A DNA stretch of 64,000 bases from a virus. Its lineage: Duplodnaviria; Caudoviricetes. How positions within the stretch are numbered: position 1 is the first letter of the stretch; the number at the start of each line of letters is the position of its first letter. Shown here in pieces: positions 1-64,000 of the stretch. The position numbers and the translations under genes were made by a program. The notes beneath the pieces were generated by a model. That model was given only the letters and a program-made list of their open reading frames with translations, did no database searches and was not told the DNA's origin. The DNA is taken from positions 212 to 64,211 of the IMG/VR virus record IMGVR_UViG_3300031354_000002, one strand, 5' to 3'.

Positions 1-43
1 TCAAAATAATATCCTAAAGCATAGGGTATAAAGAATTTATAAG
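1..43. repeat. Terminal direct repeat, left copy (assembly overlap of a circular or circularly permuted genome)
   Basis: tcaaaataatatcctaaagcatagggtataaagaatttataag at 1-43 is identical to 63958-64000. Confidence 0.95.
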
Positions 44-794
44 GAGGACAACCTCCAGTAAAATAAATAGTTGTTGAACTATTGGGTCCTATTGTATCCG
101 TAGTACTATCAGCGTCGAAGGCAAATGCCCCTTCGGGGAGATCTTCGCAGTTACACCCGCATTTGTTCCCCGGCTGGCAGAACACGTCAATATTTTCCTC
201 GCATGATAATATTATATTACCACTCTTGTCCTTTCCTATTATTCTCAGAGACACGAGGTCCTTTGGGTCGTCCGGGTAAACTCCCCAGCACCTTGGACTT
301 CTGATTGCGGGTGGGTATATTTTTATTGGGCGAATCCCTCCCTCAATTTTTATATTGACTGGGGCACCGTTTATCGTCGCGTGGAATAGTCCCGGATGAG
401 TATATATATCCTCAGTCGTGTAGCCCTGAATCACTGCTATATGACATTCCACAGGATCGTCGCAATACAGAGGCGAGAAGCACACCAGACCGCACAGTTT
501 TCCTCCTTCTCCCGGAGGAGGTAGATCCGGGACCGGAGAGCTTGGGACCTCTGGCCAGTCAAGATCAGGGGTGGATACGCTGGTAAGGCCCGGAGGAGCT
601 GGCTGTTCGTATTCCATCTCGGCATAGTCATCCTGCAGATATGGCTTGTCAAACTGGCTCTTAGGCTCCAAGCGCTGGTCAAGCAGAGCCTTTCTGGGCG
701 GGGTCTTCATCATCTCGTGATAGTCTCCCTCGTCCCCGATTACTGAAGGCCTTCTGCCGTAATTACGCACTATTGGATTTTTCGGCTTTGCCAT
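1..794 (-). CDS. N-terminal part of a ~719-aa tail fibre/receptor-binding protein that spans the junction (continues 63957->62592)
   Basis: Hand translation from ATG at 794 (MAKPKNPIVRNYGRRP...) is open through base 1 and in frame into 63957-62592; not in the ORF track because the window edge splits it. Confidence 0.85.
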   Translation of the reverse strand, partial: MAKPKNPIVRNYGRRPSVIGDEGDYHEMMKTPPRKALLDQRLEPKSQFDKPYLQDDYAEMEYEQPAPPGLTSVSTPDLDWPEVPSSPVPDLPPPGEGGKLCGLVCFSPLYCDDPVECHIAVIQGYTTEDIYTHPGLFHATINGAPVNIKIEGGIRPIKIYPPAIRSPRCWGVYPDDPKDLVSLRIIGKDKSGNIILSCEENIDVFCQPGNKCGCNCEDLPEGAFAFDADSTTDTIGPNSSTTIYFTGGCPPYKFFIPYALGYYF

Positions 795-936
795 TTACTA
801 CATTCCTGTCCCATGTCTTCTTGTCGATTCCGCCTTCCCACTCTTTCCATATTCCACTATTCCTGAGTGGAGGCTCGTCCCCTATCTTCTTGATATTGAA
901 AAATTTCTTTGTCCACGTGGCTATCTTAGGGTCCAT
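763..936 (-). CDS. Small hypothetical protein (57 aa, MDPKIATWTKKFF...)
   Basis: Fills the gap between the two flanking tail genes with short overlaps; hand translation only. Confidence 0.45.
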   Translation of the reverse strand: MDPKIATWTKKFFNIKKIGDEPPLRNSGIWKEWEGGIDKKTWDRNVVNGKAEKSNSA

Positions 937-3392
937 ATATACATCCTTATTCCCAAGTCATACAGATACATTTCCTGAGAGGCCGTCGCGTGGGCTAGCC
1001 TCACGGTAATATGCTGGCTTGAATTATTTAGCGGAACTACATGCCGTCTTACTACTTCATTGGCGTTCTCCACTGTCATTGCCAGCGCTTCATCGGTTAC
1101 GTTCGGAGAAACTATTTTGTTCTCGTATATTGACAGAAGTATACTTCCGGCGGCCTGCGTCTTGCACCTCAGTAGTAGTTCGTCCAATATCAACTGCTGG
1201 CCCCCGTCCTGAAATTCGATGTCCAGTATACTGGTTATTGCTGTACTGATATCTGTCGTGCCATAGTTCAATTGATACACTGTCCCGTCGTCGATACCGC
1301 CCCCGACCTGAACCACCGGTATGTCCCCGCTGCCAGCCTCTACCTCTGTCGCGCACGCCAACTCCTGCGCTATGGAATCCTTATACCATACCTTGTCTGT
1401 TAGATCAAATACCAGAAATGTGTTGGGCGTGTCAGATCCTCCAGTAGCTAATCCCACCCTTAGGATATTGTACGCCGAATCGAACCCTATCCAGTGCTGA
1501 TCCTCGGCCCCATATGTTATACAATTGCTGGAGTTGGTGGGGTCAAAGTAGTTTCTTACACTATCCGATATTATCGCGACAGTCCTTCCGTCTGAGACGC
1601 ATACCCCGTATCTGCTTATCCAGAAAGCCAGCGTCTTCAGGCGCTCGTCGGTGGCAGTGCTTGTCAATACCCCATCAACCACTATGTGGGCCTTGGCATT
1701 GACTATTCCAACTCTGGACGACAGTAGCAGCTTGCCATATGTGTCCGGGCTGTACCCCTCAAAAAGGGTAGTGCATCCTCCCTCAATTCCTTTCTCTTCC
1801 TGCCACGCTATCATTTCATTGTGAAATTTGTCCATCGCTATAACTTTATTAGAGCGACCATCCCCGGCCTCAAGCACCCCGAACCCTAGCCCGTTTAATG
1901 TCAGGATTTTTCCTAGAGCCGATACGTATATATACTGCCCGTATCGCGAGAAGGAATAGCACATATGATCTCCCCAAGCGCAGTTCGCTACCCCTACGGA
2001 ACCGGCCTCGTTTATATCGAAATATGGCATAGTTTGAATAGATATTACCATAGTCCCATTGGCATCCCCAGCTATCGCATCGTCTACTTCCAGTTTATAC
2101 CAGTATGCGTAGTACTGGGTCGCGCGGAATTGCTGCTGATATTCCCCCGAGGGTCTGTCCCACGTCACCCATCCAGCCCCAGTCAGTCCTGCAGTTTCGT
2201 CGGCTAGATTGGACAGGGCGGCCCAACTATCCCCGTCCCAGTAATAGGCTGCATCGATAGATGTAGCGTCCCCGGTGTTGGGAGTACTTCCCGGATCAAT
2301 GTATAACCCCATCAGCGGATATGGGCTAGAGATGAACAGCGCATCATTTTCGTCCATGAGTACGGACCCGAGGTCTACAGCCCCAGTCCCATTGGTGTTG
2401 TATGTTCCTGCGCTGCTGTCGTACACAACTGCCTCGATGGCGTATGGGGGAAGTCCGTCCCACACATTGTGTATGTTGAGAAAAGAAGTCCGCGCCCCGT
2501 CTCCATCGTGATCCGTCCCGTAGGTTATTTTGGATACTTCCACCTCTGCGTCCAGCGCTCCATCCCACGTCAGTCTGTACCAGAATCCGCACATCCCGTA
2601 CATATATGTAGGTATCTCAGACGCGTTAGGCGTCCAGTACATTGTTCCGGTCTGGGCTAGAGACCCGCTGGAATCAGTTCCGTCCGTAGCGGATACGTCC
2701 GACCAAGTATTGGTTTGAGTTCTGCACGATACAGTCACTGCCACGTCATTTCCGTTCGCGGCAGACACAGTGAAAGTAAGTCTGTTGGCGGGAACCGGGC
2801 AGCATATGAACAGGGCCTGATCGCTGTCTGTCCCAATTGCATCCAAAACTACCACAGTAGTACTTAATCCATCGGTGGCCTGTTCCGTATAATCCATTCC
2901 CTCGTCGGGCACTACTGGAGCGGCAGCCGTGTGATCATAGACGACAACTTTGTCGGGATAATTGCTTAGACCGGCGTATACTTTGTGCTGGTCTACTCCG
3001 TTCGACATTATCAATAGGTCCTGCATATTGGACCACGCTGCAGGCTTCTGGCTGGCCGACCCGGAAAATACCTCATCCCCGAAGGCTCCCGTCGTTACGG
3101 CGGGGGGAGCATTGTCTGCCTCAAGTATATCCCCATCGGAGAATTGTCCGAAGAAATGGGACTCGTCGATCTGAGTTTTCCGAAATTGGTACAGGGTCTG
3201 CACTTGATTTGTGCCGTCCGCAGTACTGTGCTGTTTGCGATGGCCCGGACGCTTCGTAAATCCGGGGTGCCTAGGGCGTAGGTTCTGAACCAACGAGAAC
3301 GCCCCCGGAGGAAGTTGAGGCGCTTCCAGATAGGAATTCATCCCCCCGCGCAAAGGCACCCCGGTCAGTGGAGTTAATGAGTTCTTAGGCAT
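921..3392 (-). CDS. Tail nozzle/stabilisation protein (podoviral tail tubular B / P22 gp10-like)
   Basis: 823 aa, beta-rich, N-terminal GGMN...LVQNLRP...GFTKRPG pattern, directly downstream of the adaptor-like gene. Confidence 0.65.
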   Translation of the reverse strand: MPKNSLTPLTGVPLRGGMNSYLEAPQLPPGAFSLVQNLRPRHPGFTKRPGHRKQHSTADGTNQVQTLYQFRKTQIDESHFFGQFSDGDILEADNAPPAVTTGAFGDEVFSGSASQKPAAWSNMQDLLIMSNGVDQHKVYAGLSNYPDKVVVYDHTAAAPVVPDEGMDYTEQATDGLSTTVVVLDAIGTDSDQALFICCPVPANRLTFTVSAANGNDVAVTVSCRTQTNTWSDVSATDGTDSSGSLAQTGTMYWTPNASEIPTYMYGMCGFWYRLTWDGALDAEVEVSKITYGTDHDGDGARTSFLNIHNVWDGLPPYAIEAVVYDSSAGTYNTNGTGAVDLGSVLMDENDALFISSPYPLMGLYIDPGSTPNTGDATSIDAAYYWDGDSWAALSNLADETAGLTGAGWVTWDRPSGEYQQQFRATQYYAYWYKLEVDDAIAGDANGTMVISIQTMPYFDINEAGSVGVANCAWGDHMCYSFSRYGQYIYVSALGKILTLNGLGFGVLEAGDGRSNKVIAMDKFHNEMIAWQEEKGIEGGCTTLFEGYSPDTYGKLLLSSRVGIVNAKAHIVVDGVLTSTATDERLKTLAFWISRYGVCVSDGRTVAIISDSVRNYFDPTNSSNCITYGAEDQHWIGFDSAYNILRVGLATGGSDTPNTFLVFDLTDKVWYKDSIAQELACATEVEAGSGDIPVVQVGGGIDDGTVYQLNYGTTDISTAITSILDIEFQDGGQQLILDELLLRCKTQAAGSILLSIYENKIVSPNVTDEALAMTVENANEVVRRHVVPLNNSSQHITVRLAHATASQEMYLYDLGIRMYIWTLR

Positions 3393-3401
3393 AGTATATC
3401 C

Positions 3402-4280
3402 TTACCAAACCAAGTTACTGTGTCCGGGAATACTGAACCCACCGGATAGTGCTCTATCACTATCGCACCATATACTCTCTGGGTCCACATCCGCTTTATT
3501 TCCGGCAAATGCCCGAAATGTGTCAGCGACGCTTTTGCTCCATAATTGCACGTCCCCCGCACTGGGTTTCTCCTGCGAGGATGGATGAGCCGCCTTGCAT
3601 AGTATTGTTGCCCTAGGGACGATGTGCTTGTGGAACTCATATGGCAGATCGCTTATTATTCCATAGTAGTGTCCGCTGGTCAGGGTCTGTCCGCTGACAG
3701 TTATAACTCTTCCTGCTGTATAGTCGCTTATCTCGCCTGCCCAGCTTCCAGTAATGCTCTCGATATACATCCCGTTATAGTAGTCGTCGACTGGAACAGC
3801 AGTAGTGGCTAGGGTATTTCCAGAAGAGGCGGCCCCCTGATCCAGATCCCTAGGCTTTCTTATATATGCTATTGAATAAGTATCAGTAATTCCACTTCTG
3901 TTGAGCACCAAGGTATTTCCCTTGCGGTAGTATGCCCGCTTAGAGCCATCGCTTCCGTTGGCCGGGAGATTTTTTACTCCCGACCTGTATACCTTGGCGC
4001 CATTTCCGTCCCTCAGTTCCTCAAGCTCCCCGAAATCGGATGGCAGCGTTATGACAGAGCTTGTGACAGCTATGTCCTCAGGACCCTCCAGAAAGTGCTC
4101 TCGCATTACCAGCACCAGCATTTCATACAATTCCGCCTGAGCTATATTGATCCCTTCCCGCATCAGCCACCCATTATCGTATTTCCCGCTGGTGGAGGTC
4201 CCTTGGTGCAGCGCTGTGCTATACTCGTTGAGGTTATGTCTGAGATCCCCCAACATATCGTAGGAATTTCTGTATGTCAT
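3402..4280 (-). CDS. Head-tail adaptor / tail tubular A-like protein
   Basis: 292 aa, helical N-terminus (INIAQAELY) and ITLPSDFGEL motif typical of adaptor proteins; position between capsid and nozzle genes. Confidence 0.55.
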   Translation of the reverse strand: MTYRNSYDMLGDLRHNLNEYSTALHQGTSTSGKYDNGWLMREGINIAQAELYEMLVLVMREHFLEGPEDIAVTSSVITLPSDFGELEELRDGNGAKVYRSGVKNLPANGSDGSKRAYYRKGNTLVLNRSGITDTYSIAYIRKPRDLDQGAASSGNTLATTAVPVDDYYNGMYIESITGSWAGEISDYTAGRVITVSGQTLTSGHYYGIISDLPYEFHKHIVPRATILCKAAHPSSQEKPSAGDVQLWSKSVADTFRAFAGNKADVDPESIWCDSDRALSGGFSIPGHSNLVW

Positions 4281-4289
4281 CGCCTCTCC

Positions 4290-5003
4290 CTACTGGGCTA
4301 AAGGCCAAGAATCCTTTCCGTCCTTGTCGTAGAATTTCTTGTACTTGTCCTTAAGCTCCAAGACTATGGCCATGGGCCATGCCATTATATCCGCAGCATT
4401 CTCATTGACGAATGCGGCGAGATTGTTTCTGTTCAGGGTCTTGAATCTGCTTCTAATACTGTCATAGTTCGCAGAAGCTTCTTCCCTAGTATTCGTCATG
4501 GTTATCAGTCGCTTTAGCTCGTCAAAATCCCGTCTGAGCTGGGCATTATCCTCGCGAAGCTGGGTTACTTCCTTGTCCTTCTCAAACTGCTTGATGCTCC
4601 AAGGGCCTATCAGGTCTACCCCCAGTTTCTCGGCGTGGTCTCTCAGGTCTTCCGCCGGGTCGACCAGAGCGCAATTAGAGTTCTTCAGATTCTCATTGTG
4701 CTGGTTGTGGTAGGCTATCTGTTTAAGCCAGAAATCTCTCCACATTTTCATCGCTACTTTCCTTTTTCCCTTGATGATCTCTTCCTTATCATCGCCAAGC
4801 TCCAGTCTAACCAGCCCGCGATTGCCGTATTTGCTGAGGATATGGTTCGCTCTGCCAGTATTGAAGTCCTCTATTTCATCAGGTTTCAGTGTCCCTACTA
4901 CCCCGATGTGTGTCCACTCAATTGTGTCCGGTGTAAAATTTGCTACTATTGCCATTTCCATGTCTCCTTTCGAATCATCTTGATATAGGTCGTTACTGAC
5001 CAA
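4290..5003 (-). CDS. Hypothetical protein with coiled coil
   Basis: 237-aa ORF tightly packed in the structural operon. Confidence 0.6.
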   Translation of the reverse strand: MVSNDLYQDDSKGDMEMAIVANFTPDTIEWTHIGVVGTLKPDEIEDFNTGRANHILSKYGNRGLVRLELGDDKEEIIKGKRKVAMKMWRDFWLKQIAYHNQHNENLKNSNCALVDPAEDLRDHAEKLGVDLIGPWSIKQFEKDKEVTQLREDNAQLRRDFDELKRLITMTNTREEASANYDSIRSRFKTLNRNNLAAFVNENAADIMAWPMAIVLELKDKYKKFYDKDGKDSWPLAQ

Positions 5004-5006
5004 CTA

Positions 5007-5492
5007 TCAGTTGATTTCCGAAGCATTAGTTAATCTGTTATCCTTTACCACAAACCCCTTTGGCTTGTGTTCTATCCGTCTGAATGCAGAATTTCCCTTA
5101 CCAAGATTGAAGGACTTTACGTATGTGTTGGACAACTGTATTTTGTCGTCCTTGGTCTGGTCCCGTATGGTTGAAGCATTGCTCTTGTCCTGCTTCTCTC
5201 TGGACTCCCTCATATACTCCTCACCGATACGAATCCTGTCCTTAACTTCCTGTCCCTTTCTGTGCATATCTGCCCTGTGAAGAACATCTATGTCTCGCTG
5301 GTCGGGGTACCTGTATCCGCCGCCATCATCGCCCAGCACCAGAAATACCGGCACTTTCCCGGATATTTTCCCTGTCTGGGTTATGACAAACCTGCTATGC
5401 TCCCTGCTAAACTCGCATCCAAGGCCCTTGTCCAGCTTCTTTAGCTTCCTTAAAAATTCTGCTGGAACGCTTGGGGTTATTCCTTCGTACAT
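5007..5492 (-). CDS. Hypothetical protein
   Basis: 161-aa ORF, RBS-like GGGAGGA upstream, operon packing. Confidence 0.6.
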   Translation of the reverse strand: MYEGITPSVPAEFLRKLKKLDKGLGCEFSREHSRFVITQTGKISGKVPVFLVLGDDGGGYRYPDQRDIDVLHRADMHRKGQEVKDRIRIGEEYMRESREKQDKSNASTIRDQTKDDKIQLSNTYVKSFNLGKGNSAFRRIEHKPKGFVVKDNRLTNASEIN

Positions 5493-5505
5493 ATCAGTAT
5501 CCTCC

Positions 5506-6117
5506 CTATAAATCCATTTCCTTTTCCGGCACTACCCTGTTGAAATCAAATCCAAGCAAGGGTTCCTCTCCATTTTTGTGCCGGACTCCTTTTATCTTCT
5601 GCCTAGCGTTGGGGTCCACTGCTTTGACAGCTTCGTCCACGTCTAGGTCCACTTCGAGAAATTCGCTAATTGCTGCAGCCACACTCTTTGGGTAATTCAA
5701 CATATCCTTGTAGTGTACATCCAGCGTCGGCACCTGATGCCTTCTCAAGAACATCTTTGCATCAGATATCGCCTCGGCTGGGGAATGCTCCCATACAGTT
5801 CTCATCGCCAGAAGGGACGTTATTATCTCATTGATGTCCCGGTTCATAAAGACGACTTTCCATTTCCTGTCCAGCGGAAGAGCATGCATGTACGGCGCAA
5901 CTAGTTTTACAACATGCCCAGAAGTATCCTCCGGGCCAATCTTTTTCAGCGCATTTCCTACGTCCTCAAGCTCCCATTCCCCATAGGGATTAAATTCCGA
6001 GGTGCCTTCGCACTTGTTTTCGCTGACAAGAGCGGGTATACCACCATAATACATAAATCTCATCATGGTAGAAGTACCCGCCCTTGGAAATCCTGATACG
6101 GCAAATGAAGGTAGCAT
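5506..6117 (-). CDS. Sulfotransferase-family P-loop protein (copy 1)
   Basis: VSGFPRAGTSTMMRFM matches the 5'-PSB loop (xSGxPRSGTS); VKLV...VVFMNRD resembles the second PAPS-binding motif. Confidence 0.7.
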   Translation of the reverse strand: MLPSFAVSGFPRAGTSTMMRFMYYGGIPALVSENKCEGTSEFNPYGEWELEDVGNALKKIGPEDTSGHVVKLVAPYMHALPLDRKWKVVFMNRDINEIITSLLAMRTVWEHSPAEAISDAKMFLRRHQVPTLDVHYKDMLNYPKSVAAAISEFLEVDLDVDEAVKAVDPNARQKIKGVRHKNGEEPLLGFDFNRVVPEKEMDL

Positions 6118-6329
6118 CAGTTGTGCCCGAATATCCTTTCGTAGTTGTCCCGGTACGGGTCGCTGACTCTCCCGTGTTTCCAGTTGTCAGCGTCGCATGC
6201 ATCCTCTCTCCATGTCTTTATTACTGGGGGATTGAACTGCATGTCTTTTCCCTTTCCAACTACTATTGGAGTGTTGACATTGGGCACTGTCCTCTTCCTT
6301 CGCCGCCTAGTATTTTTACTCACCAACAT
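6117..6329 (-). CDS. Small basic hypothetical protein (70 aa from MLVSKN)
   Basis: ATG overlaps the upstream stop (TAATG); the ORF-track extension to 6422 overlaps the upstream gene. Confidence 0.5.
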   Translation of the reverse strand: MLVSKNTRRRRKRTVPNVNTPIVVGKGKDMQFNPPVIKTWREDACDADNWKHGRVSDPYRDNYERIFGHN

Positions 6330-7339
6330 TATCCACCGTCCGAAATTTCTGCGCTGAGTCCGCCAGCAGCACTGGCAACAGGCATAGAACCGTGAATGGT
6401 GTCGTTGTTGTCGTCCTGCCATGCGTCGCAGCCGTTAGTGTTAAGATAGCAGTCAATCAGATGAATTGTCCTGTCACCGATGGAATTCGCGGCACTCTCG
6501 TAGAAAGCCTGATTCATTCTGGTGCCCGTGGTGTAGTTATCAAATTTACACCGCTTGAATGTCCATCCTCTACCAAGTTTGTTGGCGCCAACCACAGCCA
6601 CAAAAACACCTGTCGCTGTCTCACATACACTAAGGATATCACAGTCGACGAATGTTCCGCCATTTGTCTGCCCATCCTTGAACAGTATAACACCCTGATT
6701 CGCGCCTGATCGAGTTGTCCACACGTCGTGGCCGATTATACAGTTATCAAACACGGGGTACATACCATCGTATTCTATCTGGAGAGAGCAAGCCAGCGCT
6801 GTCGCTGCCTGCGTCGCCGCCATACAGCCTGCGATGTGGCAATTTTTGAAATAACACCCGTATTTGTCCAGCTTGACCGCTGCAAGGTTTCCTGCGTGTG
6901 CCCCCGCATTCTGGAAGTTCATGTTGACGAATGTGCAGTTCTGCCCGGTAATATTGATTGTAGCGGCTATTCCAGTTGTATCAGTGTATATTACCGTGTT
7001 CGGCTCCGAGTAATCTCCCGCGCAGTTCGGGCCTCCCAGACCGAGTATGTGGGACCACGGATTGCTCCATGCTATTGAAGCACTCTCGTCATAGGCTCCC
7101 GGAGCGACAAGCATTACGTCGTTTCGGTATCCTTCCATATACCCCTCAGCCACGGACGGGAGAGTGTGGATTGGGTAATCCTCTTCAACCCCCATGTCCT
7201 CAAGCTGAGTTCTAAATTGCGACGTTGCGGCTGCCTCGGGCGCTACCCAGTGCAGTTTCCCGATTCCGGGACCAAGCCCTGTAGCAGTCATTATCCATTG
7301 AACCAAGCTCTGGTCCAAATTCCTTAATTTAATTCCCAT
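6329..7339 (-). CDS. Right-handed beta-helix (pectin-lyase-like) structural/decoration protein
   Basis: DVMLVAPGAYDE, ITGQNCTFVNMNF and repeated F-x-x-C-x-I rungs; immediately downstream of the major capsid gene. Confidence 0.6.
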   Translation of the reverse strand: MGIKLRNLDQSLVQWIMTATGLGPGIGKLHWVAPEAAATSQFRTQLEDMGVEEDYPIHTLPSVAEGYMEGYRNDVMLVAPGAYDESASIAWSNPWSHILGLGGPNCAGDYSEPNTVIYTDTTGIAATINITGQNCTFVNMNFQNAGAHAGNLAAVKLDKYGCYFKNCHIAGCMAATQAATALACSLQIEYDGMYPVFDNCIIGHDVWTTRSGANQGVILFKDGQTNGGTFVDCDILSVCETATGVFVAVVGANKLGRGWTFKRCKFDNYTTGTRMNQAFYESAANSIGDRTIHLIDCYLNTNGCDAWQDDNNDTIHGSMPVASAAGGLSAEISDGG

Positions 7340-7349
7340 AATTTGTCTC

Positions 7350-7373
7350 CTTTGTGTTCATAGTTTACCCCTA
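7350..7373 (-). other. Hairpin between the capsid gene and the beta-helix gene
   Basis: cctagggg-cgactaca-cccctagg inverted repeat; no U-tract, so more likely an mRNA-stabilising or processing stem than a terminator. Confidence 0.4.
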
Positions 7374-7411
7374 GGGGCGACTACACCCCTAGGATACTAA
7401 GTTTCAGATTG

Positions 7412-8755
7412 CTAGAACGGCATATTGCTCGGTTCCCTGAGATCAGCCAGCTTGGTTAGAGCATTTCGCTCTTCAGTTCCAAGGTTGGAGTATATTCTCA
7501 GGAACATGGTCGCCTGATCATAGTCCTCTCTCCAGTGCATCTTGTTCGGGTCAAATCCGCCCCATCCAATATCCGCGAGCACGTATCTCTTCAGCGCGTC
7601 CATAGGCTCGAAGTATATTGTGTTCGGCTGAGTAACAGGGTCAACCACCATGGAGATGGCTCCATTCTGGCTGAACGAAAGTTTCTCGTATCCGCCCATG
7701 AGCTGCCCTGCGCTATACCTGATATCCGGGGCCATCAATCCATAGTACTTCCGTCTCTGGCCGATACCCATCCGGATAAGCCCAACAGTATTCTGTGACC
7801 GAGCTGCGGTCATATCTACTGCGGCAAGCATAAGGTCTATTGACAGATCCCTTGGTACTCCGCTGTTGCTCATTATATTGGCCTTGAACTCGGGGTCATT
7901 GGCGATGGTAATACCTTCGTATGTAGCAAGGTTGGTCCCATCGTCGTATGCAGCCTCAAGTCCTGCCAACTCATAATTGGCATTGGATGTTGCGTGCGCA
8001 GCAAGCCTTGCCCCGTACCGGACCACGAAAGATCCTGAAGCTATTGTTTCAGCCGCGATTGTATAGGTTCTGGCTGCTGACAAGGGGTGGTATGCCTGAT
8101 AGGCAGAACCACCTGCCCCAGCGGCTGAAACAGCTTCCATCTCGGCAGTTTTGTTGATAGGATCTATCGAAGAGATCCTCGACGCGACAGCACCTTGGTC
8201 GATAGCAGTACTGTTGTAGAAGTCAACTACCATACCTTTTTTGAGGTATCTGACTCCTCTGTCGTTGTTACAGGTTATTGTCCATGTAGCAGAAGTAGAC
8301 AGGGTGTCTGAGGTAGTGGACAGTGTTGCAAGCAACCCATACCCGTCTCCGTGACACTGCCTGTTGAGGTCGCTGACAAGGGAATTGTACGCGTTCTGCG
8401 TCGCGTCGGTCTGGGCATCCACGAAGGAATCCAGATCCGCCTTGCCAGCTTCCATAGCGAGACCGGAAAGTCGCACTACGGCATAATTAAGTTTCGGCGT
8501 GATGACCCCCTGTACGCCGTCTCCGGACAGAGGCTCAGGCAAATATGCGTTCTCGGCGCGGCCACCAACTCCCTCAACATCCGCCTGCCTTGCTGAGAAG
8601 TAGAAGCCTGCCCCGCCTGTTCTGAACTTGGCCTTTCTGGCCGAGGTCTGGAACAGGTTATATGTCATAATCTGCCGTGGAAAAATGTCGGTGATCATAT
8701 CACCATACGTACGTTTGAACTGGTACGCCAATGCTGTGGTATCTAATTGTCCCAT
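7412..8755 (-). CDS. Major capsid protein (HK97 fold, P22/epsilon15-like)
   Basis: 447 aa, follows portal and scaffold; GVGGRAENAYLP, DLNRQCHGDG and C-terminal RNALTKLADL patterns typical of this capsid group. Confidence 0.8.
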   Translation of the reverse strand: MGQLDTTALAYQFKRTYGDMITDIFPRQIMTYNLFQTSARKAKFRTGGAGFYFSARQADVEGVGGRAENAYLPEPLSGDGVQGVITPKLNYAVVRLSGLAMEAGKADLDSFVDAQTDATQNAYNSLVSDLNRQCHGDGYGLLATLSTTSDTLSTSATWTITCNNDRGVRYLKKGMVVDFYNSTAIDQGAVASRISSIDPINKTAEMEAVSAAGAGGSAYQAYHPLSAARTYTIAAETIASGSFVVRYGARLAAHATSNANYELAGLEAAYDDGTNLATYEGITIANDPEFKANIMSNSGVPRDLSIDLMLAAVDMTAARSQNTVGLIRMGIGQRRKYYGLMAPDIRYSAGQLMGGYEKLSFSQNGAISMVVDPVTQPNTIYFEPMDALKRYVLADIGWGGFDPNKMHWREDYDQATMFLRIYSNLGTEERNALTKLADLREPSNMPF

Positions 8756-8778
8756 ATTTCGATCTCCTCGCCTAGGGC

Positions 8779-9816
8779 CTACTCAGCATTCGCCAAGCGA
8801 TGCAACACCTCTCTGAACCTTTCACCTGCTTTAGCAAACCCGGTTCTAGAATCGTCCTTGTCAGTTACTAGACGGGTTTCCTTCACTCCCTGTGCGTTGG
8901 TGTCAGTTCCACCTTTATCAAGTGGCTTGAAGTCGCTTTTCCCGGCAGCATATTCATCTATCGCCTGCTGCTTTATGTCTGCGATGAACTTAGAGAATTT
9001 CTTGGCAAGGTTGGTTGCCGTAGGCCGGACCAACCTAACATTGCCTATATCGTCTATGTCATCCATAGGGTTATCAACTCCAAGTACCAGTAGTGCCATC
9101 TCTCGCTCGCTCTCCCCCATGTCAGGGGCTACCTTGCCGAGAATCCTATCAACTTCTGAACTCAGGATCCTCAAAGATTTCTCTGCTGTTTCAGCCTCTT
9201 TGGCTTTATTTTGGTTTGTTTGTATAGCGTTCTTTAAATCCTTATTTTCCTTTTCCAGCCGCGCTATTCTGTCGGATTCAGTTTCATTCCTTCGCTGCTC
9301 CTCAAGCTCCTCTGCGGCCCACACTTGTTTGTACCTGTCAAGAGTATCGGCGTCATCAACCACTTTCTTCGCGTCGCGCGACCCAAGTATATCCTTCAGG
9401 GTTCGCCCGGTCTCGACATCAGCCATCAGCTCATCAATGTCCGCGTATCCGTTTTCATCGAGTATTGACTGAAGTCTTTCTGCGGCCTCGTTCGCCTGCG
9501 CATTGCTTGGGGATTCTTTCCCAGCCTGCGCTCCCTCACCTGTATCTGACCCATCCCCGGTATCTTCCCCCGGATGCTCTAGACCCTCTTCAGCTCCGGC
9601 AGCCCCGGAAGCATTTCCTGCCCCGGCTTCGTCGTCGCCTACATGCTCATTTGCTGGCTTAGAATCTGCAGACGCCCCTTCCGGCGCGGCTCCTGCCCCT
9701 TCTCCGCCACCTTTGTCAAAGGGTAGACCCCCACTTTGTCCGCCGCCTGCAATTCCACCGGCTGCCGTAGTGGCGTCTACTCCCCCATCAAACAATGTAC
9801 TAATATGATCTGCCAT
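8779..9816 (-). CDS. Capsid scaffolding protein
   Basis: Acidic, Gly/Ala-rich disordered N-terminus plus coiled coil, directly upstream of the capsid gene. Confidence 0.65.
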   Translation of the reverse strand: MADHISTLFDGGVDATTAAGGIAGGGQSGGLPFDKGGGEGAGAAPEGASADSKPANEHVGDDEAGAGNASGAAGAEEGLEHPGEDTGDGSDTGEGAQAGKESPSNAQANEAAERLQSILDENGYADIDELMADVETGRTLKDILGSRDAKKVVDDADTLDRYKQVWAAEELEEQRRNETESDRIARLEKENKDLKNAIQTNQNKAKEAETAEKSLRILSSEVDRILGKVAPDMGESEREMALLVLGVDNPMDDIDDIGNVRLVRPTATNLAKKFSKFIADIKQQAIDEYAAGKSDFKPLDKGGTDTNAQGVKETRLVTDKDDSRTGFAKAGERFREVLHRLANAE

Positions 9817-9885
9817 GTTCCCTCCAATTCGTCTATATCACCGAACCAGTATCCCTGTGTTTGGTATATAGCTCTGGATAAAAGG

Positions 9886-10167
9886 TTATTTGATTCCCAT
9901 TTTCGTAATCTGCAAAGTTATATTCTCGCATTTGCTTCCATCCTGATGCTGGCTCATCCTCAGGCTCTCCACCATCGCTACAGCAGTTACATCGACCTCA
10001 TCCCCTACTGTAACATCCTCAATAGACATACCCAGTTTACCCAGTGATTCCTCATCTAGCTCGATCTGAAGACCCCAAGGGTATTCTGCCTCGGCGCTTG
10101 GTATAGACTCGCCGTACATCTTTTTGGCCTCTTTCTTGCCCATTTTCATACTTTTAAGATCTGCCAT
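9886..10167 (-). CDS. Capsid staple (cementing) protein, epsilon15 gp10-like
   Basis: EYPWGLQIELDEESLGKLG...VGDEV...LQITKMGI closely resembles epsilon15 gp10 as recalled (QYPWGLRITLDNESLQRLG...LQITDIGL). Confidence 0.75.
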   Translation of the reverse strand: MADLKSMKMGKKEAKKMYGESIPSAEAEYPWGLQIELDEESLGKLGMSIEDVTVGDEVDVTAVAMVESLRMSQHQDGSKCENITLQITKMGIK

Positions 10168-12199
10168 TGTATATCTCCTCCATTGATGTTTCGTTCATGC
10201 CTCCCTTTGCCCTTCCGGCATCTGCCTCGGCAAAGTTATCCAGCATGCTCTGTGACTCCTGCTGCTGGGCCAGCATTGTCGCGTGTAGGTCCCTGTGACC
10301 TATTATATTTTCCTGTTTGTCTCTGCTGAGAGACGAAAATTCCCTGCTGAATATCAGTCTGTCGTGGACCTCCATATGTATAGAGTGGTTGTCCAGTCTG
10401 AATACCGGATCAGACTCATTGGCTGCGCTAGTTAATTCCTTCCCGTCCACATCCTCTATTTTCGTTCCGGACTCCTGCTTTACCAGCGCTATACCTTCCG
10501 GGTTTTCTTCGTGCACCAATATGCTATTTTCGTATTCCGCTCTCTCCATGTGTATGTTTGTCGTCTCTTCAACTCCGCCAAGTTCAAGCAGTGTCAATAC
10601 TTGACGCCTGAGGTCCGGCCTGACCATCTGGTCGTTCCACAGTCCATACTGTATCGTATCCATCAATAGGCTCGTCCTTCCCGACTGAGTAGATGCCAGA
10701 CCACTGGTCATTTCAATATTCACATCGGTGTTATTGTGTATATCAGATCCCCTGAAGCTCCTTACTAGAACGTTGTTTCCTGCTCCGGGTATTCTCAGTA
10801 TTCTAGTCTCTGTATATAGTTTCTGGGCTATTATAAGCTGTTTCCTTTTCACCCCTCCCCATCTTCGGAAGTATCTGTCCACGTCCGGGGTATGCGACAA
10901 TTCTGCGCTTTCCCTCAGTGTCTCCAGCGCTATCCCCGCAGCACCAGCAAATGGGGTTCCCCCGCGCAGCACGTTCTTAGGGTTTCCTCCCGCGTCCTGA
11001 GCAGCCAGCAACCTATTTTGTCTATCGGTGAACATCTGGTCCGGCATAGCAGTACCGGGGTGTATCTCCGGTTTCATATTGCGCGAACTCTGCGCGTCGT
11101 ACTCTATGGCCAGCAGTCTAGACCCGCGCTTGGATAGTCTTCGGAGAGTAAGCTCGGAGGGGGTCAGGACGAATGGTCTCCCTAGAGTCTCTCGATTGTT
11201 CTCTGCGGCCTGATCTATTCTGTTGATAGTGTCCTGAGGGCTTATCAATGGGTCAACTCCTCCGCTGGCCCAGAAGCTCCCCGGATTATAGTTGTACTGG
11301 AAATGGGTTATGCTGTACTCCCAGCTACCATCCTTACCTACCGGCACCGGCAGTTCTTTCTTGTCGAACAGCTCTTCCCCGCAGCACCTAGCGATGTGCC
11401 GCCCCTTCGGGTATTCCATCGTCGGCCTGTATTCTATTTCCTCTATGACCACATCGTCCTCGCTAAAGCTCTGGAGGGATGCTTCAAGACCGGCTGCCTT
11501 CCACGGGGACACATTCGCTACCAATACCGCCAGTTGGCGCTGGTAGTCCGCCAGATGCCTACTGTCGCTCGATACCTTCAGTTTCTTCTTGTACGTGTCC
11601 TCGACCCATTCCTTGCTGGTCAAGGTGCGTATCCCGACCTTGGTCTTGTCCCGCAGCATAATTCCAGCGTCCGGAGTATATATGTCGAAGGGCATTCTAG
11701 CTACGGTCGCTATATCCCCTTTTCCTACCACCGGATTTCCGTCCTTATCTATAACGTATTTCCCGCTGTTTGGGTTGGGGAATGTGCGGATAAATCCATT
11801 TCCGGTCAGCACCATCATCATCGCGCACAGCTCCTGCATGTCCTTCTCTTCGAAGTCATTCCTGCGATACAGATCGTCGCATATCATCGTGGACAGTTTT
11901 GCCGAATCTCTGTCCTTCATCTCCATGCTGTTTGGCACCACCCCGACCCGAAATTTCTTGTTCATTATCAAGGCTTTCATGGACCTGACATGATCCTTGA
12001 TTATGTCGGAGACGGGCGTCGGGACGCCGCTTGCATACCCGTACATGTACTCGAAAGTATTTCCCTCTCCCCACACTATCCACTGCTCGCCTATGTAGTA
12101 CAGTATGTTTCTGAACCATATACGCTCAAGCATCGTCCGGTAGAAATTAGTGACCGGGTTGAACAGTACCTCGAAATCGTCTTTTTTGTTATCTGGCAT
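10154..12199 (-). CDS. Portal protein
   Basis: 681 aa between terL and scaffold; WFRNILYYIGEQW and YSITHFQY...GSFW...DPLISPQDTINR are P22/podoviral portal-like. Confidence 0.8.
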   Translation of the reverse strand: MPDNKKDDFEVLFNPVTNFYRTMLERIWFRNILYYIGEQWIVWGEGNTFEYMYGYASGVPTPVSDIIKDHVRSMKALIMNKKFRVGVVPNSMEMKDRDSAKLSTMICDDLYRRNDFEEKDMQELCAMMMVLTGNGFIRTFPNPNSGKYVIDKDGNPVVGKGDIATVARMPFDIYTPDAGIMLRDKTKVGIRTLTSKEWVEDTYKKKLKVSSDSRHLADYQRQLAVLVANVSPWKAAGLEASLQSFSEDDVVIEEIEYRPTMEYPKGRHIARCCGEELFDKKELPVPVGKDGSWEYSITHFQYNYNPGSFWASGGVDPLISPQDTINRIDQAAENNRETLGRPFVLTPSELTLRRLSKRGSRLLAIEYDAQSSRNMKPEIHPGTAMPDQMFTDRQNRLLAAQDAGGNPKNVLRGGTPFAGAAGIALETLRESAELSHTPDVDRYFRRWGGVKRKQLIIAQKLYTETRILRIPGAGNNVLVRSFRGSDIHNNTDVNIEMTSGLASTQSGRTSLLMDTIQYGLWNDQMVRPDLRRQVLTLLELGGVEETTNIHMERAEYENSILVHEENPEGIALVKQESGTKIEDVDGKELTSAANESDPVFRLDNHSIHMEVHDRLIFSREFSSLSRDKQENIIGHRDLHATMLAQQQESQSMLDNFAEADAGRAKGGMNETSMEEIYNGRS

Positions 12200-12202
12200 A
12201 TA

Positions 12203-12460
12203 TTATCCTGTTAGCCTGAATCCGCGCCGTGTGTTCTTCTCCATGTTCTCATACAGCTCATTTTCCTTCTCCATCTCCCTGATAACATCGGCGTGGGTTT
12301 TTTCCATGCTTTCCGTAACCCTGCGAAATTCCTCTAAATCCTTGGCCATTATACGGTTAATGAAACGTTCCTCTTTTTTGCTGAATGCCCGGCGCTCCCT
12401 GTCAATAATTGCCAGCAGCACCAGCACTACCACAAAAAGAAATCCAGTAATATATTCCAT
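12203..12460 (-). CDS. Small membrane-anchored protein
   Basis: N-terminal hydrophobic helix followed by a charged coiled coil. Confidence 0.6.
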   Translation of the reverse strand: MEYITGFLFVVVLVLLAIIDRERRAFSKKEERFINRIMAKDLEEFRRVTESMEKTHADVIREMEKENELYENMEKNTRRGFRLTG

Positions 12461-12469
12461 ATTTCCTCC

Positions 12470-14035
12470 CTAGTTCATGAAAATTCCAACGTCGAACCTT
12501 TCCTCGGATTTCTCCTTCAGGTCCTGAACCATCTTCGCAAATTCGTCTGCGGCTGCCCTAGACGGGGCGTCAAGCTGCGATCTGATCTGCTCCAGACGCC
12601 GTTCCTCGCGCTCCCTTGCTATTTTCATCTCGTCCAGCCCCACCGGCCTGTCCATGCATATATGGCACGCGCTGTCGAATGGATGCAGCTCCTGCCCATT
12701 CTCCAAGTATTCTCCTGTGAGCTCGTCTGTGCATAGGTCCGGTATTATTCTGATGAAATCCTTGCATGTCCTGTACACCACCAGCATAGGTCTCTCGTCG
12801 GGGTCGTCCGGCAGCATCAGCCGGTTTCTGAATTGCCTGATCTTCAATTCTCGGTTGGGGTCTCCCGGAAGCAAATTCAGGTTTATCTTGCTGCCATACT
12901 TTTCAATTACTTCCGGTCTGGATGCGTAGGCTATAAATTCATCCGCTGTAGAATCCCCCTGTCCTCCGCCCTTGTAGTCCGGCTTTTTGTTGAAACTATC
13001 ATGCCCTACCAGACGCTTGATGTTGCGCCCCAGTATCCCCATTTTCTGTTCGCGCTCAAGTATCCCCTCGGCGATTTTCGGGTCTTCCAGCCTAAGTCCT
13101 ACATTGGCCTTTCCCTTTTCGCACCCATACCACTCAGCGAACAGCACCAGTCGATTGTACTGATCAACCCACCACCATCCTATGTGGAACGGCGCTCCGA
13201 AGCCCCAGTCGAATGTCATGTATAGTGGCACAAATTCCGGTATAGGCCATATCGGGTCGATGATATGCCTTTCGGTGAAGTTGAAGGCCTGCCCGATGAA
13301 TACATCCCATCTTCCGTCCAGCCAAGCCTTGCGCAGAACGGGGTCCTTAATAGACTGCAGCCTCTGCACATATTTTGGGTCGTTATCGCACAGAATTGCG
13401 TTGTCATACACGGTGGATCGAATGAATACCCTAGTAGTTCCGTCGTCCAGCTTGTATATTTCGCTGTCGCCCACGGGACTCATCCCGCCATCTACTTCTG
13501 GTATATACATCTGTTTGGCCTGCGAAGCGCCCGATCCTCCGGGGTTCCCGGTCAGGAACATCCGGCACGGCACCCCATGTGGGGACCTTAAACACCCCTT
13601 CATCCGGTCTATCAACTGCCCTATGAAAGGTATCGTCGGGGCCTCATCGATGGTAATTTCCGTGTACTGGTGCCCCTGAAATGCATCTGCCATCTCAAGC
13701 TTAAGGATAGCCGCCAGAACTATCACAGCTCCTGTGGCGGGGCCATCCGTAAACCTGACATAGTTTGTCTGATTCTCTCCTCCGACCCGTATCGCGGGCA
13801 TTCCCTGAGCTATCAGCTCATCAAATCTCCTACGGACCTCGGCCAAGTCCTTGTACTTACGTCGTATGAATAATCCATTCCAGTGCGGCCCATACCTCTC
13901 GGCCCCGCGCACTTGGCGCCCTATCGCGGTATCGCTCTTGCCTCCACCTCTTGTTCCACCATAGAAGGTTTCGTCGGCGGGGCACGTCGCTGCCGCAGCC
14001 TGAGGTCCTATTTGCGGGGTCCAGTATGGCATCAT
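12470..14035 (-). CDS. terL: Terminase large subunit
   Basis: Walker A YGGTRGGGKS, Walker B ITIDEA, coupling motif LTGNPGG, nuclease DWG ... HPFDSACH. Confidence 0.92.
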   Translation of the reverse strand: MMPYWTPQIGPQAAAATCPADETFYGGTRGGGKSDTAIGRQVRGAERYGPHWNGLFIRRKYKDLAEVRRRFDELIAQGMPAIRVGGENQTNYVRFTDGPATGAVIVLAAILKLEMADAFQGHQYTEITIDEAPTIPFIGQLIDRMKGCLRSPHGVPCRMFLTGNPGGSGASQAKQMYIPEVDGGMSPVGDSEIYKLDDGTTRVFIRSTVYDNAILCDNDPKYVQRLQSIKDPVLRKAWLDGRWDVFIGQAFNFTERHIIDPIWPIPEFVPLYMTFDWGFGAPFHIGWWWVDQYNRLVLFAEWYGCEKGKANVGLRLEDPKIAEGILEREQKMGILGRNIKRLVGHDSFNKKPDYKGGGQGDSTADEFIAYASRPEVIEKYGSKINLNLLPGDPNRELKIRQFRNRLMLPDDPDERPMLVVYRTCKDFIRIIPDLCTDELTGEYLENGQELHPFDSACHICMDRPVGLDEMKIAREREERRLEQIRSQLDAPSRAAADEFAKMVQDLKEKSEERFDVGIFMN

Positions 14036-14244
14036 TCTCCTTCGGTTAACTGTCTTTTACGTTCTTCAATTGACTCGATGAGGTCATCACACACCTTTAA
14101 TATGGCTTCTTTTGTCGGGGCATATATTGACAGGTACGATAGATCCTCTTTCTCCCCGGCGCGAGCATATATTCCCTCGGCGCTGCCCCCCCGAAAATAC
14201 AGTTGTATGCTATTTCCAATATGCTCTTTGGTTATTCCAGCCAC
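14032..14244 (-). CDS. Hypothetical protein
   Basis: 70 aa, stop overlaps the terL start. Confidence 0.5.
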   Translation of the reverse strand: MAGITKEHIGNSIQLYFRGGSAEGIYARAGEKEDLSYLSIYAPTKEAILKVCDDLIESIEERKRQLTEGE

Positions 14245-14558
14245 TATTTACTGGCCTCTTTAAGTGTTTTTATTTCTTTTTTTGCACTCGCGAGCTTGCC
14301 TTTCAGATCTTCAACCTCTTTCTCGGCCTTCTCCAGTGCTTTTTTGAGCTGCCCCCAAGGTGCTGACACCACCATGTGAACATCCCTTCCTAGTTCTGCC
14401 ATTGCCTTCGCGCCGTGCTGAACTATTGCCTTGTGCGGTGCCTCCAAGTCCATCACCACGAAGCATAACTGCCCAACCCCGTCCGATGGCTGCCTGTCAG
14501 CCACTTCCCCCAATGTTATTTCCGGGTCCTGCATGTATGTTGCGATTAACATTTCCAT
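14244..14558 (-). CDS. Hypothetical coiled-coil protein
   Basis: 104 aa, RBS GGAGGGT upstream. Confidence 0.6.
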   Translation of the reverse strand: MEMLIATYMQDPEITLGEVADRQPSDGVGQLCFVVMDLEAPHKAIVQHGAKAMAELGRDVHMVVSAPWGQLKKALEKAEKEVEDLKGKLASAKKEIKTLKEASK

Positions 14559-14604
14559 ACCCTCCTTGTGTTATTTTTGTGTATCTTCTCAACCCCACAA
14601 AATA

Positions 14605-14742
14605 CTATTTTTTGTGGCGGCTGAAATATTCAACCTGCCTAAGCCTTTTCTTCGCGCCCTTTTTGGAAAGGGGCTTCGACAGGCGTTTTCCTTTTTTGCT
14701 GAGTACGACGAATTTATCTCCGCCAACTGATCTGATTGTCAT
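14605..14742 (-). CDS. Small basic phage protein (45 aa, MTIRSV...KRLRQVEYF)
   Basis: RBS GGGAG before the ATG at 14742; downstream of a sigma70 promoter. Confidence 0.5.
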   Translation of the reverse strand: MTIRSVGGDKFVVLSKKGKRLSKPLSKKGAKKRLRQVEYFSRHKK

Positions 14743-14911
14743 ATCATACTCCCTTGCTATTGGAAAGTACTGAGTGCCCCTGCGGACCGGAGCCAGCCCG
14801 ACGGTTAATTTTTGCGCTGGCGCTTCGCGCCATCCCTTCAATTACCCGCGCTCTGCCTCCTTCGGAGCTTGTTTCGGGGGAAAAAATAGGCCCCAAAAGC
14901 TGGACTCTTTG

Positions 14912-14941
14912 ATTATACCATGCGAGGCGTACCCTCGTCAA
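14912..14941 (-). promoter_or_regulatory. sigma70-type promoter upstream of the terL/structural operon
   Basis: TTGACG-N18-TATAAT with extended -10 TG; the spacer contains the inverted repeat CGAGG-N5-CCTCG. Confidence 0.7.
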
Positions 14942-15165
14942 CCCCCCTTCATAATTGTTAACTGTCTTGCCATGCCGTCGCGGTCCTTGGAAACCCCGAC
15001 GAAACCCCCGCTCCAGATACCTAATTATAGCGGAGGATATATTGGACAATAATATCCACCCAATCTTCCGGATTTGGCCTCTCCTTGCCGCATACCCCCC
15101 TTCCCTCCCTAGGGAATATCGGATTTGGTTTTTGTTTTTTTGTGGATTCATCGAGATACCCCGCG

Positions 15166-15654
15166 CTAGTTGCTGTAGTTACCGTCCGGATGCCCGTCCT
15201 TACCGGCCCTTCGCGATAATAGTCTAGGCTGACCCCCCGCCGAACCCCCCGCGTCCGAACCTTGATGAGCGTTTTTGGCGCGCCGGACATCGGCCTCCCA
15301 GTCCGCCAACGATGCGTGCTCTGGCGGGTATGTTGGAGACGCCAATTGTGGCGCCATGTCGTCGTCGCCGATACCCCGCCCGGAACCGTATCCGCGATGC
15401 CTGCCCCTTGCGCTGAGGAAGAAATGTATGTCTCTGGAACTGTTGGCGCTGATGTTTTCCATCAGCTTACTTTCCGCGAAATCAACCACGAACTCTTGCA
15501 CCTCTGCTAGCGCCTCCGCGAACCATTCATCGCCGTTCCTCCACTTGTTATAGGTCGACCGGCTGATACTCGTCGCATGACAGGCGCTACTTATGTTGCC
15601 AGCATTGGCCCTGAGTATGACCAGAAATAGTTCTTGTCTCTCCCTTTTCTCCAT
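15166..15654 (-). CDS. terS: Terminase small subunit (HTH)
   Basis: GNISSACHATSISRSTYNKW...FAEALAEVQEFVVDFAESKL is a typical terS HTH plus helix; start taken at MEKRE (15654). Confidence 0.75.
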   Translation of the reverse strand: MEKRERQELFLVILRANAGNISSACHATSISRSTYNKWRNGDEWFAEALAEVQEFVVDFAESKLMENISANSSRDIHFFLSARGRHRGYGSGRGIGDDDMAPQLASPTYPPEHASLADWEADVRRAKNAHQGSDAGGSAGGQPRLLSRRAGKDGHPDGNYSN

Positions 15655-15692
15655 ACCTGAACCTTCCCGAAAATGCCACGCATAAACCGATG

Positions 15693-15727
15693 TACACCCT
15701 TTGTATATCCCACTTACACCCTTTGTA
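15693..15727. repeat. 13-bp direct repeat TACACCCTTTGTA x2, 22-bp period, upstream of terS
   Basis: Copies at 15693-15705 and 15715-15727. Confidence 0.8.
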
Positions 15728-15851
15728 CACCATCTCCATACCCCCACTGTAGCGCCGGGACCACACTCTCCCGAAGGTCATAACCCACTTGCCATTTGGG
15801 TACCAGCGAAGGCCCGCGTCCGACGGGGCTTTCCGGGGCTTGAGCTATAAA

Positions 15852-15977
15852 TGTGTCTCCTCGCCACATTGTGGTCCCGGAACCACAATTGAGGAATTGT
15901 CGAACCCGGACCCAGCGCCCAAGGCCCGCGTCCGACGGATATACCGAACGTCCGTTCGGGCTGGCACGAGGCTTGCA
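15852..15977 (+). promoter_or_regulatory. sigma54 promoter P1 with paired upstream palindromes and GC hairpin
   Basis: TGGCACG-AGGC-TTGCA at 15962-15977; TGTGGT-N6-ACCACA at 15870-15887; inverted degenerate copy at 15852-15868; CGTCCGACG core at 15929-15937. Confidence 0.8.
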
Positions 15978-16049
15978 TTTTTTAAAGGTGGGTGGCGGGG
16001 TGCCACTCGGGGCGCCGGGCCTGAACCCGGCCAGCAAGGAGGAAACGAC

Positions 16050-16925
16050 ATGACAGCAAACGCATTAGCAACAGAAGCAAGGATGACAGGCAAGGTGGCC
16101 GGGCGCGGAATGAGCGTCGAGTCTGCCCTGAAGGCAATTCCGAAGGTCGAAGAGCGTCCGGTCTACTTCGGGGATGACACCAGCAGGCGCCGGATCGAAA
16201 TCAAGGGCCAGAAGGCTCTGATCAACCCGGAGACCGAGGAAGTCTTCAGTATCGTCACCGACGATTACCAGCTCATCCGACACGAGCAGGTGATCGAAAT
16301 GGCCGAAAGCGTCGTGGACGAAATGACCGAATACGGCAAGCCGGAACGCCGGGTATGGCTCCCGCAGGACGGTGCGAAAATGAGACTGCAGTACACATTC
16401 CCGGAGGCGGCAATGACCGTCGCGGGAGACACCGACGGCGGGCGCGGAATCGCACCAAGCTTTGATGCTTTCAATAGCCTTGATGGATCGATCGCGCTCC
16501 GGGCGATCTTCGGGGCATACCGGATAATATGCAGTAATGGGATGACGGTCGGCACGAAGGAGATCGAATACCGTCGCGAACATCACCAGCCGATGGATGG
16601 CACCCACGACATGAAAGCAATGATCATCGTCGGGATGAAGCGATTCAGTGATCAGGTTGGCATCTGGGAAAAGTGGGTTGACCGGGTGACCACACTAGCC
16701 GAATACGAGAACATCGTCACCGGACTCAAGCTCAACAAGACACAGACCGAGGACCTTCACCGCGAGGTCGAGGTCTCATCCGGGGTCCGGCTTGAGGACC
16801 AGAAACTGCAGGCGATAACCTTGTGGGCTTTCTACAACATCGTTACCCAGTTCATCACGCACCGGATCGAGAATCAGGTAGTCCAGCAGAGGATGATGGG
16901 GCGCGTCAGGAGACTTTTCCACTAA
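16050..16925 (+). CDS. DUF932/DUF945-family protein
   Basis: KALINPETEEVFSIVTDDYQLIRHEQV...NSLDGSIALRAIFGAYRIICSNGM...H; RBS AAGGAGG before the ATG at 16050. Confidence 0.8.
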   Translation: MTANALATEARMTGKVAGRGMSVESALKAIPKVEERPVYFGDDTSRRRIEIKGQKALINPETEEVFSIVTDDYQLIRHEQVIEMAESVVDEMTEYGKPERRVWLPQDGAKMRLQYTFPEAAMTVAGDTDGGRGIAPSFDAFNSLDGSIALRAIFGAYRIICSNGMTVGTKEIEYRREHHQPMDGTHDMKAMIIVGMKRFSDQVGIWEKWVDRVTTLAEYENIVTGLKLNKTQTEDLHREVEVSSGVRLEDQKLQAITLWAFYNIVTQFITHRIENQVVQQRMMGRVRRLFH

Positions 16926-16992
16926 ACCAATCAAGGGCCGGGGTCCGGGGCCGAAACCGGACCACAGGAAGAAACCATGGCCCAAGCAGGGA

Positions 16993-17119
16993 TGTGGCGA
17001 GGGGACCACACCGGATGTGGCGGGAGAACCACAATCATAGCACAAACGGTAACTGAAGAGGCGAAAGCCCGCGACGGACGCGGGTCTTCGCTTTAATCCG
17101 TTGTGGCACGCGCCTTGCA
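16993..17119 (+). promoter_or_regulatory. sigma54 promoter P2 with paired upstream palindromes and GC hairpin
   Basis: TGGCACG-CGCC-TTGCA at 17104-17119; TGTGGC-N6-ACCACA at 16993-17010 and 17016-17033; hairpin at 17061-17091. Confidence 0.85.
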
Positions 17120-17234
17120 TTTCTTTTAGGTATAGGGCCGATGGCCCAATATCAACCCATGTTCGGGAGGATGTCATGTCGACAGGCCGGGGAAAGCCCG
17201 GCCACTCTCGACGTACTATTAAGGAGGTGACGCC

Positions 17235-17378
17235 ATGAAATCACTGTTGTTTGCATTTATCGGAATGGACCTGCTGGCGCTGATTGCGCTAGTCTTAGTG
17301 TTCTGCAATTTCGAGAGAATCACCAAGCGGAACATCCAGAGGTGCCGGGAAAGGGGGAGAAACCGTGATATGCGCTAG
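17235..17378 (+). CDS. Small membrane peptide (47 aa)
   Basis: Strong RBS AAGGAGGTGA, hydrophobic N-terminal half; first ORF after P2; hand translation. Confidence 0.55.
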   Translation: MKSLLFAFIGMDLLALIALVLVFCNFERITKRNIQRCRERGRNRDMR

Positions 17379-17562
17379 CATTCAATGCCCCCATTGTGGA
17401 TGCCAAGCGTTTCTTGACCACAGCACTGGACCCGGAGCGTGGTATTGGTGCGACAGGTGCAGGGACTACGTTTGGCACGATAAACGTTCACTAGACAGAA
17501 TTACCAGTCCAGTAAAGGAGGAAAACTATGAGGATGATTACTATAACAAAGACACTTTATAA
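17365..17562 (+). CDS. Small Zn-ribbon protein
   Basis: CPHCG...CDRC. Confidence 0.5.
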   Translation: MICASIQCPHCGCQAFLDHSTGPGAWYWCDRCRDYVWHDKRSLDRITSPVKEENYEDDYYNKDTL

Positions 17563-18199
17563 TTTCGACGACCTCACCGAGGACGCGCAGGAAGAGGCAA
17601 TCCGCGATCATTCATACATCAACATCGGGCATGGATGGTGGGACACAGTGTATGAGGACGCTAAGAATATCCACCTTATAATCGACGAGTTTGACCTTAA
17701 CAGGTTCACGCTGTATGCCAATTTTGTGAAGTCAGGTATTGACACTGTTGATGCTATACTCGCGGAGCATGGCAAGGAAACAGAGACCTACAAAACAGCA
17801 TTGCTCTTCAAGGAGAGGTATACGGCGCGGAAGGGTGAAACACCCACAGACGAGGACCCTGATTTTAGCGACATCGATGTAGAGTTTTTGCGAGCCATTA
17901 ACCGATGCTATTTCTACATGCTAAAGGGTGAGTGGGAATATCTACTGAGCCGTGAAGCCGTAATCGAGACGATCAGGGTCAATGAGTTTGAGTTTGAGGA
18001 AGACGGAAACCTTGCACCCTATTCCATGGCAGAAAGGGAGACAGGAGAAATGTTTACCAACGACTTGCTGACAGGATTGCACAAGATCAATAAGCTAGCT
18101 ACTGTCTCAGAAAGAAACTCACCGAACATCAGGATGCAGGACATTGCATCACTATCAAGTAGGCTTATAGACAGGGTAGGGAAGGGGGATGAGCGATGA
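17528..18199 (+). CDS. Conserved phage early protein of unknown function
   Basis: LYNFDDLTEDAQEEAI...WWDTVYED...EYLLSREAVIETIRVNEFEFEEDG, a recurrent phage family pattern; RBS AAGGAGG. Confidence 0.65.
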   Translation: MRMITITKTLYNFDDLTEDAQEEAIRDHSYINIGHGWWDTVYEDAKNIHLIIDEFDLNRFTLYANFVKSGIDTVDAILAEHGKETETYKTALLFKERYTARKGETPTDEDPDFSDIDVEFLRAINRCYFYMLKGEWEYLLSREAVIETIRVNEFEFEEDGNLAPYSMAERETGEMFTNDLLTGLHKINKLATVSERNSPNIRMQDIASLSSRLIDRVGKGDER

Positions 18200-18396
18200 A
18201 AGCACACATCATATTTTGTAACAATGAGCCTAAGGCAGTAGTATTAGACGATCTGGCCAAGGCCTATACTAAACAGCGCGAATTGCAGGGAGAGGACAAG
18301 CGGAGAGTGATTTCGAAGCACGGGCCTGAATCCTATGACGCTTGTAATTATGACGAGGTGTATTGCTGGCACGTAAGCACTGTAAGCGCAGAATGA
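18196..18396 (+). CDS. Hypothetical protein
   Basis: ATGA overlap with the upstream gene. Confidence 0.55.
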   Translation: MKAHIIFCNNEPKAVVLDDLAKAYTKQRELQGEDKRRVISKHGPESYDACNYDEVYCWHVSTVSAE

Positions 18397-18435
18397 GAGG
18401 TCCGTCGGACGCGGGCCTCGAAAGGAGATTAACAA

Positions 18436-18864
18436 GTGATAGCATACAAGGTAGTAGGGAAGAAGAAAAGGGACTGTAGCAACTGGCTAATACAGACGAG
18501 GAACAGAAAGATTGACAGGCGCAGTATTGCCCGCGAAATTATTCGGTATTACCCGCGCTATCCTAAGGGAAAAATAGTGAAGGCTGTTCCGGATTCGGTG
18601 GGCATTCTCTGTTTCGTCGACACGAACGCTGCCGAGCATTTCATTGGGCAGTACAGGTTAGACGACATGGCTAAGATAGTGTCGGTTCGAGGAGTAGGCT
18701 CCCCGACTTACAGTCCAGCGATTTTCTGGCGGGTCAATGCTTCAATAGATAGACTCTACCTTGACTATAATTCCGACGGCGAAATTTACAAGGGCAGCAG
18801 TCCCGGTGTTTACGCGATTAAACCCAGTGTTGTGGCCTTCGAGGCAGTCGAGGTGCTGGAATAG
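18436..18864 (+). CDS. Hypothetical protein
   Basis: RBS AAGGAG directly after hairpin H4. Confidence 0.6.
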   Translation: MIAYKVVGKKKRDCSNWLIQTRNRKIDRRSIAREIIRYYPRYPKGKIVKAVPDSVGILCFVDTNAAEHFIGQYRLDDMAKIVSVRGVGSPTYSPAIFWRVNASIDRLYLDYNSDGEIYKGSSPGVYAIKPSVVAFEAVEVLE

Positions 18865-18874
18865 GAGAGATGTT

Positions 18875-19090
18875 ATGGCACGGTACAAACTGATACTGAC
18901 GGACGAGGATGGAGTTCTGGTAAACATGTGGACGATCGGGACCGAACTGGACTTCGATGTCGAGGACTTGAAGGCCGAAGGTGAGTGCGACAGTTATATC
19001 ACCGAAGAGGACTTCCGGGCCGGGCGTGAATGCGACAACGATTTCAATGTAACAAGGGAGATAGCCATAAATGAAGGATGGAATAAATAG
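18875..19090 (+). CDS. Acidic hypothetical protein (from MARYKL)
   Basis: RBS AGGAG before the ATG at 18875. Confidence 0.55.
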   Translation: MARYKLILTDEDGVLVNMWTIGTELDFDVEDLKAEGECDSYITEEDFRAGRECDNDFNVTREIAINEGWNK

Positions 19091-19691
19091 GATAAGTGAT
19101 CGTAAATACGTGGCCCACTTGAGGCTTGGTGTAGTTCCCCCGCTTCCGCCGGAGATCGCTACTTGGGGAGGGAGAATTAGCCATTATTCGGATAACATGA
19201 AGTATCGCTATAAAGCTAATGATCTAGGAGCATGGTGCATAGTCGATCTGAACTGGACCAAGGTGCTATCAGAATTTATCGGCGGAAAACGAGTTCTTGA
19301 AATTATGGCGGGCCGGGGCTGGATTGCTAAGGCCCTGTCCGAATTTGGGGTTAATATAAAGGCCACTGACAATTTCGAATCTAGCTGGAAGCACAACCGT
19401 ATGAAACTGGTGCATGAAGTAGAAAGAGCATCTGCTATCAAGGCAGTTAGAAGGTTCGGGGATTGGGCAGACATACTGCTGGCATCGTGGCCCCCGTATG
19501 ACAATCCTTCCTTCGAGGCTGCATGCAGGCATTGGGGAGGCCCAGTCATATACATAGGGGAAATGTTCGGGTGTACAGCCACTGAATATTTTTGTGGAAA
19601 TTTTGAAGTGGATGAGAGCGCACCGCGTATTCCAATGCTGTCTTGGCCGGGAATTCACGACGGTGTTTATATAGGAACCTTTTGTGGATGA
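19071..19691 (+). CDS. Class I SAM-dependent methyltransferase-like protein
   Basis: Motif I VLEIMAGRGWIA, KATD at strand 2, ILLASWPPY, IYIGE. Confidence 0.65.
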   Translation: MKDGINRISDRKYVAHLRLGVVPPLPPEIATWGGRISHYSDNMKYRYKANDLGAWCIVDLNWTKVLSEFIGGKRVLEIMAGRGWIAKALSEFGVNIKATDNFESSWKHNRMKLVHEVERASAIKAVRRFGDWADILLASWPPYDNPSFEAACRHWGGPVIYIGEMFGCTATEYFCGNFEVDESAPRIPMLSWPGIHDGVYIGTFCG

Positions 19692-19695
19692 GATA

Positions 19696-19822
19696 TGTGG
19701 TACCGGAACCACACCAATGTGGCAAGGGAACCACACCTGCAGCAATTAGCGTTAATGGCAGAGCCGAAGGTGCCCGTCCGACGCGGGCCTTCGTTGAAAT
19801 GGGTTATGGCACGGAACTTGCA
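19696..19822 (+). promoter_or_regulatory. sigma54 promoter P3 with paired upstream palindromes and GC hairpin
   Basis: TGGCACG-GAAC-TTGCA at 19807-19822; TGTGGT-N6-ACCACA at 19696-19713 and TGTGGC-N6-ACCACA at 19718-19735; hairpin at 19765-19793. Confidence 0.85.
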
Positions 19823-19849
19823 TTTCTTTTAGGTAGGAGGTTTTGATAC

Positions 19850-20098
19850 ATGGATGACAGAGAGAAGAGCGGAAGGATTTTGGTGGTGCGCAACATGGGC
19901 GAGGCGCTGAGGATGGGGCTAACCACTGTCCCGATAATCCGGCCAGACATTGAGCCGAGGCCAGCACCCGCGCCCAAGGTTAAAGTGGTTGCGCGCGTGC
20001 ACCATCAGGGAAACAAGGAGAAGGAGCGCCGACGTCGGCAGATGGAAAGGAACCGTATTAAGGCAGAGAAGCGTCTGCAGAAAGCGAGGGAGGAATGA
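19850..20098 (+). CDS. Basic hypothetical protein
   Basis: RBS AGGAGG; first ORF after P3. Confidence 0.6.
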   Translation: MDDREKSGRILVVRNMGEALRMGLTTVPIIRPDIEPRPAPAPKVKVVARVHHQGNKEKERRRRQMERNRIKAEKRLQKAREE

Positions 20099-20469
20099 CA
20101 TCGAGGAAAGAAAGGATAGAGTTATTGCGGCTGTCCGTACAGAAATGGAGTAAGATTGCTGTTGGGCTGGGCTGTGATAATATGTCGGATAATTGCGAAC
20201 TGTGCCAGCACTGTAGCTGGGACTGCGAACTATGCCAGCACTATGGCTGGGACTGCGGGGCTAATAGTCGGAAGAATCGATGTCCTGTGTTTGAGTATAC
20301 CGGCATGGAAGGATGCGTAGGATCGCCGTGGGAAGAATGGAGAGACCATCAGGTATGTGCTCACGGGCGTGCTATTCCTTACTGGGCCGAGTGCGGAGAG
20401 TGCCGGGAACTGGCCAACAAGGAACTGATGTTCCTGCAGGGACTGTTGGAGGTAGAGCTAGAAGAATGA
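20095..20469 (+). CDS. Cys-rich hypothetical protein with an internal 30-nt tandem duplication
   Basis: CELCQHCSWD/CELCQHYGWD encoded by repeat units starting at 20194 and 20224. Confidence 0.6.
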   Translation: MTSRKERIELLRLSVQKWSKIAVGLGCDNMSDNCELCQHCSWDCELCQHYGWDCGANSRKNRCPVFEYTGMEGCVGSPWEEWRDHQVCAHGRAIPYWAECGECRELANKELMFLQGLLEVELEE

Positions 20470-20706
20470 ATTCACGCTACGAAATAGGCTGAGGCCGAGG
20501 CTCAGGTGATTGTCGGTGGGCCGTATACCCGCGTTTCGTTCATCCGATCGTTGGAATGTGCGCTGTGGTCGACGGCCAGAGTAAAGAACTTGCTAAATAC
20601 CATGCCCAGAGGATGTATGAAGAAGACGTCCGGTGCGGGCTGGTGAAAGACGAAAACACTACAAAAGGGGGTGATAGAGACTAAAGGCTGGGGCTGGAGT
20701 GGGTAC

Positions 20707-20735
20707 TTGACAAGGCTGCTCCTACATGATAAAAT
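20707..20735 (+). promoter_or_regulatory. Consensus sigma70 promoter
   Basis: TTGACA-N17-TAAAAT with extended -10 TG, just upstream of the RBS GGAGG of ORF 20757. Confidence 0.8.
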
Positions 20736-20756
20736 TTAACTTTCTGCGGAGGAAAC

Positions 20757-21254
20757 ATGTCTAAAAAATACGTTAATGAGTTATTAGAAAGGCCGGAAAT
20801 CGGCGAGGCGCTGGTCCGTGCTCTGAGCCTCTCAGCCCTGAAAAACGAAATGGAAGCGATGACAAAGGGCGAGGACAAGGATGAGCATACTACCGTTTTC
20901 ACTAACCTGACTTTCCCAAAAATCCTGTACGACGCTCTGGAGGAGGTATCCGAAATATACCTCGAAAACTGCAAAGAGTGTTCAGTGTTCGCTGTCTGCC
21001 CAGAGGGTAGAAAGGTCACTACCAAGGAAGAGGCGTTCGGCAAACTAATCCACCTTCTGGTCCATATGGTTGTTATGGCTGCCGTCAGGAGAGAAGCCAT
21101 GGAAGCAGCAGGACTCGGCGGGGGCTTTGGCCCTTCTGTAAAAATAGTTGACAACATCGATGATCTGCCCGAAGGGATGCCCGAAGAGATGAAAGAAAAG
21201 ATCATCGAGCTTATGGAAATGGGAGAGAAAGGAGGCGGAGAAACATGCCATTAG
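20757..21254 (+). CDS. Hypothetical helical protein
   Basis: 165 aa, RBS GGAGGA. Confidence 0.65.
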   Translation: MSKKYVNELLERPEIGEALVRALSLSALKNEMEAMTKGEDKDEHTTVFTNLTFPKILYDALEEVSEIYLENCKECSVFAVCPEGRKVTTKEEAFGKLIHLLVHMVVMAAVRREAMEAAGLGGGFGPSVKIVDNIDDLPEGMPEEMKEKIIELMEMGEKGGGETCH

Positions 21255-21460
21255 TAGGAGACAACGTTGACTATATGGTCGAGCAGGGCGAAATTTTGAC
21301 CATAATGGTGGACCTCAATAAGGAGTTCGGGAAAAGCGCGTCTGGCAAAACTATAAAGATCGCCAGCACGTGCGGAAACAAGGCTGTCGAAGGAACAGCT
21401 ATTCCGGGCGTAATTATTGGGCTGAATGTCTACAAGTATCCCAATAAGAAAGGAGGATAG
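21245..21460 (+). CDS. Conserved small beta protein of unknown function
   Basis: ILTIMVDLNKEFGKSASGKTIKIAST.GN...IGLNVYK; a pattern recalled from a conserved hypothetical family of anaerobes. Confidence 0.6.
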   Translation: MPLVGDNVDYMVEQGEILTIMVDLNKEFGKSASGKTIKIASTCGNKAVEGTAIPGVIIGLNVYKYPNKKGG

Positions 21461-21566
21461 GATCTGTATCTACTATTCACCTATTTAACCGGGCCTGCTC
21501 TAATTCGGCAGGTCTGGTATGTATCAACATTTTAAGTCCTCAACAGAGGAGAAAGGAAGCTTTTCT

Positions 21567-22124
21567 ATGGCAAACGTAGAACCGACTTTAAAAAAGAATG
21601 ACAGCGCTGGTAAAGTTATCAGCATCACCAAAACCACTAACGCAGACGTACTGTTCGCGCGCTGTACCCGCGAACTGGGCAGGCTCGGAATCACAATCGA
21701 GAATGCGGGCGCGGACAGCGACACTCTGAGATTTGACCTGTCCGGAATACCGATGGCCAAGCGAGGAATGGCCAATTCCCTGCTTATGAACCTTATGATC
21801 AGGGCCTCACGGAGCGTGTCTCACAGTGAGCACCAGTTGACCTACTTCGATCTCAAGCAGGCTGCAGGTCTGGTCCACGACGTTAAGCAGGGCGATGCCG
21901 ACGCCATTAAAATCACTGAGTGTTTCGATAAGGTGATGGACGAGGCCCGCGCCAAGCTGGGAAAGGAGCTTACCAAGTCTGCTCCCAAGCCCGCGCCCAA
22001 GCTCAAACCGAAGGGAAAAAAGACGGCCAACAATAAAAGTGGCTCCGCCGGAACAGGTGGAGGAGGAAAGAAGGGCAAGAAAAAGGCCGCTAGTCTTGCC
22101 CCAAGCAGCGCAGCCGCAGAATAG
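21567..22124 (+). CDS. Hypothetical protein with a Lys-rich (histone-like) C-terminal tail
   Basis: KPAPKLKPKGKK...GGKKGKKKAA; start taken at MANVEP. Confidence 0.6.
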   Translation: MANVEPTLKKNDSAGKVISITKTTNADVLFARCTRELGRLGITIENAGADSDTLRFDLSGIPMAKRGMANSLLMNLMIRASRSVSHSEHQLTYFDLKQAAGLVHDVKQGDADAIKITECFDKVMDEARAKLGKELTKSAPKPAPKLKPKGKKTANNKSGSAGTGGGGKKGKKKAASLAPSSAAAE

Positions 22125-22572
22125 CGACGGCCCTACTACCCTTGAGCAGTGGGACGAATGGGACTTGAATACCCTGTTCCGCTGCGAGGGTTTTAATGCC
22201 AGACTTACCAAGTATGGATGTGTTGCTAACCAGTGTGCCGGGCTTCGCGCGTGGAACATGCTTGCAGAGGGAGTCCCGTTCGGGATAGTTGAAAATTCAG
22301 ACCTAGACAGGCTGTTTGTGTGCGGGCCTTGCCCGGTATCCGCGCTGGATGAGGTTGATCTAGCAATACTGAAGGACATTCTGCGCCGGGAATTGGACAG
22401 CGTGGCCCAGAGATTACAGAACATGAACTGGGACAGGTTCGACTCTGAGGTCAGTGATATTAAGAAGAAGAAGCGCGCGGCTGAATACCGCAAGAAGAAT
22501 AAGGAATGGCGCAGAGAATATATGCGAGTTTGGCGCTACAAAACCAAAGGATCAATACCAGACGATATGTGA
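22039..22572 (+). CDS. Hypothetical protein with Cys motifs and a basic C-terminus; start uncertain (TTG at 22165 possible)
   Basis: FRCEG...GCVANQC...VCGPC; last ORF before a terminator. Confidence 0.5.
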   Translation: MAPPEQVEEERRARKRPLVLPQAAQPQNSDGPTTLEQWDEWDLNTLFRCEGFNARLTKYGCVANQCAGLRAWNMLAEGVPFGIVENSDLDRLFVCGPCPVSALDEVDLAILKDILRRELDSVAQRLQNMNWDRFDSEVSDIKKKKRAAEYRKKNKEWRREYMRVWRYKTKGSIPDDM

Positions 22573-22574
22573 GG

Positions 22575-22600
22575 GTGGGGGCCTTTCGGCCCCTACTTTC
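22575..22600 (+). terminator. Intrinsic terminator ending the plus-strand module
   Basis: GGGGCC-TTTC-GGCCCC stem followed by TACTTTCT at the convergence point. Confidence 0.65.
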
Positions 22601-22614
22601 TGGCAATGTCGAGG

Positions 22615-23502
22615 CTAAGTCAGATTGAATGGTAAATACTCGCACTGAAACCCGGCTGCCCCCTTATGCCCACCCCCACCATGTTTCTTCGCCACTGACG
22701 AAACATCAATATCATCCCTGTCGGAATATAGGGATACTGTCCATTTTCCCTTACGCCACCCAAAAGTAAGCATGGCATCATATTTTTGGCTGTCCCAAAC
22801 AGAATTAAATAGCTGCGAGTTGGTGAGCATCTTATTGATTGCGATACATTTCAGACCATCCAGCTCTGTTTCGAAGGCGCAGGCAGAACAGTATTTTTCA
22901 TTTTCGGCTAATTGATATTTTAGTATTGTTCCGCCAATTTCGGTAATTCTCTGGACCTCTTCCACATCAAATAAGGAGTTCCAAAAATCCTGATTATCCG
23001 GCCATGTATTGGGCTGCTGTCTCATCCCGTATTGGAACGAAAGAGTTCTTGGGTCGGAATGGTTCCACACGTCATACTCAGCGAGAAGCTTTATAAAAGT
23101 GGGGAGATCACTTTCGGATGAAATATTTTGAAAATCTTCAGTGTAAAAATGCCCCAGGGATTTAAGATATTCCCATGTATATTCCCATGTTAAGGCACAG
23201 GCTCCTATACCATCCCTTTGTAATCCATAGAATTTATTTCCGTAAACTTCAGATTCTTTAATCGCTGATATGTGGTGATCTATCCAGATCAACGTTCCAC
23301 AGGATTGATTTAACCTCAACATTCCTTCAAAAGGTTGAATGGAAAAATCAACCATAAAGATTAATTCATCAGGCCCTATATCGTCCCATGGAAATTCGTC
23401 TCCATAATTGATCCCTATCATATCGCATTCAGGAAATGCCATTTTAATTATTGCTCCAGAACAATGACCGTCCAAGTCCGCTGAGTGATAAAAACATTTC
23501 AT
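22615..23502 (-). CDS. DHH/DHHA1-family phosphoesterase
   Basis: HSADLDG, VDFS, WIDHH, GGGGHKGAAGF motifs; visibly AT-richer than its flanks. Confidence 0.88.
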   Translation of the reverse strand: MKCFYHSADLDGHCSGAIIKMAFPECDMIGINYGDEFPWDDIGPDELIFMVDFSIQPFEGMLRLNQSCGTLIWIDHHISAIKESEVYGNKFYGLQRDGIGACALTWEYTWEYLKSLGHFYTEDFQNISSESDLPTFIKLLAEYDVWNHSDPRTLSFQYGMRQQPNTWPDNQDFWNSLFDVEEVQRITEIGGTILKYQLAENEKYCSACAFETELDGLKCIAINKMLTNSQLFNSVWDSQKYDAMLTFGWRKGKWTVSLYSDRDDIDVSSVAKKHGGGGHKGAAGFQCEYLPFNLT

Positions 23503-23514
23503 AATCTTTTCCCC

Positions 23515-23925
23515 CTATCCTTTATTGGTCAATTGAAAATACTTATACGGAGTGCCGGGAGTCGTGGCGTCATCAACTGCCTTGCGCGCCACGGTCGGGT
23601 CTACGCCTGCAGTTACCAGATTCTCTATCACCTTCACCCCATCAACCCGCGCGGGGGAAGATCCGTTCCTCCACGACAGGACGCCCAGCCCGTTAGTGCC
23701 TATCCGGGTTGTCTTCAGCAATGTGAACGCAGGCTCCAGCAGGGCTTTCGCCTGATCCTCCAACCCCTCAACCTCGCCCTTGAGGGCCTTGACCTTGGCC
23801 CGGAGCTGTATTCCCTTGAGCAGGTCGGCCTCGAAATCCTTGAACCCCTTCTTGACAGCCACTTCCGTCATAGTCTTTTCGTCCCACTGGACTGTGGGTT
23901 TGAGTGATGCTTTTTTCTTTGTCAC
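23515..23925 (-). CDS. Hypothetical protein
   Basis: 136 aa, RBS AAGGAGG. Confidence 0.6.
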   Translation of the reverse strand: MTKKKASLKPTVQWDEKTMTEVAVKKGFKDFEADLLKGIQLRAKVKALKGEVEGLEDQAKALLEPAFTLLKTTRIGTNGLGVLSWRNGSSPARVDGVKVIENLVTAGVDPTVARKAVDDATTPGTPYKYFQLTNKG

Positions 23926-24434
23926 TGTTGTTCCTCCTTGTTATGGCGTTAATCATCTTTGGTGCGGGGGCGAAAAAAGAAACGGCGCCACAGATATACC
24001 TGCAGCCTTTTCGGTTAAAGCTAATCATCAACACAATGTGATGCAGCGGGAAGAGCGACTATAGCACGGCGATTTTGACAGTAATCGACTTCGCCCATCC
24101 GCCATCATAATTATCCGTTCCCCTTTCGCCTGTTCATACAGCCACAAACAGGTCGTATGCTGCTCTGATATACACTTCTAGTCTGCTGGATTATTAAGCC
24201 GTGAGGCCCCCGCCTTCCGCATATACCAGCATCCTTCCTGATCACAAACTGAACTCCCATATTACCCCGCAACAAAAATGATTAATCTCTTCAGTACAAC
24301 CCTCGCAGATTATACAACGTCATCCCAATAATTATGGTCCACAGTACCGCCCCAACAAGTCTCTTCAGCATCGGGGCAATACCACGCTGACTATTATAGC
24401 CGCAATAGCGACTGATACCCAGAACAGCTCTTCC

Positions 24435-25352
24435 TTATCCATTTTCCGTCCCATCTTCCTTCTCCTCGGCCACAGCCATCATCAACCGGGCAAAGGCCCT
24501 GCCCAAGTGGTCAAGCTCCCGGTTCCCGGCCCGGTAGGCTGTTATGTGGCCCACGGCGTGATTGAGGTGATCCTCTATCGGAAGTTCCCGCCAGCCATCA
24601 GGTTCATGGTCCTTTAATCCGTCGTGCATGATACCCGCCAGACATAGCATAGCCTTGGGGTCGATCAGATCGAACCGGTATGGACGCAGTGATTGAAGAC
24701 TGTCCCGTTCGTGGCTATCCCACTCTTTGTCCGCACGAAATGTTTCCTTGATATCAGAGTTCCCACAGGACGGGCATGCTATAAACGGATGATTTGCGTG
24801 TTCCTCTACTGGCCGCTCAATCGCCCAGCCACAAGCTCCGCACTCTACCCTGACCATCATTGCTTCCTTAGTCTTATCAGGTTCTTTTGTAATCCAGCGC
24901 TCGGCTTGTAGTCCGTTCAGCCCTTTGGCTTTCCATATACCCACCAGCTTCTTCATTCTTTTCTCTATATACTCAGTTGCCCCTGCTCCACGGAGATCTC
25001 TGCCGACAATACATTCTCTGACGAAGAAGTATTCTCCATCGTGCTTATTGACATTCTTTCCTCCGGGATTATCTGTCCAAAAAATTACCTGATAACAGCT
25101 TAGAGCATCGTTTGTATTAGTTATTATCCCCTTGACAGGAACGGCAAACAGATATCTATTGTATACAGTTACTCCCATGCCGATGTTACTGGGGTCGGCT
25201 ACTAGTTTATCCTCCATTCGTTTCCTCCCTATTGTCATAATTTGGGCAGCACTCCCGCCACTCAGTCCGGGAATGCTGCCTTCACCCAAGGCAAGGCAGG
25301 GGACCGCCCCCCACCAAAATTTCATTATACCACGTCGGGCGCTCCTTGCCAA
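24435..25352 (-). CDS. Multidomain protein: unknown N-terminus, Zn ribbon, and C-terminal dATP/dGTP diphosphohydrolase (DUF5664-like) domain; start may be 25217
   Basis: CGACG...CPSCG; C-terminal RFDLIDPKAMLCLAGIMHDG.KDHEPDGWRELPIEDHLNHAVGH...DHLGRAFARLMM. Confidence 0.7.
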   Translation of the reverse strand: MARSARRGIMKFWWGAVPCLALGEGSIPGLSGGSAAQIMTIGRKRMEDKLVADPSNIGMGVTVYNRYLFAVPVKGIITNTNDALSCYQVIFWTDNPGGKNVNKHDGEYFFVRECIVGRDLRGAGATEYIEKRMKKLVGIWKAKGLNGLQAERWITKEPDKTKEAMMVRVECGACGWAIERPVEEHANHPFIACPSCGNSDIKETFRADKEWDSHERDSLQSLRPYRFDLIDPKAMLCLAGIMHDGLKDHEPDGWRELPIEDHLNHAVGHITAYRAGNRELDHLGRAFARLMMAVAEEKEDGTENG

Positions 25353-25358
25353 TCCCCC

Positions 25359-26915
25359 TTAGAGAATTGCCCTGTCCACTCGCATATCAATCATCTCTTT
25401 GTGCTCTGGCCCTGTCCCGACATAAGCCACTCTCGCCCATCCGCCGTGTTTCTCCAGCGTCTCTACGAAAGCCCTGACTGCCCCAGACATATCGAACCAG
25501 TTGGTCTTCCCGCAATCATCCCAATTCAGGTAGTTCGCGAACTGCATACACAGTAAGTCTGGGCGCGCTACCCGAATAAAATGAGCATATCTCTCCCACG
25601 AGAAGGAGAATACCCGCCTCGGCAGTTTCGTTGTGGTCGTTATCTCACCGAAATTGTCCGGGTCGGGGTGCCCGCAGCCCTTCGCCACGTTCTCCCACTT
25701 CAGCTCGATTGCGTCAGCATATGGCCCGCTGCTTCCAGTCCGGTTATTGACCCGGATCGGGTACGGCCTAAGCACACCATAGATGTGTCCCACCATTTTG
25801 GGCGAGACCCCGGCCTCGGCCATAGCCATGGCTGGATTGATCATCTTGCTTGTACAGTTACCAACAAGAGTGTACCCAAACTGATTTCCCGCAAAGTAGT
25901 TATGATTATCCTCAACCTCTATATTGTATTTTACGCCGTATACTAGGCGAGCCAGCTTTTCAACTCCGGTACATCGCACTGTAGCAAGGCAGTTGGTCCC
26001 CTCTAAACTATATTCGTTTGTGTACAATAGATCGCCTACCATCAGATCTTTTGCCTCAACTTTTCCCCTTTGGGTATAATACTTGTGACCCCCCGTGCAC
26101 TTAGGAGCTGATTTATCCCCAACGGCTAGATCTGTGTGAACTCTATACCAGTCACCCCCGTGTGGAGTTTTATACCAGTTTATCACTTTTTTGGGTTCAA
26201 GCAAACCTGTGGTACTGTTGTAGGACAGGACCGATGCGGGTATTCTATCTCTAACTAGCTCCTCTATTGGAACTGAGTTACCATTTTCCAAAAGTATCCT
26301 AGTTCCTCTAGCAAAGCAATATCTTGGATCGATGCCGTGCTCTAGGTCTAGGTCGAATCCCTGCGTCATCTCGCACAACACGGTCTCTCTGGAATCTAGG
26401 AGATCATTGATGAAGAATGATACTGGCTCTACTGATACCACTCCCATATCGATAAGCTCTTCGCAGTCACGCGCCAGCGTTATAGTTCCATCTCTCTTCA
26501 TCTTCAGAATCCGCGTCGAGCCGATCCCCTGAAGCGTGGACCCTATATCCGACAAACCGGCCCGCTCCTCATCTCGGATCAGTACATCGGTTATTACTGC
26601 GGCTCTCGGGTCTATGGTTATTCTCTCTAGGTCTATCCCGGTGTCTACTATTTCCTTCCTGAGAAGCCCGGCGTTAATTAGCGATGAAGGACCCAAGTAT
26701 ATCGGGGCGTCGCATCCGACTGCGCTGACCGGAAGGTGGTATGTAACTGTTTTCTTTCCGTCCACCACCACAGTATGACCCGCGTTCGGAGATCCCGCCA
26801 TGACAATAGCCTGAATTTCTTTACTGTATTTCTCCGCCAAGAACGCAGCGAATTTTCCCTTTGCCTCTGAGCCTGCCTGAGCACCACAGACTATGTTAAA
26901 TTTGCCTATCCTCAA
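25359..26915 (-). CDS. purZ: PurZ-family (adenylosuccinate-synthetase-like) N6-succino-2-amino-dAMP synthase with an intein
   Basis: GAQAGSEAKGK (Ser at the PurA Asp13 position), PNAGHT, IGSTLQGIG, CEMTQGFDLD, TTTTKLPRRVF, QFANY, VGTGP; 364 aa after intein removal. Confidence 0.82.
   Translation of the reverse strand: MRIGKFNIVCGAQAGSEAKGKFAAFLAEKYSKEIQAIVMAGSPNAGHTVVVDGKKTVTYHLPVSAVGCDAPIYLGPSSLINAGLLRKEIVDTGIDLERITIDPRAAVITDVLIRDEERAGLSDIGSTLQGIGSTRILKMKRDGTITLARDCEELIDMGVVSVEPVSFFINDLLDSRETVLCEMTQGFDLDLEHGIDPRYCFARGTRILLENGNSVPIEELVRDRIPASVLSYNSTTGLLEPKKVINWYKTPHGGDWYRVHTDLAVGDKSAPKCTGGHKYYTQRGKVEAKDLMVGDLLYTNEYSLEGTNCLATVRCTGVEKLARLVYGVKYNIEVEDNHNYFAGNQFGYTLVGNCTSKMINPAMAMAEAGVSPKMVGHIYGVLRPYPIRVNNRTGSSGPYADAIELKWENVAKGCGHPDPDNFGEITTTTKLPRRVFSFSWERYAHFIRVARPDLLCMQFANYLNWDDCGKTNWFDMSGAVRAFVETLEKHGGWARVAYVGTGPEHKEMIDMRVDRAIL
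25857..26318 (-). mobile_element. Mini-intein (154 aa) in PurZ
   Basis: Starts CFARGTRILLENG (block A), ends YNIEVEDNHNYFA...LVGN followed by Cys+1; removal restores DPRY-CTS; too short for an endonuclease. Confidence 0.88.
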
Positions 26916-27078
26916 AATGCTCCTCCTTGTTGTTTGGTTGTCTATGTAATGGGGCTAGTTTCAATACTATTTGTTTTTTGCGTATAGCATGCAGCACAAA
27001 AACCTTACCCTTCAACTCCAATTCTTCCCCTATCTCGAAAGCGTCAGACACAGTGTGCATATCGGCGCTATTTTTCAT
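26896..27078 (-). CDS. Small hypothetical protein
   Basis: Overlapping, packed ORF. Confidence 0.45.
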   Translation of the reverse strand: MKNSADMHTVSDAFEIGEELELKGKVFVLHAIRKKQIVLKLAPLHRQPNNKEEHFEDRQI

Positions 27079-27367
27079 CTTCCTCCTCCCCCAAAACGCT
27101 GAACGGAGTGTCCTTTATGTCAGTAGTCCCTTCGCCAAACTCGGGCCTCCTTTTGCGTTTGGACCCAGTGTCAACCCTCTGATCCACCTCCATATTTTCA
27201 AATTTCTCCCTAAGCTCGGCATTCTTCAAATACAGAAACATGCTTATGTCTGAGGGACAAATACGGAAGTACACGTCCAGCGCTCCGTCCAGCTTTTTGA
27301 ATCTAGCCTTAAGCTCGTCGAAGTGCCCTCTATACATCTCAAGTTTGTCTGCTCCAGTTCTGCTCAT
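27068..27367 (-). CDS. Hypothetical protein
   Basis: Packed ORF with ATGA overlap. Confidence 0.5.
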   Translation of the reverse strand: MSRTGADKLEMYRGHFDELKARFKKLDGALDVYFRICPSDISMFLYLKNAELREKFENMEVDQRVDTGSKRKRRPEFGEGTTDIKDTPFSVLGEEEDEK

Positions 27368-27657
27368 ATGCTACCATCGTCTAGAAAGTTCTCGCCTATG
27401 TCCGGGAACGAATAGGCATACGCCTCTTGCCTAGCCGCTATTATATCTCCTATCAATATCGACGCCCCTCCCCTGTCTAGTTTCTCCAACAGTTCAACAG
27501 GTACTTCGCCCAGTAAAAAGTCAAATTGCTTTGGCGTCATCTCCTTGCTTTCCCAAGGGGAACGTCCCGGCCTATTTTGGTTCTGTATAACCTTCTCTAT
27601 AAATTTTATTTTCATTTCATCTCTCCCACCACGGTCTCTCGTCTCGTTCCAGACCAC
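27364..27657 (-). CDS. Hypothetical protein (start probably MKIKF)
   Basis: MTPKQFDFL motif, packed ORF. Confidence 0.45.
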   Translation of the reverse strand: MVWNETRDRGGRDEMKIKFIEKVIQNQNRPGRSPWESKEMTPKQFDFLLGEVPVELLEKLDRGGASILIGDIIAARQEAYAYSFPDIGENFLDDGSI

Positions 27658-27814
27658 ATCTTACCCTGCGATCAATCTCCTCGTCAACCTCCTCCAGCAA
27701 AGCTTCGTTATCCTCGTTGTCGTCAAAGTTTTCCGATACCCACTGAAGATAACTAGTGGGAACATCCTCGATATCCTCTCCACGGTGCTTCCCAAACGTG
27801 AATGTGTATCCCAT
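27617..27814 (-). CDS. Small protein with FGKH..DVP.SYL.W motif (ExoX C-terminal-like / DUF3820-like)
   Basis: FTFGKHRGEDIEDVPTSYLQWV. Confidence 0.7.
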   Translation of the reverse strand: MGYTFTFGKHRGEDIEDVPTSYLQWVSENFDDNEDNEALLEEVDEEIDRRVRCGLERDERPWWER

Positions 27815-27817
27815 GCA

Positions 27818-30457
27818 TTAACCTCCGTATTTCCATTTTTCTGTCTCCCCCCAATTTAGTCCTATCTTAGCATCTACCTTTAGTGGAACTTTCATAAACG
27901 GGGCTACTCCTTCCATTATCTCCATAAATCTCGGCACCACTTCATCCAGTATCTCGTCCTGAATTTCAAATAGCAGCGAGTCATGTACTTGGATTAGTGG
28001 GTAGCAGACATATCCATCATCTATATACCCTCTATACACCGGGACGAGTCGGCCCATAGCTTCCTTTGTTATCCCGGCGGTCCCCATCTGGAATGGGGCA
28101 TTGGTGGCTTGGCGCTCGGCCTCTGCTACAGCACTCCTGCTAGAAGATCGTATGCCGGGAATATACCTTCTTCTTCCCCACATATCGGTCACATAACCGT
28201 ACCGACGGGCCTCTGCGCGGGTTCGGTTAACGAACCGGGCTACCCCGGAATAGGTCTCAAACCACTTGTTGATCAGGTCTTGGCACAGCCACAGAGGCCA
28301 ATCTTTCTCCTTTGCCCCGCCAACTATCATCTCTCGTTGCAATCCCTTGGCCGAGATGTCGTTTAGCACGCCGAACCCGACCCTTTTCGCCGGGTATCGA
28401 TGTTTCATCTCGTCAAGCTGATTAATCGGCAGTTTGAACATGGCCGAGGCGGTCTGGCTATGGATATCCAGTCCGGACCTGAAGATATGAAGCATCCTTT
28501 CATCCCCGCTGCCGTGAGCGCAGCACCTCATGTCTGCCTGACTGTAATCAATTTCCACCAAGTGGCACCCCGGCGATGCAATATACCCGCGCTTTATCTT
28601 TAATCCCTCTTCGCTTCGGACAGGCTGAGCCATCAAGTTCACTGGTTCCCCGGACGACAATCGTCCTGTATCCGTCCGCGTCACGCGAAGATTGGACCTA
28701 ACTCGGTTGTGCTTGTCCACTACCTTGGGTATAACCTCGGCATAACTGGTTCTCAGCTTGTTATAGGATCGATAATCCCTAACCATCTGCACGATTGGGT
28801 GCTTATCCGCCAGACGCGCCAATACTTTCTCGTCCGTGCTCCAGCCAGTATCCGTCTTCTTATATCTCGGCAAATCCAGTTGGTCGTACAGCAGTTTCTG
28901 CATCTGCAGGGGCGATCCCGGATTCACATCCCATCCCGCCTCTGCGCTGATTCTAGACTGCAGTTCGTCTTCCTTGGACTGCAGATAGGCGCCAAACTCT
29001 ACAAAATGCTGCGGGTTAGTGAGGATTCCATACTTCATCATGTCCGCTACCATGGGCACAGCCCGCATGTCGCGCTCGAAAGTGCCGACCATCTCCTCCG
29101 CTTCTATCCGTCTCTTCATTATAGGGTATATCCTGATAGTAGCGTCAGCATCGGAACAGGCGTAAGTTTTGGCCTCTTCCGGGTCTATATCCCCGAGAAA
29201 TCCTTCCTCCATCACCCCCAGCTCATCCTCAACCATCTTTCTCTCGCGTGGATCGAAATTGAGCCAGCGCTTGCGAGGGTCTATATCTCCTTTCTTGGGC
29301 GAAACCATATCGCGCAGAATGCCACTGGTCTTGCGCCCTATATCCTGCGGCTGGCGCTTCTTTGGCACCCCCTGAACAAACTCCAGAACCGGGTCCGGCT
29401 TGGGCCATTTCCGCTCTACCACCTTATGCAAGTAGTCTATTGCTTTGAAATACGTAGCCGGGGCGACCGCTTCTGCATACGATCCCATCTTCATTCCGCA
29501 GTGCCTGAAAGCTAGGGGTTTCAATCCCTGAGGCTCATTCTGCAGAAGGTACGCCACTATCATCGTGTCGAAGGGGCGCGCCGGATGAATCCCCACAGAC
29601 TCCAGTATCCCCAAGTCTGACAATGTATTGTGTATAATGGACACAATATTGGGGCTAGAAACGAACATGTCCAGCGCCCATATCGCCTCGGTATCCTCCC
29701 TCATTATCATGTTGGAAGTTCCCGGCTCGACAGAGAAAGTTATACACCATAGCTCATTGTTGTTGGTATTCCACTCAACATCCACCGCTATAGTACTCCT
29801 ATTGCCCACTGCGCTCAGCACGTCTCCCGCAGTCCGGCATCGGATGTATCTCTCCTTGCCCGCAAACGGATCTTCTATATGCCGAGATGGGCGCTCCTGC
29901 CGTATTATTCCGAACAGACTCTTAAAATCTGCATATACGTTGAGCATGGTCTTGTTGTCGCGCAATCCTGCAGCCACATGATATAGCGGAACTACTATTC
30001 TTCCATTTTTCTGGAAGGGAATGCCGTGCACAGTCTCCATGTCCACGTCGCCCAGTACCCGCCTCGTGCTGAAACCTCCGATAGTGGCTATTATTTGCGG
30101 GTCAACTCTATCTATCTCATAGTCCAGATAGGCTGAGCAAGCATCAATCTCGTCCTTGCGCGGATTCCTGTTTCCGGGAGGCCTGCATTTAATACTATTC
30201 GTGAGATAGACATTCTCGCGCGGACAAGAATTTATGTTGAGGATGTGATCAAGTTCTGCCCCGCCCGCCGCCGAAGGATGGAACGGGGTCCCGTGTCTAT
30301 CCTCAAACTCGCCGGGGGCCTCGGCTATCATCATTATGGCACATTTCTTAGGGCCTTGCCCCCCAACCACGAGGTTTCTGGTCTCGCTAAGCCTGCATAA
30401 AGTGCAGTTCTTATTTAACGGCCTTCCTACCATCTTCCATCCGCAAAGTCGTTCCAA
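27818..30457 (-). CDS. polA: Family A DNA polymerase with an N-terminal family-4 uracil-DNA-glycosylase-like domain and a 3'-5' exonuclease (SPO1-type architecture)
   Basis: UDG: CTLC, AEAPG, TNSIKCRPP, ACS, LYH. Exo: DVEW, HNTLSD, YACSDAD. Pol: TGRLSS, DYSQADMR, RYPAKRVGFG, NAPFQ, QVHDSLLFE. Confidence 0.92.
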   Translation of the reverse strand: MERLCGWKMVGRPLNKNCTLCRLSETRNLVVGGQGPKKCAIMMIAEAPGEFEDRHGTPFHPSAAGGAELDHILNINSCPRENVYLTNSIKCRPPGNRNPRKDEIDACSAYLDYEIDRVDPQIIATIGGFSTRRVLGDVDMETVHGIPFQKNGRIVVPLYHVAAGLRDNKTMLNVYADFKSLFGIIRQERPSRHIEDPFAGKERYIRCRTAGDVLSAVGNRSTIAVDVEWNTNNNELWCITFSVEPGTSNMIMREDTEAIWALDMFVSSPNIVSIIHNTLSDLGILESVGIHPARPFDTMIVAYLLQNEPQGLKPLAFRHCGMKMGSYAEAVAPATYFKAIDYLHKVVERKWPKPDPVLEFVQGVPKKRQPQDIGRKTSGILRDMVSPKKGDIDPRKRWLNFDPRERKMVEDELGVMEEGFLGDIDPEEAKTYACSDADATIRIYPIMKRRIEAEEMVGTFERDMRAVPMVADMMKYGILTNPQHFVEFGAYLQSKEDELQSRISAEAGWDVNPGSPLQMQKLLYDQLDLPRYKKTDTGWSTDEKVLARLADKHPIVQMVRDYRSYNKLRTSYAEVIPKVVDKHNRVRSNLRVTRTDTGRLSSGEPVNLMAQPVRSEEGLKIKRGYIASPGCHLVEIDYSQADMRCCAHGSGDERMLHIFRSGLDIHSQTASAMFKLPINQLDEMKHRYPAKRVGFGVLNDISAKGLQREMIVGGAKEKDWPLWLCQDLINKWFETYSGVARFVNRTRAEARRYGYVTDMWGRRRYIPGIRSSSRSAVAEAERQATNAPFQMGTAGITKEAMGRLVPVYRGYIDDGYVCYPLIQVHDSLLFEIQDEILDEVVPRFMEIMEGVAPFMKVPLKVDAKIGLNWGETEKWKYGG

Positions 30458-31077
30458 GCCGAGGATGTTGCAGCCCCGAGAAATGAATCCAGCGAGTTAT
30501 TTCCTTCGCCGATCCATTTGTAGTCCTTGATTATATCCCTTGCCAGCAATAAAATTTCTTCCTGATCCTTCAAGTCACTGAGGACTTTCTCTGCTGCTTC
30601 CAGCTTTCGATTTACCATCACTTCCACAGCATTTATCCTGCTGCCAGTGTATTTGACTTTACTGATAGCCTTTTTGATCTTCGATAGGTCTCTGCTGACC
30701 TTTCCAGAATCGTCAATGCATCTCCTCCTTTTCTCGATTATATCGTTCTTGGCCTGCCCGATAATGTCAAACCTGTCTGGATTAGAAATAAACTGACTCA
30801 TCAGGGCATTGAGAGTAGCTAACAAGACATTCATTGCCTCTTGCTCAAGGAAGCTCTCCCTGCTGATAGTGCCATCAACTGGCTCCCCTTTGTCATATCT
30901 CCCCCTCATGCTCGGGTCGCTCAGAACCCGGTATGCCTTCGACACTAGCGCAAATTCATCCTCTGACCCGCCACGGTCGGGATGCGTGTCCATCGCGCGC
31001 TTTCGGTATGCTGCCTTAATAGTCTCCTTGGTAGCTTTCCTGTCTACCCCCAGTGTCTCATATAGGTCCTTGCTCAT
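30427..31077 (-). CDS. J-domain (DnaJ-like) co-chaperone
   Basis: DLYETLGV...IKAAYRKRAMDTHPDRGG...AYRVLSDP..R.RYD with intact HPD; start taken at MSKDL. Confidence 0.88.
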   Translation of the reverse strand: MSKDLYETLGVDRKATKETIKAAYRKRAMDTHPDRGGSEDEFALVSKAYRVLSDPSMRGRYDKGEPVDGTISRESFLEQEAMNVLLATLNALMSQFISNPDRFDIIGQAKNDIIEKRRRCIDDSGKVSRDLSKIKKAISKVKYTGSRINAVEVMVNRKLEAAEKVLSDLKDQEEILLLARDIIKDYKWIGEGNNSLDSFLGAATSSAWNDFADGRW

Positions 31078-31337
31078 GCTAATAACCTCTTCCATAACAT
31101 ATTTTTGGTTCGGGTCGCTACGTGTACCCACGGTACTCCCTTGTTTGTCAAAAATTCCTTCCACTGGTCTAGTATCCACATCCCTTCCCCGCTTGTGCTA
31201 GTAGTATCTACCAGACACATGACGTTCGGGTGCTTTCTGAAATCCTCCACTTTGTACTTATCAACGATAGAATCTTCGTCATATACGTTAAGGAAATCTT
31301 GCCCACTAAACATAGTTATTCCCTCCCGGTCTTCCAC
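31074..31337 (-). CDS. Hypothetical protein
   Basis: Packed ORF. Confidence 0.45.
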   Translation of the reverse strand: MEDREGITMFSGQDFLNVYDEDSIVDKYKVEDFRKHPNVMCLVDTTSTSGEGMWILDQWKEFLTNKGVPWVHVATRTKNMLWKRLLA

Positions 31338-31576
31338 ACTTTATTCCAGACTTCAGCCTGATTGACCAGTCGCCAGAACACGGATTTGGTGTCGTCCCCC
31401 CTCGCCTCTATCAGTACTCCATTTCGGCTCATCGCGCAAAAGATCCGCTTATTCCCATCCCTGACGTAATGGTTGAGACAGACGATATACCACCCATCCA
31501 GTGGGGGAACTTCCCATGGGAACATAACATCTTTCCCAGTGGGGACCCACTTTCCATTTTCGTTCTTGGTAAACAT
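31316..31576 (-). CDS. Hypothetical protein
   Basis: RBS GGAGGA, packed ORF. Confidence 0.55.
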   Translation of the reverse strand: MFTKNENGKWVPTGKDVMFPWEVPPLDGWYIVCLNHYVRDGNKRIFCAMSRNGVLIEARGDDTKSVFWRLVNQAEVWNKVWKTGRE

Positions 31577-31577
31577 G

Positions 31578-32060
31578 TCATCCTCCCTTGTGGTCGATAT
31601 ATAGTTGGTGGCTCCCTCTATATTCCTTCTTTGCTAGGTTATCTGCCACTATCCTCTTCCATACTGGCGGGGTCTGCAGTCCCATTTTCCTTCCGCGTTC
31701 CACCCACCAGCATATCCACCATACCCAATTCGGCAGCATAAGCCAAGATTTCTTGTCGGGCAACCATAATCTCCCCTTTCTAATATTCGATGTGACATGA
31801 GTGTAACACAAAACATAGGCCCTCTCATTTCTCGTTATGGCCAGTGCCAGCCTAGCCCCAGCCATCTCATGCCCCTTCTTGGCCTCATCGTCGCTCAGGT
31901 AATCCCTGCCCCAGATCCCTATGTCGTGCAGCAGAATGCATATCAATTCCCACCATTTGGGCCATGAATGATACTCCCTGCGCCACGCGATCAGAACCGC
32001 TAGGCCATGTATCAGCGGATTGTGATACCCGAATAATACCGATCTCGTTCCTTCTTTCAT
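31578..32060 (-). CDS. HD-superfamily phosphohydrolase-like protein
   Basis: IHG...LLHDIG...GHEMAG...H...PDK metal-ligand spacing; ATGA overlap at 32060. Confidence 0.65.
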   Translation of the reverse strand: MKEGTRSVLFGYHNPLIHGLAVLIAWRREYHSWPKWWELICILLHDIGIWGRDYLSDDEAKKGHEMAGARLALAITRNERAYVLCYTHVTSNIRKGRLWLPDKKSWLMLPNWVWWICWWVERGRKMGLQTPPVWKRIVADNLAKKEYRGSHQLYIDHKGG

Positions 32061-32407
32061 TTTACCCCACCGGGCACTTCCTCCACAATCTGGGTCTTGA
32101 GCCACGCGGCTATAGACTCGGCGTGGCAGCGCAATGGGATGCACCAGCAGAAAAGCCTAACCATCCCGTATTCACTGTATGCCAGCAAAATCTGCTCAAG
32201 GTATTCCTGCACTGCTTTCCTGTTCAGCATAACATCGTTGAAAAATTGTTCGTATTGATCACATACATAATTCCTCTGGGCTTCTCGCAGCATCACATAT
32301 GGATTTTCAAGAGGGGTTCCCCTATCGACCCTGAAATCATAGGGCTTGCTGGGTTTCTCGTTTCTCATGTTGTGTATAGTGATATTCATCGCAACTCCTC
32401 CGTTCAA
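32057..32407 (-). CDS. DUF4326-family protein
   Basis: RVDRGTPLENPY...VCDQY...LFCWC.PLRCHAE.I. Confidence 0.8.
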   Translation of the reverse strand: MNGGVAMNITIHNMRNEKPSKPYDFRVDRGTPLENPYVMLREAQRNYVCDQYEQFFNDVMLNRKAVQEYLEQILLAYSEYGMVRLFCWCIPLRCHAESIAAWLKTQIVEEVPGGVK

Positions 32408-32410
32408 TGG

Positions 32411-32878
32411 TTATTCAAACTCTATCTGTCTATGCTCAATTATATGACAAGTACCGCATAATAATACAACTGTACTGGGGAACCCCTGGCTTATTAATTT
32501 ACTATAAAACTTTCCACCAGAACTCCTTCTATGCTCCCTGCCCCGCCCCTCCGGGTGATGCAACATCAAAGCTTCCGGTCTTGACTCCCCACATTTGGTA
32601 CATTTCCCACCATACGCAGTAACAATCTTCAAGAAGTCCTCTTTAGTTTTATTGCGCCTCTTCACAGCGGAGTATAGTTTATTATCTGAGTAATACTTTT
32701 TATTGTACTGGTCTATATGGCTCTTGTTATCCGCGCGGTATTTGGATCGTGCCTTCCTATACTCCGGGTTGTTCATACACTTCTTACAGTATGAAGAATA
32801 CCCGTCTTTCTTAGTTCTATTCCTATAAAACCCAGATAGCTTAGGTTTAAGAATTCCACATTTTGGGCATTTTTTCAT
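32411..32878 (-). CDS. HNH endonuclease with an N-terminal Zn finger
   Basis: CPKC...FYRNR.KKDGYSSYCKKC; GGKCTKCG...LHH...LLCGTCH; AT-rich. Confidence 0.75.
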   Translation of the reverse strand: MKKCPKCGILKPKLSGFYRNRTKKDGYSSYCKKCMNNPEYRKARSKYRADNKSHIDQYNKKYYSDNKLYSAVKRRNKTKEDFLKIVTAYGGKCTKCGESRPEALMLHHPEGRGREHRRSSGGKFYSKLISQGFPSTVVLLCGTCHIIEHRQIEFE

Positions 32879-33648
32879 CTCAAGCTACTCAATTCTTTAT
32901 AAAGTCTTGAAGCTAATTTTTTCCCAATTCCTGGCACTTTCATAATATCCTTCTCCGCGGCGAATAATAATTCAGATAATGACCCAAAATGCTTAGATAT
33001 TGCAAGACCTTTGTCCCACCCGATACCATCAAACTCCTTTACCAGCCTATGCAGCAGAGTAGGCTTGCGCAGCATAGCCGTTGGGGGAGGCGCCACATTA
33101 AATTGCTTGATATGCGCGCGATGCCTGTCCCACGGTTTGTGCCACCACCGGTACACATCTGACAGCCAGCGCCCGGTCTGCTGTATATTGTCTGTTCGCC
33201 ATACTATAACCCCGCAGCAGATCGCCAGAGTGTTTAGATAATTGCTTATATCTCGCGCCATCTTCATCTGCATGCCCTTCCGGTATGGTTTCCATTTTCC
33301 GCGTGACCACACCTCCAGTATACCGTCGTCCGACCGGGGCCTCCACAGACCCTCCACCAGTATATATACATAATCGTAGTCATTAGACAATTGGATTAGC
33401 TGGTGCCCGGACAGACGCCCGCTCTCCATCGATGATATTAGATCGGATACCGTTTTGCGCTCTACTCCAACCGATACTGCCGAAGTAGGTCCATTTCCGA
33501 TAATAGCAAAGTCTGCTGAGCCTAGGCGAGTTATCTGGTGAGGGGCAGTGACAAAGGGTTCCAGTTCCTTGCTCCCGGCCCTGTCATCTATCAAGAGCGG
33601 GGAGCTGTTTGCCCACATCATTTTGAGATTACCACCTTTTCTACGCAC
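32875..33648 (-). CDS. ERCC4/XPF-family structure-specific nuclease (resolvase) with HhH
   Basis: IDDR, LGSADF, VERKTVSDLISS..SGRL..HQL, ILVEG, VPGIGKKLA. Confidence 0.85.
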   Translation of the reverse strand: MRRKGGNLKMMWANSSPLLIDDRAGSKELEPFVTAPHQITRLGSADFAIIGNGPTSAVSVGVERKTVSDLISSMESGRLSGHQLIQLSNDYDYVYILVEGLWRPRSDDGILEVWSRGKWKPYRKGMQMKMARDISNYLNTLAICCGVIVWRTDNIQQTGRWLSDVYRWWHKPWDRHRAHIKQFNVAPPPTAMLRKPTLLHRLVKEFDGIGWDKGLAISKHFGSLSELLFAAEKDIMKVPGIGKKLASRLYKELSSLR

Positions 33649-33815
33649 CGGAGACTGAATATCTCAACGTCCTTCCTGTTCTCCACTACCATCACATCCC
33701 CAATTAATTCCCAGCTCTGTAATGGGTTCTCGGAATCAGTGGCGAAGAACTGATCATTCCCGTCCGGGTCGTCCCTGTTATATACTACGTTTATTTCATT
33801 GGCGCGCTCTTTCAT
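33618..33815 (-). CDS. Small acidic hypothetical protein
   Basis: Packed ORF. Confidence 0.45.
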   Translation of the reverse strand: MKERANEINVVYNRDDPDGNDQFFATDSENPLQSWELIGDVMVVENRKDVEIFSLRCVEKVVISK

Positions 33816-33823
33816 AGCGTCAC

Positions 33824-34573
33824 CTATTCCCAGTCTTCCGGGCCTGTGTCGGGCAGTATTAGCGACGCCAGCATCGGGAACTCGTTAAATGGCGCTGTGA
33901 AATCGCTGTCCGCAAGATCCGGATTCTGCCTGCAGTTCTCCACATACATGTGAAATGCCCCCGGCTTTACACTCCCGTCCGACTGAACTGTCCCGTCTTC
34001 CCTGTATGCCCTGCAGTTAACCTGCACCAGATACCCTATGTCCTTGAACCCGGCCCTCTCGTACTCGCCGGTAGGCTCATTATTCTCATAGGTCTCTTTC
34101 ATTTTGTGCAATAGGATCAGGTTTTTGTCGCTGGAGTATGCTTTCTTCAGCAGTTTGCGGAACTCAGCATTGACAGGACCATACATGTACGGCATGACCT
34201 GAGTGGTCTTTCCGAACCGCGCCAGACGTATCATCTCCCACCACTCGGTGGCTGTATCCGCCACGATAGTTCGCACCTTTGGGTCTTCCAGCACCGCATA
34301 ATAGGCCTGCACAAACTCATTCCACTCCCGCTTCGCCGCGTCCCATTCTTCCTGCACAGTCATATCGTACACCATGATGTCTTTTCCCTTGAACTTGTTT
34401 ACCACTCCCTCAAGCCCGATATCAACATTGAAATAGGCTATCCGCGAGGGAGCAGTCAGGGCAAAGTGTGATTTTCCCTCCTTGTCGAGCGCTGATACCG
34501 ACATTATCAGCCGGGGGTAAATTTCCGTGTCGGCCTTGCTAAATCCAAGACTCTCAAGTTTCTTATTTGCCAT
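33824..34573 (-). CDS. AAA/RecA-like ATPase (Sak4-like recombinase candidate)
   Basis: Variant Walker A ALDKEGKS, Walker B IVADT; adjacent to an exonuclease. Confidence 0.7.
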   Translation of the reverse strand: MANKKLESLGFSKADTEIYPRLIMSVSALDKEGKSHFALTAPSRIAYFNVDIGLEGVVNKFKGKDIMVYDMTVQEEWDAAKREWNEFVQAYYAVLEDPKVRTIVADTATEWWEMIRLARFGKTTQVMPYMYGPVNAEFRKLLKKAYSSDKNLILLHKMKETYENNEPTGEYERAGFKDIGYLVQVNCRAYREDGTVQSDGSVKPGAFHMYVENCRQNPDLADSDFTAPFNEFPMLASLILPDTGPEDWE

Positions 34574-35168
34574 TCAATTCCTCCATGTATTGTGCTGCTT
34601 CTCGTTTAATGTTTTCCCAATTCTGGTCTATCTCCATCTGATCGAACGTGAATCGAGCTTCCCTGTATATTGGCCCGCTGCCCCTGTAATCTCCCACCAG
34701 ATATAGGATACTCATTATAGCAGTATCAGTATCCATGACCCTGCAGTACCCCTTCAACTGGGACATCCAATAGAAGTCCTCTGAGGGGTCTCTCCTGCTG
34801 GACCTCCATGTACACTTGTACTCCCGCAGTATGATCTTGCGTGGGTTCGGCTCAGCGACCCAATTGCCATCGTCGTCCTCCCATCCGGGGTCTGGCTCTA
34901 CCCCATCCGGTGAACACATTATACCATCCAAGGACTGCTCCTTCAATCTAACTACGAGGCGATCCGCAAAGACGCGCGACCAGATGTCCTCCCATAGGAA
35001 ACCTACCTCGGACGCGATGTCCATGTCCCACCCTTCGGCTGTCTTGGCAGTGCCCATTTTGATAATAGTTCTGCGTATCATGTTCGTCATGTGGATGCCC
35101 GGAGCGCGAACCACCCCCGAACCTAGGGTAATAAACCTATCCGTCTTGTCCGAAATAAACTTCTCCAT
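34563..35168 (-). CDS. PD-(D/E)xK exonuclease (Cas4/YqaJ-like)
   Basis: GFLWE, CSPDG, EYKCTW, QLKGYC. Confidence 0.75.
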   Translation of the reverse strand: MEKFISDKTDRFITLGSGVVRAPGIHMTNMIRRTIIKMGTAKTAEGWDMDIASEVGFLWEDIWSRVFADRLVVRLKEQSLDGIMCSPDGVEPDPGWEDDDGNWVAEPNPRKIILREYKCTWRSSRRDPSEDFYWMSQLKGYCRVMDTDTAIMSILYLVGDYRGSGPIYREARFTFDQMEIDQNWENIKREAAQYMEELNGK

Positions 35169-35869
35169 TACTCCTCCTTTGTTCCTGCCCTGTCAATCTC
35201 TATATCGTCGAATATTACCGGTATTATGCTTTTGGCTTTCTCCAGTAATGGTATCATAATTTCTCTCATCTGTGGGTGCGCAGCCTGAGAGCAGCGAAGT
35301 TCGAAGATATGTCGCCACTCGCGGAAGTTTGTGGTCATGACAATTTCTGTTTTTGTTGAGTTGGGTAGTACAGACCGTGCTTGTTGGGGAGACCAGCCGC
35401 TTCGGGATAACTCATTGTAGCAACGTTCCGCATTAAGCATAGATCTAAACCAAATCCAGTTTGGTGCCCTCCATGGGTTAATTGGTTCATAGGTTTCTGT
35501 GTATTCTCCTTCACCAATACTAACCCAAGGAGGAATCACGAAAGTACACCCTCCCTTATAATTCACATATCTTGTACTTTCCTGAGAAAATGATGCAAGT
35601 CGATGTCGGACAAGTTCATGTGTCACTCCGCGATCACAGATAAATTTTACTGCTATAGCTGAGTGTTCAATTACTGATTCATGGCCATTTTTCAGGATCA
35701 TTTTAGCAAATTTAATAGCTGTCACATTAGCTCCTGCTCCAGACTTATCTTCAGATTTGTAACAGGTGCGTCCAGCTTTCTCGATGAGTTGTAAAGATTC
35801 TACTCCTTGCCCACCTTCAGCAACTCCCATAATGCTTAAGATTTCAAAACTTGGTTTTACTAATATCAT
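35168..35869 (-). CDS. thyX: FAD-dependent thymidylate synthase
   Basis: GHESVIEH, RGVTHELVRHRLASFSQESTRY, ARSVLPN, NFREWRH..ELR...AHPQMR. Confidence 0.95.
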   Translation of the reverse strand: MILVKPSFEILSIMGVAEGGQGVESLQLIEKAGRTCYKSEDKSGAGANVTAIKFAKMILKNGHESVIEHSAIAVKFICDRGVTHELVRHRLASFSQESTRYVNYKGGCTFVIPPWVSIGEGEYTETYEPINPWRAPNWIWFRSMLNAERCYNELSRSGWSPQQARSVLPNSTKTEIVMTTNFREWRHIFELRCSQAAHPQMREIMIPLLEKAKSIIPVIFDDIEIDRAGTKEE

Positions 35870-35942
35870 ATCACTCCTCCTCTATATCTCCCATCGGCGC
35901 CAACCCGCGTCCGACGCGGTTTCTACAAGCCCATCCAGCATA

Positions 35943-36242
35943 TTATGTGCCAGATCCGCCCTCTCCAGAATTATCAGTATCAGGCCAGCTACTATCACTG
36001 CCAGGAATATTGTTGGCAGCATTAAACGCACTATAAGTAGTGCAAGTGCATCGCTGCATCCATGATTCTTCATCTCTACCCTCCCAGTCCTTTAGTATTG
36101 TTCCCAACACATCCACGACGGGCTTGAGATTCTCTATCTCACTGTCGGATAGAAACCCGCTGTATACAATGTCGCGAATCTTGTTGGTGGCTTTCTGCAG
36201 ATTGTTGGCTACACTTGTTCTGGCAACGTTCCAGTATATGTC
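35943..36242 (-). CDS. Hypothetical protein (from MDIYW)
   Basis: RBS AAGGAG; packed ORF. Confidence 0.5.
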   Translation of the reverse strand, partial: DIYWNVARTSVANNLQKATNKIRDIVYSGFLSDSEIENLKPVVDVLGTILKDWEGRDEESWMQRCTCTTYSAFNAANNIPGSDSSWPDTDNSGEGGSGT

Positions 36243-36327
36243 CAAGGCTTACTCCTTTCTGGCTATGCCTAGGTGTATCACCTCTCCTCCCAGCAATGCT
36301 CTTGTTTCCATAGTTTCCTCCGTTAGG

Positions 36328-36499
36328 AGTGGCGACCGGGATTCGATACCCGGACGGACCTGTCCATACAAAAGCAGGCCCCAGCGGTGAGCACTGACGA
36401 CGCGGGTCAGGCGCCGTTGTATGACATACAGGTATGTACCCAAAATTCTGGCCTATCTCCCTGCAAGTTCCGCTTACGTCTATCTTCCGTCATCGCCAC
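36328..36499 (-). ncRNA. tRNA-Leu-like (class II) structured RNA with an 82-nt insert in place of the anticodon loop
   Basis: Acceptor GTGGCGA/TCGCCAC; D arm TG-ACG-GAAGATAGA-CGT-A; anticodon stem AGCGG/CCGCT; variable arm GGGCCTG/CAGGTCC + GT; T arm CCGGG-TATCGAAT-CCCGG. Confidence 0.7.
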
Positions 36500-36504
36500 A
36501 TAGT

Positions 36505-36714
36505 TTATACCGGATCCTCTCCCTCCGGTTTGTATTTCGATTTGTATTTCTGCCTGATGTCCTTCAAAGACTTATCCATCACTTCGCTCAAGCAATTATC
36601 GCACGGCTCAATGCGCAGTTCAATAACCACAGTATCCCCGCTAGAAGATATATTGCTCGTGGCATCCAGCTCCTTGCCACAGAAATCACATATTACTTTG
36701 GTCTCGGTCTTCAT
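36505..36714 (-). CDS. Small Zn-binding protein
   Basis: CDFCG...PCDNC. Confidence 0.55.
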   Translation of the reverse strand: MKTETKVICDFCGKELDATSNISSSGDTVVIELRIEPCDNCLSEVMDKSLKDIRQKYKSKYKPEGEDPV

Positions 36715-36970
36715 TCTTTTCCTCCAGTATCCCCTTGCACGCAGGGCACTTTTTTATACTTACCACAACAAGTATCTTCCCGCAGTGGGGGCACGGTATC
36801 ACTGCCCCATCGGGTATCGCTCCCATCCACTTTTTGCACCCGACGCATCGGGCATTATCAGAGCTACCATCGGGCATCAGCGTGGAGCGCACATGGCATA
36901 TCTCCACGCTAATCCTCCTGCCTCTGGTTCCGTCCTTTGCGCCGGGAAAATTGTCACAGTTGTAGTACAT
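36686..36970 (-). CDS. Cys-rich multi-Zn-ribbon protein
   Basis: CVGC...CPHCG...CPACK. Confidence 0.55.
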   Translation of the reverse strand: MYYNCDNFPGAKDGTRGRRISVEICHVRSTLMPDGSSDNARCVGCKKWMGAIPDGAVIPCPHCGKILVVVSIKKCPACKGILEEKNEDRDQSNM

Positions 36971-36977
36971 TATGCCA

Positions 36978-37787
36978 CTACATGCTCACGACACCATCTT
37001 CGTATTTCCATGGGCCGCTGGACAGAAATTCGTCGGTGTAAATCAGTTGCACGATAGCCTGCTGGTTTGCACTGTCTGATAAATCCCTGAATGCATCCAC
37101 TGCGAGGGTTTTCTTGGGAATTCCTTCTCCCCCGGCCTCAGCCAGTTTGCCGATTATGTACTCGGTGGCCTCAGCCTCGGCGTCGCTCGTGTCGCTAGCC
37201 TTCTCCTTGGCAGCAGTCCCGGCCTTCGGTTTGGGTTTCCCCTTAGCCGCAGCAGTCTTCGTAGATTTCTCCTCAGCTTCCTCTCCGGGCATGACCAGAA
37301 TTTCATCAACAGTCAGGATAGTTGCAGGAAAATCCTTCCCATCCTCGCGCGGGGCCTTTTCAAGACCGGACCTTTTCGGGGCAGGGACTCTGGCCATATG
37401 AACTTTTATACCGTCAAATACCGATACGTCATCGCCCATCTCTTCCTCGTCGAATCCGCTGTCAACAAGGCTCTTGAGAAGTATCATTCCATTGCTGTTA
37501 AGTTTCAGCGTAGAAGCACTTCCTACCGGCTGAAGGGTCTTCCCGTCCTTGCTGGGTTTCCAGTCCTTGGCATTGCCTATAGACCAGTACTGCTCAGCTT
37601 CCTCACCTTCCTCGGTCTCCATTTCTACCTTGATGGCCGGGACAGGCGGCAGGGTTCCGTTGTAGTCAAACATCGCAAACCTGCACTTCTTCCATGTAAC
37701 GTTGACGTCATCCAAGAGACCGCCTTGGGTCGCTTCTGAGGGTTTTAAACTTACCATTTTTGATTCCTCCATTAAAATTGTTAACAT
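36978..37787 (-). CDS. Putative single-stranded DNA-binding/annealing protein
   Basis: Beta-rich acidic N-domain, Lys/Ala linker, small C-domain; position in the recombination/replication block. Function is inference. Confidence 0.45.
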   Translation of the reverse strand: MLTILMEESKMVSLKPSEATQGGLLDDVNVTWKKCRFAMFDYNGTLPPVPAIKVEMETEEGEEAEQYWSIGNAKDWKPSKDGKTLQPVGSASTLKLNSNGMILLKSLVDSGFDEEEMGDDVSVFDGIKVHMARVPAPKRSGLEKAPREDGKDFPATILTVDEILVMPGEEAEEKSTKTAAAKGKPKPKAGTAAKEKASDTSDAEAEATEYIIGKLAEAGGEGIPKKTLAVDAFRDLSDSANQQAIVQLIYTDEFLSSGPWKYEDGVVSM

Positions 37788-37987
37788 TTCACCTTCCTAA
37801 AGGCTTCATTCAAAGCTCGGCGCGTCCTATCTCTGGACAAATGCCATTTCCCGCAAACAGGGCATCGATACATCCTCACGTAGTGCCCATGCTCGCGCAT
37901 ACTCCACATTTTATCCCGCGCCTCGCTCCTCGTGTACCCCGCTTTCCGTTGGCAGGCGCGCAGATTCCGAGTTCTTGCTTGCGTCAT
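37781..37987 (-). CDS. Small Zn-finger protein
   Basis: CQRK.GY...A...YRCPVCGKWHLS. Confidence 0.6.
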   Translation of the reverse strand: MTQARTRNLRACQRKAGYTRSEARDKMWSMREHGHYVRMYRCPVCGKWHLSRDRTRRALNEAFRKVKC

Positions 37988-38336
37988 CGTTGATCTCCTT
38001 TAAAGCCTGCAGTGCCAGATATTTCGCTCGGGAATAGCCGTAGTGATATTCATCTCCGTTAGCTATCTCTCGCAGAACACCCAGCAGTTTTCTGTTTGTA
38101 TTCATCACCTCCTTCGCCATGTTATTAACTAAACTTCTCGATGTCAGCGTCCGCCGCACACCTTCATGGCCTAGCCTTATCCTTGTGACAAATATATCAA
38201 CTGGTATACCACGTTCCTTCGCCTTGACATATGCCATTGTTATGCAGTTGCGGCATAGTTCTTTTTCTCCTCGAAACGTATTGAGGATCCTATCATGGTG
38301 GCACCATATACACTCGCCAAAATCAGCTCTAGCCAT
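37911..38336 (-). CDS. Hypothetical Zn-binding protein
   Basis: CIWC...CRNC; RBS AAGGAGG. Confidence 0.55.
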   Translation of the reverse strand: MARADFGECIWCHHDRILNTFRGEKELCRNCITMAYVKAKERGIPVDIFVTRIRLGHEGVRRTLTSRSLVNNMAKEVMNTNRKLLGVLREIANGDEYHYGYSRAKYLALQALKEINDDASKNSESARLPTESGVHEERGAG

Positions 38337-38482
38337 TTTTTCCTCCTTTATTTATCCGGGCCACCACCAAAACCTCGCCTCAAGCCTCTTGATTCTTTCC
38401 TCAAAATTCCTCAAAGTGGCCTCCAAAGCTGGATTTGGTTGCGGCTCAAGATGTTCCTCTATTGTTGCCTCCAGCGCTGTTA

Positions 38483-38839
38483 TTAATCCACGGGCGAGAT
38501 TGTAATAGGCCCGGCTGGTTCTGGAGGCCTGAAATCCAAAGGGACGATGGCCTCGGGACTCCCCGAAGCCATATTTCCCTCTTCGTCATAGGCCACTATC
38601 GAGGCTCGGTATACTCCCTCAACCATACGTATTGGGTCGTCCTCGGCAAAGTCGTCCGGCACTACGAACTCCGTCCTGTTCCCAATGTCAATATATGGCG
38701 AGTTCTTCGTCAATTCCTCTTCCTCCGGGCAGTAATACATCCGATACCCCGCCACGTCCGGCGACGGCGACGGCGCAAAATTCACCCTGCGACTTGAAAT
38801 TCTACTTCCTTCAATTACCATTTTCGTTCTCCTTCTCAA
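38483..38839 (-). CDS. Fibronectin type III-like domain protein (acidic; start probably MVIEG)
   Basis: FAPSPSPDVAGYRMYY...DIGNRTEF...YRASIVAYDEEGNMAS.S.E. Confidence 0.7.
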   Translation of the reverse strand: MRRRTKMVIEGSRISSRRVNFAPSPSPDVAGYRMYYCPEEEELTKNSPYIDIGNRTEFVVPDDFAEDDPIRMVEGVYRASIVAYDEEGNMASGSPEAIVPLDFRPPEPAGPITISPVD

Positions 38840-39227
38840 ATATAGGTTTACCCGCTGGGGCTAACTCAGCCTCCACCAAGAAAGCCCCCTCTTCCATAGC
38901 AACGTCGTCGGGGTTAGTGGACTTGATCCACTCTGAGCAATTATCCTCATCACTCTTGTGGCATGCCCTAACCCTGATCTCGTAGACTCCAACTTTTGGT
39001 ATAGTTACCGTTACCGACAGCCCGGTAGTTTTTGATGCATAGGTTTTGTTGTTGCTCATACTGAACAGCACCACCTGATATATTACATCGGGAGTCGTCG
39101 ACGCATCCCAACCAATAGCCACTCTGCCCCCTGAGTATACATGAAATCTATATGGTTGGGCCAACGCCGATAGCGATATCAGCAAACAGAAAATAACTGC
39201 TATAATTTTCACTGAAAGTCTTCTCAT
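38811..39227 (-). CDS. Secreted fibronectin type III-like protein
   Basis: Sec-type signal MRRLSVKIIAVIFCLLISLSALA; IGWDAS...YQV...YEIRVRAC...SEW. Confidence 0.7.
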   Translation of the reverse strand: MRRLSVKIIAVIFCLLISLSALAQPYRFHVYSGGRVAIGWDASTTPDVIYQVVLFSMSNNKTYASKTTGLSVTVTIPKVGVYEIRVRACHKSDEDNCSEWIKSTNPDDVAMEEGAFLVEAELAPAGKPIFEKENENGN

Positions 39228-39274
39228 AATACCCCCCTATGGCCGAGGCCCGCGTCCGACGCGTCTCCTCGCCG

Positions 39275-41656
39275 CTACATTGTTTCCAATTTCGGCGCTG
39301 GCGGGACTGTGTTCCTGCTCACAAACGAATCAGTGAACCACTCCGGCGCATAACTCTTGTACCTGTTTATAAACCAAGTTATATTATCGTCGATTATTAT
39401 GTTCTCGCAGAAATCATCCTTGGATCGGACGCTCCTCCCGCAAGTCTGGATTAGCTGCTGCATGGCTATATACGAATTATACCCTTTGTCGCTCTTGGTC
39501 CTCGCCTTAACCAATTTGCTGGTAGAGTCCGGATATGCAATCTTTCCGATAATTTGTATCCTGCATTCGTCTCCCGGAAAATCATATCCAGTTGTGACTG
39601 ATGGAGATACCAGATACGCTGGGGCCTTGGCCTGCTTGAACAGTTTAACGGCCTTCTCAACTTCCTTGGGTCCGTGATCCATCATGCATTTCATGTTCTT
39701 GCTGTTCATCATTACCATTTCTTGTCGCTTGTACGATACGGTGTGGATAATTCCTTTGCGGTCCTGTCTGGCCCTAAGTATCTGGTCGATGCGCGTAACC
39801 CACTGCCTCAATTCCATGTCGCTGATCTTGTAGTTCATCCGCACCGTAGGGACGTGCACCAGACGCCTCCTCTCTATCGGGAATGAATGCTCGAACTCTA
39901 GCTTGGAGTATTCGTCGCGCGCTACCCCGAGTATTGCTGCGGTCTTCCCGCACATACTGGCGCTAGTCATTATTATGTTGGGGATATCTCTGAACAGCAC
40001 TCCTTCGCAGTACGGCGCGGGCCACACCGGGCACAGTTCTATGCGGTATCTGGTCACGTCACATATCCAGTTCTCCCCCATACTCCGCATCTCTTCGAGG
40101 TTAACCACAGTTCGCTTGAGCTGTGCCAGTCTGCGTCGAATTGAGCGATTGTTGGTTCCCATCCTGATACTGCGCTGTACAGATTCCACCTCGCGCTCGA
40201 CGCTGGGCAGTCTGCTGCGCGCCCACTCCCTCCATTCCGGGATTGTCATCTGGGTCGGGCGCGACGGGTAGTACGGCATCAGAACCTCATCTTCCTTGTC
40301 GAGCGATATGGTCAAAAAATTGCTGACTATATCTGGCGCATTGTGAGCCTCGTCGCACACTAGGGTATCCACATTTCCGAGTCCGTCCCCGTACATATTT
40401 TGGTTCATCCAGTATGAATAATTAGTTACCACTAGAGGGGCGCGTTGGGCGCGGCGCACGGCATTGTAATAATCGCATCCGAAGTTTTTTAGCTTGCATT
40501 CGATTCCGGCGATGCACGGCCCGTGGTCGCAGGTCGTCTCCCCGTCAGCCTCAAGGTTGCAGAAATAGGAATTTCGTCCGCGCACATCCACCATCCCAAT
40601 GGACTTGAAATCCTCCAGCAGTTGCGTCTGTAGCCCCTTGGTACTGGTTAAAATTATTGCTCGGCCACCAAGGAGAATGGAGGAAGCAGTATATTGCAGG
40701 GATTTTCCACTATTGTGTACTACAATCCCGTTAGCCACAAAATTATGGTAGTCTGGGCATTCAATATCGTAGGTTTCCTCCTCCCCGACATACCTAACAT
40801 CCACAACTCGCGAATAATGCGGAACTCCTTGTCCGAAGTTCCTGTATAGGTCATGCTCAGCATTGTGATCCCCGATCGATAAATGAATTAAGTTTGTGGG
40901 ATCATTATTGTAGTGGTCCCCATCTTTATGGTGTACGCAGTATCTAGCCGGATCTATATATCTAAGGTTTTCCCATTCATTTGAGTTCGCTCTTAGAATT
41001 TGGCAGTATTCTTCGATAGATATTCCGTTTATGTATGCCTCATATACCGCTCTATGTACTTCTATGCGTCGCGTCCACCCTCGCACCTCTTTGGAAGTGA
41101 TTGTTCTAGACGCATACGGATGATTCCACAAATTTGTTATATAACTATCGCGGAGTTTGTCTCGCACACCCCCAGACCTTACAGGCTTTATAGTGTCCAC
41201 CATAACTAGATGTTTATTAGTCAATTCTCCGAGTGGAATCCATCCGGTATCAGTCATTACCAAGTGCTCATACGTAGCTTTCAGAGTTGTCCTATCGGCT
41301 AGACAAAGTTCATATACCGGCTTGGCCCCGCTATACAGTATGTCTGTAGCCTCGTGCAACTGCACTCTGGTTCCATCATAGGACCTAACCATGGTTGGGA
41401 TAGTGTCCTTCCATTTAGGTCCTTTGTTTAGTTTATGGTGACACTTATACATTTGTCTGATGGTTTGTCTTTTGCTGCATCCACCACGATTACGCACTAT
41501 TATGGTATCTCCCGACAAACACCCCGTGGGGCATATCTGGACGCGGAAACGTTCGGGCTGTTGCGTGGCGTGAAGTATTGCCTCGCCCTGACCCGAGCGC
41601 CACCCGGCAAATTTCGCTGGAAGTCCTATCGCCTCCGGCGGAAATAATAATGACAT
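39275..41656 (-). CDS. DinG/XPD-like SF2 Fe-S helicase with an intein
   Basis: Q motif GQGEA, Walker A CPTG|SGKS, LTSTKGLQ.QL, Cys cluster, VTNYS, CDEAH, TSAS, IIHTVSY, TGYDFPGD, QTCGRSVRS.DD; 523 aa spliced. Confidence 0.9.
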   Translation of the reverse strand: MSLLFPPEAIGLPAKFAGWRSGQGEAILHATQQPERFRVQICPTGCLSGDTIIVRNRGGCSKRQTIRQMYKCHHKLNKGPKWKDTIPTMVRSYDGTRVQLHEATDILYSGAKPVYELCLADRTTLKATYEHLVMTDTGWIPLGELTNKHLVMVDTIKPVRSGGVRDKLRDSYITNLWNHPYASRTITSKEVRGWTRRIEVHRAVYEAYINGISIEEYCQILRANSNEWENLRYIDPARYCVHHKDGDHYNNDPTNLIHLSIGDHNAEHDLYRNFGQGVPHYSRVVDVRYVGEEETYDIECPDYHNFVANGIVVHNSGKSLQYTASSILLGGRAIILTSTKGLQTQLLEDFKSIGMVDVRGRNSYFCNLEADGETTCDHGPCIAGIECKLKNFGCDYYNAVRRAQRAPLVVTNYSYWMNQNMYGDGLGNVDTLVCDEAHNAPDIVSNFLTISLDKEDEVLMPYYPSRPTQMTIPEWREWARSRLPSVEREVESVQRSIRMGTNNRSIRRRLAQLKRTVVNLEEMRSMGENWICDVTRYRIELCPVWPAPYCEGVLFRDIPNIIMTSASMCGKTAAILGVARDEYSKLEFEHSFPIERRRLVHVPTVRMNYKISDMELRQWVTRIDQILRARQDRKGIIHTVSYKRQEMVMMNSKNMKCMMDHGPKEVEKAVKLFKQAKAPAYLVSPSVTTGYDFPGDECRIQIIGKIAYPDSTSKLVKARTKSDKGYNSYIAMQQLIQTCGRSVRSKDDFCENIIIDDNITWFINRYKSYAPEWFTDSFVSRNTVPPAPKLETM
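40712..41521 (-). mobile_element. Intein (270 aa) with an HNH homing endonuclease, inserted in the helicase Walker A motif
   Basis: CLSGDT start, ATYEH block B, VHRAVY...VHHKDGDHYNNDPTNL HNH, TYDIEC..YHNFVANGIVVHN|S end. Confidence 0.92.
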
Positions 41657-41947
41657 ATTTACTCCTCTGCTATGCTATCCCTTCGAATTTTCAAGAGTGT
41701 ATATTGTGTTGGCCATATTATTCGCGGCTTGAGTGTACTTCAAAGCGTCATCTGCTTTAATATTGCCCGTGATTTTGTCCGCAAGGACTTCAATCGCCTT
41801 TACCAATTTTACCTTCGCTGTTTCTGCCATAGGGTTTTACCTCCTATATGCTGCCGATTAATTCAACCGTGATCGGATCGGCTTTTCTCGACCACGGAAG
41901 CATAATATTAAGTTCACCAGTTCATATGGTGAAACGGTGGTTATGGT

Positions 41948-42130
41948 TTAATCACCCCAATAGGACATCTCTTCATCTGCTGCGCCTTCAGGATCGTCAA
42001 AATAATCCATAACTGTATCGTGCCCTGAATTTTCACTTGCATTAAAGGTATCTTCAGCAAGTTCTTTAGTAAACCCATACTGGTCTATTAATCGTTTAAT
42101 ATATCGTGCCTTCCATGTTCCTATATCCAT
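41948..42130 (-). CDS. Cassette ORF, acidic hypothetical protein
   Basis: RBS GGAGGTGA directly after an R' GTTAT box. Confidence 0.6.
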   Translation of the reverse strand: MDIGTWKARYIKRLIDQYGFTKELAEDTFNASENSGHDTVMDYFDDPEGAADEEMSYWGD

Positions 42131-42179
42131 TTCACCTCCTGCAAAATAACATCCAACTAACCAGCCGGGCGGTTAAAGG

Positions 42180-42443
42180 TTAACCATAAACATAGCCACA
42201 TTCGCATGGATCACATAAACAACGTGGGCAGGCGGATATATTTGTCCGGTCTGGATTAATTTGCTGGGTATGGGGTTCCCTGAACATATCATCCAAATGG
42301 TGTTGACCACCACATACACAACAGTCCACATTCCAAACGTTTTGTTCATCTATCCAAAATGACGCCTGTAACGCGTCCATGTAATCGTCAATATTGCTGT
42401 CTGGACAAATAAGCTTTATTTTGTGATTATTAATTCTATTCAT
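42180..42443 (-). CDS. Cassette ORF, Cys-rich hypothetical protein
   Basis: Stop TAA is part of the TAAC box; RBS GGAGGGA after the upstream R' box. Confidence 0.6.
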   Translation of the reverse strand: MNRINNHKIKLICPDSNIDDYMDALQASFWIDEQNVWNVDCCVCGGQHHLDDMFREPHTQQINPDRTNISACPRCLCDPCECGYVYG

Positions 42444-42493
42444 ATTCCCTCCAAAAGACATAACGCCCAAATAACCAGCCGGGCGGCTAAAGG

Positions 42494-42724
42494 TTAATCT
42501 TTAGCACATTCAGGTCTATGTTGATTGTACCCGTGGCAGTATGGACATTCCTTCCCGTCTGAGTTAATTTGATGGTTATATTCAAGTTGTTGATCATGAC
42601 GTCCAGCGTCATATCCTTTTATAAATGTTGATAGTTGTTTTTCCTGTGCCGCATGAGCATGGCCGCTTCTTGCTGATATTATTTCCCAACATAATTTTAT
42701 TCTATTTTTAAATGATAATTTCAT
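42494..42724 (-). CDS. Cassette ORF, hypothetical protein with a C-terminal CPYC motif
   Basis: Stop TAA is part of the TAAC box. Confidence 0.55.
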   Translation of the reverse strand: MKLSFKNRIKLCWEIISARSGHAHAAQEKQLSTFIKGYDAGRHDQQLEYNHQINSDGKECPYCHGYNQHRPECAKD

Positions 42725-42752
42725 AAAGGCCCCTGAGAATATAACAATTGAA

Positions 42753-42992
42753 CTAAGGCGCAAGCAGCTTGCCACAAGCCATACAATAACCTAGGCTTGC
42801 TGGTGGGCGCAGAGGGTATTTGCACTGGCAAAATGGTAGCTTGTCGGCCTTGAGTGATGGATTATGAGGAGTGTCGGGCGATATAGATTCAAGATCATGC
42901 GCACATTCCTCAAACCCGTGAGCTGCACAGTGTTCCCCGTGATGATTATATCCAGCGGCTGCATTTCTCCACTTTAAAATTAATTCCATCAT
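42753..42992 (-). CDS. Cassette ORF whose C-terminal half is translated attC sequence
   Basis: HNPSLKADK...ACGKLLAP* is encoded within the 42741-42865 attC. Confidence 0.55.
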   Translation of the reverse strand: MMELILKWRNAAAGYNHHGEHCAAHGFEECAHDLESISPDTPHNPSLKADKLPFCQCKYPLRPPASLGYCMACGKLLAP

Positions 42993-43008
42993 TTTTTTAC
43001 TGACATCG

Positions 43009-43230
43009 TCATTTATTTATTGATTCCAATGAGACATATTTTATTTTTTGCTTTTTAGTCCAGTGGCTCTCATATGGAGATATTTCGGGACAATTGGGGT
43101 TAAAGCAAATAGGCTTACCAGCCAAATGACCATCATTCCACTGTCCCCACCCTATTGATTTACACTTGCAATCAGGGCAAATATTCCGCCAGTAATAAGT
43201 TTTTCTGATAAGTTTTTTTATTATTCCCAT
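43009..43230 (-). CDS. Cassette ORF, Zn-ribbon hypothetical protein
   Basis: CPDCKC...CFNPNCP; RBS GGAGGT after an R' box. Confidence 0.55.
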   Translation of the reverse strand: MGIIKKLIRKTYYWRNICPDCKCKSIGWGQWNDGHLAGKPICFNPNCPEISPYESHWTKKQKIKYVSLESINK

Positions 43231-43298
43231 AAGATTTTTTATACCTCCTGAAATATAACACCCAACTAACCAGCATCAGTCTGGTTGAGTAATTTTGG

Positions 43299-43445
43299 TT
43301 ATTGCTTTATACAGACAGCCCCCGGTATACCGCCTTTAACATCACAAGGGGTACTGCAACTATTTTCAAAATATTCAACAGATTCGTGTTCTCTTTTATG
43401 ATAACAATTTTTAACCTGACATTCTTCTGACTTATTACATTTCAT
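43299..43445 (-). CDS. Cassette ORF, 48-aa Cys-rich peptide
   Basis: Hand translation MKCNKSEECQVKNCYHK...CIKQ*; TAA lies in the R'' box. Confidence 0.5.
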   Translation of the reverse strand: MKCNKSEECQVKNCYHKREHESVEYFENSCSTPCDVKGGIPGAVCIKQ

Positions 43446-43513
43446 TTTATCACCTTAAAACAACACCCAGCTACCAGCCGGGCGGTTAAAGGTTATTTAC
43501 GATGAAACTTGGG

Positions 43514-43951
43514 TTATAGGTTTTCCCCTGCTATATCTTGTATCTTACCTAAAATATCAACTGCTCTGTAGATTTCTTTCGACAATAAATCTACATCAAT
43601 AAAATTAAACTGAAAAATAGTTTTAGTTAATTTTTCAGTTTCTAATAATTTAGATTTATAGTACTCAGCTTCACACCTTGGGCAACACCAATCACTATTA
43701 ACTGATCTTGTGTCTGTGTTGCAAGGATTGCCCGTAACCATACATCTAGGAATTAATTCCACTGCCTTCTTTGCCCGGTCTGAGTTGGCTTGCTGTTTTT
43801 GCAGTCTCTTGTTGTCAACATACCCACACACAGACGCATAACAGTCGTCACATACTTCATGGTTGGCAACAAAACGCCTAATTCTGAGAGTGATAGGTAT
43901 CTTGCACAGACACATATAGCATGTAGTTCTTTTGTCTGTTGTTTCCGCCAT
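43514..43951 (-). CDS. Cys-rich hypothetical protein (from MAETT)
   Basis: CYMC...CDDC, CMVTGNPC...CPRC; RBS GAGGA. Confidence 0.55.
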   Translation of the reverse strand: MAETTDKRTTCYMCLCKIPITLRIRRFVANHEVCDDCYASVCGYVDNKRLQKQQANSDRAKKAVELIPRCMVTGNPCNTDTRSVNSDWCCPRCEAEYYKSKLLETEKLTKTIFQFNFIDVDLLSKEIYRAVDILGKIQDIAGENL

Positions 43952-44243
43952 ATTATTCCTCATTGTGATATAACTTTTTCCATTCTTCAAGTGCGGCCTT
44001 GTGTATACGACAAACAAATGTATGCCCCGTTCTGGCATCAGGTTGCCATTTATCAAGATTACAATTACATTGCATCTCCAAAGCTTTTTTGTCTGCTAGG
44101 GGTTTGAGGCTTTCCCTATTCATCTTTTTCATTTTTTACCCTCCTGATTATCTCGTATAAATTTCTTTCAATCTTATCTAATCGATCCGAAATAAATATT
44201 GTTTGAATACACAAAAACACACATATCACAATTAAGAATACCA

Positions 44244-44474
44244 TCATTTATATCGTCCTTTCTTTAGAATTAATTCTCTTCCATCCTTCAAGGAAATTAC
44301 ACCATCTTTTTTGCCGTGCCCACAACATGAAGCCGCCGTCTCTATATTGGCTGCATTTAGGGCTGCTACGATATCGGCAATACATAAATCAATGCCTTGA
44401 ACCCTTCCTTTTATTGGCATAGGTATTTGGCATCCATACGATCCCATTTCACAGCATTTACTAGGTTTTTTCAT
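44244..44474 (-). CDS. Conserved small protein (IDxCIA...LN...T.ASCCGH family)
   Basis: IDLCIADIVAALNAANIETAASCCGHG; RBS AAGGGAG. Confidence 0.65.
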   Translation of the reverse strand: MKKPSKCCEMGSYGCQIPMPIKGRVQGIDLCIADIVAALNAANIETAASCCGHGKKDGVISLKDGRELILKKGRYK

Positions 44475-44544
44475 ATGATCTCCCTTACCAAAAATAATTA
44501 ATTATCGCAATCCCAGTCCCCCAACCCCGGAGGTTGGGCAGGGC

Positions 44545-44687
44545 AGTTATTCGCTGGCGCCGTGCGCCGAGAGGGAGGAGTGGTGGGGCAACTACCGACT
44601 TTCTAAGAACCTGCCTGACGTAGATAAATTTTTTACGCCCCACCAATTCCTCCACTCTCAGCACAACCCCCCAGCCCGCAAATAACC
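44545..44687 (-). ncRNA. 143-nt rod-like structured RNA within a ~300-nt non-coding leader
   Basis: Nested pairings GGTTATTT/GAATAACT, GCTGG/CCAGC, TGTGC/GCGCA, GAGAG/CTCTC, GGAGG/CCTCC, GGTGGGGC/GCCCCACC; mismatches resolve as G-U only on the minus strand. Confidence 0.6.
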
Positions 44688-44786
44688 CTATCAGATAGCC
44701 CTATAGCTCGGCCAGAGGCCGAGGGGGCAGGGGGAATTGAAAAGTGAAAGGACCAAAACCAACCCCTTGTGACCGCCCGCCCACCC

Positions 44787-44816
44787 ATTCTATCATATGA
44801 CGCGACGCCTCGTCAA
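44787..44816 (-). promoter_or_regulatory. sigma70-type promoter driving the structured leader and cassette array
   Basis: TTGACG-N18-TAGAAT with extended TG; the inverted repeat TGACG-N8-CGTCA overlaps the -35 box. Confidence 0.7.
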
Positions 44817-45187
44817 CCCCCCTAGCAGCAGCAGGTGCTCGGCAGCTCCATGAGCCACGCCACGTGGTGCTTGGCATATGCTTCATTGCCGTCGGGGTAC
44901 TCTTCGCAGGGGCCGATCATGGATTCCTCCGGAGCCAGAGTCTCCCCGCGAGGAACCTTGAAAATGTCCACCCCTCCCATAAACCCTGAGTTTCGGACAT
45001 ATACCCTGGCCCCTGTCTTGCTGGCCACTCTTTTAATGCTCTCCATAAAACAGTAGTTACATGTCATTTTTTTTTCCTCCTTCAGTTTATTGATTGATAT
45101 GCTTATAGCCTCAACTGCGCATCTTTTATTAGATTCAATCCACCATGCACATTTTTCCTCCTGACAATCAGTCATTGATATTCATTA

Positions 45188-45583
45188 TTATTCTACTCCT
45201 TCCTCCTTGTCCAAAATGGCCCGAAGGACGCGAATTCTGTTGCCCGCCCGAACCCTGTCGCGCGCGAAGAACTGGCCCGAATCCATTATCGCCTCAAGAT
45301 AGTTTAGCTCGGTGCGCGGAGTCGCAAAGGAACCCCTAGACGCCATCCCCATATATTGACGGAAAATGGCCGAATGCTTTTGTTTGGGGATGCGGTCATC
45401 CGGCATTTCACCTCCATTTTCACAATACTGGAGCAGGCGCTCCATTGACATTCCTGTCACCTCTGCTATACTTCTGAGGCACGCGACGGACGGGGTTACT
45501 TTGCCGTGCATAACCTTGATGATATGTGCGTAGGTGTACCCTGTCCTCTTCGCGATTCGGGCATAGTTCAGTTGTCTAGCCAC
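45188..45583 (-). CDS. XRE/Cro-type HTH transcriptional regulator
   Basis: YARIAKRTGYTYAHIIKVMHGKVTPSVACLRSIAEVTGMSMERLL. Confidence 0.8.
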   Translation of the reverse strand: MARQLNYARIAKRTGYTYAHIIKVMHGKVTPSVACLRSIAEVTGMSMERLLQYCENGGEMPDDRIPKQKHSAIFRQYMGMASRGSFATPRTELNYLEAIMDSGQFFARDRVRAGNRIRVLRAILDKEEGVE

Positions 45584-45594
45584 GGTAGTTTAGC

Positions 45595-45894
45595 CTATGG
45601 TATTCGCACGCCCAGTCTTTCCAGAACGGGAATTAATGCATCCTCTAGCTCACTGGAGGAAAGCCTCTCCATTACTATCCCTCCGATCCTCTCTGCCACT
45701 CCATCGAGAACAGCGAGTAGTGCCTCCTCTATCGGTACAGTTATTCCTTTTATGTGGGTGGGTATTTCTTTTTCCTTCTCTGGTAAGGTGTCTACGTTTA
45801 CACAACTGCCCTCAATCTCGATGTCTTTCGACAGTACAATTGAGAGTCCTCCAATCCTTACATGTCTTCCTTTCGGTATTGTCATTCGCGCCAT
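45595..45894 (-). CDS. Hypothetical protein
   Basis: RBS AAGGAGG; first gene after the promoter at 45924-45952. Confidence 0.6.
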   Translation of the reverse strand: MARMTIPKGRHVRIGGLSIVLSKDIEIEGSCVNVDTLPEKEKEIPTHIKGITVPIEEALLAVLDGVAERIGGIVMERLSSSELEDALIPVLERLGVRIP

Positions 45895-45923
45895 AATTGG
45901 CCTCCTTTCGATGTGATGAGACC

Positions 45924-45952
45924 AGTATACAGCGCGAGCCGCACTTCGTCAA
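45924..45952 (-). promoter_or_regulatory. sigma70-type promoter for the regulator operon
   Basis: TTGACG-N17-TATACT with extended TG. Confidence 0.75.
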
Positions 45953-45959
45953 GCGGGGT

Positions 45960-46415
45960 CTAGGACCGGGCAACTCCTTTGGATTTTTCGACGCCGCGAA
46001 TGATTGCTAGGCCTAGCATGGCGCTGACCAGCTCCAATAGCCCATTCGCCTCGACCGGGAAGGGTGCTAATGCTTGGGCAGCCCATGAGATTTTAACCCA
46101 CAGAATTGCCGCGAGCAGATATTGCGGAATGAAATAGCAGCCAAGGGATACACCGCATACCCACCCAATAAAGGGGCGCCACCCGGACACAAACACACTC
46201 GGATGCTTGGCCTCCTGTATGTTGATCTGGACTTGGCCCTCGCGCGCCATATTCTCCAGTTCCATCATTTTTTCCTGTAGTTCAGCCTTCTTTTCTGGGG
46301 ACATATCCCCTGTTATGGCAGTGCGTATATCCTTGGCCAGACTGCCAACGCCCTCAAGCACTCCTTTAACTGTGCCTGCGCCAGTTTCGGCGAACAATTT
46401 TCCGAGAAATCCCAT
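45960..46415 (-). CDS. Holin (3TM / GTA-holin-like family)
   Basis: EAKHPSVFVSGWRPFIGWVCG...LLELVSAMLGLAIIRGVEK. Confidence 0.85.
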   Translation of the reverse strand: MGFLGKLFAETGAGTVKGVLEGVGSLAKDIRTAITGDMSPEKKAELQEKMMELENMAREGQVQINIQEAKHPSVFVSGWRPFIGWVCGVSLGCYFIPQYLLAAILWVKISWAAQALAPFPVEANGLLELVSAMLGLAIIRGVEKSKGVARS

Positions 46416-46462
46416 TGTATATTCCTCCTTTGTATCTTTTATACATCTCTTTTGTATCTTGT

Positions 46463-46888
46463 TTACGCAGAGAACGGATCCGAGAACAGTGCTATGTTGG
46501 ACCTCGACCGAAATGGCCGCACTTTCACGAATGCATTTTGCCGCATAGCATCTTCTACCGTCAGCGTCGAGGAACCCCCGCCGGAGGCCCCGATCGACAG
46601 ATCATCCGATATGCACATTTCCACATGAATGACCCGGCTATCGGGTCCTTTGTTCCAGAACACAAGACATCCTAACTTGGGCGTGTCTGTCTCGGGAAAC
46701 ATCTTGGATAGCTGGTCCGCTGTCCAGTCTCCGCCCCTCGGCAGTATTCCTACACTTTTCAGTATCTCAATTGTTAGACCTGAACAGTCGAAACCCTCCG
46801 GGTCGTCCCCTCCCCATCTATATGGGGTGCCCAGATATGACATGGCAATTTGTTGCGCAATGTAGCGCTTAAACGATACAGAACTCAT
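46463..46888 (-). CDS. NlpC/P60 peptidoglycan peptidase (endolysin)
   Basis: YLGTPYRWGG...GFDCSGL...PKLGCLVFW...HVEM; start taken at MSSVS. Confidence 0.9.
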   Translation of the reverse strand: MSSVSFKRYIAQQIAMSYLGTPYRWGGDDPEGFDCSGLTIEILKSVGILPRGGDWTADQLSKMFPETDTPKLGCLVFWNKGPDSRVIHVEMCISDDLSIGASGGGSSTLTVEDAMRQNAFVKVRPFRSRSNIALFSDPFSA

Positions 46889-47178
46889 GTCGATCCTCCT
46901 TGGCTGCCGCCATTTTTTGCTACTATTCCATTTAATGTTTGTTGTATTAGCTGGGTAGTTGTGTCCAGACTGTGCAGACATTTGGTCTGCTCTTCCAGCT
47001 TGGCGTCAAGCTTCTCGAACCTGACCTTGCCTTCTCTTAATTCATCTACCACCACGCTGTGGGATACGTCGTACACTTCCCTGTCCAGCTTGCACTCCAC
47101 CTTGTTGTTCAGCCACTTAAGTAATCCTCCAAATACTACCACGATCACCCCCGCTACTATGCTTTCGATAAAGTTCAT
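46885..47178 (-). CDS. Membrane protein with coiled coil (holin/antiholin-like)
   Basis: N-terminal TM helix, upstream of the lysin. Confidence 0.55.
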   Translation of the reverse strand: MNFIESIVAGVIVVVFGGLLKWLNNKVECKLDREVYDVSHSVVVDELREGKVRFEKLDAKLEEQTKCLHSLDTTTQLIQQTLNGIVAKNGGSQGGST

Positions 47179-47618
47179 ACACTTTCTCCTGTTGCGGTTT
47201 TCTTAAATACCCGCCTAAATGCTCGCACGATAAAGTTCGGTTTCATATTCTCTGCGATATAGGCCTCATTTTCGCGCTTCATATGACCCATTATGGCTGC
47301 ATTGAACCTGCGCTCAACCAGTTCCGCCGCCTGTGTTTTTATAGCCCTGTTCGTCCGCGTAAGCTCGTCGAACATGCTGTGAACTGCATCAGTCCCGCTT
47401 TTGTCTATGCCGCACCCGCAGTGACACTTGGTAGTAGAGAATTTCTTCCCGGAGGCAATAGCCACGAATGTTTCGTTGATTACTACTTCGGCGATGTCCT
47501 TCTGGATGCCAAGCTGTTCGGCCCGCTTAAATACTGCGTTAATGGCGTCCTCCACTGGGTTGTCCCTGCCATAGCCTTCCCCGATCCACAGTTTCTTGTA
47601 ATTTAACATTAATGACAT
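47175..47618 (-). CDS. Hypothetical protein
   Basis: 147 aa, packed ORF. Confidence 0.55.
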   Translation of the reverse strand: MSLMLNYKKLWIGEGYGRDNPVEDAINAVFKRAEQLGIQKDIAEVVINETFVAIASGKKFSTTKCHCGCGIDKSGTDAVHSMFDELTRTNRAIKTQAAELVERRFNAAIMGHMKRENEAYIAENMKPNFIVRAFRRVFKKTATGESV

Positions 47619-47628
47619 AATCCCTCCA

Positions 47629-49080
47629 TTATGGTGCTAAACGTTTGCGTGTAGTGTAGGTCCCGTCAGTGGCGTAGCACGCGGCTATTGACCCTTGTGA
47701 GACACTGCTCTCATTGAAGAACTCAGTATTCCCTGTGGCTTCGGTAATTATCATCTTGTTGACCAGTGCGATTCTAAGCTCATCGGCTATAGTATCTATT
47801 GTGGATAGTTGCCCATCAATGTCAGAATCGTCTGCAGGATCGTCAGGCAGATTATCTGTGCGTTCCTGGATTGTATCAAGTTTTCCATCCATTGTGCCTT
47901 GATTTGTGGCAGTTGCCATATCCGGTATGGAGTCAAAACTGCTGCCGTCTTCAGTGTCAAGCATAAATCCTGTAGCAGTAGCCCAGTCACCCTGATTAGT
48001 CTGAAGTTCGTCTGTATCATTAAGTATTGCATCTATATCAGTCCATAGTTGTGCTCCGGCTTTGCCTGCGTCTGTGTGCCCTGTCGATGCCTCGTCCCAC
48101 ACTGCATCAGCAATACCTTCAGCCGTTAACGCTGATCCACCAGCATTATCAGCAATTTCCTTAACTACAGAACCAGCTACAGAATTATCATAATCTGTTC
48201 CCGAGTCCGTATTAAATAGATCAGCTAGAGCAGACGCTTTTATTTCATCTACACTAACATCTCCAGTTACACTACCTACTGAACCAGATAGATTTCCAGT
48301 TATATCTCCAGTAATATCCATAGTCTGATTAGGTAGATTTATTGCTGTTAAATGATCCCCGTCTCCACCGGCTTCAGTAAGACCCACACCCGCTGCACCT
48401 ATTTCGGCAGTATCAACAAGGATATCGTCAACAATACCATCAATGGTGTCTATTTTACCGTCCATAGTGGACAGCGTTCCGGGGATATCGTCAGTTTGAA
48501 GTTCATTGGTGTCAGCTACTATGTCTGCTGTCTCTGCCTTAACCGCTGCAATATCCGCTGAGACACTAGCTCCTGCTGGCGCCCCGAGCCTTGCATAGTT
48601 ATCACCAGTTTGAGCCGTGTGTCCTGTTAATGCTGTGCATGTATCAGTAAGAACGACTCCCTGCACTTTATGTGTAGATGGATCGTATCCGGTATCGGCG
48701 AAATCCTTGAGATCTGTCGCCGACTGCGCTCCATCCCCAATTTGAAGAAGATTAGCCTCCACAGGCTTAAGGTCGAAACTACCAATAAAACCTGTTGGGT
48801 TCTGAGAATCAACCGCAAGGGTACAGAACACTGCATAGGTATTTCCAGCGGCGAATCCATTAGCAGCGGTGGCCTCTACCTCAACCTCGTAACACCCAGC
48901 AGGATAATTCGCATGGCTTAGAAGTACGGGTGTAGGAGAGTCAACTGGGGCAGCATCGGAAGCAGCGCCAGCTAATCTAACATCTGCCGCAGGACTTGCT
49001 CCATCATTTCCTGAGCCACTGGTATCGTTGGAGCCAAACCAGAAATAGACACTATCTTCTAATGTAGCATATTGTTTCAT
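47629..49080 (-). CDS. Acidic repetitive virion-associated fibre-like protein
   Basis: Repeated DT.ELQT / IDTID..VD.I heptads, AVWDEA motif. Confidence 0.6.
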   Translation of the reverse strand: MKQYATLEDSVYFWFGSNDTSGSGNDGASPAADVRLAGAASDAAPVDSPTPVLLSHANYPAGCYEVEVEATAANGFAAGNTYAVFCTLAVDSQNPTGFIGSFDLKPVEANLLQIGDGAQSATDLKDFADTGYDPSTHKVQGVVLTDTCTALTGHTAQTGDNYARLGAPAGASVSADIAAVKAETADIVADTNELQTDDIPGTLSTMDGKIDTIDGIVDDILVDTAEIGAAGVGLTEAGGDGDHLTAINLPNQTMDITGDITGNLSGSVGSVTGDVSVDEIKASALADLFNTDSGTDYDNSVAGSVVKEIADNAGGSALTAEGIADAVWDEASTGHTDAGKAGAQLWTDIDAILNDTDELQTNQGDWATATGFMLDTEDGSSFDSIPDMATATNQGTMDGKLDTIQERTDNLPDDPADDSDIDGQLSTIDTIADELRIALVNKMIITEATGNTEFFNESSVSQGSIAACYATDGTYTTRKRLAP

Positions 49081-50459
49081 TGTATTACTCCATTAAATAA
49101 ATCAGAGCCTAAATTTGGCCCTTGAAGTTGGTTCATAATTGATCCTCCGCCCCCAGCAGGTGTATAAACAATGGTTAGTTCGGTTCCATCTCCACTTTCC
49201 ACTGCAACAAGACCAACATAGTCATAGCCACTTGGACTATTTTCAAGGATTGCTATAGCCCAAGGATCATTTTCTTGATGAGCTGCTGCAACTTCATCTC
49301 CATTAAATCTGTGATTAAAAAGTGTAGATAATTCAGATGAGTCTCCGTCCGAACCGTCCCACGCAACTGCATCAGAGTGGAATACTCCGTCAACAGGTCT
49401 ATTAGTATCTCCCCATACTGCCGGCGACCTGGAATCAACTAATTCAATAGTAGCATCTTGAACACCTGATCCAGTAGTTCCTGTACTATTAACAGTAATT
49501 TTACATCCGTTTGTGGCAGTTGCTCCAGCAGGTACAGATATAGAACTCCAATGTAATCCTGCATTAAAAGCCGCGCCTCCATAAGAACCGACAAAAATAA
49601 CACCGCTATAATTATCAAACCAAGATCCACCAACTGTTTCAAATCCATCACTTGTGGCTTCTGTAGGACCATAAGTAGTGTCTGGGTAAATATAGAGCCA
49701 TTCGTCAGCCTCAACGTTGAAAGGCCCCATGATAATGTTAATTTTCTTTGTGCCATCGCCATTATCTATTACTGCAATTTCTCTCTCTTCGGCTTCATCA
49801 TAATCCCATCTCCATGTAAACTTATCAGTTATTTTAAAACCCATTGTTCGTATGGGATTACCGAAGGCGCCAGAATTTTGAATCTGAATTATTTCTATAT
49901 CGTCAGGTAAATCATCAAGTATAGCAATAATCCTTACCTGTCCTGCAACCGGAGACTTTAATCTAACTCCAATATGTATATTGTCTCCACTTCCACCAGC
50001 TTCTAATCCAATGGCAAGATCATACGGATTTTGAGAACCAAAGCTTAAATGAGCATCTGGAAAAGTTAAGTATCCGGTACACTTCTTCTCTCTTTCTACC
50101 CATTCCCCTCTGAAAACTTCCCCATCTCTGAAACCTCTTTCAGGTGTTCCATGTGGTTGTGTAACCCATTCACCGCCTATGTATGCTTGTACAGCAAATT
50201 TGAACTTGTTGCATATAACCTGACCGAGCCTTGATATCGTTTGTCTGTCGGGATCAAGTCTTAAGACATTTTTACTTTTGCCAAATTTTAACTGAAAGCC
50301 ATCCTTGACATATGGTTGGTATTCTCCATTACCATCCAATATATTTTCATCGCCAGGAGAACTTCTGAAGGCATAAGTATTAGGTATAACAACATCCAAG
50401 TCATCAGTAACTTCAAATGTTCTACCTGCTTTTTCCCATTTTAAGTGATTGAATTTCAT
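49077..50459 (-). CDS. Putative tail-associated protein (AT-rich module)
   Basis: 460 aa; C-terminal MNQLQGPNLGSDLFNGV linker; position in the tail/lysis block. Confidence 0.55.
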   Translation of the reverse strand: MKFNHLKWEKAGRTFEVTDDLDVVIPNTYAFRSSPGDENILDGNGEYQPYVKDGFQLKFGKSKNVLRLDPDRQTISRLGQVICNKFKFAVQAYIGGEWVTQPHGTPERGFRDGEVFRGEWVEREKKCTGYLTFPDAHLSFGSQNPYDLAIGLEAGGSGDNIHIGVRLKSPVAGQVRIIAILDDLPDDIEIIQIQNSGAFGNPIRTMGFKITDKFTWRWDYDEAEEREIAVIDNGDGTKKINIIMGPFNVEADEWLYIYPDTTYGPTEATSDGFETVGGSWFDNYSGVIFVGSYGGAAFNAGLHWSSISVPAGATATNGCKITVNSTGTTGSGVQDATIELVDSRSPAVWGDTNRPVDGVFHSDAVAWDGSDGDSSELSTLFNHRFNGDEVAAAHQENDPWAIAILENSPSGYDYVGLVAVESGDGTELTIVYTPAGGGGSIMNQLQGPNLGSDLFNGVIQ

Positions 50460-50998
50460 TGTAAATACCTATTTAATTTAGTTAATATTTGTGTCCCACT
50501 AATACGATTTGACAAATCTATAAAACAATGCTTCTTTCCCTTTAATGCCTCATTAATGCTATTGTCATCAGAGTCATATCTCTTATCAGCATCTTCTAAA
50601 GACCATCCAAGTCTATCATGCATACTTTGTACTGTGGTTTTTTTATCTCTCCAACATCTTATCAACGTAGGATTATCAAAGGATTCAACTATTTCTTTCA
50701 TTTTAAAACACAATAGAGGCTCTTTAAATCCCCATTTTTTATGTTTTGACATTGTTTTTATAAATTCAGTATATTCCATATTAAAATTATAATGATCTTC
50801 AAGTGTGCATACTGAATTTATAAGTTCCTTACACGCTTGATGTAATTTAACATCCTCAAAACTACCTCGGGGCCAGACATGGGTTTTTCCGTGAGTAGTT
50901 CTATATAAACATACTCCGAAATATTCATTCACAATCCTAGCCACGAAACTTGATCCGCTTCTCGGAGGAGATATAATAATTACAGGGTTTGTTACCAA
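50456..50998 (-). CDS. Sulfotransferase-family P-loop protein (copy 2)
   Basis: IISPPRSGSSFVARIV, FED, WGFKEP, LIRCWRD...QSM. Confidence 0.7.
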   Translation of the reverse strand: MVTNPVIIISPPRSGSSFVARIVNEYFGVCLYRTTHGKTHVWPRGSFEDVKLHQACKELINSVCTLEDHYNFNMEYTEFIKTMSKHKKWGFKEPLLCFKMKEIVESFDNPTLIRCWRDKKTTVQSMHDRLGWSLEDADKRYDSDDNSINEALKGKKHCFIDLSNRISGTQILTKLNRYLQ

Positions 50999-51000
50999 AG

Positions 51001-51204
51001 TTATAATATCCTCTGCTTGTCAGTCTGAAAGTCAATGTCTATACCGGCATTTCTAAGCTCAGTACCTTGCAGAAGAAATGGAACAAAACCCTCGGATCCG
51101 TTGGAAATATTACTTTCCCCTACATGACTTTTGTAGACTTTCTTTCCGCCATCTCTGATATAAATTCTGCCATTGGCAGTATATTTTTCTAAGGTCTCTG
51201 ACAT
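51001..51204 (-). CDS. Small hypothetical protein
   Basis: 67-aa ORF in the AT-rich block. Confidence 0.45.
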   Translation of the reverse strand: MSETLEKYTANGRIYIRDGGKKVYKSHVGESNISNGSEGFVPFLLQGTELRNAGIDIDFQTDKQRIL

Positions 51205-51375
51205 TACAATTCATGCCTCAGTCCCTGTGTGGCCGCGAAGTATGCTCTCGCTGCAGCAGTAGGAGTTGGAGTAGGAAATACCCCGCCGCTAACTACTGCC
51301 AGCCAGTCATTTAAAGGTTGATATTCAACTGCTCCACCATTTATTCCGCCTATTCTCCATGCTTGCAGTGGCATA

Positions 51376-52119
51376 TTATCCCTCCAGTTCTATCTCTGCA
51401 ATATCGTTGGGGTCGAACCCGCTCTCGATATTAGCCCAATTTCGCGTTGACCCCCCTCTTGTTGATACAATCAGAAGCCCCGTTGCCGGAGGCTCGGTTA
51501 CTTGCTTGACTGACAGGCTCTCAAGATACCCCGTATCGGCACTTTTGTTCTGCGCTCTGAACGAGGAATTTGGGGAAATATAGCTAAAGTATTTCGTAGC
51601 TGATTCGGTGAACACTGTTACTTTGGCCGTAGGTCCAAGTTGAATCCCGTCTCCGCCTTCAGCATCCATATCAACAACAAGTTGAAATAATCCAGTTGAG
51701 AATATACTAAGTTGATCTAAGTTTTTATAAGTATCCACAGGAGCATACGCTTTGCCATCACTAAATGTCCATGCCCTGTCTCCTTCCCCCACTACCCAAT
51801 CGGTTCCACCAGATTCAAAATCCCCATTAGATAAAAGTTCTTCTCCAAGTGTCAACCCACTTCCAATTGATCCAGTGAACCCGACAGCTTTTTTCCCCGA
51901 CGAATCTATGAGTGTAAGCTTCTGTGTGCCCGCGTACGACGATAGGTCGACATCCGAGTACACAAAGGCTATTCCATCGACCAGAGATGCCAAAACTGAG
52001 GTAAATTCAGTTATGCTGGTTATGGGTCGATTGACCCCTCCCCCCAACTGGTTTCCTATTACTCGCATGCTAGCCCCCGTCTGTCCACGTCCCCGACCGG
52101 CCCAGAGTTCTCCACCCAT
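51376..52119 (-). CDS. Tail-associated protein with a galactose-binding/CBM-like domain
   Basis: GEELLSNGDFESGGTDW ... SVKQV pattern typical of phage CBM-like modules. Confidence 0.55.
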   Translation of the reverse strand: MGGELWAGRGRGQTGASMRVIGNQLGGGVNRPITSITEFTSVLASLVDGIAFVYSDVDLSSYAGTQKLTLIDSSGKKAVGFTGSIGSGLTLGEELLSNGDFESGGTDWVVGEGDRAWTFSDGKAYAPVDTYKNLDQLSIFSTGLFQLVVDMDAEGGDGIQLGPTAKVTVFTESATKYFSYISPNSSFRAQNKSADTGYLESLSVKQVTEPPATGLLIVSTRGGSTRNWANIESGFDPNDIAEIELEG

Positions 52120-52501
52120 TTATATCATCGTTGTGAAGAACTACAAAATCCCCAGCCCCGCTCGCGGAAGATATTTTATCCCCGTTATCCAGCGCTACGC
52201 CATCCAGCACAATTCGGTCATTGGCATTGGGGTCGACATGTACCGCTGCCGCAGTTGTGCTATACACAGTTATAGCCAGACCATCTCCGATGACTGGAGG
52301 CAGAGTTACTGTCCCAGTCGCGGTCATATACAAAATCTGGCCCCGACACTGATCCCTTGTCAGAGTTATATTCCCGTTGGACTCTATGTCGGGGGTACCC
52401 CCGGCGATATCCCCCGGAGTATTAATAGCGTCCCCTATGACAAGCTTTCCATTTATCCGTTTCATTATACCAACCTCCTGCTGTACAGTGTCAGCCCCCA
52501 A
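52070..52501 (-). CDS. Small virion structural protein
   Basis: TVTLPPV..GL.ITV...VDPNANDRI...GW...G.W module typical of fibre/decoration proteins. Confidence 0.55.
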   Translation of the reverse strand: MGADTVQQEVGIMKRINGKLVIGDAINTPGDIAGGTPDIESNGNITLTRDQCRGQILYMTATGTVTLPPVIGDGLAITVYSTTAAAVHVDPNANDRIVLDGVALDNGDKISSASGAGDFVVLHNDDINGWRTLGRSGTWTDGG

Positions 52502-53082
52502 AGGTTATCATCCGTGTTCGGGAAAGTAACATATACGATATCGTTCGGGTCGAGGGGAATAGGCTCGTCGAATATATCGATTATATCCTGAACCCCATAC
52601 ATCGGCTCGTCATATATCTTCCTGTCCCATGCCGCGCCGCGACTTGCATCCACACTTATCTCCAAATCCTCCTCGGTCGCGCAGGCTGCAGCCAAATGCA
52701 GTGCTAGACCCCAGAACTCACTCCTTTCCGGGTACTTGAATCCGGGTCTGAGAGTCTCCGTTCCGCCCGGAGTCTCGGCGACGTACGGGGCCAGTATGTC
52801 CAGAGTATTTGCCGCAACCGCTATGATAGTTCTTAGCCCATCATAATTGGTGGTTCCCTGAACATAGATGCAATTGCTCTCGTTCCGTTTCCACGCATCT
52901 GCAGTGGCCTTAAATCCGTGATCATTGCTGGTTAATCTGACTACTCCACCAACTCCTGTCGCCCGGATCAGGTCCGGGTAGCTCCCTGACTGATTGGATA
53001 TAGCCGAAGCCCCAATGACGGTGTTCATTTCCTCATCGCCACTGAAATGCCATTTGTCCAGTCTACTAATATCTATTTCCAT
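52465..53082 (-). CDS. Virion structural protein
   Basis: LTSNDHGF...VQGTTNYDG motif, as in ubiquitin-activating-enzyme-FCCH-like phage tail domains. Confidence 0.5.
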   Translation of the reverse strand: MEIDISRLDKWHFSGDEEMNTVIGASAISNQSGSYPDLIRATGVGGVVRLTSNDHGFKATADAWKRNESNCIYVQGTTNYDGLRTIIAVAANTLDILAPYVAETPGGTETLRPGFKYPERSEFWGLALHLAAACATEEDLEISVDASRGAAWDRKIYDEPMYGVQDIIDIFDEPIPLDPNDIVYVTFPNTDDNLWGLTLYSRRLV

Positions 53083-53104
53083 TTAACACCCCCATTATAT
53101 AGGT

Positions 53105-56100
53105 TTAACGTTTTCTTCCCCTTGATATTGTCTGTCTGGCCCTTTTCTTGGAAAGGCCCTTCTTCTTATCTTTTTCCCTGAGATACTCAATTCCAGCTTC
53201 GGTTCTGAATGGGCCTCCTAGCACTGCCCGAACCTGCTCCGATGTTCCCCTGACCCTAAACAACTGATGCCCTCTGACGTCCGTGACCTCTCCTCGCGCC
53301 ACAGCCTCTATTCCCTGAATGGTTCTGTCCCACTGGACCCCGGCAGTAGTATGATACCTAAGCAGCCACTGGCGGAGCTTGGTGAAATCTTCGTATTTCA
53401 TAAAGCGCTGTATTCCGGTGGCCAGATCACTGAAATACTCGAACGGGGTAGTTCCGCGCCCGGACTGAGGCCCCCCGACATATTCCCCGACGTAAGGGAT
53501 CTGCCCCATAATATATCCGAAGAACGGGACAAATGAGCTTACAGTCCATGGCTTTCTCCCGATCGATTTATCGACAACGGCATTAGTCACCATTATTGCA
53601 GCAACCCATCTCCCCAATATCATCAAGCGTCGACGTATGGTCGCTCTCCCGGCATCGCTGTCCGGGTCTACCTTTTCCCCTTCTGGCGGAGCCTCCTTTG
53701 AGGAGATAGTGTGGTATATACCGACCCTTCCGATAGTGCTTCTCAATATCGGAACATTTATCTCGCGCACTGTGTTGAACACGTCGAAAGCAAATGTCTG
53801 GAATGGGGTCACTGCTCCAACTTCTCTAGCCCTCAGCAGCCCCGGAAGATCTGCGTAGTTGTACATGCTCTGGGTCTTGGCTCCTCCCTCGGAGGCGTAC
53901 TCCCACAGCGCCCGTCCCGTAAGGCCCAAATGATTCTTTCCATAGTAATATGCTGAAGCTACAGCATGCCCAGTCAGTAAATTCTCTATAGCCGATGTAA
54001 GGAAGTTAGCATACTCGGTAACAGAATCCAATTTGCTGGCCTGCAGCCTTTTGTTTTTGGTGATAGAATCCTGCACATCTTGATAGTGTAGTTTCCCGCC
54101 CCATCTGGATTTGACTATTTGGCTGTACGCTATCTGCTGAACAGCCTGATTCATCGTCGGGCTTGTCAGGTAGGACAGCCCTTTGATGTTAGCGATAGTG
54201 CCATATCTGGCAAAGGTTATTCCAGCGGAGGATGTCTGAATGAACATATTCCACGTGAAGTTCAGCGGAAAAACTGCCCTAGACAGATTTCTGCGCAGCG
54301 ATAGTAGTCCTCCGTGAACCTTCTCCGGAAGGACTCTCTTGGCAACCTTGGTTATGGCCGGGCTAGTTCCGGCGAACACCTCACTGGTCCACGTATTTAT
54401 CGCATCTGCGGAGTGATCAAGTCCGACGCTTTTCATAACCGCGCTATATATTTTATTGTTGTGGATTATATTAGTGTCGAATATATCCCTCCCGGACGTA
54501 TCTGCATAATCGGCCATCAGAACAGACAGTCTGCGCTCCTTCATATAGTCCGGGATTCCTCCTTCCTTGGGCAGCGCTCTTGGGTTGAAGGGTTGGTTCG
54601 GCTGTATAAAGTCCGGCATCTCTGGCCGCTCCATCACCAAATGGATATTGTGCATGGAGCCATAAAGTTTGGCCCACGCATTCTGCGCAAGTATGTCCGG
54701 GGAGTAGAATGCCCTGCGCGGGATTTCCTTCTGTTTCCTCAACCGACGTGCAGTGTTGACATTGGCCCGCATCCGGGTATATAGAACCCTAGCCTCGATC
54801 GCGGCCTCGACAATATCCCTGTGGTCCTTGGGCTTGATTTTTACCAGCGCCTCTTTTACCCCCTTCATGCTAAGTATGTCGTCGACCTTCTTTCCGAAGG
54901 CCTTGCTCTGGCTAACATGCTCTAGCACTGCTGTGACGGCCTCGTCTTTCTTGCGGGTCCGGATTTTGTGCTTGTCCAGTATATCGGCTACCTGAGATTT
55001 TTGATAATCCACCCATTTGAGCTTCGCCATCATTGTGGAGCGAGCTGGCCACAGGACATGAGACTGGACCGGACCCCCGAAATGGCCTTGGTCAATGGCC
55101 TGCATCATCCGGGTCGGGTCCGTCCACATTTCCACGCGCTTGCTGATATCGGTGTATGCGGAAATTGTGTCCTTAAACTTGTCTAGAACAAAATATCCAC
55201 TCTGGCGTATGGCGGGCTTGATATTTCCAGCTTCCGTGGTAATAGTGGCAATGTACTGCTTGGCCTTCTCGTCGAACCTGTACACCTCGGACGGAAGCAA
55301 CTCGCCAATGGTAGGCATATTGTCGAAGTATACCTTGATATTGGCCGGGTCCTTCTCCTTGAGATATGCTATGGCGCTTTTGTCCAGCGGAGAACCCTCT
55401 ATCGGGGTATAGAACTGCTTCTTGTACGCCTCGACGCGGGCTTTGACCTTCTCCGCGCGGCCAGTTTTGGCAGCAGAGTCGATGGAGAAAAGCGTCTGAC
55501 CCTTGTGGAGAACAGACTCGCGCATCGCATCAGTAATTTCAATATAATGAACCTTTGCCTTATTCACGGCTATTCTATCGATATTGTCGGGGGTTACTTG
55601 TTTCTGGTCTACTCTGCCCTCCCATATTTCCAGTTTCCCGGTCTTCGCTCCCCATTGCTTGCCATATTTTTCGGCGAATCCGGGGAGGCGTTGGTCGTAG
55701 AAAGTTTTCATACCCTCGCCGCCAATGGTTAGGCCTTCCCCCTCCACGCTACCCCGGCTCTCCCCAGACCGAATGCGATCGGCAAGCTGCTTCCCTACAA
55801 GATCTTGAAGTGTAACCTCTTGGTTATGTATCTTGGTAGAACCCTGTAACGGTATAACTTCGCTGAACACTACCTTCCCATCTTTGTGTCCAGTTATAGT
55901 AGCATACCCATTCCCAGCGCTGTCATTCATTAATTTATCAGCTATATCCTGCACCGGCGCCCTATATGACCCATCGGTTCCTTCAACAAATTGTCCTGTT
56001 CTATTGTTGAATACTGCATAGTGGTTATCGGACAGCCTCTCAACACTGAGATTATCATTGCTTACGTTCTGCCAACTGATACTATCCACGACCCGTCTCG

Positions 56101-59100
56101 TCGCCTTTGACCAGCGATCCACCTGCTGTATTCCGGTCGTCCACGCCAGTCTGTCATATCCCCTCTCAGCGGCCCAACGCAACATTCTCTTGAGAGTTAG
56201 CTCGTGCCAAGTGTCAAGGAAAGGAGCACTTGGCAGCGCAGATTTAGCCCCCTCAACGCCTCCAGCATGCGCCAACAATTCGTTATACTCTTCCTCTAAG
56301 GGTTTCTTCTTGGCCTCGTACTCTTCCAACAACCGGGCGTCTTCACTGCTAACCATTCCAGTCTCCTTTGCTGTTTGCAGCCAGTCGCTCTGTACTTCCT
56401 CAAGAAATAGCACACTGTTTCCTTCCGTATCCGCTCTGGAATTGAAACGGGTGTGCGCTAAGACGTTTGGCTCTTCCCAGTGATCAGACTGAAAATTTGG
56501 CCCGGCAGGAACTTGCTCATACGTACCAATCATAGTGTATGGGGCATTGGTTGCGGGGAGTGTCAGCAGCAATTCTCCATAATCCTCACCTCCGGGAAGA
56601 ACATATTCCTTATACTGCGTATCGCCGGGCATTAATTCTTCAGGGAGCACTTCCTCATCTATAGCTGGCAATCCATCATTCCTTATCCCTTTTATCGCAG
56701 CAGTAACTTCTGGGACAACATCTGGGTCCAGACCAGCGATAACGTCCTCAGGGATTTGAGATATGGCACTCATCAATTCCTGTCGAACCTGCTCAGCGGA
56801 AGAATAATTTCCCCAACCATCCACAATATTTCTTATAGTGGTCATTTCTATATCAGATAGAAATTCTTCGTGCAACACTCCTTCCTCCATTAGGATTCCC
56901 AGCCTGTAGTCAGAGTTATATATAAGAGAGGTTACTTCATTTGCTATCTCCATTGCAACTTCTTCGTCCCCTCCTTCTCCCTCCTTAAATACTTCGCTAA
57001 CTTGGACTTTATTGGAATTAACCCATTCTGCGAAAGCCTGCCGGTCGATCTTGCCCTGCTTGGTCTGATTATCAGACAGCCATTGCTCAACTCCCATCCA
57101 TTTCATCTCGGCGGGTTTCACCCCTTGCTTTAACAACCAATTTGGCACGGACTGAGCTTTGGTAGGCATAGATGGATCGGCGGCTACTTTCGCTAGTTGG
57201 CTAAATCCCCACTGCACCGGAGTCTGTTCCCCGGCAAATGAGGTAGTTGGATTTCTAGTTACCCCAATCGGTCGCGTCCTCCATACCCCGCTGCGGAGAC
57301 TCTCCCATACAACCTTGACATCGGCGCTGGATGTGAATCCCTTCCCTCTGGCCCAGTTCCATACTCGCTCCAACAATGCCTTCAATTTGTTGAATATCCT
57401 TGTAAGCCAGTCCGGTCGTTCTTTCTTCCTGCCCTCAAGGAAGTCAAAATAGTCGTCTGCCTCGGCTTCTTCATTGTCACCATAGAATTTGGAAACGCGC
57501 TCACTCTCTGCGCGGGGCAGCATCCACGCTTTCATCAAATGGTATGTCTCGTGGACGGTAGTCTTTTTCAAGCGCCCAGTTCCCTGATCCAGTGACAACT
57601 GCATTATGGCGAAGAGGCCCGTCGGATCGAATGTCGTGGCCCCAAGCACTCTCTCCATCTGCTTGCCAAGCTGCGACCACTGCTGAATGCTCTCGTCCAC
57701 GCCCTCTTCCGGAACTTCCACTATGGATTTAAGCTCGACATCAACCCGGTCCATCAATTCCTGATCGGCTCCAGCCTCCTTCATCCATTTGGGTATCTCA
57801 GACACCAGCCTAAGTATCCTGCCCTGCTGCTTGGGGGGTATCGAGTTCAGGGCGCGGTTGTTCACATCCCCGACATAACCCCCTTTGGATAGCTTCGACA
57901 GTAGCTCCTGCATTTTCCTCAAGTTGGTAGATGATCCACCGATAATGCCACTCTCTACCACACTGCTATACGGGATATTGAATTCCTCGGCGATCATGAA
58001 GTGCATTGGCTGGGCGCTTTCATAGCGTACCCCCTCATCGGTAAGTATCCATATATTTCCCTTCTTTCCCTCCGTAGTGGTATCTGACACTACAGTGCGG
58101 TAATTCGTCGGGGATATTCCCCCTCCCTTAGACAATTTTGTGCGCCCGACATATCCATCGCGGAGCTTAAGTATGTCGTACTGGTCTTCCTTCCCGGCTT
58201 TCTTCAGGGCATTTTCCAGATTTCCTCTGCGCTTGTACGGCTTTCCTGACTGCGTGACGAAATCCTCTTCGGGCTTGGCAGGCGGAGGAGTCTCAGGTAC
58301 TGGTATTCCCAGTTGCTCCAGTCTGGCCTTGGTGACAGTAGACCCATGATGCTCACCGCCCTCGATATTGTACAGAGGAGACTGCCCCTCGCCGATCGAG
58401 GTAAGATCATGGTACCCGAGAAATTTAGCAGTGGGCGCATCGGACGGAGCTTTCGTCGCTATTGGTATTCCTCCCGGTCTGCGTATCGCCGCTGGTATAT
58501 ATGGGGTGTCCTCGATAGTGGACCTCCTTTGCGGGATAGTTGGGGGTGGAGGCCTATTTGGGTTGCGCGGTACAATTCCTGCTGTCCTTCTGGGGCGAGG
58601 AGCAATAGTTCCAGTCTTGTACGGAGACTCCTCAACCGAAGTCTGACGCTGAGGCAGCGAAGGTGGCGGCTTGCGTATAGTAGGTCTGGTCGTAGGCGGT
58701 ATTCCGCCCCCGGTTTTCTCTGGGTATTTGACAGTTCCTGTCTCGTACGGGGACTCCTCAATTGTGGATCTGCCCGATGGAATATCTGGTGGGGCCTTTC
58801 TTGCGATCGGGAATATCCCTCTGCCAGCCTTCTTCGGATACTCTATTGCCCCGGTATCGTACGGGGACTCCTCCACAGTGGACCGCCCTCTCCGAATATT
58901 TATAATTCTCTCAGCATTCTCCGCTTCCTCTACTGCTCCCTCGAATCCGGGAACCTCCGGCTCTATATCATTTGATCGGCCAGCTCGGGTAGGAACTTCT
59001 CTGGGGTCTCTCAGTAGTCCAGCCACGGGCCTTCCAGTTGTGGTCTCTCCCGCCCTGTGAGTGACGGTATATTCTCTTCCGGCCTTCAAGCCGAGCTTGC

Positions 59101-60184
59101 TCTTTACCTTTTTCCACCATGGCTTGTCGGCTACCCTGACTATCTTCTCGGCTGGTATATCAATGCGGATACCCTCGCGAGCCGCCCTAGCCCACTCTCC
59201 TTTCTTTCCGGAAAGCGCTTTGAGAGCATCCAGCTCCTCTGGGGTAAGCAGTGAGGGGTCCAAGGACAGGGCATCCTTAACCTGCTTTGGACTTATGCTG
59301 ATTGTTTTCGGTAGATTGTATTCAGTTATAGTCTCCCTTAGAAATTTCTCCCTTATGTTTTCCGGGATATTTTTTCCTTTGGATATCAGCCCGCCCTTTA
59401 CCAGCATGTCTGCCCCGTCAAGGATAGCTTTAACTCCTTCGCTGGTATCTTCTGGCAGCCACTGCGATGGAGTTGAGTATTTCCCGAACTTGTATTTATC
59501 TCCCTTTATCCCTGTAGCTACTGCATTCTCTACTTCTCCAAGTGCGGTATACGTGGCTAATCCTAGGGTAGCCCCGACTGGATTCGCCATGAAAAAAGCT
59601 ACTACTGGCCCGGCCAAAAGCTGTGATGTATTCGGGTTGTCCTTAAAGCCAACTTCTTTAGATATCTGCTCCTGATTGGTGTACGCCTCGGACGGTCTTA
59701 CTCCGAACTCCTTGGCTATCGCCATAGCATTCTGTGCTTTAGCCGTAAGTTTGTCTTTCCCTTCCCGGAATAACATGTCCTTTACTTTATCCGCGAAGGT
59801 GCGCTCCGGGGCTACATTGAAAGATGGCTGCTCCTTTGAGGGGGGTACTGCACTCTGTGCTGGGGCCGCAGCTTGTACAGGTTCAGGAGCCTTATCCACC
59901 GGGGTTAGCTTAAACTTCCCGGAGGACTTGGCTGAGTAGTACCTGTTCCCTTTCTTGGAGATAGTATTTCCCAGTTCCGATTCAGCGTCAACAGTCTCTT
60001 TATACGTAGGGTGGCCTGTTCCTTTTAGGACCATTCCCGTCCTCGGGTCTAGGCTGGGCCAGTGCCCGGATCCGTCTTGGCCGAGGCCAGCCTCTCTGGC
60101 AGTAATATAGTCGTACCCGTCACCTTCAGGGTCGAACGCCGGTTCGGGCGCGCTATCTACTGGTATAGCTTTAAAAGGAGACAT
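53105..60184 (-). CDS. Giant (2359 aa) internal virion/DNA-ejection polyvalent protein
   Basis: Last of three consecutive internal-protein-like genes; Pro-rich repeats, HETYH zincin-like motif, LFLEEVQSDW...GMKTFYD domain, helical C-terminal region. Confidence 0.75.
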   Translation of the reverse strand: MSPFKAIPVDSAPEPAFDPEGDGYDYITAREAGLGQDGSGHWPSLDPRTGMVLKGTGHPTYKETVDAESELGNTISKKGNRYYSAKSSGKFKLTPVDKAPEPVQAAAPAQSAVPPSKEQPSFNVAPERTFADKVKDMLFREGKDKLTAKAQNAMAIAKEFGVRPSEAYTNQEQISKEVGFKDNPNTSQLLAGPVVAFFMANPVGATLGLATYTALGEVENAVATGIKGDKYKFGKYSTPSQWLPEDTSEGVKAILDGADMLVKGGLISKGKNIPENIREKFLRETITEYNLPKTISISPKQVKDALSLDPSLLTPEELDALKALSGKKGEWARAAREGIRIDIPAEKIVRVADKPWWKKVKSKLGLKAGREYTVTHRAGETTTGRPVAGLLRDPREVPTRAGRSNDIEPEVPGFEGAVEEAENAERIINIRRGRSTVEESPYDTGAIEYPKKAGRGIFPIARKAPPDIPSGRSTIEESPYETGTVKYPEKTGGGIPPTTRPTIRKPPPSLPQRQTSVEESPYKTGTIAPRPRRTAGIVPRNPNRPPPPTIPQRRSTIEDTPYIPAAIRRPGGIPIATKAPSDAPTAKFLGYHDLTSIGEGQSPLYNIEGGEHHGSTVTKARLEQLGIPVPETPPPAKPEEDFVTQSGKPYKRRGNLENALKKAGKEDQYDILKLRDGYVGRTKLSKGGGISPTNYRTVVSDTTTEGKKGNIWILTDEGVRYESAQPMHFMIAEEFNIPYSSVVESGIIGGSSTNLRKMQELLSKLSKGGYVGDVNNRALNSIPPKQQGRILRLVSEIPKWMKEAGADQELMDRVDVELKSIVEVPEEGVDESIQQWSQLGKQMERVLGATTFDPTGLFAIMQLSLDQGTGRLKKTTVHETYHLMKAWMLPRAESERVSKFYGDNEEAEADDYFDFLEGRKKERPDWLTRIFNKLKALLERVWNWARGKGFTSSADVKVVWESLRSGVWRTRPIGVTRNPTTSFAGEQTPVQWGFSQLAKVAADPSMPTKAQSVPNWLLKQGVKPAEMKWMGVEQWLSDNQTKQGKIDRQAFAEWVNSNKVQVSEVFKEGEGGDEEVAMEIANEVTSLIYNSDYRLGILMEEGVLHEEFLSDIEMTTIRNIVDGWGNYSSAEQVRQELMSAISQIPEDVIAGLDPDVVPEVTAAIKGIRNDGLPAIDEEVLPEELMPGDTQYKEYVLPGGEDYGELLLTLPATNAPYTMIGTYEQVPAGPNFQSDHWEEPNVLAHTRFNSRADTEGNSVLFLEEVQSDWLQTAKETGMVSSEDARLLEEYEAKKKPLEEEYNELLAHAGGVEGAKSALPSAPFLDTWHELTLKRMLRWAAERGYDRLAWTTGIQQVDRWSKATRRVVDSISWQNVSNDNLSVERLSDNHYAVFNNRTGQFVEGTDGSYRAPVQDIADKLMNDSAGNGYATITGHKDGKVVFSEVIPLQGSTKIHNQEVTLQDLVGKQLADRIRSGESRGSVEGEGLTIGGEGMKTFYDQRLPGFAEKYGKQWGAKTGKLEIWEGRVDQKQVTPDNIDRIAVNKAKVHYIEITDAMRESVLHKGQTLFSIDSAAKTGRAEKVKARVEAYKKQFYTPIEGSPLDKSAIAYLKEKDPANIKVYFDNMPTIGELLPSEVYRFDEKAKQYIATITTEAGNIKPAIRQSGYFVLDKFKDTISAYTDISKRVEMWTDPTRMMQAIDQGHFGGPVQSHVLWPARSTMMAKLKWVDYQKSQVADILDKHKIRTRKKDEAVTAVLEHVSQSKAFGKKVDDILSMKGVKEALVKIKPKDHRDIVEAAIEARVLYTRMRANVNTARRLRKQKEIPRRAFYSPDILAQNAWAKLYGSMHNIHLVMERPEMPDFIQPNQPFNPRALPKEGGIPDYMKERRLSVLMADYADTSGRDIFDTNIIHNNKIYSAVMKSVGLDHSADAINTWTSEVFAGTSPAITKVAKRVLPEKVHGGLLSLRRNLSRAVFPLNFTWNMFIQTSSAGITFARYGTIANIKGLSYLTSPTMNQAVQQIAYSQIVKSRWGGKLHYQDVQDSITKNKRLQASKLDSVTEYANFLTSAIENLLTGHAVASAYYYGKNHLGLTGRALWEYASEGGAKTQSMYNYADLPGLLRAREVGAVTPFQTFAFDVFNTVREINVPILRSTIGRVGIYHTISSKEAPPEGEKVDPDSDAGRATIRRRLMILGRWVAAIMVTNAVVDKSIGRKPWTVSSFVPFFGYIMGQIPYVGEYVGGPQSGRGTTPFEYFSDLATGIQRFMKYEDFTKLRQWLLRYHTTAGVQWDRTIQGIEAVARGEVTDVRGHQLFRVRGTSEQVRAVLGGPFRTEAGIEYLREKDKKKGLSKKRARQTISRGRKR
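58499..58890 (-). repeat. Four ~38-42-aa Pro-rich tandem repeats (RST(V/I)EESPY.TG) in the giant protein
   Basis: Nucleotide anchors gtacgg(g/a)gactcctc at 58859, 58745 and 58619, and a degenerate copy at 58499. Confidence 0.85.
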
Positions 60185-61434
60185 TATTCTTCCTCTATTC
60201 GATAGGTTTGACCATTATCATCCGTGTAATACCACTTCCCGTCCGTGGCTTGGTACGCCGTCGGAAACTGCTCTAAAATTTGGGCAGAAGACCCGGTTGG
60301 AGAAGCCTCGGCGCTTCCACCAACATCTTCCCTGATACTGTCAGTTCGCGTTCCGCCCTCCGCTAGGGCCTGCTCAAGTTCTGGCGAACCTTCTTCGAGG
60401 TACTGATATTCTCCCTTTTCGTCCTTGGCCAACCAGTCAATCCCGAATCGGGACCTTTTGATGGGGGCCTTGACCTGAACCTCGACGATATTTGGCATCC
60501 CCCTTGTGACGCGTCTATCGTTCATAGCCTGCAGATCAACCGGGTCTAACTTCTGGTTCGGTTCATAATTTCCAAGTATCTTGTCCTCGAAGTCCATCTG
60601 CTGAATTATCTGTGGGGTAGAGGTATCAGACCAAGGGCGTCCAGTGTCGACATAAGTTCCAGTCGCTCTATCCCATACGTGGACTGTCTTCTGATTTTTC
60701 CCCAGAGGAACTATACCAATCATCTGAGGCGCAGTTTCTCTGGCCTTTCGGTCTGCCTCGATCTGCTTCTCAACCTTTGACATTATGTCGGAGTACTCCT
60801 TCGCCTTTCTGTCGAAGCTGTCTAATCCCTCTCTCATTATCGCTATTCCGTTTTCCTTAAGCTGTTCTGCTCTGTTGAATACGTGGGAGCGAAATTTCAG
60901 GTGCTCCTCTTCCCAAGCCTTTTTTTGCTGGGCATTTAGGCGCTCCCTGTCCTGCCACATTACTTTGCCGCCGAAGAATTGATTAAATATCTTTGGCAGC
61001 ATTCTGGCCTCCGCTTTCTGTACTTCCTTGTACGGGTCCAGTCTCACTGGGTCGAATCCTATTTGTTGCTTTATAGCCACAGCAAACCTGTCCCTCCCCG
61101 AAGCAGAATAGTCTGGCGCTTTGGAAGTATCCACCGGGGGCTTAAGCCCAGCACGCACGGGTTGGGATGCTGCTGGAGCTTGCGTCGGTCGGGGTTTCTC
61201 TGGGTTTCTTGGCACGTCCTTACTACTATAGCCGTAGCTATCCATTATAGCGTCGGCATTTTCAGGGTCTACTCTCGCAAACTCGTCAAGAGTCTCCGGT
61301 GATACTCTACTGTGCAACATACTTGGGTCCCAGTCAATTCCGGGGCCATCAGTATTTTTGGCAATTTCCCACGGAACTCCCGGAGCTGCCTCAGTCCCCA
61401 TCCGTTCTGGATTATCCGTTATAGCTCTAGTCAT
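60184..61434 (-). CDS. Internal virion (ejection) protein
   Basis: 416 aa, helical, ends with the YYTDDNGQTY motif common to ejection proteins. Confidence 0.55.
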   Translation of the reverse strand: MTRAITDNPERMGTEAAPGVPWEIAKNTDGPGIDWDPSMLHSRVSPETLDEFARVDPENADAIMDSYGYSSKDVPRNPEKPRPTQAPAASQPVRAGLKPPVDTSKAPDYSASGRDRFAVAIKQQIGFDPVRLDPYKEVQKAEARMLPKIFNQFFGGKVMWQDRERLNAQQKKAWEEEHLKFRSHVFNRAEQLKENGIAIMREGLDSFDRKAKEYSDIMSKVEKQIEADRKARETAPQMIGIVPLGKNQKTVHVWDRATGTYVDTGRPWSDTSTPQIIQQMDFEDKILGNYEPNQKLDPVDLQAMNDRRVTRGMPNIVEVQVKAPIKRSRFGIDWLAKDEKGEYQYLEEGSPELEQALAEGGTRTDSIREDVGGSAEASPTGSSAQILEQFPTAYQATDGKWYYTDDNGQTYRIEEE

Positions 61435-61436
61435 AT

Positions 61437-62252
61437 TTAACCTCCTATCTTAGACAGGGATCTCTCGCCGGACACATAGCCTTCCCCGAGAGAATTAAGT
61501 TTGTCTGCTGCATCATCCCCGCCATATGTATACTGGCTGGATGATATAGTAGTCCCGGACGCGGCCCATGCATTCCACGCATTGCTGATTATGCTGGCCC
61601 TGTTGCTGAGGTACGCCTGATAGTTCAACACCGCAGCCTGAGTTTCGCGCCCTGTATCTGTCTGCTCGATCTGCTCGGCATACCTTCTGGCCCCGCCCAG
61701 AGTCCTCTCGATATTGATACCGTGCGCTTCCAGTGCTCTAGCCCGCGCTAGCTTGGACGCCGGGTCGTTTCGCAGCCCCATCATAGTCTCGCGCAGCGAA
61801 CGACGGGCCTCTCGAAGCCCGAGGGCAGACTGCTTGGCAACCTCCGCAGCCCGTTCTTCGCCGGTCCACCCTTCCGGCATTTCAAACGGTACCAGTTCTG
61901 GCTGCTCCGGTGTAGGGCCTCGCTGAACCTTGCTGGTGGATATAGAGCCGGTGGGACTAAGAGTAGAGCCTCCTCCGCCTCCTCCACCTCCCCCGCCCCC
62001 AGTGAAATATATATCTCCCCTGTTTTGGGTGGTCTGGTTTATTCGCTGGCCCTTGCTGTCGGTCTTGTCGCCTGAGTAATATCCTGTTGAATACCCACTA
62101 ACAAGCTCTGTTTCGTATGAGGGTTGCGAAGACGGGGCAGGTCCTGCGCTGTCCACGTATCCTGTTCCGCCCCGGCTCAAGTACTCATTGTACCCGTAAC
62201 TGTTCGGGTCTGTGGGGTCCGGAAGTTTATTTGTTTCTTCTGCTAGTGGCAT
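61437..62252 (-). CDS. Internal virion (pilot-like) protein
   Basis: Gly/Ser-rich N-terminus, Ala-rich helical C-terminus. Confidence 0.55.
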   Translation of the reverse strand: MPLAEETNKLPDPTDPNSYGYNEYLSRGGTGYVDSAGPAPSSQPSYETELVSGYSTGYYSGDKTDSKGQRINQTTQNRGDIYFTGGGGGGGGGGGSTLSPTGSISTSKVQRGPTPEQPELVPFEMPEGWTGEERAAEVAKQSALGLREARRSLRETMMGLRNDPASKLARARALEAHGINIERTLGGARRYAEQIEQTDTGRETQAAVLNYQAYLSNRASIISNAWNAWAASGTTISSSQYTYGGDDAADKLNSLGEGYVSGERSLSKIGG

Positions 62253-62604
62253 TGTTTCTCTCCTTTAAGGCAATTTCCATTTCTCGTTTATACGTCCTTC
62301 GCTTAAATATCGAATGTCCGCAAAAGCTACACCACCATTGCGATTTCAACCTTTTGTCGGGGACTTGATCTCCGCCCGACGTGTTCACCTTGTACAAGCG
62401 CATCCGGTTGGAGCATTCGGGGCATTTAACAAACGCTACTTCTTTGGCGGCCCCGATACTCATTTCATTCTTTATGCGCTTCAAGTATTTCCTTACATCC
62501 TCATCTGTCTTGTTGTGCCGCGCAAGATGATGCCTAATGTTGAGATATGTTTGGATATCTGCTAGTCTAAATGCTTCAAGTATATGTCCCATTAGCATAC
62601 CCAC
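62227..62604 (-). CDS. Zn-ribbon protein
   Basis: KCPECSNRM...WWCSFCGH. Confidence 0.6.
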   Translation of the reverse strand: MGMLMGHILEAFRLADIQTYLNIRHHLARHNKTDEDVRKYLKRIKNEMSIGAAKEVAFVKCPECSNRMRLYKVNTSGGDQVPDKRLKSQWWCSFCGHSIFKRRTYKREMEIALKERNNATSRRNK

Positions 62605-63957
62605 TCATATACAGACCATGATCTTGCCAATCGTTTATTTGAATTACCGACAGTACAAGGATTATCTTGGAACATAAAATAGCAAATAGAGGTTCCAGCC
62701 CATCTACACCAATCAAGAACAAGTCCTGCTGCTACAATGTCTCCCTGTTCTCCCAGCCAAGTAGCATATTCCTCCCAAGTTCTATCGGGATTATTGCTAT
62801 GGTTCACCATCTCTTGGGGAAGATATCCAGGACCAGTTAATGAAGGAGAAAACAAAGAAGTTAGTGGAACCGGGTATTCTTGAGCACATGAATTAGCATT
62901 AACTGGTATTGTGCCACCTTCTCCCCAACCTATATAAACTCTCATGTTATCGATGTAAACATATCCCGATGCCCTTATTGGATCAGGACTATTACTTGAT
63001 CCAATGAAGAAATCCCAGTGACCTGAAGTATTTCTTATATTAGCTGTAACTACTGTATCACAAATGTCCTTTATCGAAACTAAAGCATTTGCTGCATATC
63101 CTCCTGGATCTCCGCAAACACCTGTATCGCAAGATAACGTATCAACTCTATCTAACGTCCAATGATCATTTTCCTGTAAAGGATACCATGCTTCAATGTC
63201 ATCTATGAAATCTGTAGAAGTATGATCTCCAATACAGATGTAATATGGAGCAAGTACTCCATACGAATACCAATATCCGGAGGTTACATCATCCTCAAAA
63301 TCACCTGATGTATGCTCTACTAAACACACATATACACCGGAATTAGATACCGTATCTCCTACTTCATATAATGTACTGGTAGTCCAATCCAGATAAGTTG
63401 GAGGTTCTACAACGTCTTCATAAACGTAATCTGTTTCTGTTGCCCACGAAGAATAGTTGTGGCTTGGAAAGCTATATCCTACGCTATCAGTAGAGAATAC
63501 AAACGGACCACATCCACCTGTTACATAAATATCTATAGAACTTCCAGCTACTACGGTATCAGGTGTAGAATCATTATCAAATTCCAATGCACCAAAAGGC
63601 AGATCATCACAACAACAAGCTGTATTATATATAGTTATAGTCTTTACGAAGTCGTCACCAAAAGTATTTTTAAACCAATATCCAGCGTCATAATCCTCAT
63701 AAAAATTGCCTGATGAGGTATGATCTTCCAAACATTCATAACGATCATCATATACCACCGTTTTTCCACCAGTATAATTTACTCCACTTTTCCAGGCAGG
63801 GTAGTCACTGTATCCTGAACATTTGTCTAAACCTGTAACAAGAGCTTCACAATCAAAATTTACCTCTGCAACTCCATCCAAACAAAAAAGATTAATAGAG
63901 TTATTATCCTCCGAATAAGGATCTGTAATAGTTAATTCTGTTATGGTATGATTGACA
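62592..63957 (-). CDS. C-terminal part of the junction-spanning tail fibre/RBP with CBM5/12-like (chitin-binding-type) repeats
   Basis: AWKSGVNYTGG..VVYDDRYECLEDHTS and DWTTSTLYEVGDTVSNSGVYVCLVEHTS repeats; frame is open up to the junction. Confidence 0.75.
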
Positions 63958-64000
63958 TCAAAATAATATCCTAAAGCATAGGGTATAAAGAATTTATAAG
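63958..64000. repeat. Terminal direct repeat, right copy
   Basis: Identical to bases 1-43; a reading frame continues through the junction. Confidence 0.95.

Follow-up and report, generated by a model that had tools for sequence, protein, structure and literature searches.

A phage with three candidate sigma-54 enhancer-promoter units that resemble bacterial lpxC promoters

Accounts of how phages transcribe their early and accessory genes nearly always invoke host sigma-70 or phage polymerases. Sigma-54 holoenzyme needs an AAA+ enhancer-binding protein, a signal-controlled host ATPase, and because that ATPase is specific, a phage relying on sigma-54 reveals the host signal to which it listens. 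LpxC is the committed enzyme of lipid A synthesis, and lpxC is essential and highly expressed. The closest described system to the locus analyzed here is the sigma-54 two-component circuit formed by DVU2931 and DVU2934 in Desulfovibrio vulgaris Hildenborough and by Dde_3000 and Dde_3003 in D. alaskensis G20, whose only known target is lpxC (PMC3333781, PMC4045070, PMC4641369). The circuit combines a membrane kinase with a REC-AAA+(GAFTGA)-DBD activator annotated as NtrX. Experiments in Desulfovibrio located the binding of DVU2934 (annotated ntrX) to the region upstream of lpxC and nowhere else; Dde_3003 has a site whose centre is at -101 relative to a sigma-54 promoter, and lpxC goes up in the kinase mutant (PMC3333781, PMC4045070).

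Among phages, sigma-54 dependence has been published for the Pseudomonas aeruginosa phage YuA (Ceyssens et al. 2008, cited in PMC5053324), in which a sigma-54-like promoter, P015, has been mapped (bioRxiv 10.1101/2023.10.13.562163). As far as these accounts go, YuA is lytic, has no RNA polymerase of its own and follows a programme that needs host sigma-54, features to which the phage described here can be likened. The two phages and their host lineages are unrelated, and the same accounts of YuA define neither enhancer sites nor a host activator, whereas here full enhancer units can be assigned to a host regulon. An earlier sequence-only reading of this DNA knew of no description of the architecture in phages; given YuA (PMC5053324), this does not hold for sigma-54 dependence as such.

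We analyzed a window of 64,000 nucleotides (positions 212 to 64,211 of IMG/VR record IMGVR_UViG_3300031354_000002), and all coordinates below are those of the window. The record, 64,211 bp from an uncultured phage, has a CheckV completeness of 100%. A DNA search of named phage genomes gave no close relative, and an Rfam search of the region from 15 to 23 kb gave no match.

Exact TGGCACG-N4-TTGCA boxes occur at 15962, 17104 and 19807; all three are on the + strand, and the record contains no others. Chance levels for boxes and palindromes were taken from dinucleotide shuffles of the sequence; the shuffle mean for this box was 0.03, and no shuffle reached three. All three boxes fit YTGGCACG-N4-TTGCW with exactly 10 bp from GG to GC, are intergenic, and have the same orientation as the gene downstream. 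Each is followed by the 12 nt TTT(T/C)TT(T/A)(T/A)AGGT, which are identical in P2 and P3, with the purine-rich AGG at the predicted +1. P1 (15962..15989) reads TGGCACG-AGGC-TTGCA, a T-rich melt region and AGGT, with a predicted start near G15988; P2 (17104..17131) reads TGGCACG-CGCC-TTGCA and TTTCTTTTAGGT, with a predicted start near G17130; and P3 (19807..19834) reads TGGCACG-GAAC-TTGCA and TTTCTTTTAGGT, with a predicted start near G19833 and the Shine-Dalgarno sequence AGGAGG 3 nt downstream. Between P2 and P3 the boxes are 100% identical while the N positions and flanks are only 40-80% identical, which suggests that the boxes are under selection and not simply the product of a recent duplication. 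A fourth sigma-54-like box, at 35937-35952 on the - strand, lacks upstream palindromes and does not exceed chance; we do not consider it further.

Upstream of these boxes, exact TGTGGY-N6-RCCACA palindromes begin at 15870, 16993, 17016, 19696 and 19718, all on the same strand and all intergenic (0.01 expected as the shuffle mean; no shuffle gave five). The P2 sites (16993-17010 and 17016-17033, +) are 23 bp apart, with centres 104 and 81 bp upstream of the -24 GG, and the P3 sites (19696-19713 and 19718-19735, +) are 22 bp apart, with centres 104 and 82 bp upstream. At P1, the proximal site TGTGGTCCCGGAACCACA (15870..15887, +; centre 85 bp upstream of the GG) adjoins a distal site, TGTGTCTCCTCGCCACA (15852..15868, +; centre about 103.5 bp upstream), that is not an exact match. 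This copy had been described as inverted and degenerate; it is degenerate, TGTGT-N7-CCACA with a spacer of 7 nt, but in our view not inverted. A further copy of the palindrome, with one mismatch, lies at 15748-15765.

The five exact sites and the degenerate one, with pairs 22-23 bp apart and centres at 103.5-104 and 81-85 bp, thus have the dyad, paired, 80-150 bp layout of a bEBP enhancer. Here the sequence-only reading was accurate, both for the three boxes with their T-rich flanks and for the two palindromes at set distances from each GG, and the combined architecture supports its view of the units as complete sigma-54 enhancer-promoters. The layout recalls glnAp2 with NtrC and nifH with NifA, which likewise have tandem dyad sites 80-150 bp upstream, a -24 GG and a -12 GC at the exact 10-bp spacing. 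In those systems, however, the dyads are TGT-N10-ACA and IHF takes part, whereas the phage half-sites are TGT-N12-ACA and no IHF consensus lies between enhancer and core. From this architecture we infer that P1-P3 are working sigma-54 promoters.

The predicted leaders are about 62, 105 and 17 nt long and end at ATGs at 16050, 17235 and 19850. P1 would drive a DUF932 protein of 291 aa (16050..16925, +; PF06067, E 1.3e-15). The P2 unit has seven small ORFs (17235..19691, +), one of which (17528-18199, +) encodes a 223-aa protein with a lead to an antitoxin-like fold and another (19071-19691, +) a protein resembling class I SAM-methyltransferases. The P3 unit has two ORFs of 82 and 124 aa without a family match (19850..20469, +). 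We regard these groups as a 4.7-kb block of accessory genes; the sequence-only reading took them for the early genes, the first to be expressed, which they may or may not be. The phage has near-consensus sigma-70 promoters as well: one, TTGACA-17-TAAAAT (20707..20735, +), takes over for the + genes at 20757-22572, and a divergent pair of near-consensus sigma-70 promoters lies near 45 kb beside an HTH gene.

The phage does not appear to supply the factors that such promoters need. A six-frame search of the 64,211-bp record with PF00158 found nothing, although the same search matched in 14 of 14 positive-control genomes, and this agrees with the earlier statement that no GAFTGA-type activator was recognized in the genome. 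Six-frame searches of the complete record likewise found no Sigma54_DBD, Sigma70_r2 or HTH_8, and Pfam and PHROG scans of about 80 ORFs found no RNA polymerase. Because no phage activator, sigma-54, sigma-70-family factor or Fis-type HTH is recognizable, the units would require host E-sigma54 and a host enhancer-binding protein, as had been proposed. The palindromes could instead be operators to which a phage-encoded repressor, anti-activator or unrecognized activator binds, with the core activated from solution or by a phage factor. The majority of the phage ORFs lack a family match, potentially DNA-binding small proteins among them, there is a weak HTH_31 match at 45188-45583, and other phage-like contigs contain tandem TGTGG-N8-CCACA sites but no sigma-54 boxes. 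To our knowledge, however, every sigma-54 activator is an AAA+ protein, and the six-frame search detected none. Positions of -105 and -128 would also suit direct repression poorly, and the sites match a genuine host enhancer in position, tandem phasing and core sequence, so that operators for a phage protein seem quite improbable.

That host enhancer is found at lpxC. The sequence-only reading had proposed looking in candidate hosts for the palindrome upstream of -24/-12 boxes. We scanned 185,579 species genomes for the tandem sites and filtered the matches for a sigma-54 box, which left Geothermobacter, a Desulfobaccales MAG and one further MAG, each with the module directly upstream of lpxC. 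Many matches in Faecalibacterium and Streptococcaceae MAGs, together with L138, were set aside as repeats unrelated to sigma-54. The two lpxC sites are the only exact TGTGG-N8-CCACA in the 3.8 Mb of Geothermobacter, where lpxC is followed by an NtrY_N/HAMP/PAS kinase and an NtrX-like REC-AAA+(GAFTGA)-HTH_8 activator, which we take to be the published DVU2934/Dde_3003 circuit. In a survey of 401 genomes of its phylum, site-N55-115-TGGYAY-N5-TTGC was found in 16 (none with the reversed-pattern control), and 15 of the 16 matches are located at lpxC; among 151 genomes of the phylum of a Vicinamibacterales MAG, there was no such site and box. A second site with the same consensus, for which there had been no selection, lies 21-34 bp upstream of the first at 13 of 17 host loci. 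In every matching genome tested, the kinase and activator have orthologs with 54-59% identity, the next paralog having at most 48%. Altogether, the TGTGG-N8-CCACA core and tandem layout, which the phage sites share, are found at lpxC in 18 genomes.

The phage units thus resemble the DVU2934/Dde_3003 circuit in that a palindrome for the activator lies some 100 bp ahead of the start of a -24/-12 promoter, and the lpxC-kinase-activator version in Geothermobacter, outside Desulfovibrio, has exactly the phage core and tandem layout. They differ in that the module is in a phage, in three copies, and drives phage accessory genes. The published Desulfovibrio motif GTGTAAAAAACACACA (the D. alaskensis G20 site used for comparison is from PMC4045070) is similar but not identical to the phage and host sites. 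Unlike the Desulfovibrio lpxC promoter, to whose motif they are only related, the phage units have G/C-rich spacers, a GC palindrome and no IHF consensus. The central spacers within the palindromes are also G/C-rich in the phage and A/T-rich at host lpxC, and the proximal site is 81-85 bp from the promoter in the phage versus 66-123 bp, mostly 91-123, in hosts.

Comparison with other phages is limited by distance. The best TerL identity was 56% in IMG/VR and 63% in metagenomes (a 3.4-kb contig), relatives too distant for footprinting of the modules. Two complete relatives with 56% TerL identity have no such promoters, the sigma-54-driven genes have no homologs in the relatives' loci, and the capsid protein has no relatives in the 401 genomes of the Geothermobacter phylum. 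One phage with 54% TerL identity (L013) has TGGCATGGTACATGCA at the syntenic spot and, upstream, two TGTGGTGTTTTTACYWCA repeats that are nearly identical to host lpxC sites and 31 bp apart, the commonest host spacing. A scan of IMG/VR for a site with a sigma-54 box gave 69 stretches, which by our estimate is about chance level for this loose pattern; we therefore find credible only the contigs with two exact sites (L062 and the family of L222, L199, L223, L227, L210 and L233). Tandem TGTGG-N8-CCACA sites also lie inside genes of unrelated prophage-like contigs that lack a sigma-54 box, so other proteins may read the palindrome. In another contig (L112), tandem TGTGGAAAAAACTCCACA and TGTGGAAAATTTTCCACA precede a sigma-54-like box, a REC gene and a REC-AAA+ activator that is 37% identical to that of Geothermobacter and appears autoregulated. 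Since this activator appears to use the same half-sites, the core motif alone does not fix the regulator.

It is thus conceivable that the promoters are sigma-54 promoters but that a different host NtrC-family protein, and not the lpxC regulator, reads TGTGG-N8-CCACA. The distant activator next to the tandem sites of L112 would fit this, as would the difference in composition between the phage central spacers and the lpxC sites. We nevertheless think it fairly unlikely, given that 15 of the 16 phylum matches are at lpxC, that the motif is nowhere else in Geothermobacter, and that L013 has almost the same sites as host lpxC, likewise spaced 31 bp apart. The best explanation as a whole, and in our judgment a somewhat probable one, is that the sigma-54 units are driven through the host lpxC regulator of the DVU2934/Dde_3003 family. 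Host E-sigma54 would bind P1-P3 as a closed complex, and dimers of the host AAA+ protein on the tandem sites, which lie some 105 and 128 bp ahead of the start, would loop to it, hydrolyze ATP and open the promoter. The likeliest activator would be an NtrX-type response regulator with its NtrY-like kinase, a regulator that normally drives lpxC and apparently nothing else; that it would bind the phage sites we infer from their likeness to the lpxC enhancers. The accessory block (DUF932, methyltransferase-like, antitoxin-like and small ORFs) would then be plugged into the lipid-A homeostasis circuit of a host that is probably a member of the Desulfobacterota or of a lineage with the same circuit.

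A PspF-like activator had been suggested as one candidate. PspF and pspA share sigma-54 and a link to the cell envelope with the present case, but our searches did not tie the palindrome to psp genes, and all assignable host occurrences are at lpxC. The same tandem sites and sigma-54 promoter precede lpxC in 15 of the 16 matches, so the lpxC regulator, and not PspF, is the likely activator. An envelope-related signal is plausible. Since cells cannot do without lpxC and express it strongly, the borrowed activator might be active whenever a cell grows, and would then be no rare gate.

Between enhancer and core, each unit has a GC palindrome centred 29-30 bp upstream of the GG. The P2 copy (17061..17091, +; -13.2 kcal/mol, z -3.47) has a 5+7 bp stem and was flagged as terminator-like, and it and the P3 copy (19765..19793, +; -9.4 kcal/mol, z -1.75) are the only ones of the three that fold better than shuffles. 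The P1 copy (15922..15960, +; centre 30 bp upstream of the GG) keeps the core GCCCGCGTCCGACG at 15924-15937 without folding significantly (z -0.57). The hairpin seen by the sequence-only reading therefore stands in position at all three promoters but in folding only at P2 and P3. The hairpin family has eight copies genome-wide, one of them at 18397-18419 inside the P2 unit and others inside operons on both strands. The tails after the stems are only TTTAAT and TTGAAAT, as against the U-run of an intrinsic terminator. Good folding is found only where a gene lies upstream, and the P1 copy, which has none, does not fold.

The three hairpins, lying before three gene groups and mostly with 3-5-nt loops, might be taken for the true early promoters, with the sigma-54 boxes incidental. 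They would then be N4-type promoters, single-stranded hairpins that a virion RNA polymerase reads after its injection. A 2359-aa virion-module protein without a family match, with a 59%-identical relative on a 61-kb Logan contig, could seem a suitable enzyme. Its homologs, however, carry polyvalent-protein domains (LPD, ART-PolyVal) and not polymerase domains, and it has no PDB or PHROG polymerase match; we therefore ruled it out as an RNA polymerase and group it with polyvalent (LPD) proteins. With a P1 hairpin that does not fold, other copies inside operons on both strands, and three exact matches to the 12-base consensus of sigma-54 where 0.03 are expected, N4-type promoters are extremely improbable.

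A terminator or insulator is at least as likely a function of the GC palindrome as a substitute for IHF. The IHF consensus WATCAANNNNTTR is exact in 4 of 17 host lpxC spacers (0.08 expected) and has no match, even with one mismatch, in the three phage enhancer-core spacers, and a role in place of IHF is thus possible. A terminator or insulator looks equally good because the eight copies fold well only below an upstream gene. We suspect that the most likely role would be to halt read-through from the preceding unit, with bending in place of IHF as a second option.

The phage encodes PurZ and a MazZ-like enzyme, and in relatives that lack PurZ and have a sigma-54 box in the corresponding place, the spacers are A/T-rich and contain an IHF-like site. 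A joint reading, which we consider distinctly unlikely, is that a lipid-A sensor gates entry-phase accessory and anti-defence genes, that the six sites act as decoys, and that the build of the units is adapted to a 2-aminoadenine (Z) genome. If so, envelope status or LPS perturbation would gate the accessory and anti-defence genes, and six high-affinity sites per genome copy would drain the regulator from lpxC during phage replication. The sigma-54 core, the G/C-rich boxes read in the major groove and the GC palindrome instead of an IHF site would be an adaptation to the Z genome, in which ATP-driven melting and major-groove reading tolerate Z:T pairs and minor-groove binders such as IHF, or A-tract bends, would not.

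If the units are driven as we propose, the signal to which this phage listens can be named, a dedicated LpxC regulator, which would connect phage gene expression to outer-membrane homeostasis in a way that can be tested. A by-product is an enhancer motif for the lpxC regulator in Desulfobacterota outside Desulfovibrio, where the original study could not find it. Matching of enhancers to regulons may also offer a sequence handle for predicting the hosts of uncultured phages.

The sequence TGGCACG-N4-TTGCA occurs exactly three times in the window, at 15962, 17104 and 19807 (units P1, P2 and P3), all on the + strand; dinucleotide-preserving shuffles predict 0.03 matches per window. These boxes, first noticed in the sequence-only reading, match the full extended sigma-54 consensus, YTGGCACG-N4-TTGCW (PMC2725144). 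Downstream of each is a T-rich stretch followed by AGGT, and the purine 12 nt past the GC gives predicted starts at 15988, 17130 and 19833. The palindrome TGTGGY-N6-RCCACA has five exact copies in the window (0.01 expected from shuffles), found solely upstream of the three boxes. The distal site of P1 (15852-15868) is a sixth, degenerate copy whose spacer is 7 nt long. The palindromes are paired, 22-23 bp apart, with centres 81-85 and ~104 bp from the -24 GG, bearing out the fixed upstream distances that had been proposed. All defined boxes are identical between P2 and P3, whereas the N positions differ (1/4 identical in the promoter spacer, 13/18 and 15/18 in the palindromes), and identity in the flanking DNA is 40-55%. 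Thus, the boxes appear to be held by selection rather than to reflect recent copying.

The phage seems to provide no activator of its own. When the entire record was searched with profiles in six frames, no Sigma54_activat, Sigma54_DBD, Sigma70_r2 or HTH_8 domain turned up, although the controls gave a signal for each, and Pfam and PHROG scans of ~80 ORFs found no RNA polymerase. The earlier failure to recognize a GAFTGA-type activator therefore stands after the HMM search. Since no phage activator, sigma factor or RNA polymerase was detected, transcription from the units must rely on the host for both E-sigma54 and an AAA+ activator.

A search of host genomes for the palindrome plus box had been suggested as a route to that activator, and it points to the regulator of lpxC. 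One genome from each of 185,579 species was scanned for pairs of TGTGG-N8-CCACA sites separated by 3-7 bp, and we kept matches with a sigma-54 box no more than 160 bp away. Three bacterial loci then had the module directly upstream of lpxC: Geothermobacter hydrogeniphilus (locus L154, G001:C44:49000-63000), a Desulfobaccales MAG and a MAG labelled Clostridia. The two Geothermobacter sites are the sole exact TGTGG-N8-CCACA occurrences in 3.8 Mb, and the operon past the promoter runs from lpxC to a kinase (NtrY_N, HAMP, PAS, HisKA) and an activator that has the REC-AAA+-HTH_8 layout and GAFTGA. Clear orthologues of these two proteins were present in 4/4 other matched genomes tested (54-59% identical; next paralogue at most 48%). 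We also surveyed 401 genomes of Geothermobacter's phylum for site-N55-115-TGGYAY-N5-TTGC. Sixteen were positive, with the match next to lpxC in 15 of them; the pattern reversed as a control gave none. Loci of this phylum with tandem sites and a sigma-54 promoter directly upstream of lpxC are L154, L107, L129 and L169-L184. In 13 of 17 lpxC loci, a second site of the same consensus, which the pattern did not require, is located another 21-34 bp upstream. The same pattern was found in 0/151 genomes from the phylum of a Vicinamibacterales MAG. These half-sites may also be recognized by at least one other NtrC-family activator; the lpxC regulator is the candidate to which the host loci point.

This regulator belongs to a published circuit. 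In Desulfovibrio vulgaris, DVU2934, a sigma-54 response regulator annotated as ntrX and paired with the kinase DVU2931, has one genomic binding place, upstream of lpxC, and its orthologues have been noted in Geobacter and Acidobacterium (PMC3333781). In Syntrophobacter, the regulator operon is directly downstream of lpxC (PMC3333781), the order seen in Geothermobacter. The D. alaskensis kinase mutant shows a rise in one gene alone, lpxC, which carries a sigma-54 site together with a regulator site, GTGTAAAAAACACACA, whose centre is at -101 (PMC4045070). The DVU2934 motif was not found outside Desulfovibrio by its authors, who suggested divergence (PMC3333781); the diverged form appears to be TGTGG-N8-CCACA. 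The sites in the phage agree with the host lpxC sites in core, dyad spacing, tandem phasing and distance class. On this basis, we take the phage units to be copies of the host lpxC enhancer-promoter.

Related phages share this arrangement in part. The nearest complete relatives (56% identity in TerL, the large terminase) are without such sigma-54 promoters. In a further relative, L013 (54% TerL identity), the syntenic spot is occupied by TGGCATGGTACATGCA, and two TGTGGTGTTTTTACYWCA repeats 31 bp apart, the commonest host spacing, lie upstream of it. The more distant relatives L028/L029 and L038/L044 have TGGCACGG-N4-ATGC boxes in the same place, with A/T-rich DNA upstream. No activator gene was found in the records of any of these relatives (the 56% TerL pair, L013, L028/L029 and L038/L044). 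Two exact sites with a sigma-54 box also occur in unrelated viral contigs, namely L062 and the family of L222, L199, L223, L227, L210 and L233. In this family the sites, TGTGGTAAATCGGCCACA and TGTGGTAAATTTACCACA, are 20 bp apart, TGGYAT-N5-TTGCA lies 50-61 bp downstream, and a conserved Cys-rich ORF of 242-244 aa follows after ~78 nt. Seven prophage-like contigs (L055, L056, L058, L059, L061, L064 and L067) have TGTGGTAAGAACGCCACA and TGTGGTAGAAACGCCACA in tandem within a 266-aa ORF, where no sigma-54 box accompanies them. These sites look iteron-like, and another protein family may read the TGTGG-N8-CCACA palindrome there. Separately, at 921-1040 of the unrelated 52-kb phage contig L004 (IMGVR_UViG_3300033075_001316; 96% complete and without PF00158), two exact TGGCACGATTCTTGCA boxes stand in divergent orientation, 100 bp apart.

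The GC-rich hairpin had been placed with its apex 29-30 bp upstream of the GG, in the position of an IHF site. Its centre is there in P1, P2 and P3, but it folds better than shuffles only in P2 (z -3.5) and P3 (z -1.75), both of which follow a gene. The P1 copy, without a + strand gene upstream, keeps the core without the fold. About eight copies of the palindrome (core GCCCGCGTCCGACG) occur genome-wide, some of them between genes inside operons (18397, 35902, 39244), and the P2 copy is flagged as terminator-like. An exact IHF consensus is present in 4/17 host lpxC spacers (0.08 expected) and in none of the phage spacers. We favour a terminator or insulator, with an architectural role as the alternative. 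Two other observations concern these elements. A CT-rich tract in P3, TTTCTTTT (window 19823-19841), sits just ahead of the predicted start and within 20 nt of the Shine-Dalgarno sequence AGGAGG; it would be in read-through transcripts and absent from sigma-54 transcripts, and it resembles the CT-rich insulation motif of sigma-54 promoters (bioRxiv 10.1101/086108). A fourth, weaker sigma-54-like box, TGGCACATAATATGCT (window 35937-35952, -), just upstream of thyX, is a match within chance and has no palindromic enhancer upstream; a GC palindrome copy (35902-35921) lies 15 nt past it.

The IMG/VR virus record is 64,211 bp and 100% complete by CheckV, and the window holds all except its first 211 bases. 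By gene content the phage is a tailed virus, with a large terminase (12470-14035), major head protein (7412-8755), SU10-type adaptor (3402-4280) and holin plus NlpC/P60 lysin (45960-46981). It also encodes a family A DNA polymerase, a helicase, ThyX and a PurZ and MazZ-like pair. Late genes run from 15747 across the record ends to ~45960 and replication genes from ~45200 to 22615, both on the minus strand. The sigma-54 units lead a + strand block (15.8-20.5 kb), divergent from the terminase operon, whose products are a DUF932 protein, methyltransferase-like and antitoxin-like proteins, and small ORFs without a family; at 20707 a near-consensus sigma-70 promoter takes over for the next four genes. 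We infer that the block resembles the accessory and anti-defence genes expressed on entry by phages and plasmids. The true early or regulatory switch region may lie in a divergent cluster of sigma-70-like promoters (window 44787-45952; 44816-, 45213-, 45445+ and 45952-) around a small ORF (45188-45583), which has a weak HTH_31 match.

The PurZ-like adenylosuccinate-synthetase homologue (PHROG 1211, E 1e-46) adjoins a PF18909 protein, the dATP/dGTP diphosphohydrolase N-terminal domain (window 24435-26915, -). This pair suggests that the genome probably carries 2-aminoadenine (Z) DNA; no PurZ was found in five relatives. A DHH/DHHA1 protein is at 22615-23502, and two sulfotransferase-like ORFs and a DnaJ-domain protein are at 5506-6117, 50456-50998 and 30427-31179 (all -). 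The 2359-aa virion-module protein (53105-60184, -) has no match of its own in Pfam, PHROG or PDB. Its homologues bear the polyvalent-protein domains LPD38, LPD1, ART-PolyVal and InPase, which relates it to polyvalent proteins rather than to polymerases, and it is probably an injected multi-effector protein.

Enhancer-dependent sigma-54 promoters are textbook in bacteria. The architecture had been thought undescribed in phages. However, dependence on host sigma-54 is known for phage YuA and is called "rare but not unprecedented" (PMC5053324, bioRxiv 10.1101/2023.10.13.562163); the apparent novelty lies in assigning a phage enhancer to the dedicated lpxC regulator, together with a putative enhancer motif for the DVU2934 family outside Desulfovibrio. 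In D. vulgaris, lpxC is an essential gene with high expression (PMC3333781), so the activator that the phage borrows is probably on whenever cells grow, with additional tuning by the state of the envelope. Sigma-54 control here would then probably be a dependable, envelope-linked switch rather than a rare "gate" on infection.

Follow-up and report, generated by a model that had tools for sequence, protein, structure and literature searches.

A probable Z-DNA synthesis module with a divergent, intein-interrupted PurZ-type synthetase in an uncultured tailed phage

Described Z-DNA systems and the locus

In the classical PurZ phages, exemplified by S-2L, phiVC8 and SH-Ab 15497, PurZ is accompanied by DatZ, a YfbR-like HD dATP triphosphohydrolase, and by MazZ or DUF550 partners; the order in S-2L is purZ-mazZ-datZ, and the S-2L PurZ itself also consumes dATP (PMC8342488). 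The Arthrobacter phage Wayne cluster combines PurZ0 with a stand-alone DUF5664 protein (gp51), DmtZ-DutZ and a Wayne-type DpoZ. Phages of this type are Z phages without DatZ, in which DUF5664 and DutZ remove dATP, and the stand-alone DUF5664 protein of Wayne converts dATP, dGTP and dUTP to dNMP (PMC12884076). The DpoZ polymerases, phiVC8-like and Wayne-like, belong to family A, and both known clusters have Phe at position B4 of motif B, a residue judged unlikely to discriminate A from Z (PMC10201439). In restriction-resistant (dZ-enriched) aquatic phage contigs, PF00709 is associated with PF18909, PolA and UDG domains.

We analysed a 64 kb window, meaning the whole stretch of DNA under study, which represents an essentially complete genome of an uncultured tailed phage. 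It contains a nucleotide supply and replication module that most probably swaps adenine for 2-aminoadenine (Z). This reading was computed from sequence family, key residues, tree position, synteny and gene presence or absence, and from these we infer all enzyme activities of the module, as well as the presence of Z in the DNA. The sole hint of a host is an 11-kb contig of one relative, binned into a cold-seep Dehalococcoidia MAG. The sequence features listed in an earlier note on this DNA were all found where it had placed them, and its gene order, with a DUF5664 gene after the synthetase and PolA and an HD protein upstream, is correct. The features are as follows.

24435..25217, minus strand: 260-aa protein with a C-terminal DUF5664/PF18909 domain, candidate dATP/dGTP diphosphohydrolase (dNTP to dNMP)
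24456-24683, minus strand: DUF5664/PF18909 domain within the 260-aa protein, also a six-frame match
25359-26915, minus strand: PurA-superfamily ORF, 518 aa, 364 aa after splicing
25359..25856, minus strand: PurZ-like C-extein; carries the TTTTKLPRR loop and, as the ATP-type purine pocket of PurZ, F305-A-N307-Y308
25857-26318, minus strand: 154-aa mini-intein, residues 200-353, from Cys1 to Gly-Asn, followed by Cys+1; site RY/CTS (slash, insertion point)
26319..26915, minus strand: PurZ-like N-extein (residues 1-199); carries SPNAGHT and GSEAKG, whose Ser occupies the PurA Asp13 site; PF00709, phrog_1211
27818..30457, minus strand: fusion of UDG (family 4), 3'-5' exonuclease and family A DNA polymerase; PF03167, PF01612, PF00476
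30427..31179, minus strand: DnaJ-domain protein between HD160 and PolA; PF00226, 1.5e-19
31578..32060, minus strand: HD160, a 160-aa divergent HD-superfamily protein, candidate nucleotide phosphohydrolase

The PurZ-like synthetase

The PurA-like ORF matched PF00709 (3.9e-26), and its top PHROGs match was phrog_1211, annotated as '2-aminooxy adenylosuccinate synthetase' (1.3e-46). The best PDB matches were the PurZ proteins of phiVC8 (6fm1, 1.3e-26) and S-2L (7odx, 4.9e-26); the alignment with the former covers the N-extein and a second stretch corresponding to the C-extein, and the latter aligns to the N-extein. The intein was recognised by TIGR01445 and TIGR01443 (N- and C-terminal regions), PF14890 and PF07591. 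Twenty-six intein-less relatives run through the insertion site as DPRYCTSKMIN, and the same site is filled in P0002 (mini-intein) and in P0003 and P0004 (LAGLIDADG present). Without the intein the ORF encodes exactly 364 aa, the spliced length given earlier.

Alignment with E. coli PurA confirmed the three substitutions that had been claimed: Ser at Asp13 in the P-loop (GSEAKG vs GDEGKG), the TTTTKLPRR loop (GATTGRRRR in PurA), and QFAN for TKLD in the base-specificity motif (MQFAN vs LTKLD), F-A-N-Y being found where PurA has K-L-D-V. The TKLPRR loop is identical in S-2L PurZ. As in PurZ of S-2L, phiVC8 and SH-Ab 15497, S14, T262, P233, W252, F295 and Y298 (phiVC8 numbering) are conserved; S14 and T262 contact dGMP at its 2-amino group, and F295 and Y298 stack on adenine (bioRxiv 10.1101/2025.10.22.683976). 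These proteins share Asn or Gln, not Asp, at the guanine-specificity site, Asn307 of the window enzyme occupying the Asp333 site of PurA and PurZ0. Unlike the classical enzymes, it has GSE instead of GST, and Ala in place of Phe/Tyr at phiVC8 F12, another contact of the dGMP 2-amino group, which counts against the PurZ reading.

The divergence leaves room for an ordinary adenylosuccinate synthetase, that is, an auxiliary metabolic gene providing more AMP, or for a PurA-like enzyme with another substrate, the DNA being canonical. Identity to characterised PurZ is only ~30%, members of the subfamily score 159-184 bits with the curated NCBIfam PurZ model (cut-off 300 bits), the archaeal PurA model NF003295 scores them about as high, and the JGI label of relatives is 'adenylosuccinate synthase'. 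However, the cut-off of neither PurA model was reached by the subfamily sequences, Arg303 and the K331/D333 guanine motif of PurA are lost, and the catalytic Asp13, 99% conserved across the PurA group (PMC12884076), is Ser in all 16 subfamily members sampled. Moreover, like classical purZ, the gene is part of a replication module and is followed directly by a dNTP pyrophosphohydrolase-type gene. We regard both of these readings as very unlikely.

By its tree position, the enzyme belongs to an environmental subfamily that is large and uncharacterised (over 270 clusters at 90% identity, 50-73% identical to the window protein) and lies inside the ATP-using PurZ branch. The earlier note had proposed an 'intermediate' between PurZ0 and PurZ, taking GSE as a PurZ0 feature and F-x-N as a PurZ one. 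Both are true of the reference proteins: GSEAKG occurs in PurZ0 of Wayne and Ghobes, and GSTGKG with F-x-N/Q in PurZ of S-2L, phiVC8 and SH-Ab. An enzyme that uses GTP, whether PurZ0-like or transitional, would also fit the C-terminal-only DUF5664 gene that directly follows the synthetase, as gp51 does in Wayne, and when the AU test was run on a quick tree containing just two PurZ0 sequences, a grouping of the subfamily with PurZ0 was not rejected. Nevertheless, the 'intermediate' idea is unsupported because Glu after Ser together with Asn at the Asp333 site is common, being found in 25 of 138 PurZ-like sequences, including that of Bacillus phage vB_BpsS-140; Glu after Ser is also a state common to PurA (GDEGKG). 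The pocket is of the ATP type, with F305 and Y308 as the adenine-stacking pair of PurZ, as opposed to M/F-L/A-D-Q in PurZ0, which keeps the guanine-specifying Asp and has Gln at the Tyr site. In the careful IQ-TREE analysis the subfamily formed a clade (100/99) with PurZ of S-2L, phiVC8, SH-Ab 15497, PMBT28 and BpsS-140, and the four PurZ0 sequences formed a separate one (100/100) outside it; constraining the subfamily with PurZ0 cost 57.9 lnL and was marginally rejected (AU p=0.043). The alignment and tree that the note had called for place the enzyme neither with PurZ0 nor between the two types, and a PurZ0-like enzyme appears most improbable.

The helper genes

The gene next to purZ matched PF18909, dGTP_diPhyd_N (formerly DUF5664), at 3.9e-10, its score of 40 bits exceeding the cut-off of 27. 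Translation probably begins at the ATG at 25217, which has a GGGAGG ribosome-binding site ahead of it; the product would then have 260 and not 305 aa, made up of an N-terminal part that is an orphan, a zinc ribbon (CxxC...CxxC) and the C-terminal domain. Of 40 related loci, at least 20 have a homologue directly 3' of purZ, and the domain was found in 13 of 22 related records (10/14 among the complete ones), MazG replacing it in two of those lacking it. The nearest matches among isolates are in the freshwater cyanophages PP, A-4L and Pf-WMP3, for which we know of no report of Z-DNA. DUF5664-like proteins are also reported in Arthrobacter phages with canonical genomes (PMC12884076), and therefore the domain alone is not diagnostic of Z.

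Absence searches covered the essentially complete genome, with working positive controls. DatZ and DUF550 were absent from it and from all 22 related records; MazG and dUTPase were absent from the window genome and present in only 2-3 relatives, and no MazZ, DutZ (dUTPase-like) or DmtZ (NDT-like) was found in it. The gene set is indeed non-canonical, as had been noted. Since the usual dATP-removing helper genes are missing, Z-DNA is probably made with a different helper set; given the lack of DatZ, substitution could be partial.

The HD protein is small and all-helical like DatZ, most likely starting at ATG 32060, which overlaps the gene before it (ATGA). H13, H18, H45-D46, H64 and D102 are invariant in its alignment, PF12917, PF13023 and PF01966 did not match it, and its AF2 model (pLDDT 84.5, pTM 0.81) retrieved HD domains as all top fold matches (Z up to 6.4), nearer to the YqeK/BH1327/SP1746 and PgpH types (Z 5-6.4) than to YfbR (Z 3.0-3.1). 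It is a genuine but very divergent HD-superfamily member. A DatZ-like identity was rejected (BLASTP E 6.7, hhalign probability 0.3%, fold nearer to other HD types than to YfbR), in agreement with the earlier view that it is not canonical DatZ.

The fused polymerase (PF03167 1.4e-22, PF01612 1e-13, PF00476 7.6e-95) resembles DpoZ in its family, its intact 3'-5' exonuclease motifs, its occurrence in a purZ genome and the replacement of the B4 Tyr. Its motif B is RYPAKRVGFGVLND; the position of E. coli Tyr766 is taken by Asn, where DpoZ has Phe. This Tyr is lost in 10 of 11 PurZ-linked UDG-PolAs (8 Asn, 2 Phe) and kept in all three from PurZ-less phages. Identity with DpoZ of either type is ~20%, and assignment to DpoZ was rejected. 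The N-terminal family 4 UDG is shared with the fusions of the SPO1, CP-51 and N4 types; in the described UDG-PolA phages thymine, not adenine, is modified, and any Z-selectivity of the window polymerase is hypothetical. The DnaJ-domain protein is context of the module, with no pathway role assigned. Both the closest relative and the P0122 contig likewise have DnaJ followed by UDG/PolA.

Proposed pathway

From these data a pathway may be proposed. After splicing out of the mini-intein, the 364-aa PurZ-type succino-amino-deoxyadenylate synthetase would join dGMP to aspartate, with ATP or dATP, not GTP, as phosphate donor, and host PurB and host kinases would complete dZTP. The DUF5664 protein would supply dGMP from dGTP and lower dATP by dNTP-to-dNMP hydrolysis, standing in for the DatZ and MazZ/DUF550 pair of classical PurZ phages. 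The UDG-fused PolA would replicate the genome, and the divergent HD protein may contribute a further adenine-nucleotide-clearing step.

Alternatively, dZ nucleotides might be made but incorporated only partially or conditionally, with no dedicated dATPase and with an HD protein and a polymerase unrelated to Z. The missing DatZ and the low identity to DpoZ agree with this, as do HD160-like proteins in the complete PurZ-less phage MW202608.1 and in contigs without purZ within 8 kb. On the other hand, Wayne-type phages manage without DatZ, S-2L PurZ itself burns dATP, and the order purZ-DUF5664-HD160-polA in two relatives (L033 and L039), reminiscent of that in S-2L, together with the recurrent B4 Tyr loss suggests adaptation of the whole module. 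We consider partial substitution rather unlikely, and Z-DNA is the likely prediction for this phage.

Of the earlier interpretation, the PurZ hallmarks, the DUF5664 neighbour, the unusual gene set and the non-DatZ HD protein stand, and the 'intermediate' enzyme does not. The module is probably a known system, Z-DNA synthesis, in a divergent, intein-interrupted form with different helper genes.

The replication module and its PurZ-like enzyme

The window covers bases 212-64211 of a 64,211-bp IMG/VR virus record with a CheckV completeness of 100%, therefore essentially the whole phage genome is in view. A replication and nucleotide-metabolism module, with its genes on the minus strand, extends from ~24.4 to 41.7 kb.

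Genes of the replication and nucleotide-metabolism module in order of transcription, with ThyX, also within the module, on the last line
Gene 1: 39275-41656, minus strand, helicase with an intein (DEAD_2/Helicase_C_2)
Gene 2: AAA_24 protein
Gene 3: ERCC4 nuclease
Gene 4: HNH endonuclease
Gene 5: 32057-32407, minus strand, DUF4326 protein, just upstream of HD160
Gene 6: 31578-32060, minus strand, HD protein (HD160), start ATG 32060
Gene 7: DnaJ
Gene 8: 27818-30457, minus strand, UDG-PolA
Genes 9-11: three small orphan ORFs
Gene 12: 25359-26915, minus strand, PurA-like gene
Gene 13, last: 24435-25217, minus strand, DUF5664 gene
ThyX: 35168-35869, minus strand (PF02511, 1.6e-49)

The ends of the 518-aa ORF of the PurA-like gene match PF00709 (Pfam, 3.9e-26) and phrog_1211, '2-aminooxy adenylosuccinate synthetase' (PHROGs, 1.3e-46). 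The closest solved structures are the PurZ of phiVC8 (1.3e-26) and of S-2L (4.9e-26), followed by weaker matches to Pyrococcus PurA (7e-20) and the PurZ0 from phage Archimedes of Gordonia (PDB 7VF6, 4e-13). TIGR01445 and TIGR01443 mark residues 200-353 as a mini-intein, which begins at Cys1, terminates in Gly-Asn and is followed by Cys+1; without it, exactly 364 aa are left, and the junction reads DPRYCTSKMIN in 26 intein-less relatives. At the identical site, three relatives have an intein, which in two cases includes a LAGLIDADG endonuclease; the mini-intein of the window therefore seems to descend from a homing intein whose endonuclease was lost. Our literature search found no report of an intein within PurZ. 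The helicase is interrupted as well (PF14890 at residues 95-315, with a weak HNH_3 match), hence the replication module holds two intein-interrupted genes.

The three motifs quoted in the earlier note (GSEAKG, TTTTKLPRR and QFAN) are present and align as claimed with GDEGKG, GATTGRRRR and LTKLD of the E. coli enzyme. The enzyme is a member of the PurA superfamily, and the first motif puts Ser at the position of the catalytic Asp13, as in all 16 sampled members of the subfamily formed with its environmental relatives, and the TKLPRR loop is identical in the window enzyme and S-2L PurZ. When residues were mapped onto phiVC8 PurZ, S14 and T262 were found to be kept (S16 and T272 in the window), as were P233, W252, F295 and Y298 (phiVC8 numbering); the sole departure is Ala for F12, shared by 13 of the 16 sampled members. 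S14, F12 and T262 have been named as making room for dGMP's 2-amino group, and F295 and Y298 as residues that stabilise ATP's adenine ring (bioRxiv 10.1101/2025.10.22.683976). The donor pocket is of the ATP type (F305, N307 and Y308 in the window), with Asn307 at the guanine-specifying site (PurA Asp333) that is kept as Asp in PurA and PurZ0; the PurZ0 of Wayne and Ghobes retain this Asp and have Gln at the Tyr site.

Relatives 50-73% identical to the window enzyme make up more than 270 clusters at 90% identity, many of them on phage contigs of 40-67 kb. A profile search of 1.8 billion representatives returned 1117 clusters (50% identity level) at E <= 1e-30, and nearly all of the best 150 of these 1117 matches have Ser instead of Asp at the Asp13 site. 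The NCBIfam model of PurZ, NF038379, has a cut-off of 300 bits; the window enzyme scores 157 bits, split by the intein, and its intein-less relatives 159-184 bits, while phiVC8, S-2L and Wayne reach 397, 350 and 367 bits, respectively. Evidently, the model was built without this subfamily. One metagenomic protein of 349 aa (P0160) passes the archaeal-type PurA equivalog NF003295 (376.7 bits against a 368-bit cut-off) and nevertheless reads GSEGKG, with Ser at the Asp13 site; as this case illustrates, automatic PurA annotation may hide PurZ-like enzymes.

Placement relative to PurZ and PurZ0

The alignment and tree with PurA, PurZ0 and PurZ that the earlier note had called for place the enzyme on the PurZ side. 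In a careful IQ-TREE analysis of 61 sequences, the subfamily, canonical PurZ (S-2L, phiVC8, SH-Ab 15497 and PMBT28) and Bacillus phage vB_BpsS-140 form a clade with 100/99 support, within which the subfamily and the four canonical PurZ form an inner clade (96/96). The PurZ0 of Wayne, Ghobes, TurboVicky and Hiyaa lie outside it as a 100/100 clade of their own, which the window enzyme, with its Asn307, does not join. Forcing the subfamily together with PurZ0 cost 57.9 log-likelihood units, with a marginal AU value of p=0.043. This grouping had survived an earlier AU test on a quick tree, in which PurZ0 was represented by just two sequences; we treat that result as an artefact of their small number, their long branches and a brief search. 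Because of it, the rejection of the PurZ0 grouping is real but not overwhelming.

The earlier note had also proposed that the enzyme may be an intermediate between PurZ0 and PurZ, given its GSE P-loop and its PurZ-type C-terminus. Besides the tree and the AU test, the frequency of this combination speaks against the idea: the GSE P-loop (Glu15) and Asn297 occur together in 25 of 138 PurZ-like sequences. The GSE P-loop is a state common to PurA and no marker of an intermediate, and the proposal is rejected. From its residues, its position in the tree and its score below the NF038379 cut-off, we read the window enzyme as one that probably works like an ATP/dATP-using PurZ, in a subfamily outside the current curated definitions.

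Regarding the co-substrates of the two types, Tong et al. 2023 is said to be at odds with one published wording, in which PurZ0 and PurZ prefer 'ATP and GTP, respectively'. This wording, found in PMC12884076, also conflicts with PMC8342488, according to which PurZ uses ATP, and with the introduction of bioRxiv 10.1101/2025.10.22.683976; it is treated here as a slip.

DUF5664, missing canonical helpers and HD160

As the earlier note had stated, a DUF5664 gene directly follows the PurA-like gene. Its likely start is ATG 25217, behind a GGGAGG site, giving a protein of 260 aa in which only the C-terminal ~80 residues are conserved. Numbered in the 305-aa frame, the domain (residues 224-299) passes PF18909 with 40 bits (E 3.9e-10) against a gathering threshold of 27 bits; as controls, Wayne gp51 scored 110.8 bits and SH-Ab gp40 85.9 bits, and these proteins are 23% and 14% identical to the window domain, respectively. 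Like Wayne gp51, the window protein has a C-terminal DUF5664 domain without DUF550 and is encoded immediately after the synthetase; unlike it, the SH-Ab 15497 protein is a DUF5664-DUF550 fusion. The Wayne DUF5664 protein alone converts dATP, dGTP and dUTP to dNMPs, and the proteins in which this activity on dATP and dGTP has been demonstrated are those of Wayne and SH-Ab 15497 (PMC12884076). Of 40 related loci, at least 20 have DUF5664 directly 3' of purZ, and a six-frame search found it in 13 of the 22 whole records of related phages that make up the clade. A predicted model of the whole 260-aa protein had a pLDDT of 41 and gave no identity for the N-terminal part, and ESM Atlas returned nothing; besides the protein itself, only four homologues turned up, each of them aligning with the C-terminal domain. 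Among phage isolates, the DUF5664 domain (24435-24740) is best matched in the freshwater cyanopodophages PP, A-4L, Pf-WMP3 and LPP-2 (32-40% identity), none of which is known to be a Z phage.

The gene set was described beforehand as non-canonical, and the searches bore this out. In six-frame searches, DatZ (PF12917/PF13023) was found in none of the 22 clade records, including this complete genome, and in all three canonical Z phages used as a control; DUF550 (PF04447) was likewise found in none of the 22, the control search being positive in SH-Ab and S-2L. MazG (PF03819) is absent from the window genome and present in 3 of the 22 records, two of which lack DUF5664. A six-frame search for dUTPase yielded two distant relatives only, and NDT/DmtZ gave nothing above cut-off in the window genome; the closest relative has a weak PF05014 (NDT-like) gene at the position corresponding to HD160. 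Thus, the clade as a whole, and not this phage alone, has a non-canonical gene set. No match to ThyX was found within 10 kb of purZ in related loci. A 295-aa protein (22615-23502, minus strand) with sub-threshold matches to DHH (6.7e-6) and DHHA1 (9.5e-5) resembles NrnA or RecJ and, as a possible nuclease or phosphoesterase, might supply dNMP pools; no homologue of it was found within 10 kb of purZ in 40 related loci.

HD160, of 160 aa from ATG 32060, matches no Pfam, PHROG or NCBIfam model, and no Pfam HD model fires. An alignment of ten sequences (the window protein and nine homologues) shows invariant H13, H18, H45-D46, H64 and D102, consistent with the H...HD...H...D metal-ligand pattern, and the AlphaFold (AF2) model (pLDDT 84.5, pTM 0.81) has the all-helical HD fold. 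HD or PDE domains account for nearly all of the 50 best VIA matches to this model, at modest scores: Z reaches 6.4 for PgpH, lies at 5-6 for hydrolases of the BH1327/YqeK/SP1746 type and is 3.0-3.1 for YfbR; Foldseek matches had E >= 0.12. Taken together, the invariant residues, the model and the fold matches make HD160 an HD-superfamily protein of an undescribed family. Its unlikeness to canonical DatZ, remarked on in the earlier note, was borne out by BLASTP (E 6.7), hhalign (probability 0.3%), a silent PF12917 and the low YfbR score, and homology to DatZ was rejected.

The link of HD160 to Z is mixed. The family occurs in 7 of the 22 clade records, always with DUF5664, and in two related loci (L033 and L039) the order purZ-DUF5664-HD160-polA recalls purZ-mazZ-datZ of S-2L; the weak NDT-like gene that takes the place of HD160 in the closest relative also speaks for a link. 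HD160 is not exclusive to PurZ phages: a 31%-identical homologue is present in MW202608.1, a complete Manatee Spring phage without any PF00709 gene, and no purZ was found within 8 kb on two contigs with replication modules and closer HD160 homologues (P0122 and P0124). A DatZ-like role is conceivable for HD160, at distinctly less than even chances. The DUF4326...DnaJ-UDG neighbourhood with an HD160 homologue was seen again on an NCBI MAG contig (locus L057, 3016-3339), where the UDG is a separate gene of 186 aa.

The UDG-fused polymerase and a possible Z-DNA route

The polymerase is a fusion of a family 4 UDG, a 3'-5' exonuclease with intact motifs and PolA. It shares 20% identity with each of the DpoZ of phiVC8, SH-Ab and Wayne and 28% with E. 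coli Pol I, its nearest isolate matches are UDG-PolAs of Bacillus and environmental phages, and it falls in neither the phiVC8-like nor the Wayne-like PolA cluster; by descent, it is not a DpoZ. At B4, the motif-B position equivalent to E. coli Tyr766, the 11 PurZ-linked UDG-PolAs (those of the window and of related loci L014, L024, L027, L030, L033, L035, L039, L040, L045 and L049) have Asn in eight cases, Phe in two and Tyr in one, and the UDG-PolAs of three PurZ-less phages (ctfzr933, CP-51 and Lebethron) all have Tyr. Phe at B4 is uniquely common to both DpoZ clusters, according to PMC10201439, which considers it doubtful that A and Z are told apart by this residue and raises the question of a shift towards Z in further PolA subfamilies. 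An association of dZ-enriched contigs with a UDG domain has been reported too (bioRxiv 10.1101/2025.10.22.683976). The loss of Tyr alongside PurZ is a correlation worth testing rather than a demonstrated adaptation. In the window UDG-PolA alone, the steric-gate Glu710 is replaced by Asp (DYSQADMR).

From family membership, residues, tree position, synteny and the presence or absence of genes, all of them observed, we infer the following route. After the intein splices out, PurZ would make dSMP from dGMP, Asp and ATP or dATP, and host PurB and host kinases would finish dZTP, as they do in phiVC8 (PMC8342488). DUF5664 would feed dGMP and drain dATP, HD160 may clear leftover adenine nucleotides, and UDG-PolA would replicate the genome. 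As to the host, no tRNAs were found in the genome, and the sole pointer, from a scan of genome contigs, is an 11-kb contig of a relative binned in a cold-seep Dehalococcoidia MAG, which hints weakly at Dehalococcoidia as the host group. A DUF932 protein (15789-16925, plus strand) lies in the oppositely oriented early region, and a holin of the GTA type with three TMs forms a lysis pair with an NlpC/P60 endolysin (45960-46415 and 46463-46981, both minus strand).

PurZ, DUF5664 and their association are already known, hence this is a variant of a known system. The novelty lies in a PurZ subfamily that had gone unrecognised, a set of helpers lacking DatZ, DUF550 and DutZ, an orphan family of HD proteins, an intein in PurZ and a UDG-PolA substituted at B4. 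A further-reaching reading, which we offer tentatively and consider rather unlikely, is that the clade represents a third, independently assembled Z-DNA system. In it, the PurZ subfamily would be paired only with a stand-alone DUF5664, HD160 would have been recruited in part of the clade as a DatZ-like clearer of adenine nucleotides, UDG-PolA would have adapted to Z in convergence with the two types of DpoZ, with the loss of Tyr766 (Asn or Phe at B4) as the mark of it, and through the intein Z synthesis would gain a post-translational switch.

If Z-DNA is indeed made, much of the environmental diversity of PurZ would be unrecognised, since curated models miss the subfamily and the source annotation reads adenylosuccinate synthase. 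Exclusion of dATP would then be possible without DatZ, MazZ/DUF550 or DutZ, PurZ with DUF5664 would make a smaller Z-cluster for synthetic-biology use, and HD160 would be a candidate for a new nucleotide hydrolase of the HD type. With its recurrent loss of the motif-B Tyr, a third PolA lineage linked to PurZ would also bear on the question raised in PMC10201439 of Z specificity in further PolA subfamilies.

What the first reader, a model, noticed from the sequence alone, without database searches (positions are those of the whole stretch)
41902..44474. Integron-style gene-cassette array in a phage with no integrase
Seen: AT-rich small ORFs separated by attC-like sites. 42741-42865 has canonical geometry (TAAT-N5-ACTCAAG ... 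CTTAGT-N6-GTTAT, with the extra C in L''). 43255-43302 reads TAAC-N7-ACTCAAC ... GTTAGT-N5-GTTAT. Several stop codons form the TAAC box, and each R' box is followed by RBS+ATG. A sigma70 promoter and structured leader sit at the head of the array, like Pc. Established: attC sites are recombined as folded single strands by IntI. Inference: the phage carries a cassette platform loaded or shuffled in trans by the host integron integrase (phage replication supplies ssDNA), making it both a vector for and a user of host cassettes. The many tiny Cys-rich products are candidate anti-defence or host-takeover proteins.
Basis: partly seen in the sequence, partly recalled or inferred. Interest (0 to 1): 0.78.

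Follow-up and report, generated by a model that had tools for sequence, protein, structure and literature searches.

The report
Integron gene cassettes inside a phage
A 64-kb uncultured phage carries a short row of real integron gene cassettes with no integrase of its own, and their recombination sites match those in chromosomal integrons of sulfate-reducer-type bacteria; such arrays are already known in phages, so this is a new example with a few unusual details.

Summary
I built covariance models only from attC sites next to true integron integrases in bacterial genomes of the order of a Desulfobacteraceae MAG. Run over the whole 64-kb window without filters, they gave five hits at E<=10. 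All five lie in this array. Four are co-oriented with the genes: 42458-42581, 42739-42867, 42144-42273 and 43253-43304, minus strand, 39 to 20 bits.

The 38-45-nt repeat between the genes is the 3' arm of full-length attCs. Their 5' arms lie inside the upstream ORFs. The arms of one phage attC are about 95% identical to an attC in a cassette-dense contig binned into that MAG.

No tyrosine recombinase is encoded, so this is a CALIN (attC cluster lacking an integrase). CALINs in virulent phages are published (Qi et al. 2023, PMC9892861), and this scan has noted similar arrays on other DNA.

Untested: recombination by a host IntI. Two of the four sites have a mutated R'' triplet.

Unusual features:
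- Three cassette ORFs read through their attC and gain Cys-rich tails.
- One apparent attC spans about 355 nt.
- The same attC type occurs in unrelated phages.

The parts
42144..42273 (-). attC_a, 130 nt. R'' is CCATACC (42273-42267, AAC mutated to ACC). R' is GTTATTT (42150-42144). Its 5' arm and variable part are translated as the tail of the gene at 42180-42443.
   Evidence: R1 30.8 bits, E 3e-6. R2 25.2 bits, E 1.3e-4. The L-box helix with a bulge forms in the bottom-strand fold.
42458..42581 (-). attC_b, 124 nt, the best site. R'' is ATATAAC (42581-42575). R' is GTTATGT (42464-42458).
   Evidence: R1 40.4 bits, E 4e-9. R2 39.1 bits, E 1.4e-8. The bottom-strand MFE shows a paired R box, an unpaired spacer and an L helix with bulges. 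71% identical overall to L033:550-678, with near-identical arms.
R'' is TCATAAT (AAC mutated to AAT). R' is GTTATAT (42745-42739). It overlaps the last ~37 codons of the gene at 42753-42992.
   Evidence: R2 30.5 bits, E 4e-6. R1 16.9 bits. Arms about 95% identical to the attC at L033:260-391, with a diverged middle. tblastn of the tail hits L033:261-365.
R'' is CAATAAC and holds the stop codon of the gene at 43299-43445. R' is GTTATAT.
   Evidence: R2 19.8 bits, E 0.0045. 81% identical to L015:4332-4379, which scores 36.9 bits.
43458..43497 (-). Orphan attC 3' arm (AACCGCCCGGCTGG-TAGCTGGGT-GTTGTTT) between the genes at 43514-43951 and 43299-43445.
   Evidence: Member of repeat family D1. Not found as a whole attC on this strand by R1 or R2.
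43770..43815 (-). attC 5' arm (CAAAAAC-AGCAAGC-CAACTCAGACCGGGC) inside the gene at 43514-43951, translated as QQANSDR. It is the likely partner of the orphan 3' arm, giving a site of about 355 nt.
   Evidence: Best duplex partner of the 3' arm among all windows in 43497-44500: -30.7 kcal/mol against -16.2 +/- 3.5 for shuffles, 0 of 500 as good. Repeat D3.
43299..43445 (-). Cassette ORF g7, 48 aa, Cys-rich. The cassette runs 43463-43259.
   Evidence: ORF list. No Pfam or PHROG family.
43009..43230 (-). Cassette ORF g6, 73 aa. It shares a 514-nt cassette (43258-42745) with g5.
   Evidence: No homologue in 5.8 billion proteins.
42753..42992 (-). Cassette ORF g5, 79 aa. The last ~37 aa are encoded by attC_c.
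42494..42724 (-). Cassette ORF g4, 76 aa, cassette 42744-42464. The N-terminal ~48 aa form a small domain found as stand-alone 49-55-aa proteins in Mu-like phages. The tail is encoded by attC_b.
   Evidence: Homologues P0002-P0007 cover 62-68% of the query. A 56%-identical copy followed by the same attC type lies in unrelated phage G001.
42180..42443 (-). Cassette ORF g3, 87 aa, cassette 42463-42150. The tail (QQINPDRTNISACPRCLCDPCECGYVYG) is encoded by attC_a.
41948..42130 (-). ORF g2, 60 aa, directly after the R' of attC_a. It is followed by a hairpin (41913-41933), not by a detectable attC.
   Evidence: PHROG 12309, E 9e-5. Terminator-like site.
43514..43951 (-). ORF g8, 145 aa, holding the internal attC 5' arm.
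43953..44474 (-). Three small ORFs (59, 43 and 76 aa) at the head of the AT-rich island, with no attC sites between them.
44787..44816 (-). Sigma70-like site TTGACG-18-TAGAAT with TG, about 310 nt upstream of the first small ORF.
   Evidence: Consensus scan only.

Best explanation
The region is a CALIN: a cluster of genuine integron attC recombination sites without an integron integrase, inside the genome of a tailed phage. Four co-oriented attC sites, plus a fifth that is oversized or disrupted, bound four small gene cassettes of 205-514 nt. These sit in a minus-strand operon between the lysis/regulatory genes and the replicative helicase. The sites belong to the attC family stockpiled in chromosomal integrons of the order of a Desulfobacteraceae MAG, presumably Desulfobacterales, the likely host group. 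Shown here: site identity, layout, family link, absence of a phage integrase, foreign base composition, and the same site type in unrelated phages. Inferred: the cassettes entered phage DNA from that cassette pool while the phage replicated in an IntI-positive cell, either by IntI acting in trans or by capture of a piece of an array. They are now expressed by read-through from an upstream phage promoter. The conserved ~45-nt 3' arms also serve as patches of homology where co-infecting phages swap neighbouring genes. Two sites look intact. Two have a mutated R'' triplet and may be decaying.
For: IntI (TIGR02249) scores above its cut-off in 100 of 201 genomes of the order of the Desulfobacteraceae MAG G003. 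The 18-kb stretch upstream of one such intI (L058) holds 13 canonical attCs (xxxTAAC...GTTRRRY, 67-134 nt). Their consensus fold has 12 pairs with compensatory changes. Model R1, built from them, finds 14 attCs on the expected strand beside another genome's intI at 33-94 bits. Non-seed attCs in L058 score 26-69 bits. In the window, with filters off, every hit of R1 and of the broader R2 at E<=10 except one weak R1 hit (54149-54191, 9.7 bits, E 5.7) falls in the array. Four of them lie on the gene strand in consecutive stop-to-start gaps. The arms of attC_c are about 95% identical to L033:260-391, and attC_b resembles L033:550-678. In both cases the arms are conserved and the middle has diverged. 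L033 itself carries 8 attC hits in 3.5 kb. The array is 39.6% GC against 49.1% for the window, and bacterial arrays are 34-40%. No PF00589 recombinase is found in this phage or in phages G001 and G002. The contig is a phage: terminase, major head protein, PolA and helicase. G001 and G002 share only three proteins with this phage but carry the same attC type. They differ from each other in gene content next to these sites while being ~97% identical elsewhere. Phage-borne attCs have been shown to be recombined by IntI1 (PMC9892861).
Against: The models are lineage-specific and home-made. IntegronFinder's own model and thresholds were not run, and the E-values are rough. attC_a and attC_c have a substitution in the R'' AAC triplet. 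attC_d, at 52 nt, is below the usual size range. Folding energies are not better than shuffles (z -0.55 to -1.44), though one genuine bacterial site is no better (z -0.15). The host is inferred only from site similarity and one binned 3.5-kb contig, and the MAG holding that contig has no IntI above the cut-off. In the G001/G002 comparison the sequence just 3' of G|TT is not cleanly partitioned, so exchange exactly at the IntI cut point is not shown. No close relative of this phage was found to compare cassette order.
Confidence: 0.8

Rival explanations
1. Fossil array. A piece of a host chromosomal cassette array was captured once by illegitimate or homologous recombination, and the attC sites no longer recombine with IntI. 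They persist as intergenic linkers (stop, weak hairpin, RBS). Later shuffling among phages is ordinary homologous recombination at the conserved arms, as with PeSL motifs of T4-like phages. This accepts the attC ancestry but denies present integron function.
For: The R'' triplet is mutated in two of four sites, whereas relatives in the MAG-binned contig keep AAC. One site is disrupted or oversized. The chimeric copy in G002 keeps a B-type SNP 3' of GTTA, so a crossover at G|TT is not supported. Hairpin plus U-rich tail is flagged as terminator-like at two sites. PeSL precedent: PMC2839356 and PMC4122927.
Against: attC_b and attC_d keep perfect R boxes and bulged L helices. Arms are conserved while the middles diverge, which is the signature of selection on the recombination structure. 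The same site type occurs in several unrelated phages.
Confidence: 0.35
2. These are not integron sites. The repeats are phage-specific regulatory elements (terminator/attenuator plus translation-initiation linker, PeSL-like) that resemble attC by chance.
For: They sit exactly between stop and RBS. Terminator-like hairpins are seen. No Rfam family matched.
Against: Models trained only on IntI-adjacent bacterial attCs pick exactly these sites, and in the window essentially nothing else. The arms are near-identical to attCs in a dense cassette array. No sigma70 promoter lies in the element, because a -10-like TATNNT would start the transcript inside the RBS. It is unclear whether Rfam holds an attC model at all, so one search is uninformative.
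Confidence: 0.04
3. Assembly artefact: a bacterial cassette array was wrongly joined into a phage contig.
For: The record is metagenome-assembled, linear and without terminal repeats. The island has a deviant GC content.
Against: The array is internal, flanked on both sides by phage genes on the same strand. A complete 55.9-kb phage with terminal repeats (G001) and its relative G002 carry the same site type internally. One cassette gene has phage homologues.
Confidence: 0.03

Closest known systems
[quoted passage not shown]
   Same: At least two co-oriented attC sites bound small cassettes in a phage genome with no intI. The proposed role is as a route for cassette traffic between phage and host. 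In that paper five of six tested phage attCs were recombined by IntI1.
   Different: Here the site family can be tied by sequence to IntI-adjacent arrays of one bacterial order. Three ORFs read through their attC. One site appears to span about 355 nt. The phage also carries a PurZ-like gene. No recombination assay was done here.
Sedentary chromosomal integrons with lineage-specific attC families
   Same: Same attC architecture (R box, short spacer, L helix with bulged bases, variable middle) and the same sequence family. Small AT-rich cassettes, with ORFs co-oriented with R''-to-R'.
   Different: No intI and no identified attI. Only 4-5 sites. Two sites have a mutated R''. The array is embedded in a phage operon.
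PeSL motifs (promoter-early stem-loop) of T4-like phages; PMC2839356, PMC4122927
   Same: Conserved composite motifs running from the upstream stop codon to the downstream RBS and ATG. They flank ORFans in hyperplastic regions and act as points of exchange between otherwise unrelated sequences.
   Different: PeSLs contain a strong sigma70 promoter and a terminator hairpin and recombine by homology. The elements here have no promoter, are homologous to integron attC sites, and have their 5' arms inside ORFs.
Synthetic attC sites embedded in coding sequence; Nivina et al. 2020, PMC7439510 (abstract only)
   Same: attC structure superimposed on other sequence content, including protein-coding sequence.
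   Different: Those are designed sites. Here natural attCs appear to be translated as C-terminal tails.

Membership tests
Integron attC site | Inverted core sites: R'' RYYYAAC at the 5' end, R' GTTRRRY at the 3' end, mutually complementary | tested here: met
   attC_b has ATATAAC/GTTATGT and attC_d has CAATAAC/GTTATAT, with AAC/GTT intact and paired. attC_c (TCATAAT) and attC_a (CCATACC) each have one substitution in AAC. R' GTTAT also occurs in genuine attCs of the bacterial arrays, e.g. L058:3335-3467.
Integron attC site | L''/L' helix with extrahelical bases, an unpaired spacer next to the R box, and a variable terminal structure | tested here: met
   16-17 of 18 consensus pairs form in the three full-length sites, with bulges at the model's bulge positions. 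The bottom-strand fold of attC_b shows R box, spacer and bulged L helix.
Integron attC site | Scores with an attC covariance model | tested here: met
   R2 (43 IntI-adjacent bacterial attCs) gives 39.1, 30.5, 25.2 and 19.8 bits, E 1e-8 to 5e-3 over 128 kb searched. IntegronFinder's own model was not available.
Integron attC site | Size range of natural sites (about 57-141 nt, from my own knowledge) | tested here: inconclusive
   The sites of 124, 129 and 130 nt fit. attC_d is 52 nt. The putative fifth site spans about 355 nt.
Integron attC site | Recombined as a folded bottom strand by IntI at G|TT | not testable with these tools
   Needs an attC x attI assay. The G001/G002 junctions are uninformative.
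Complete integron | intI gene (tyrosine recombinase with the IntI-specific insertion) next to the array | tested here: not met
   No PF00589 match at E<=1 in the 64,211-bp record.
Complete integron | attI site and Pc promoter at the head of the array | tested here: inconclusive
   A sigma70-like site lies 1.3 kb upstream of the first attC. No attI can be recognised by sequence.
CALIN | At least two attC sites close together (within 4 kb, from my own knowledge) with no integron integrase nearby | tested here: met
   Four sites lie within 1.2 kb, and no integrase is found in the genome.
PeSL (T4-type promoter-early stem-loop) | Strong sigma70 promoter within each motif | tested here: not met
   No -35/-10 pair at any repeat copy. 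The spacing to the RBS is incompatible.
PeSL (T4-type promoter-early stem-loop) | Stable stem-loop acting as terminator or attenuator | tested here: inconclusive
   Terminator-like hairpins are flagged at 43484-43464 and 42485-42464, but the U-tail is not conserved in copies from other phages.

The most novel reading that the evidence does not exclude
One attC subfamily doubles as coding sequence. In at least eight sites (three here, two in the Desulfobacteraceae MAG contig, four in two other phages, some of which are copies of each other) the cassette ORF is in frame +1 relative to R''. It reads through R''-L'' (giving Q-x-N-x-D-R) and the variable terminal structure, and stops just before the 3' arm. 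The tails all carry CxxC/CxxC-type motifs. This would mean the 'variable' part of these attCs is under protein-level selection and adds a zinc-ribbon-like tail to whatever cassette it follows. One copy would have expanded to a ~290-nt coding insert. Phages and host integrons would then share a pool of such tail-tagged mini-proteins.
Probability: 0.3. Interest if true: 0.65.

Novelty: new member of a known kind. Interest (0 to 1): 0.45.

Why it matters
It adds a well-anchored case to the still short list of phage-borne attC clusters. The sites can be traced by sequence to the chromosomal integron pool of a specific environmental bacterial order in which half of the sampled genomes carry IntI. 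The same site type occurs in unrelated phages. That supports phages as carriers and users of integron cassettes outside the clinical, Gram-negative setting. It also gives concrete sites for an IntI assay. The read-through attCs, if real at the protein level, would show that natural attC sites can be superimposed on coding sequence.

Tried and rejected
1. Rfam scan of 40-46 kb gave only two chance-level hits. I do not know that Rfam holds an attC family, so this says nothing about attC.
2. I first read the 45-nt repeat as a PeSL-like regulatory linker or palindromic operator. I tested sigma70, extended -10, MotA-box-like, sigma54 and Bacteroidota -7 layouts by eye, and ran the promoter scan. 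None fitted, because the transcript would start inside the RBS.
3. I considered two alternative small hairpins (TAACC/GGTTA and CGCCCGG/TTGGGCG) as the functional unit. I dropped them once the full-length attC with its 5' arm in the upstream ORF was seen.
4. My hand-written attC pattern-plus-fold detector worked poorly on real arrays. It was replaced by self-similarity and covariance models.
5. Searches for close relatives of this phage found none: blastn against INPHARED, helicase-based search of IMG/VR, PolA tblastn at no more than 31% identity. Cassette order among true relatives could therefore not be compared.
6. The 20-mer GCTGGTTATTTGGGCGTTAT also matches inside apparently unrelated sequence in some metagenome contigs. 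By my reading it would encode AGYLGVI. Those loci (L019, L024, L029) were set aside.
7. g6 has no homologue at all. g3 has one, on a 600-nt contig whose DNA could not be fetched.
8. Folding z-scores do not discriminate attCs, not even genuine ones.
Full report
WHAT IS THERE. The window is almost all of a 64,211-bp IMG/VR virus record rated complete. It encodes a large terminase, a major head protein, a UDG-PolA fusion, a DEAD_2 helicase with an intein and a PurZ-like enzyme. No cultured phage is close to it. Between the helicase gene (39275-41656) and a GC-rich non-coding stretch (44475-44820) lie eleven small minus-strand ORFs of 43-145 aa. None gives a significant Pfam match, and PHROGs gives only weak matches to families of unknown function. 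The island is AT-rich, 37-41% GC against about 49% for the window.

THE OBSERVATION. A repeat family of four copies also fills the stop-to-start gaps at 42146-42192, 42460-42506, 43255-43302 and 43459-43505. Its core, CCAGCCGGGCGG, occurs in this genome only here.

A FIRST, WRONG READING. I initially took the 45-nt repeat for a regulatory linker like the PeSL motifs of T4-type phages (PMC2839356, PMC4122927). The same element turned up in two phages that share only three proteins with this one: G001, 55.9 kb with terminal repeats, and G002. It also occurred in metagenome contigs and in a 3.5-kb contig binned into a Desulfobacteraceae MAG. G001 and G002 are about 97% identical, yet differ in gene content next to these elements.

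THE DECISIVE TEST. Integron integrases (TIGR02249) score above the curated cut-off in 100 of 201 genomes of the order of that MAG. I fetched the DNA on the array side of several of these intI genes. In one locus (L058), 13 repeated elements are textbook attC sites: xxxTAAC at the 5' end, GTTRRRY at the 3' end, 67-134 nt long. Their RNAalifold consensus shows the R box, a short unpaired spacer, an L helix with three bulge positions and an unstructured middle. Twelve of its 18 pairs show compensatory changes.

The 3' arm of these bacterial sites (AAACCGCCCGTCTGGTTATTTGGGGCGTTAA) is plainly the phage 'repeat' (TTTAACCGCCCGGCTGGTTATTTGGGCGTTAT). Their 5' arm (ATAAC-ATCCAAAT-CAACTCAGACCGGGC) recurs inside the phage ORFs just upstream. 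There it is translated as the QQINxDR motif that I had earlier noticed as repeat D3.

Model R1, built from the 13 sites, finds 14 attCs on the correct strand beside the intI of a different genome, at 33-94 bits. It also finds further non-seed sites in L058 at 26-69 bits. Model R2 was rebuilt from 43 such bacterial sites in five bacterial loci.

Scanning all 64 kb on both strands without filters, R1 gives six hits at E<=10 and R2 gives five. All lie in the array except one 9.7-bit R1 hit with E 5.7. The R2 hits on the gene strand are:
- 42458-42581: 39.1 bits, E 1e-8
- 42144-42273: 25.2 bits, E 1e-4
The fifth R2 hit (43399-43498, plus strand, 13.6 bits, E 0.29) overlaps an orphan 3' arm and I treat it as noise.

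LINK TO A BACTERIAL-TYPE ARRAY. The MAG contig L033 carries 8 attC hits in 3.5 kb, all on one strand. Its site at 260-391 matches attC_c at about 95% in both arms while the middle has diverged. Its site at 550-678 relates to attC_b in the same way. Conserved arms with a free middle are what selection on the recombination structure should produce. The base composition of the phage array (39.6% GC) matches bacterial arrays (34-40%), not the phage (49.1%).

ANATOMY. Cutting at G|TT of each R' gives these cassettes:
- 43463-43259 (g7)
- 43258-42745 (g6 and g5)
- 42744-42464 (g4)
- 42463-42150 (g3)
g2 follows the last R'. ORFs and attCs share the canonical orientation, R'' to R' with the gene, as in the bacterial arrays. 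No tyrosine recombinase is encoded by this phage or by G001 and G002. This is therefore a CALIN.

Two sites (attC_b, attC_d) have intact, complementary R boxes. attC_c has AAT and attC_a has ACC in place of the R'' AAC, whereas their L033 relatives have AAC.

A fifth site seems to be split. An attC 5' arm inside g8 (43770-43815) is the best duplex partner of the orphan 3' arm at 43458-43497, at -30.7 kcal/mol against -16.2 +/- 3.5 for shuffles. This implies a site of about 355 nt whose middle encodes the C-terminal ~95 aa of g8, or a site broken by an insertion.

AN UNUSUAL FEATURE. In the bacterial arrays, cassette ORFs with long upstream reading frames almost always stop in R'' (xxxTAAC). 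Here g3, g4 and g5 are in the +1 frame. So are the ORFs at L033:260 and L033:550, G001 32956 and probably 27305, and G002 3900 and 10086. They read through R'', L'' and the variable middle and stop just before the 3' arm. The tails all contain paired Cys or His motifs, for example CPRCLCDPCEC, CPYC...C and CPDC...CPNC. The N-terminal 48 aa of g4 match stand-alone 49-55-aa proteins of Mu-like phages, so the tail is an addition. Part of the 'Cys-rich' look of the array therefore comes from translated attC sites. Whether the tails are functional is open.

MECHANISM. Shown: site identity, array layout, family link, absence of an integrase, and the same site type in unrelated phages. Inferred: the cassettes came from the integron cassette pool of the host lineage, are expressed by read-through from an upstream promoter (consensus-level site at 44816-44787), and can still be exchanged. 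For the two intact sites a host IntI acting in trans is plausible. Phage attCs are recombined by IntI1 in the assay of Qi et al. (PMC9892861). It is untested here. The G001/G002 junctions do not resolve a crossover at G|TT. Homologous exchange at the conserved 45-nt arms, PeSL-style, is an equally live route.

NOVELTY. Integron components and CALINs in temperate and virulent phages were described in 2023 (PMC9892861). This scan has also recorded many similar phage arrays on other DNA. This is a new member of a known kind. Its extras are a traceable bacterial attC family, read-through attCs, an oversized site, and a phage that also carries a PurZ-like gene.

Noticed in passing
window 25359-26915 and 27818-30457: An adenylosuccinate-synthetase-like (PurZ-like) gene interrupted by an intein, and a UDG-exonuclease-PolA fusion. 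This may be a 2-aminoadenine (Z-genome) phage, which raises the question of how attC hairpins and IntI would behave on such DNA.
   Followed up: no
window 39275-41656: DEAD_2/Helicase_C_2 helicase carrying an intein, directly downstream of the cassette array.
   Followed up: no
L034 9907-10004 (minus strand): A Mu-like phage contig that encodes a 49-aa homologue of g4 has a 33.7-bit attC hit abutting that gene's start, in the opposite orientation.
   Followed up: no
L061 (G076:C1:4407408-4425408): Next to an IntI gene there are at least seven tandem copies with a period of 1609 nt. Each contains a 131-nt element bounded by GTCCAAC...GTTGGAC that folds equally on both strands. This may be a tandemly amplified cassette.
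   Followed up: no
Order of the Desulfobacteraceae MAG (G003): Integron integrase above the NCBIfam cut-off in 100 of 201 sampled genomes, several with 2-7 copies. That is a very high prevalence.
   Followed up: partly
window 44475-44820: GC-rich non-coding stretch with a 28-nt imperfect inverted repeat (44562-44589 / 44637-44664) between the sigma70-like site and the first small ORF.
   Followed up: no
window 53105-60184: A 2359-aa ORF with no Pfam family at E<=0.001.
   Followed up: no
window 41913-41947: After g2 the sequence CCATAAC-CACCG-TTTCACC...GGTGAA-CTTAATA-TTATG looks like a decayed mini-attC, with A in place of the G of GTT. It is also flagged as terminator-like. Neither covariance model detects it.
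   Followed up: partly
L008 13381-13447 versus L010 3640-3530: At the same position in the ~97%-identical phages G001 and G002, two different attC-like sites precede the same downstream gene. Homology resumes about 12 nt after GTT.
   Followed up: partly
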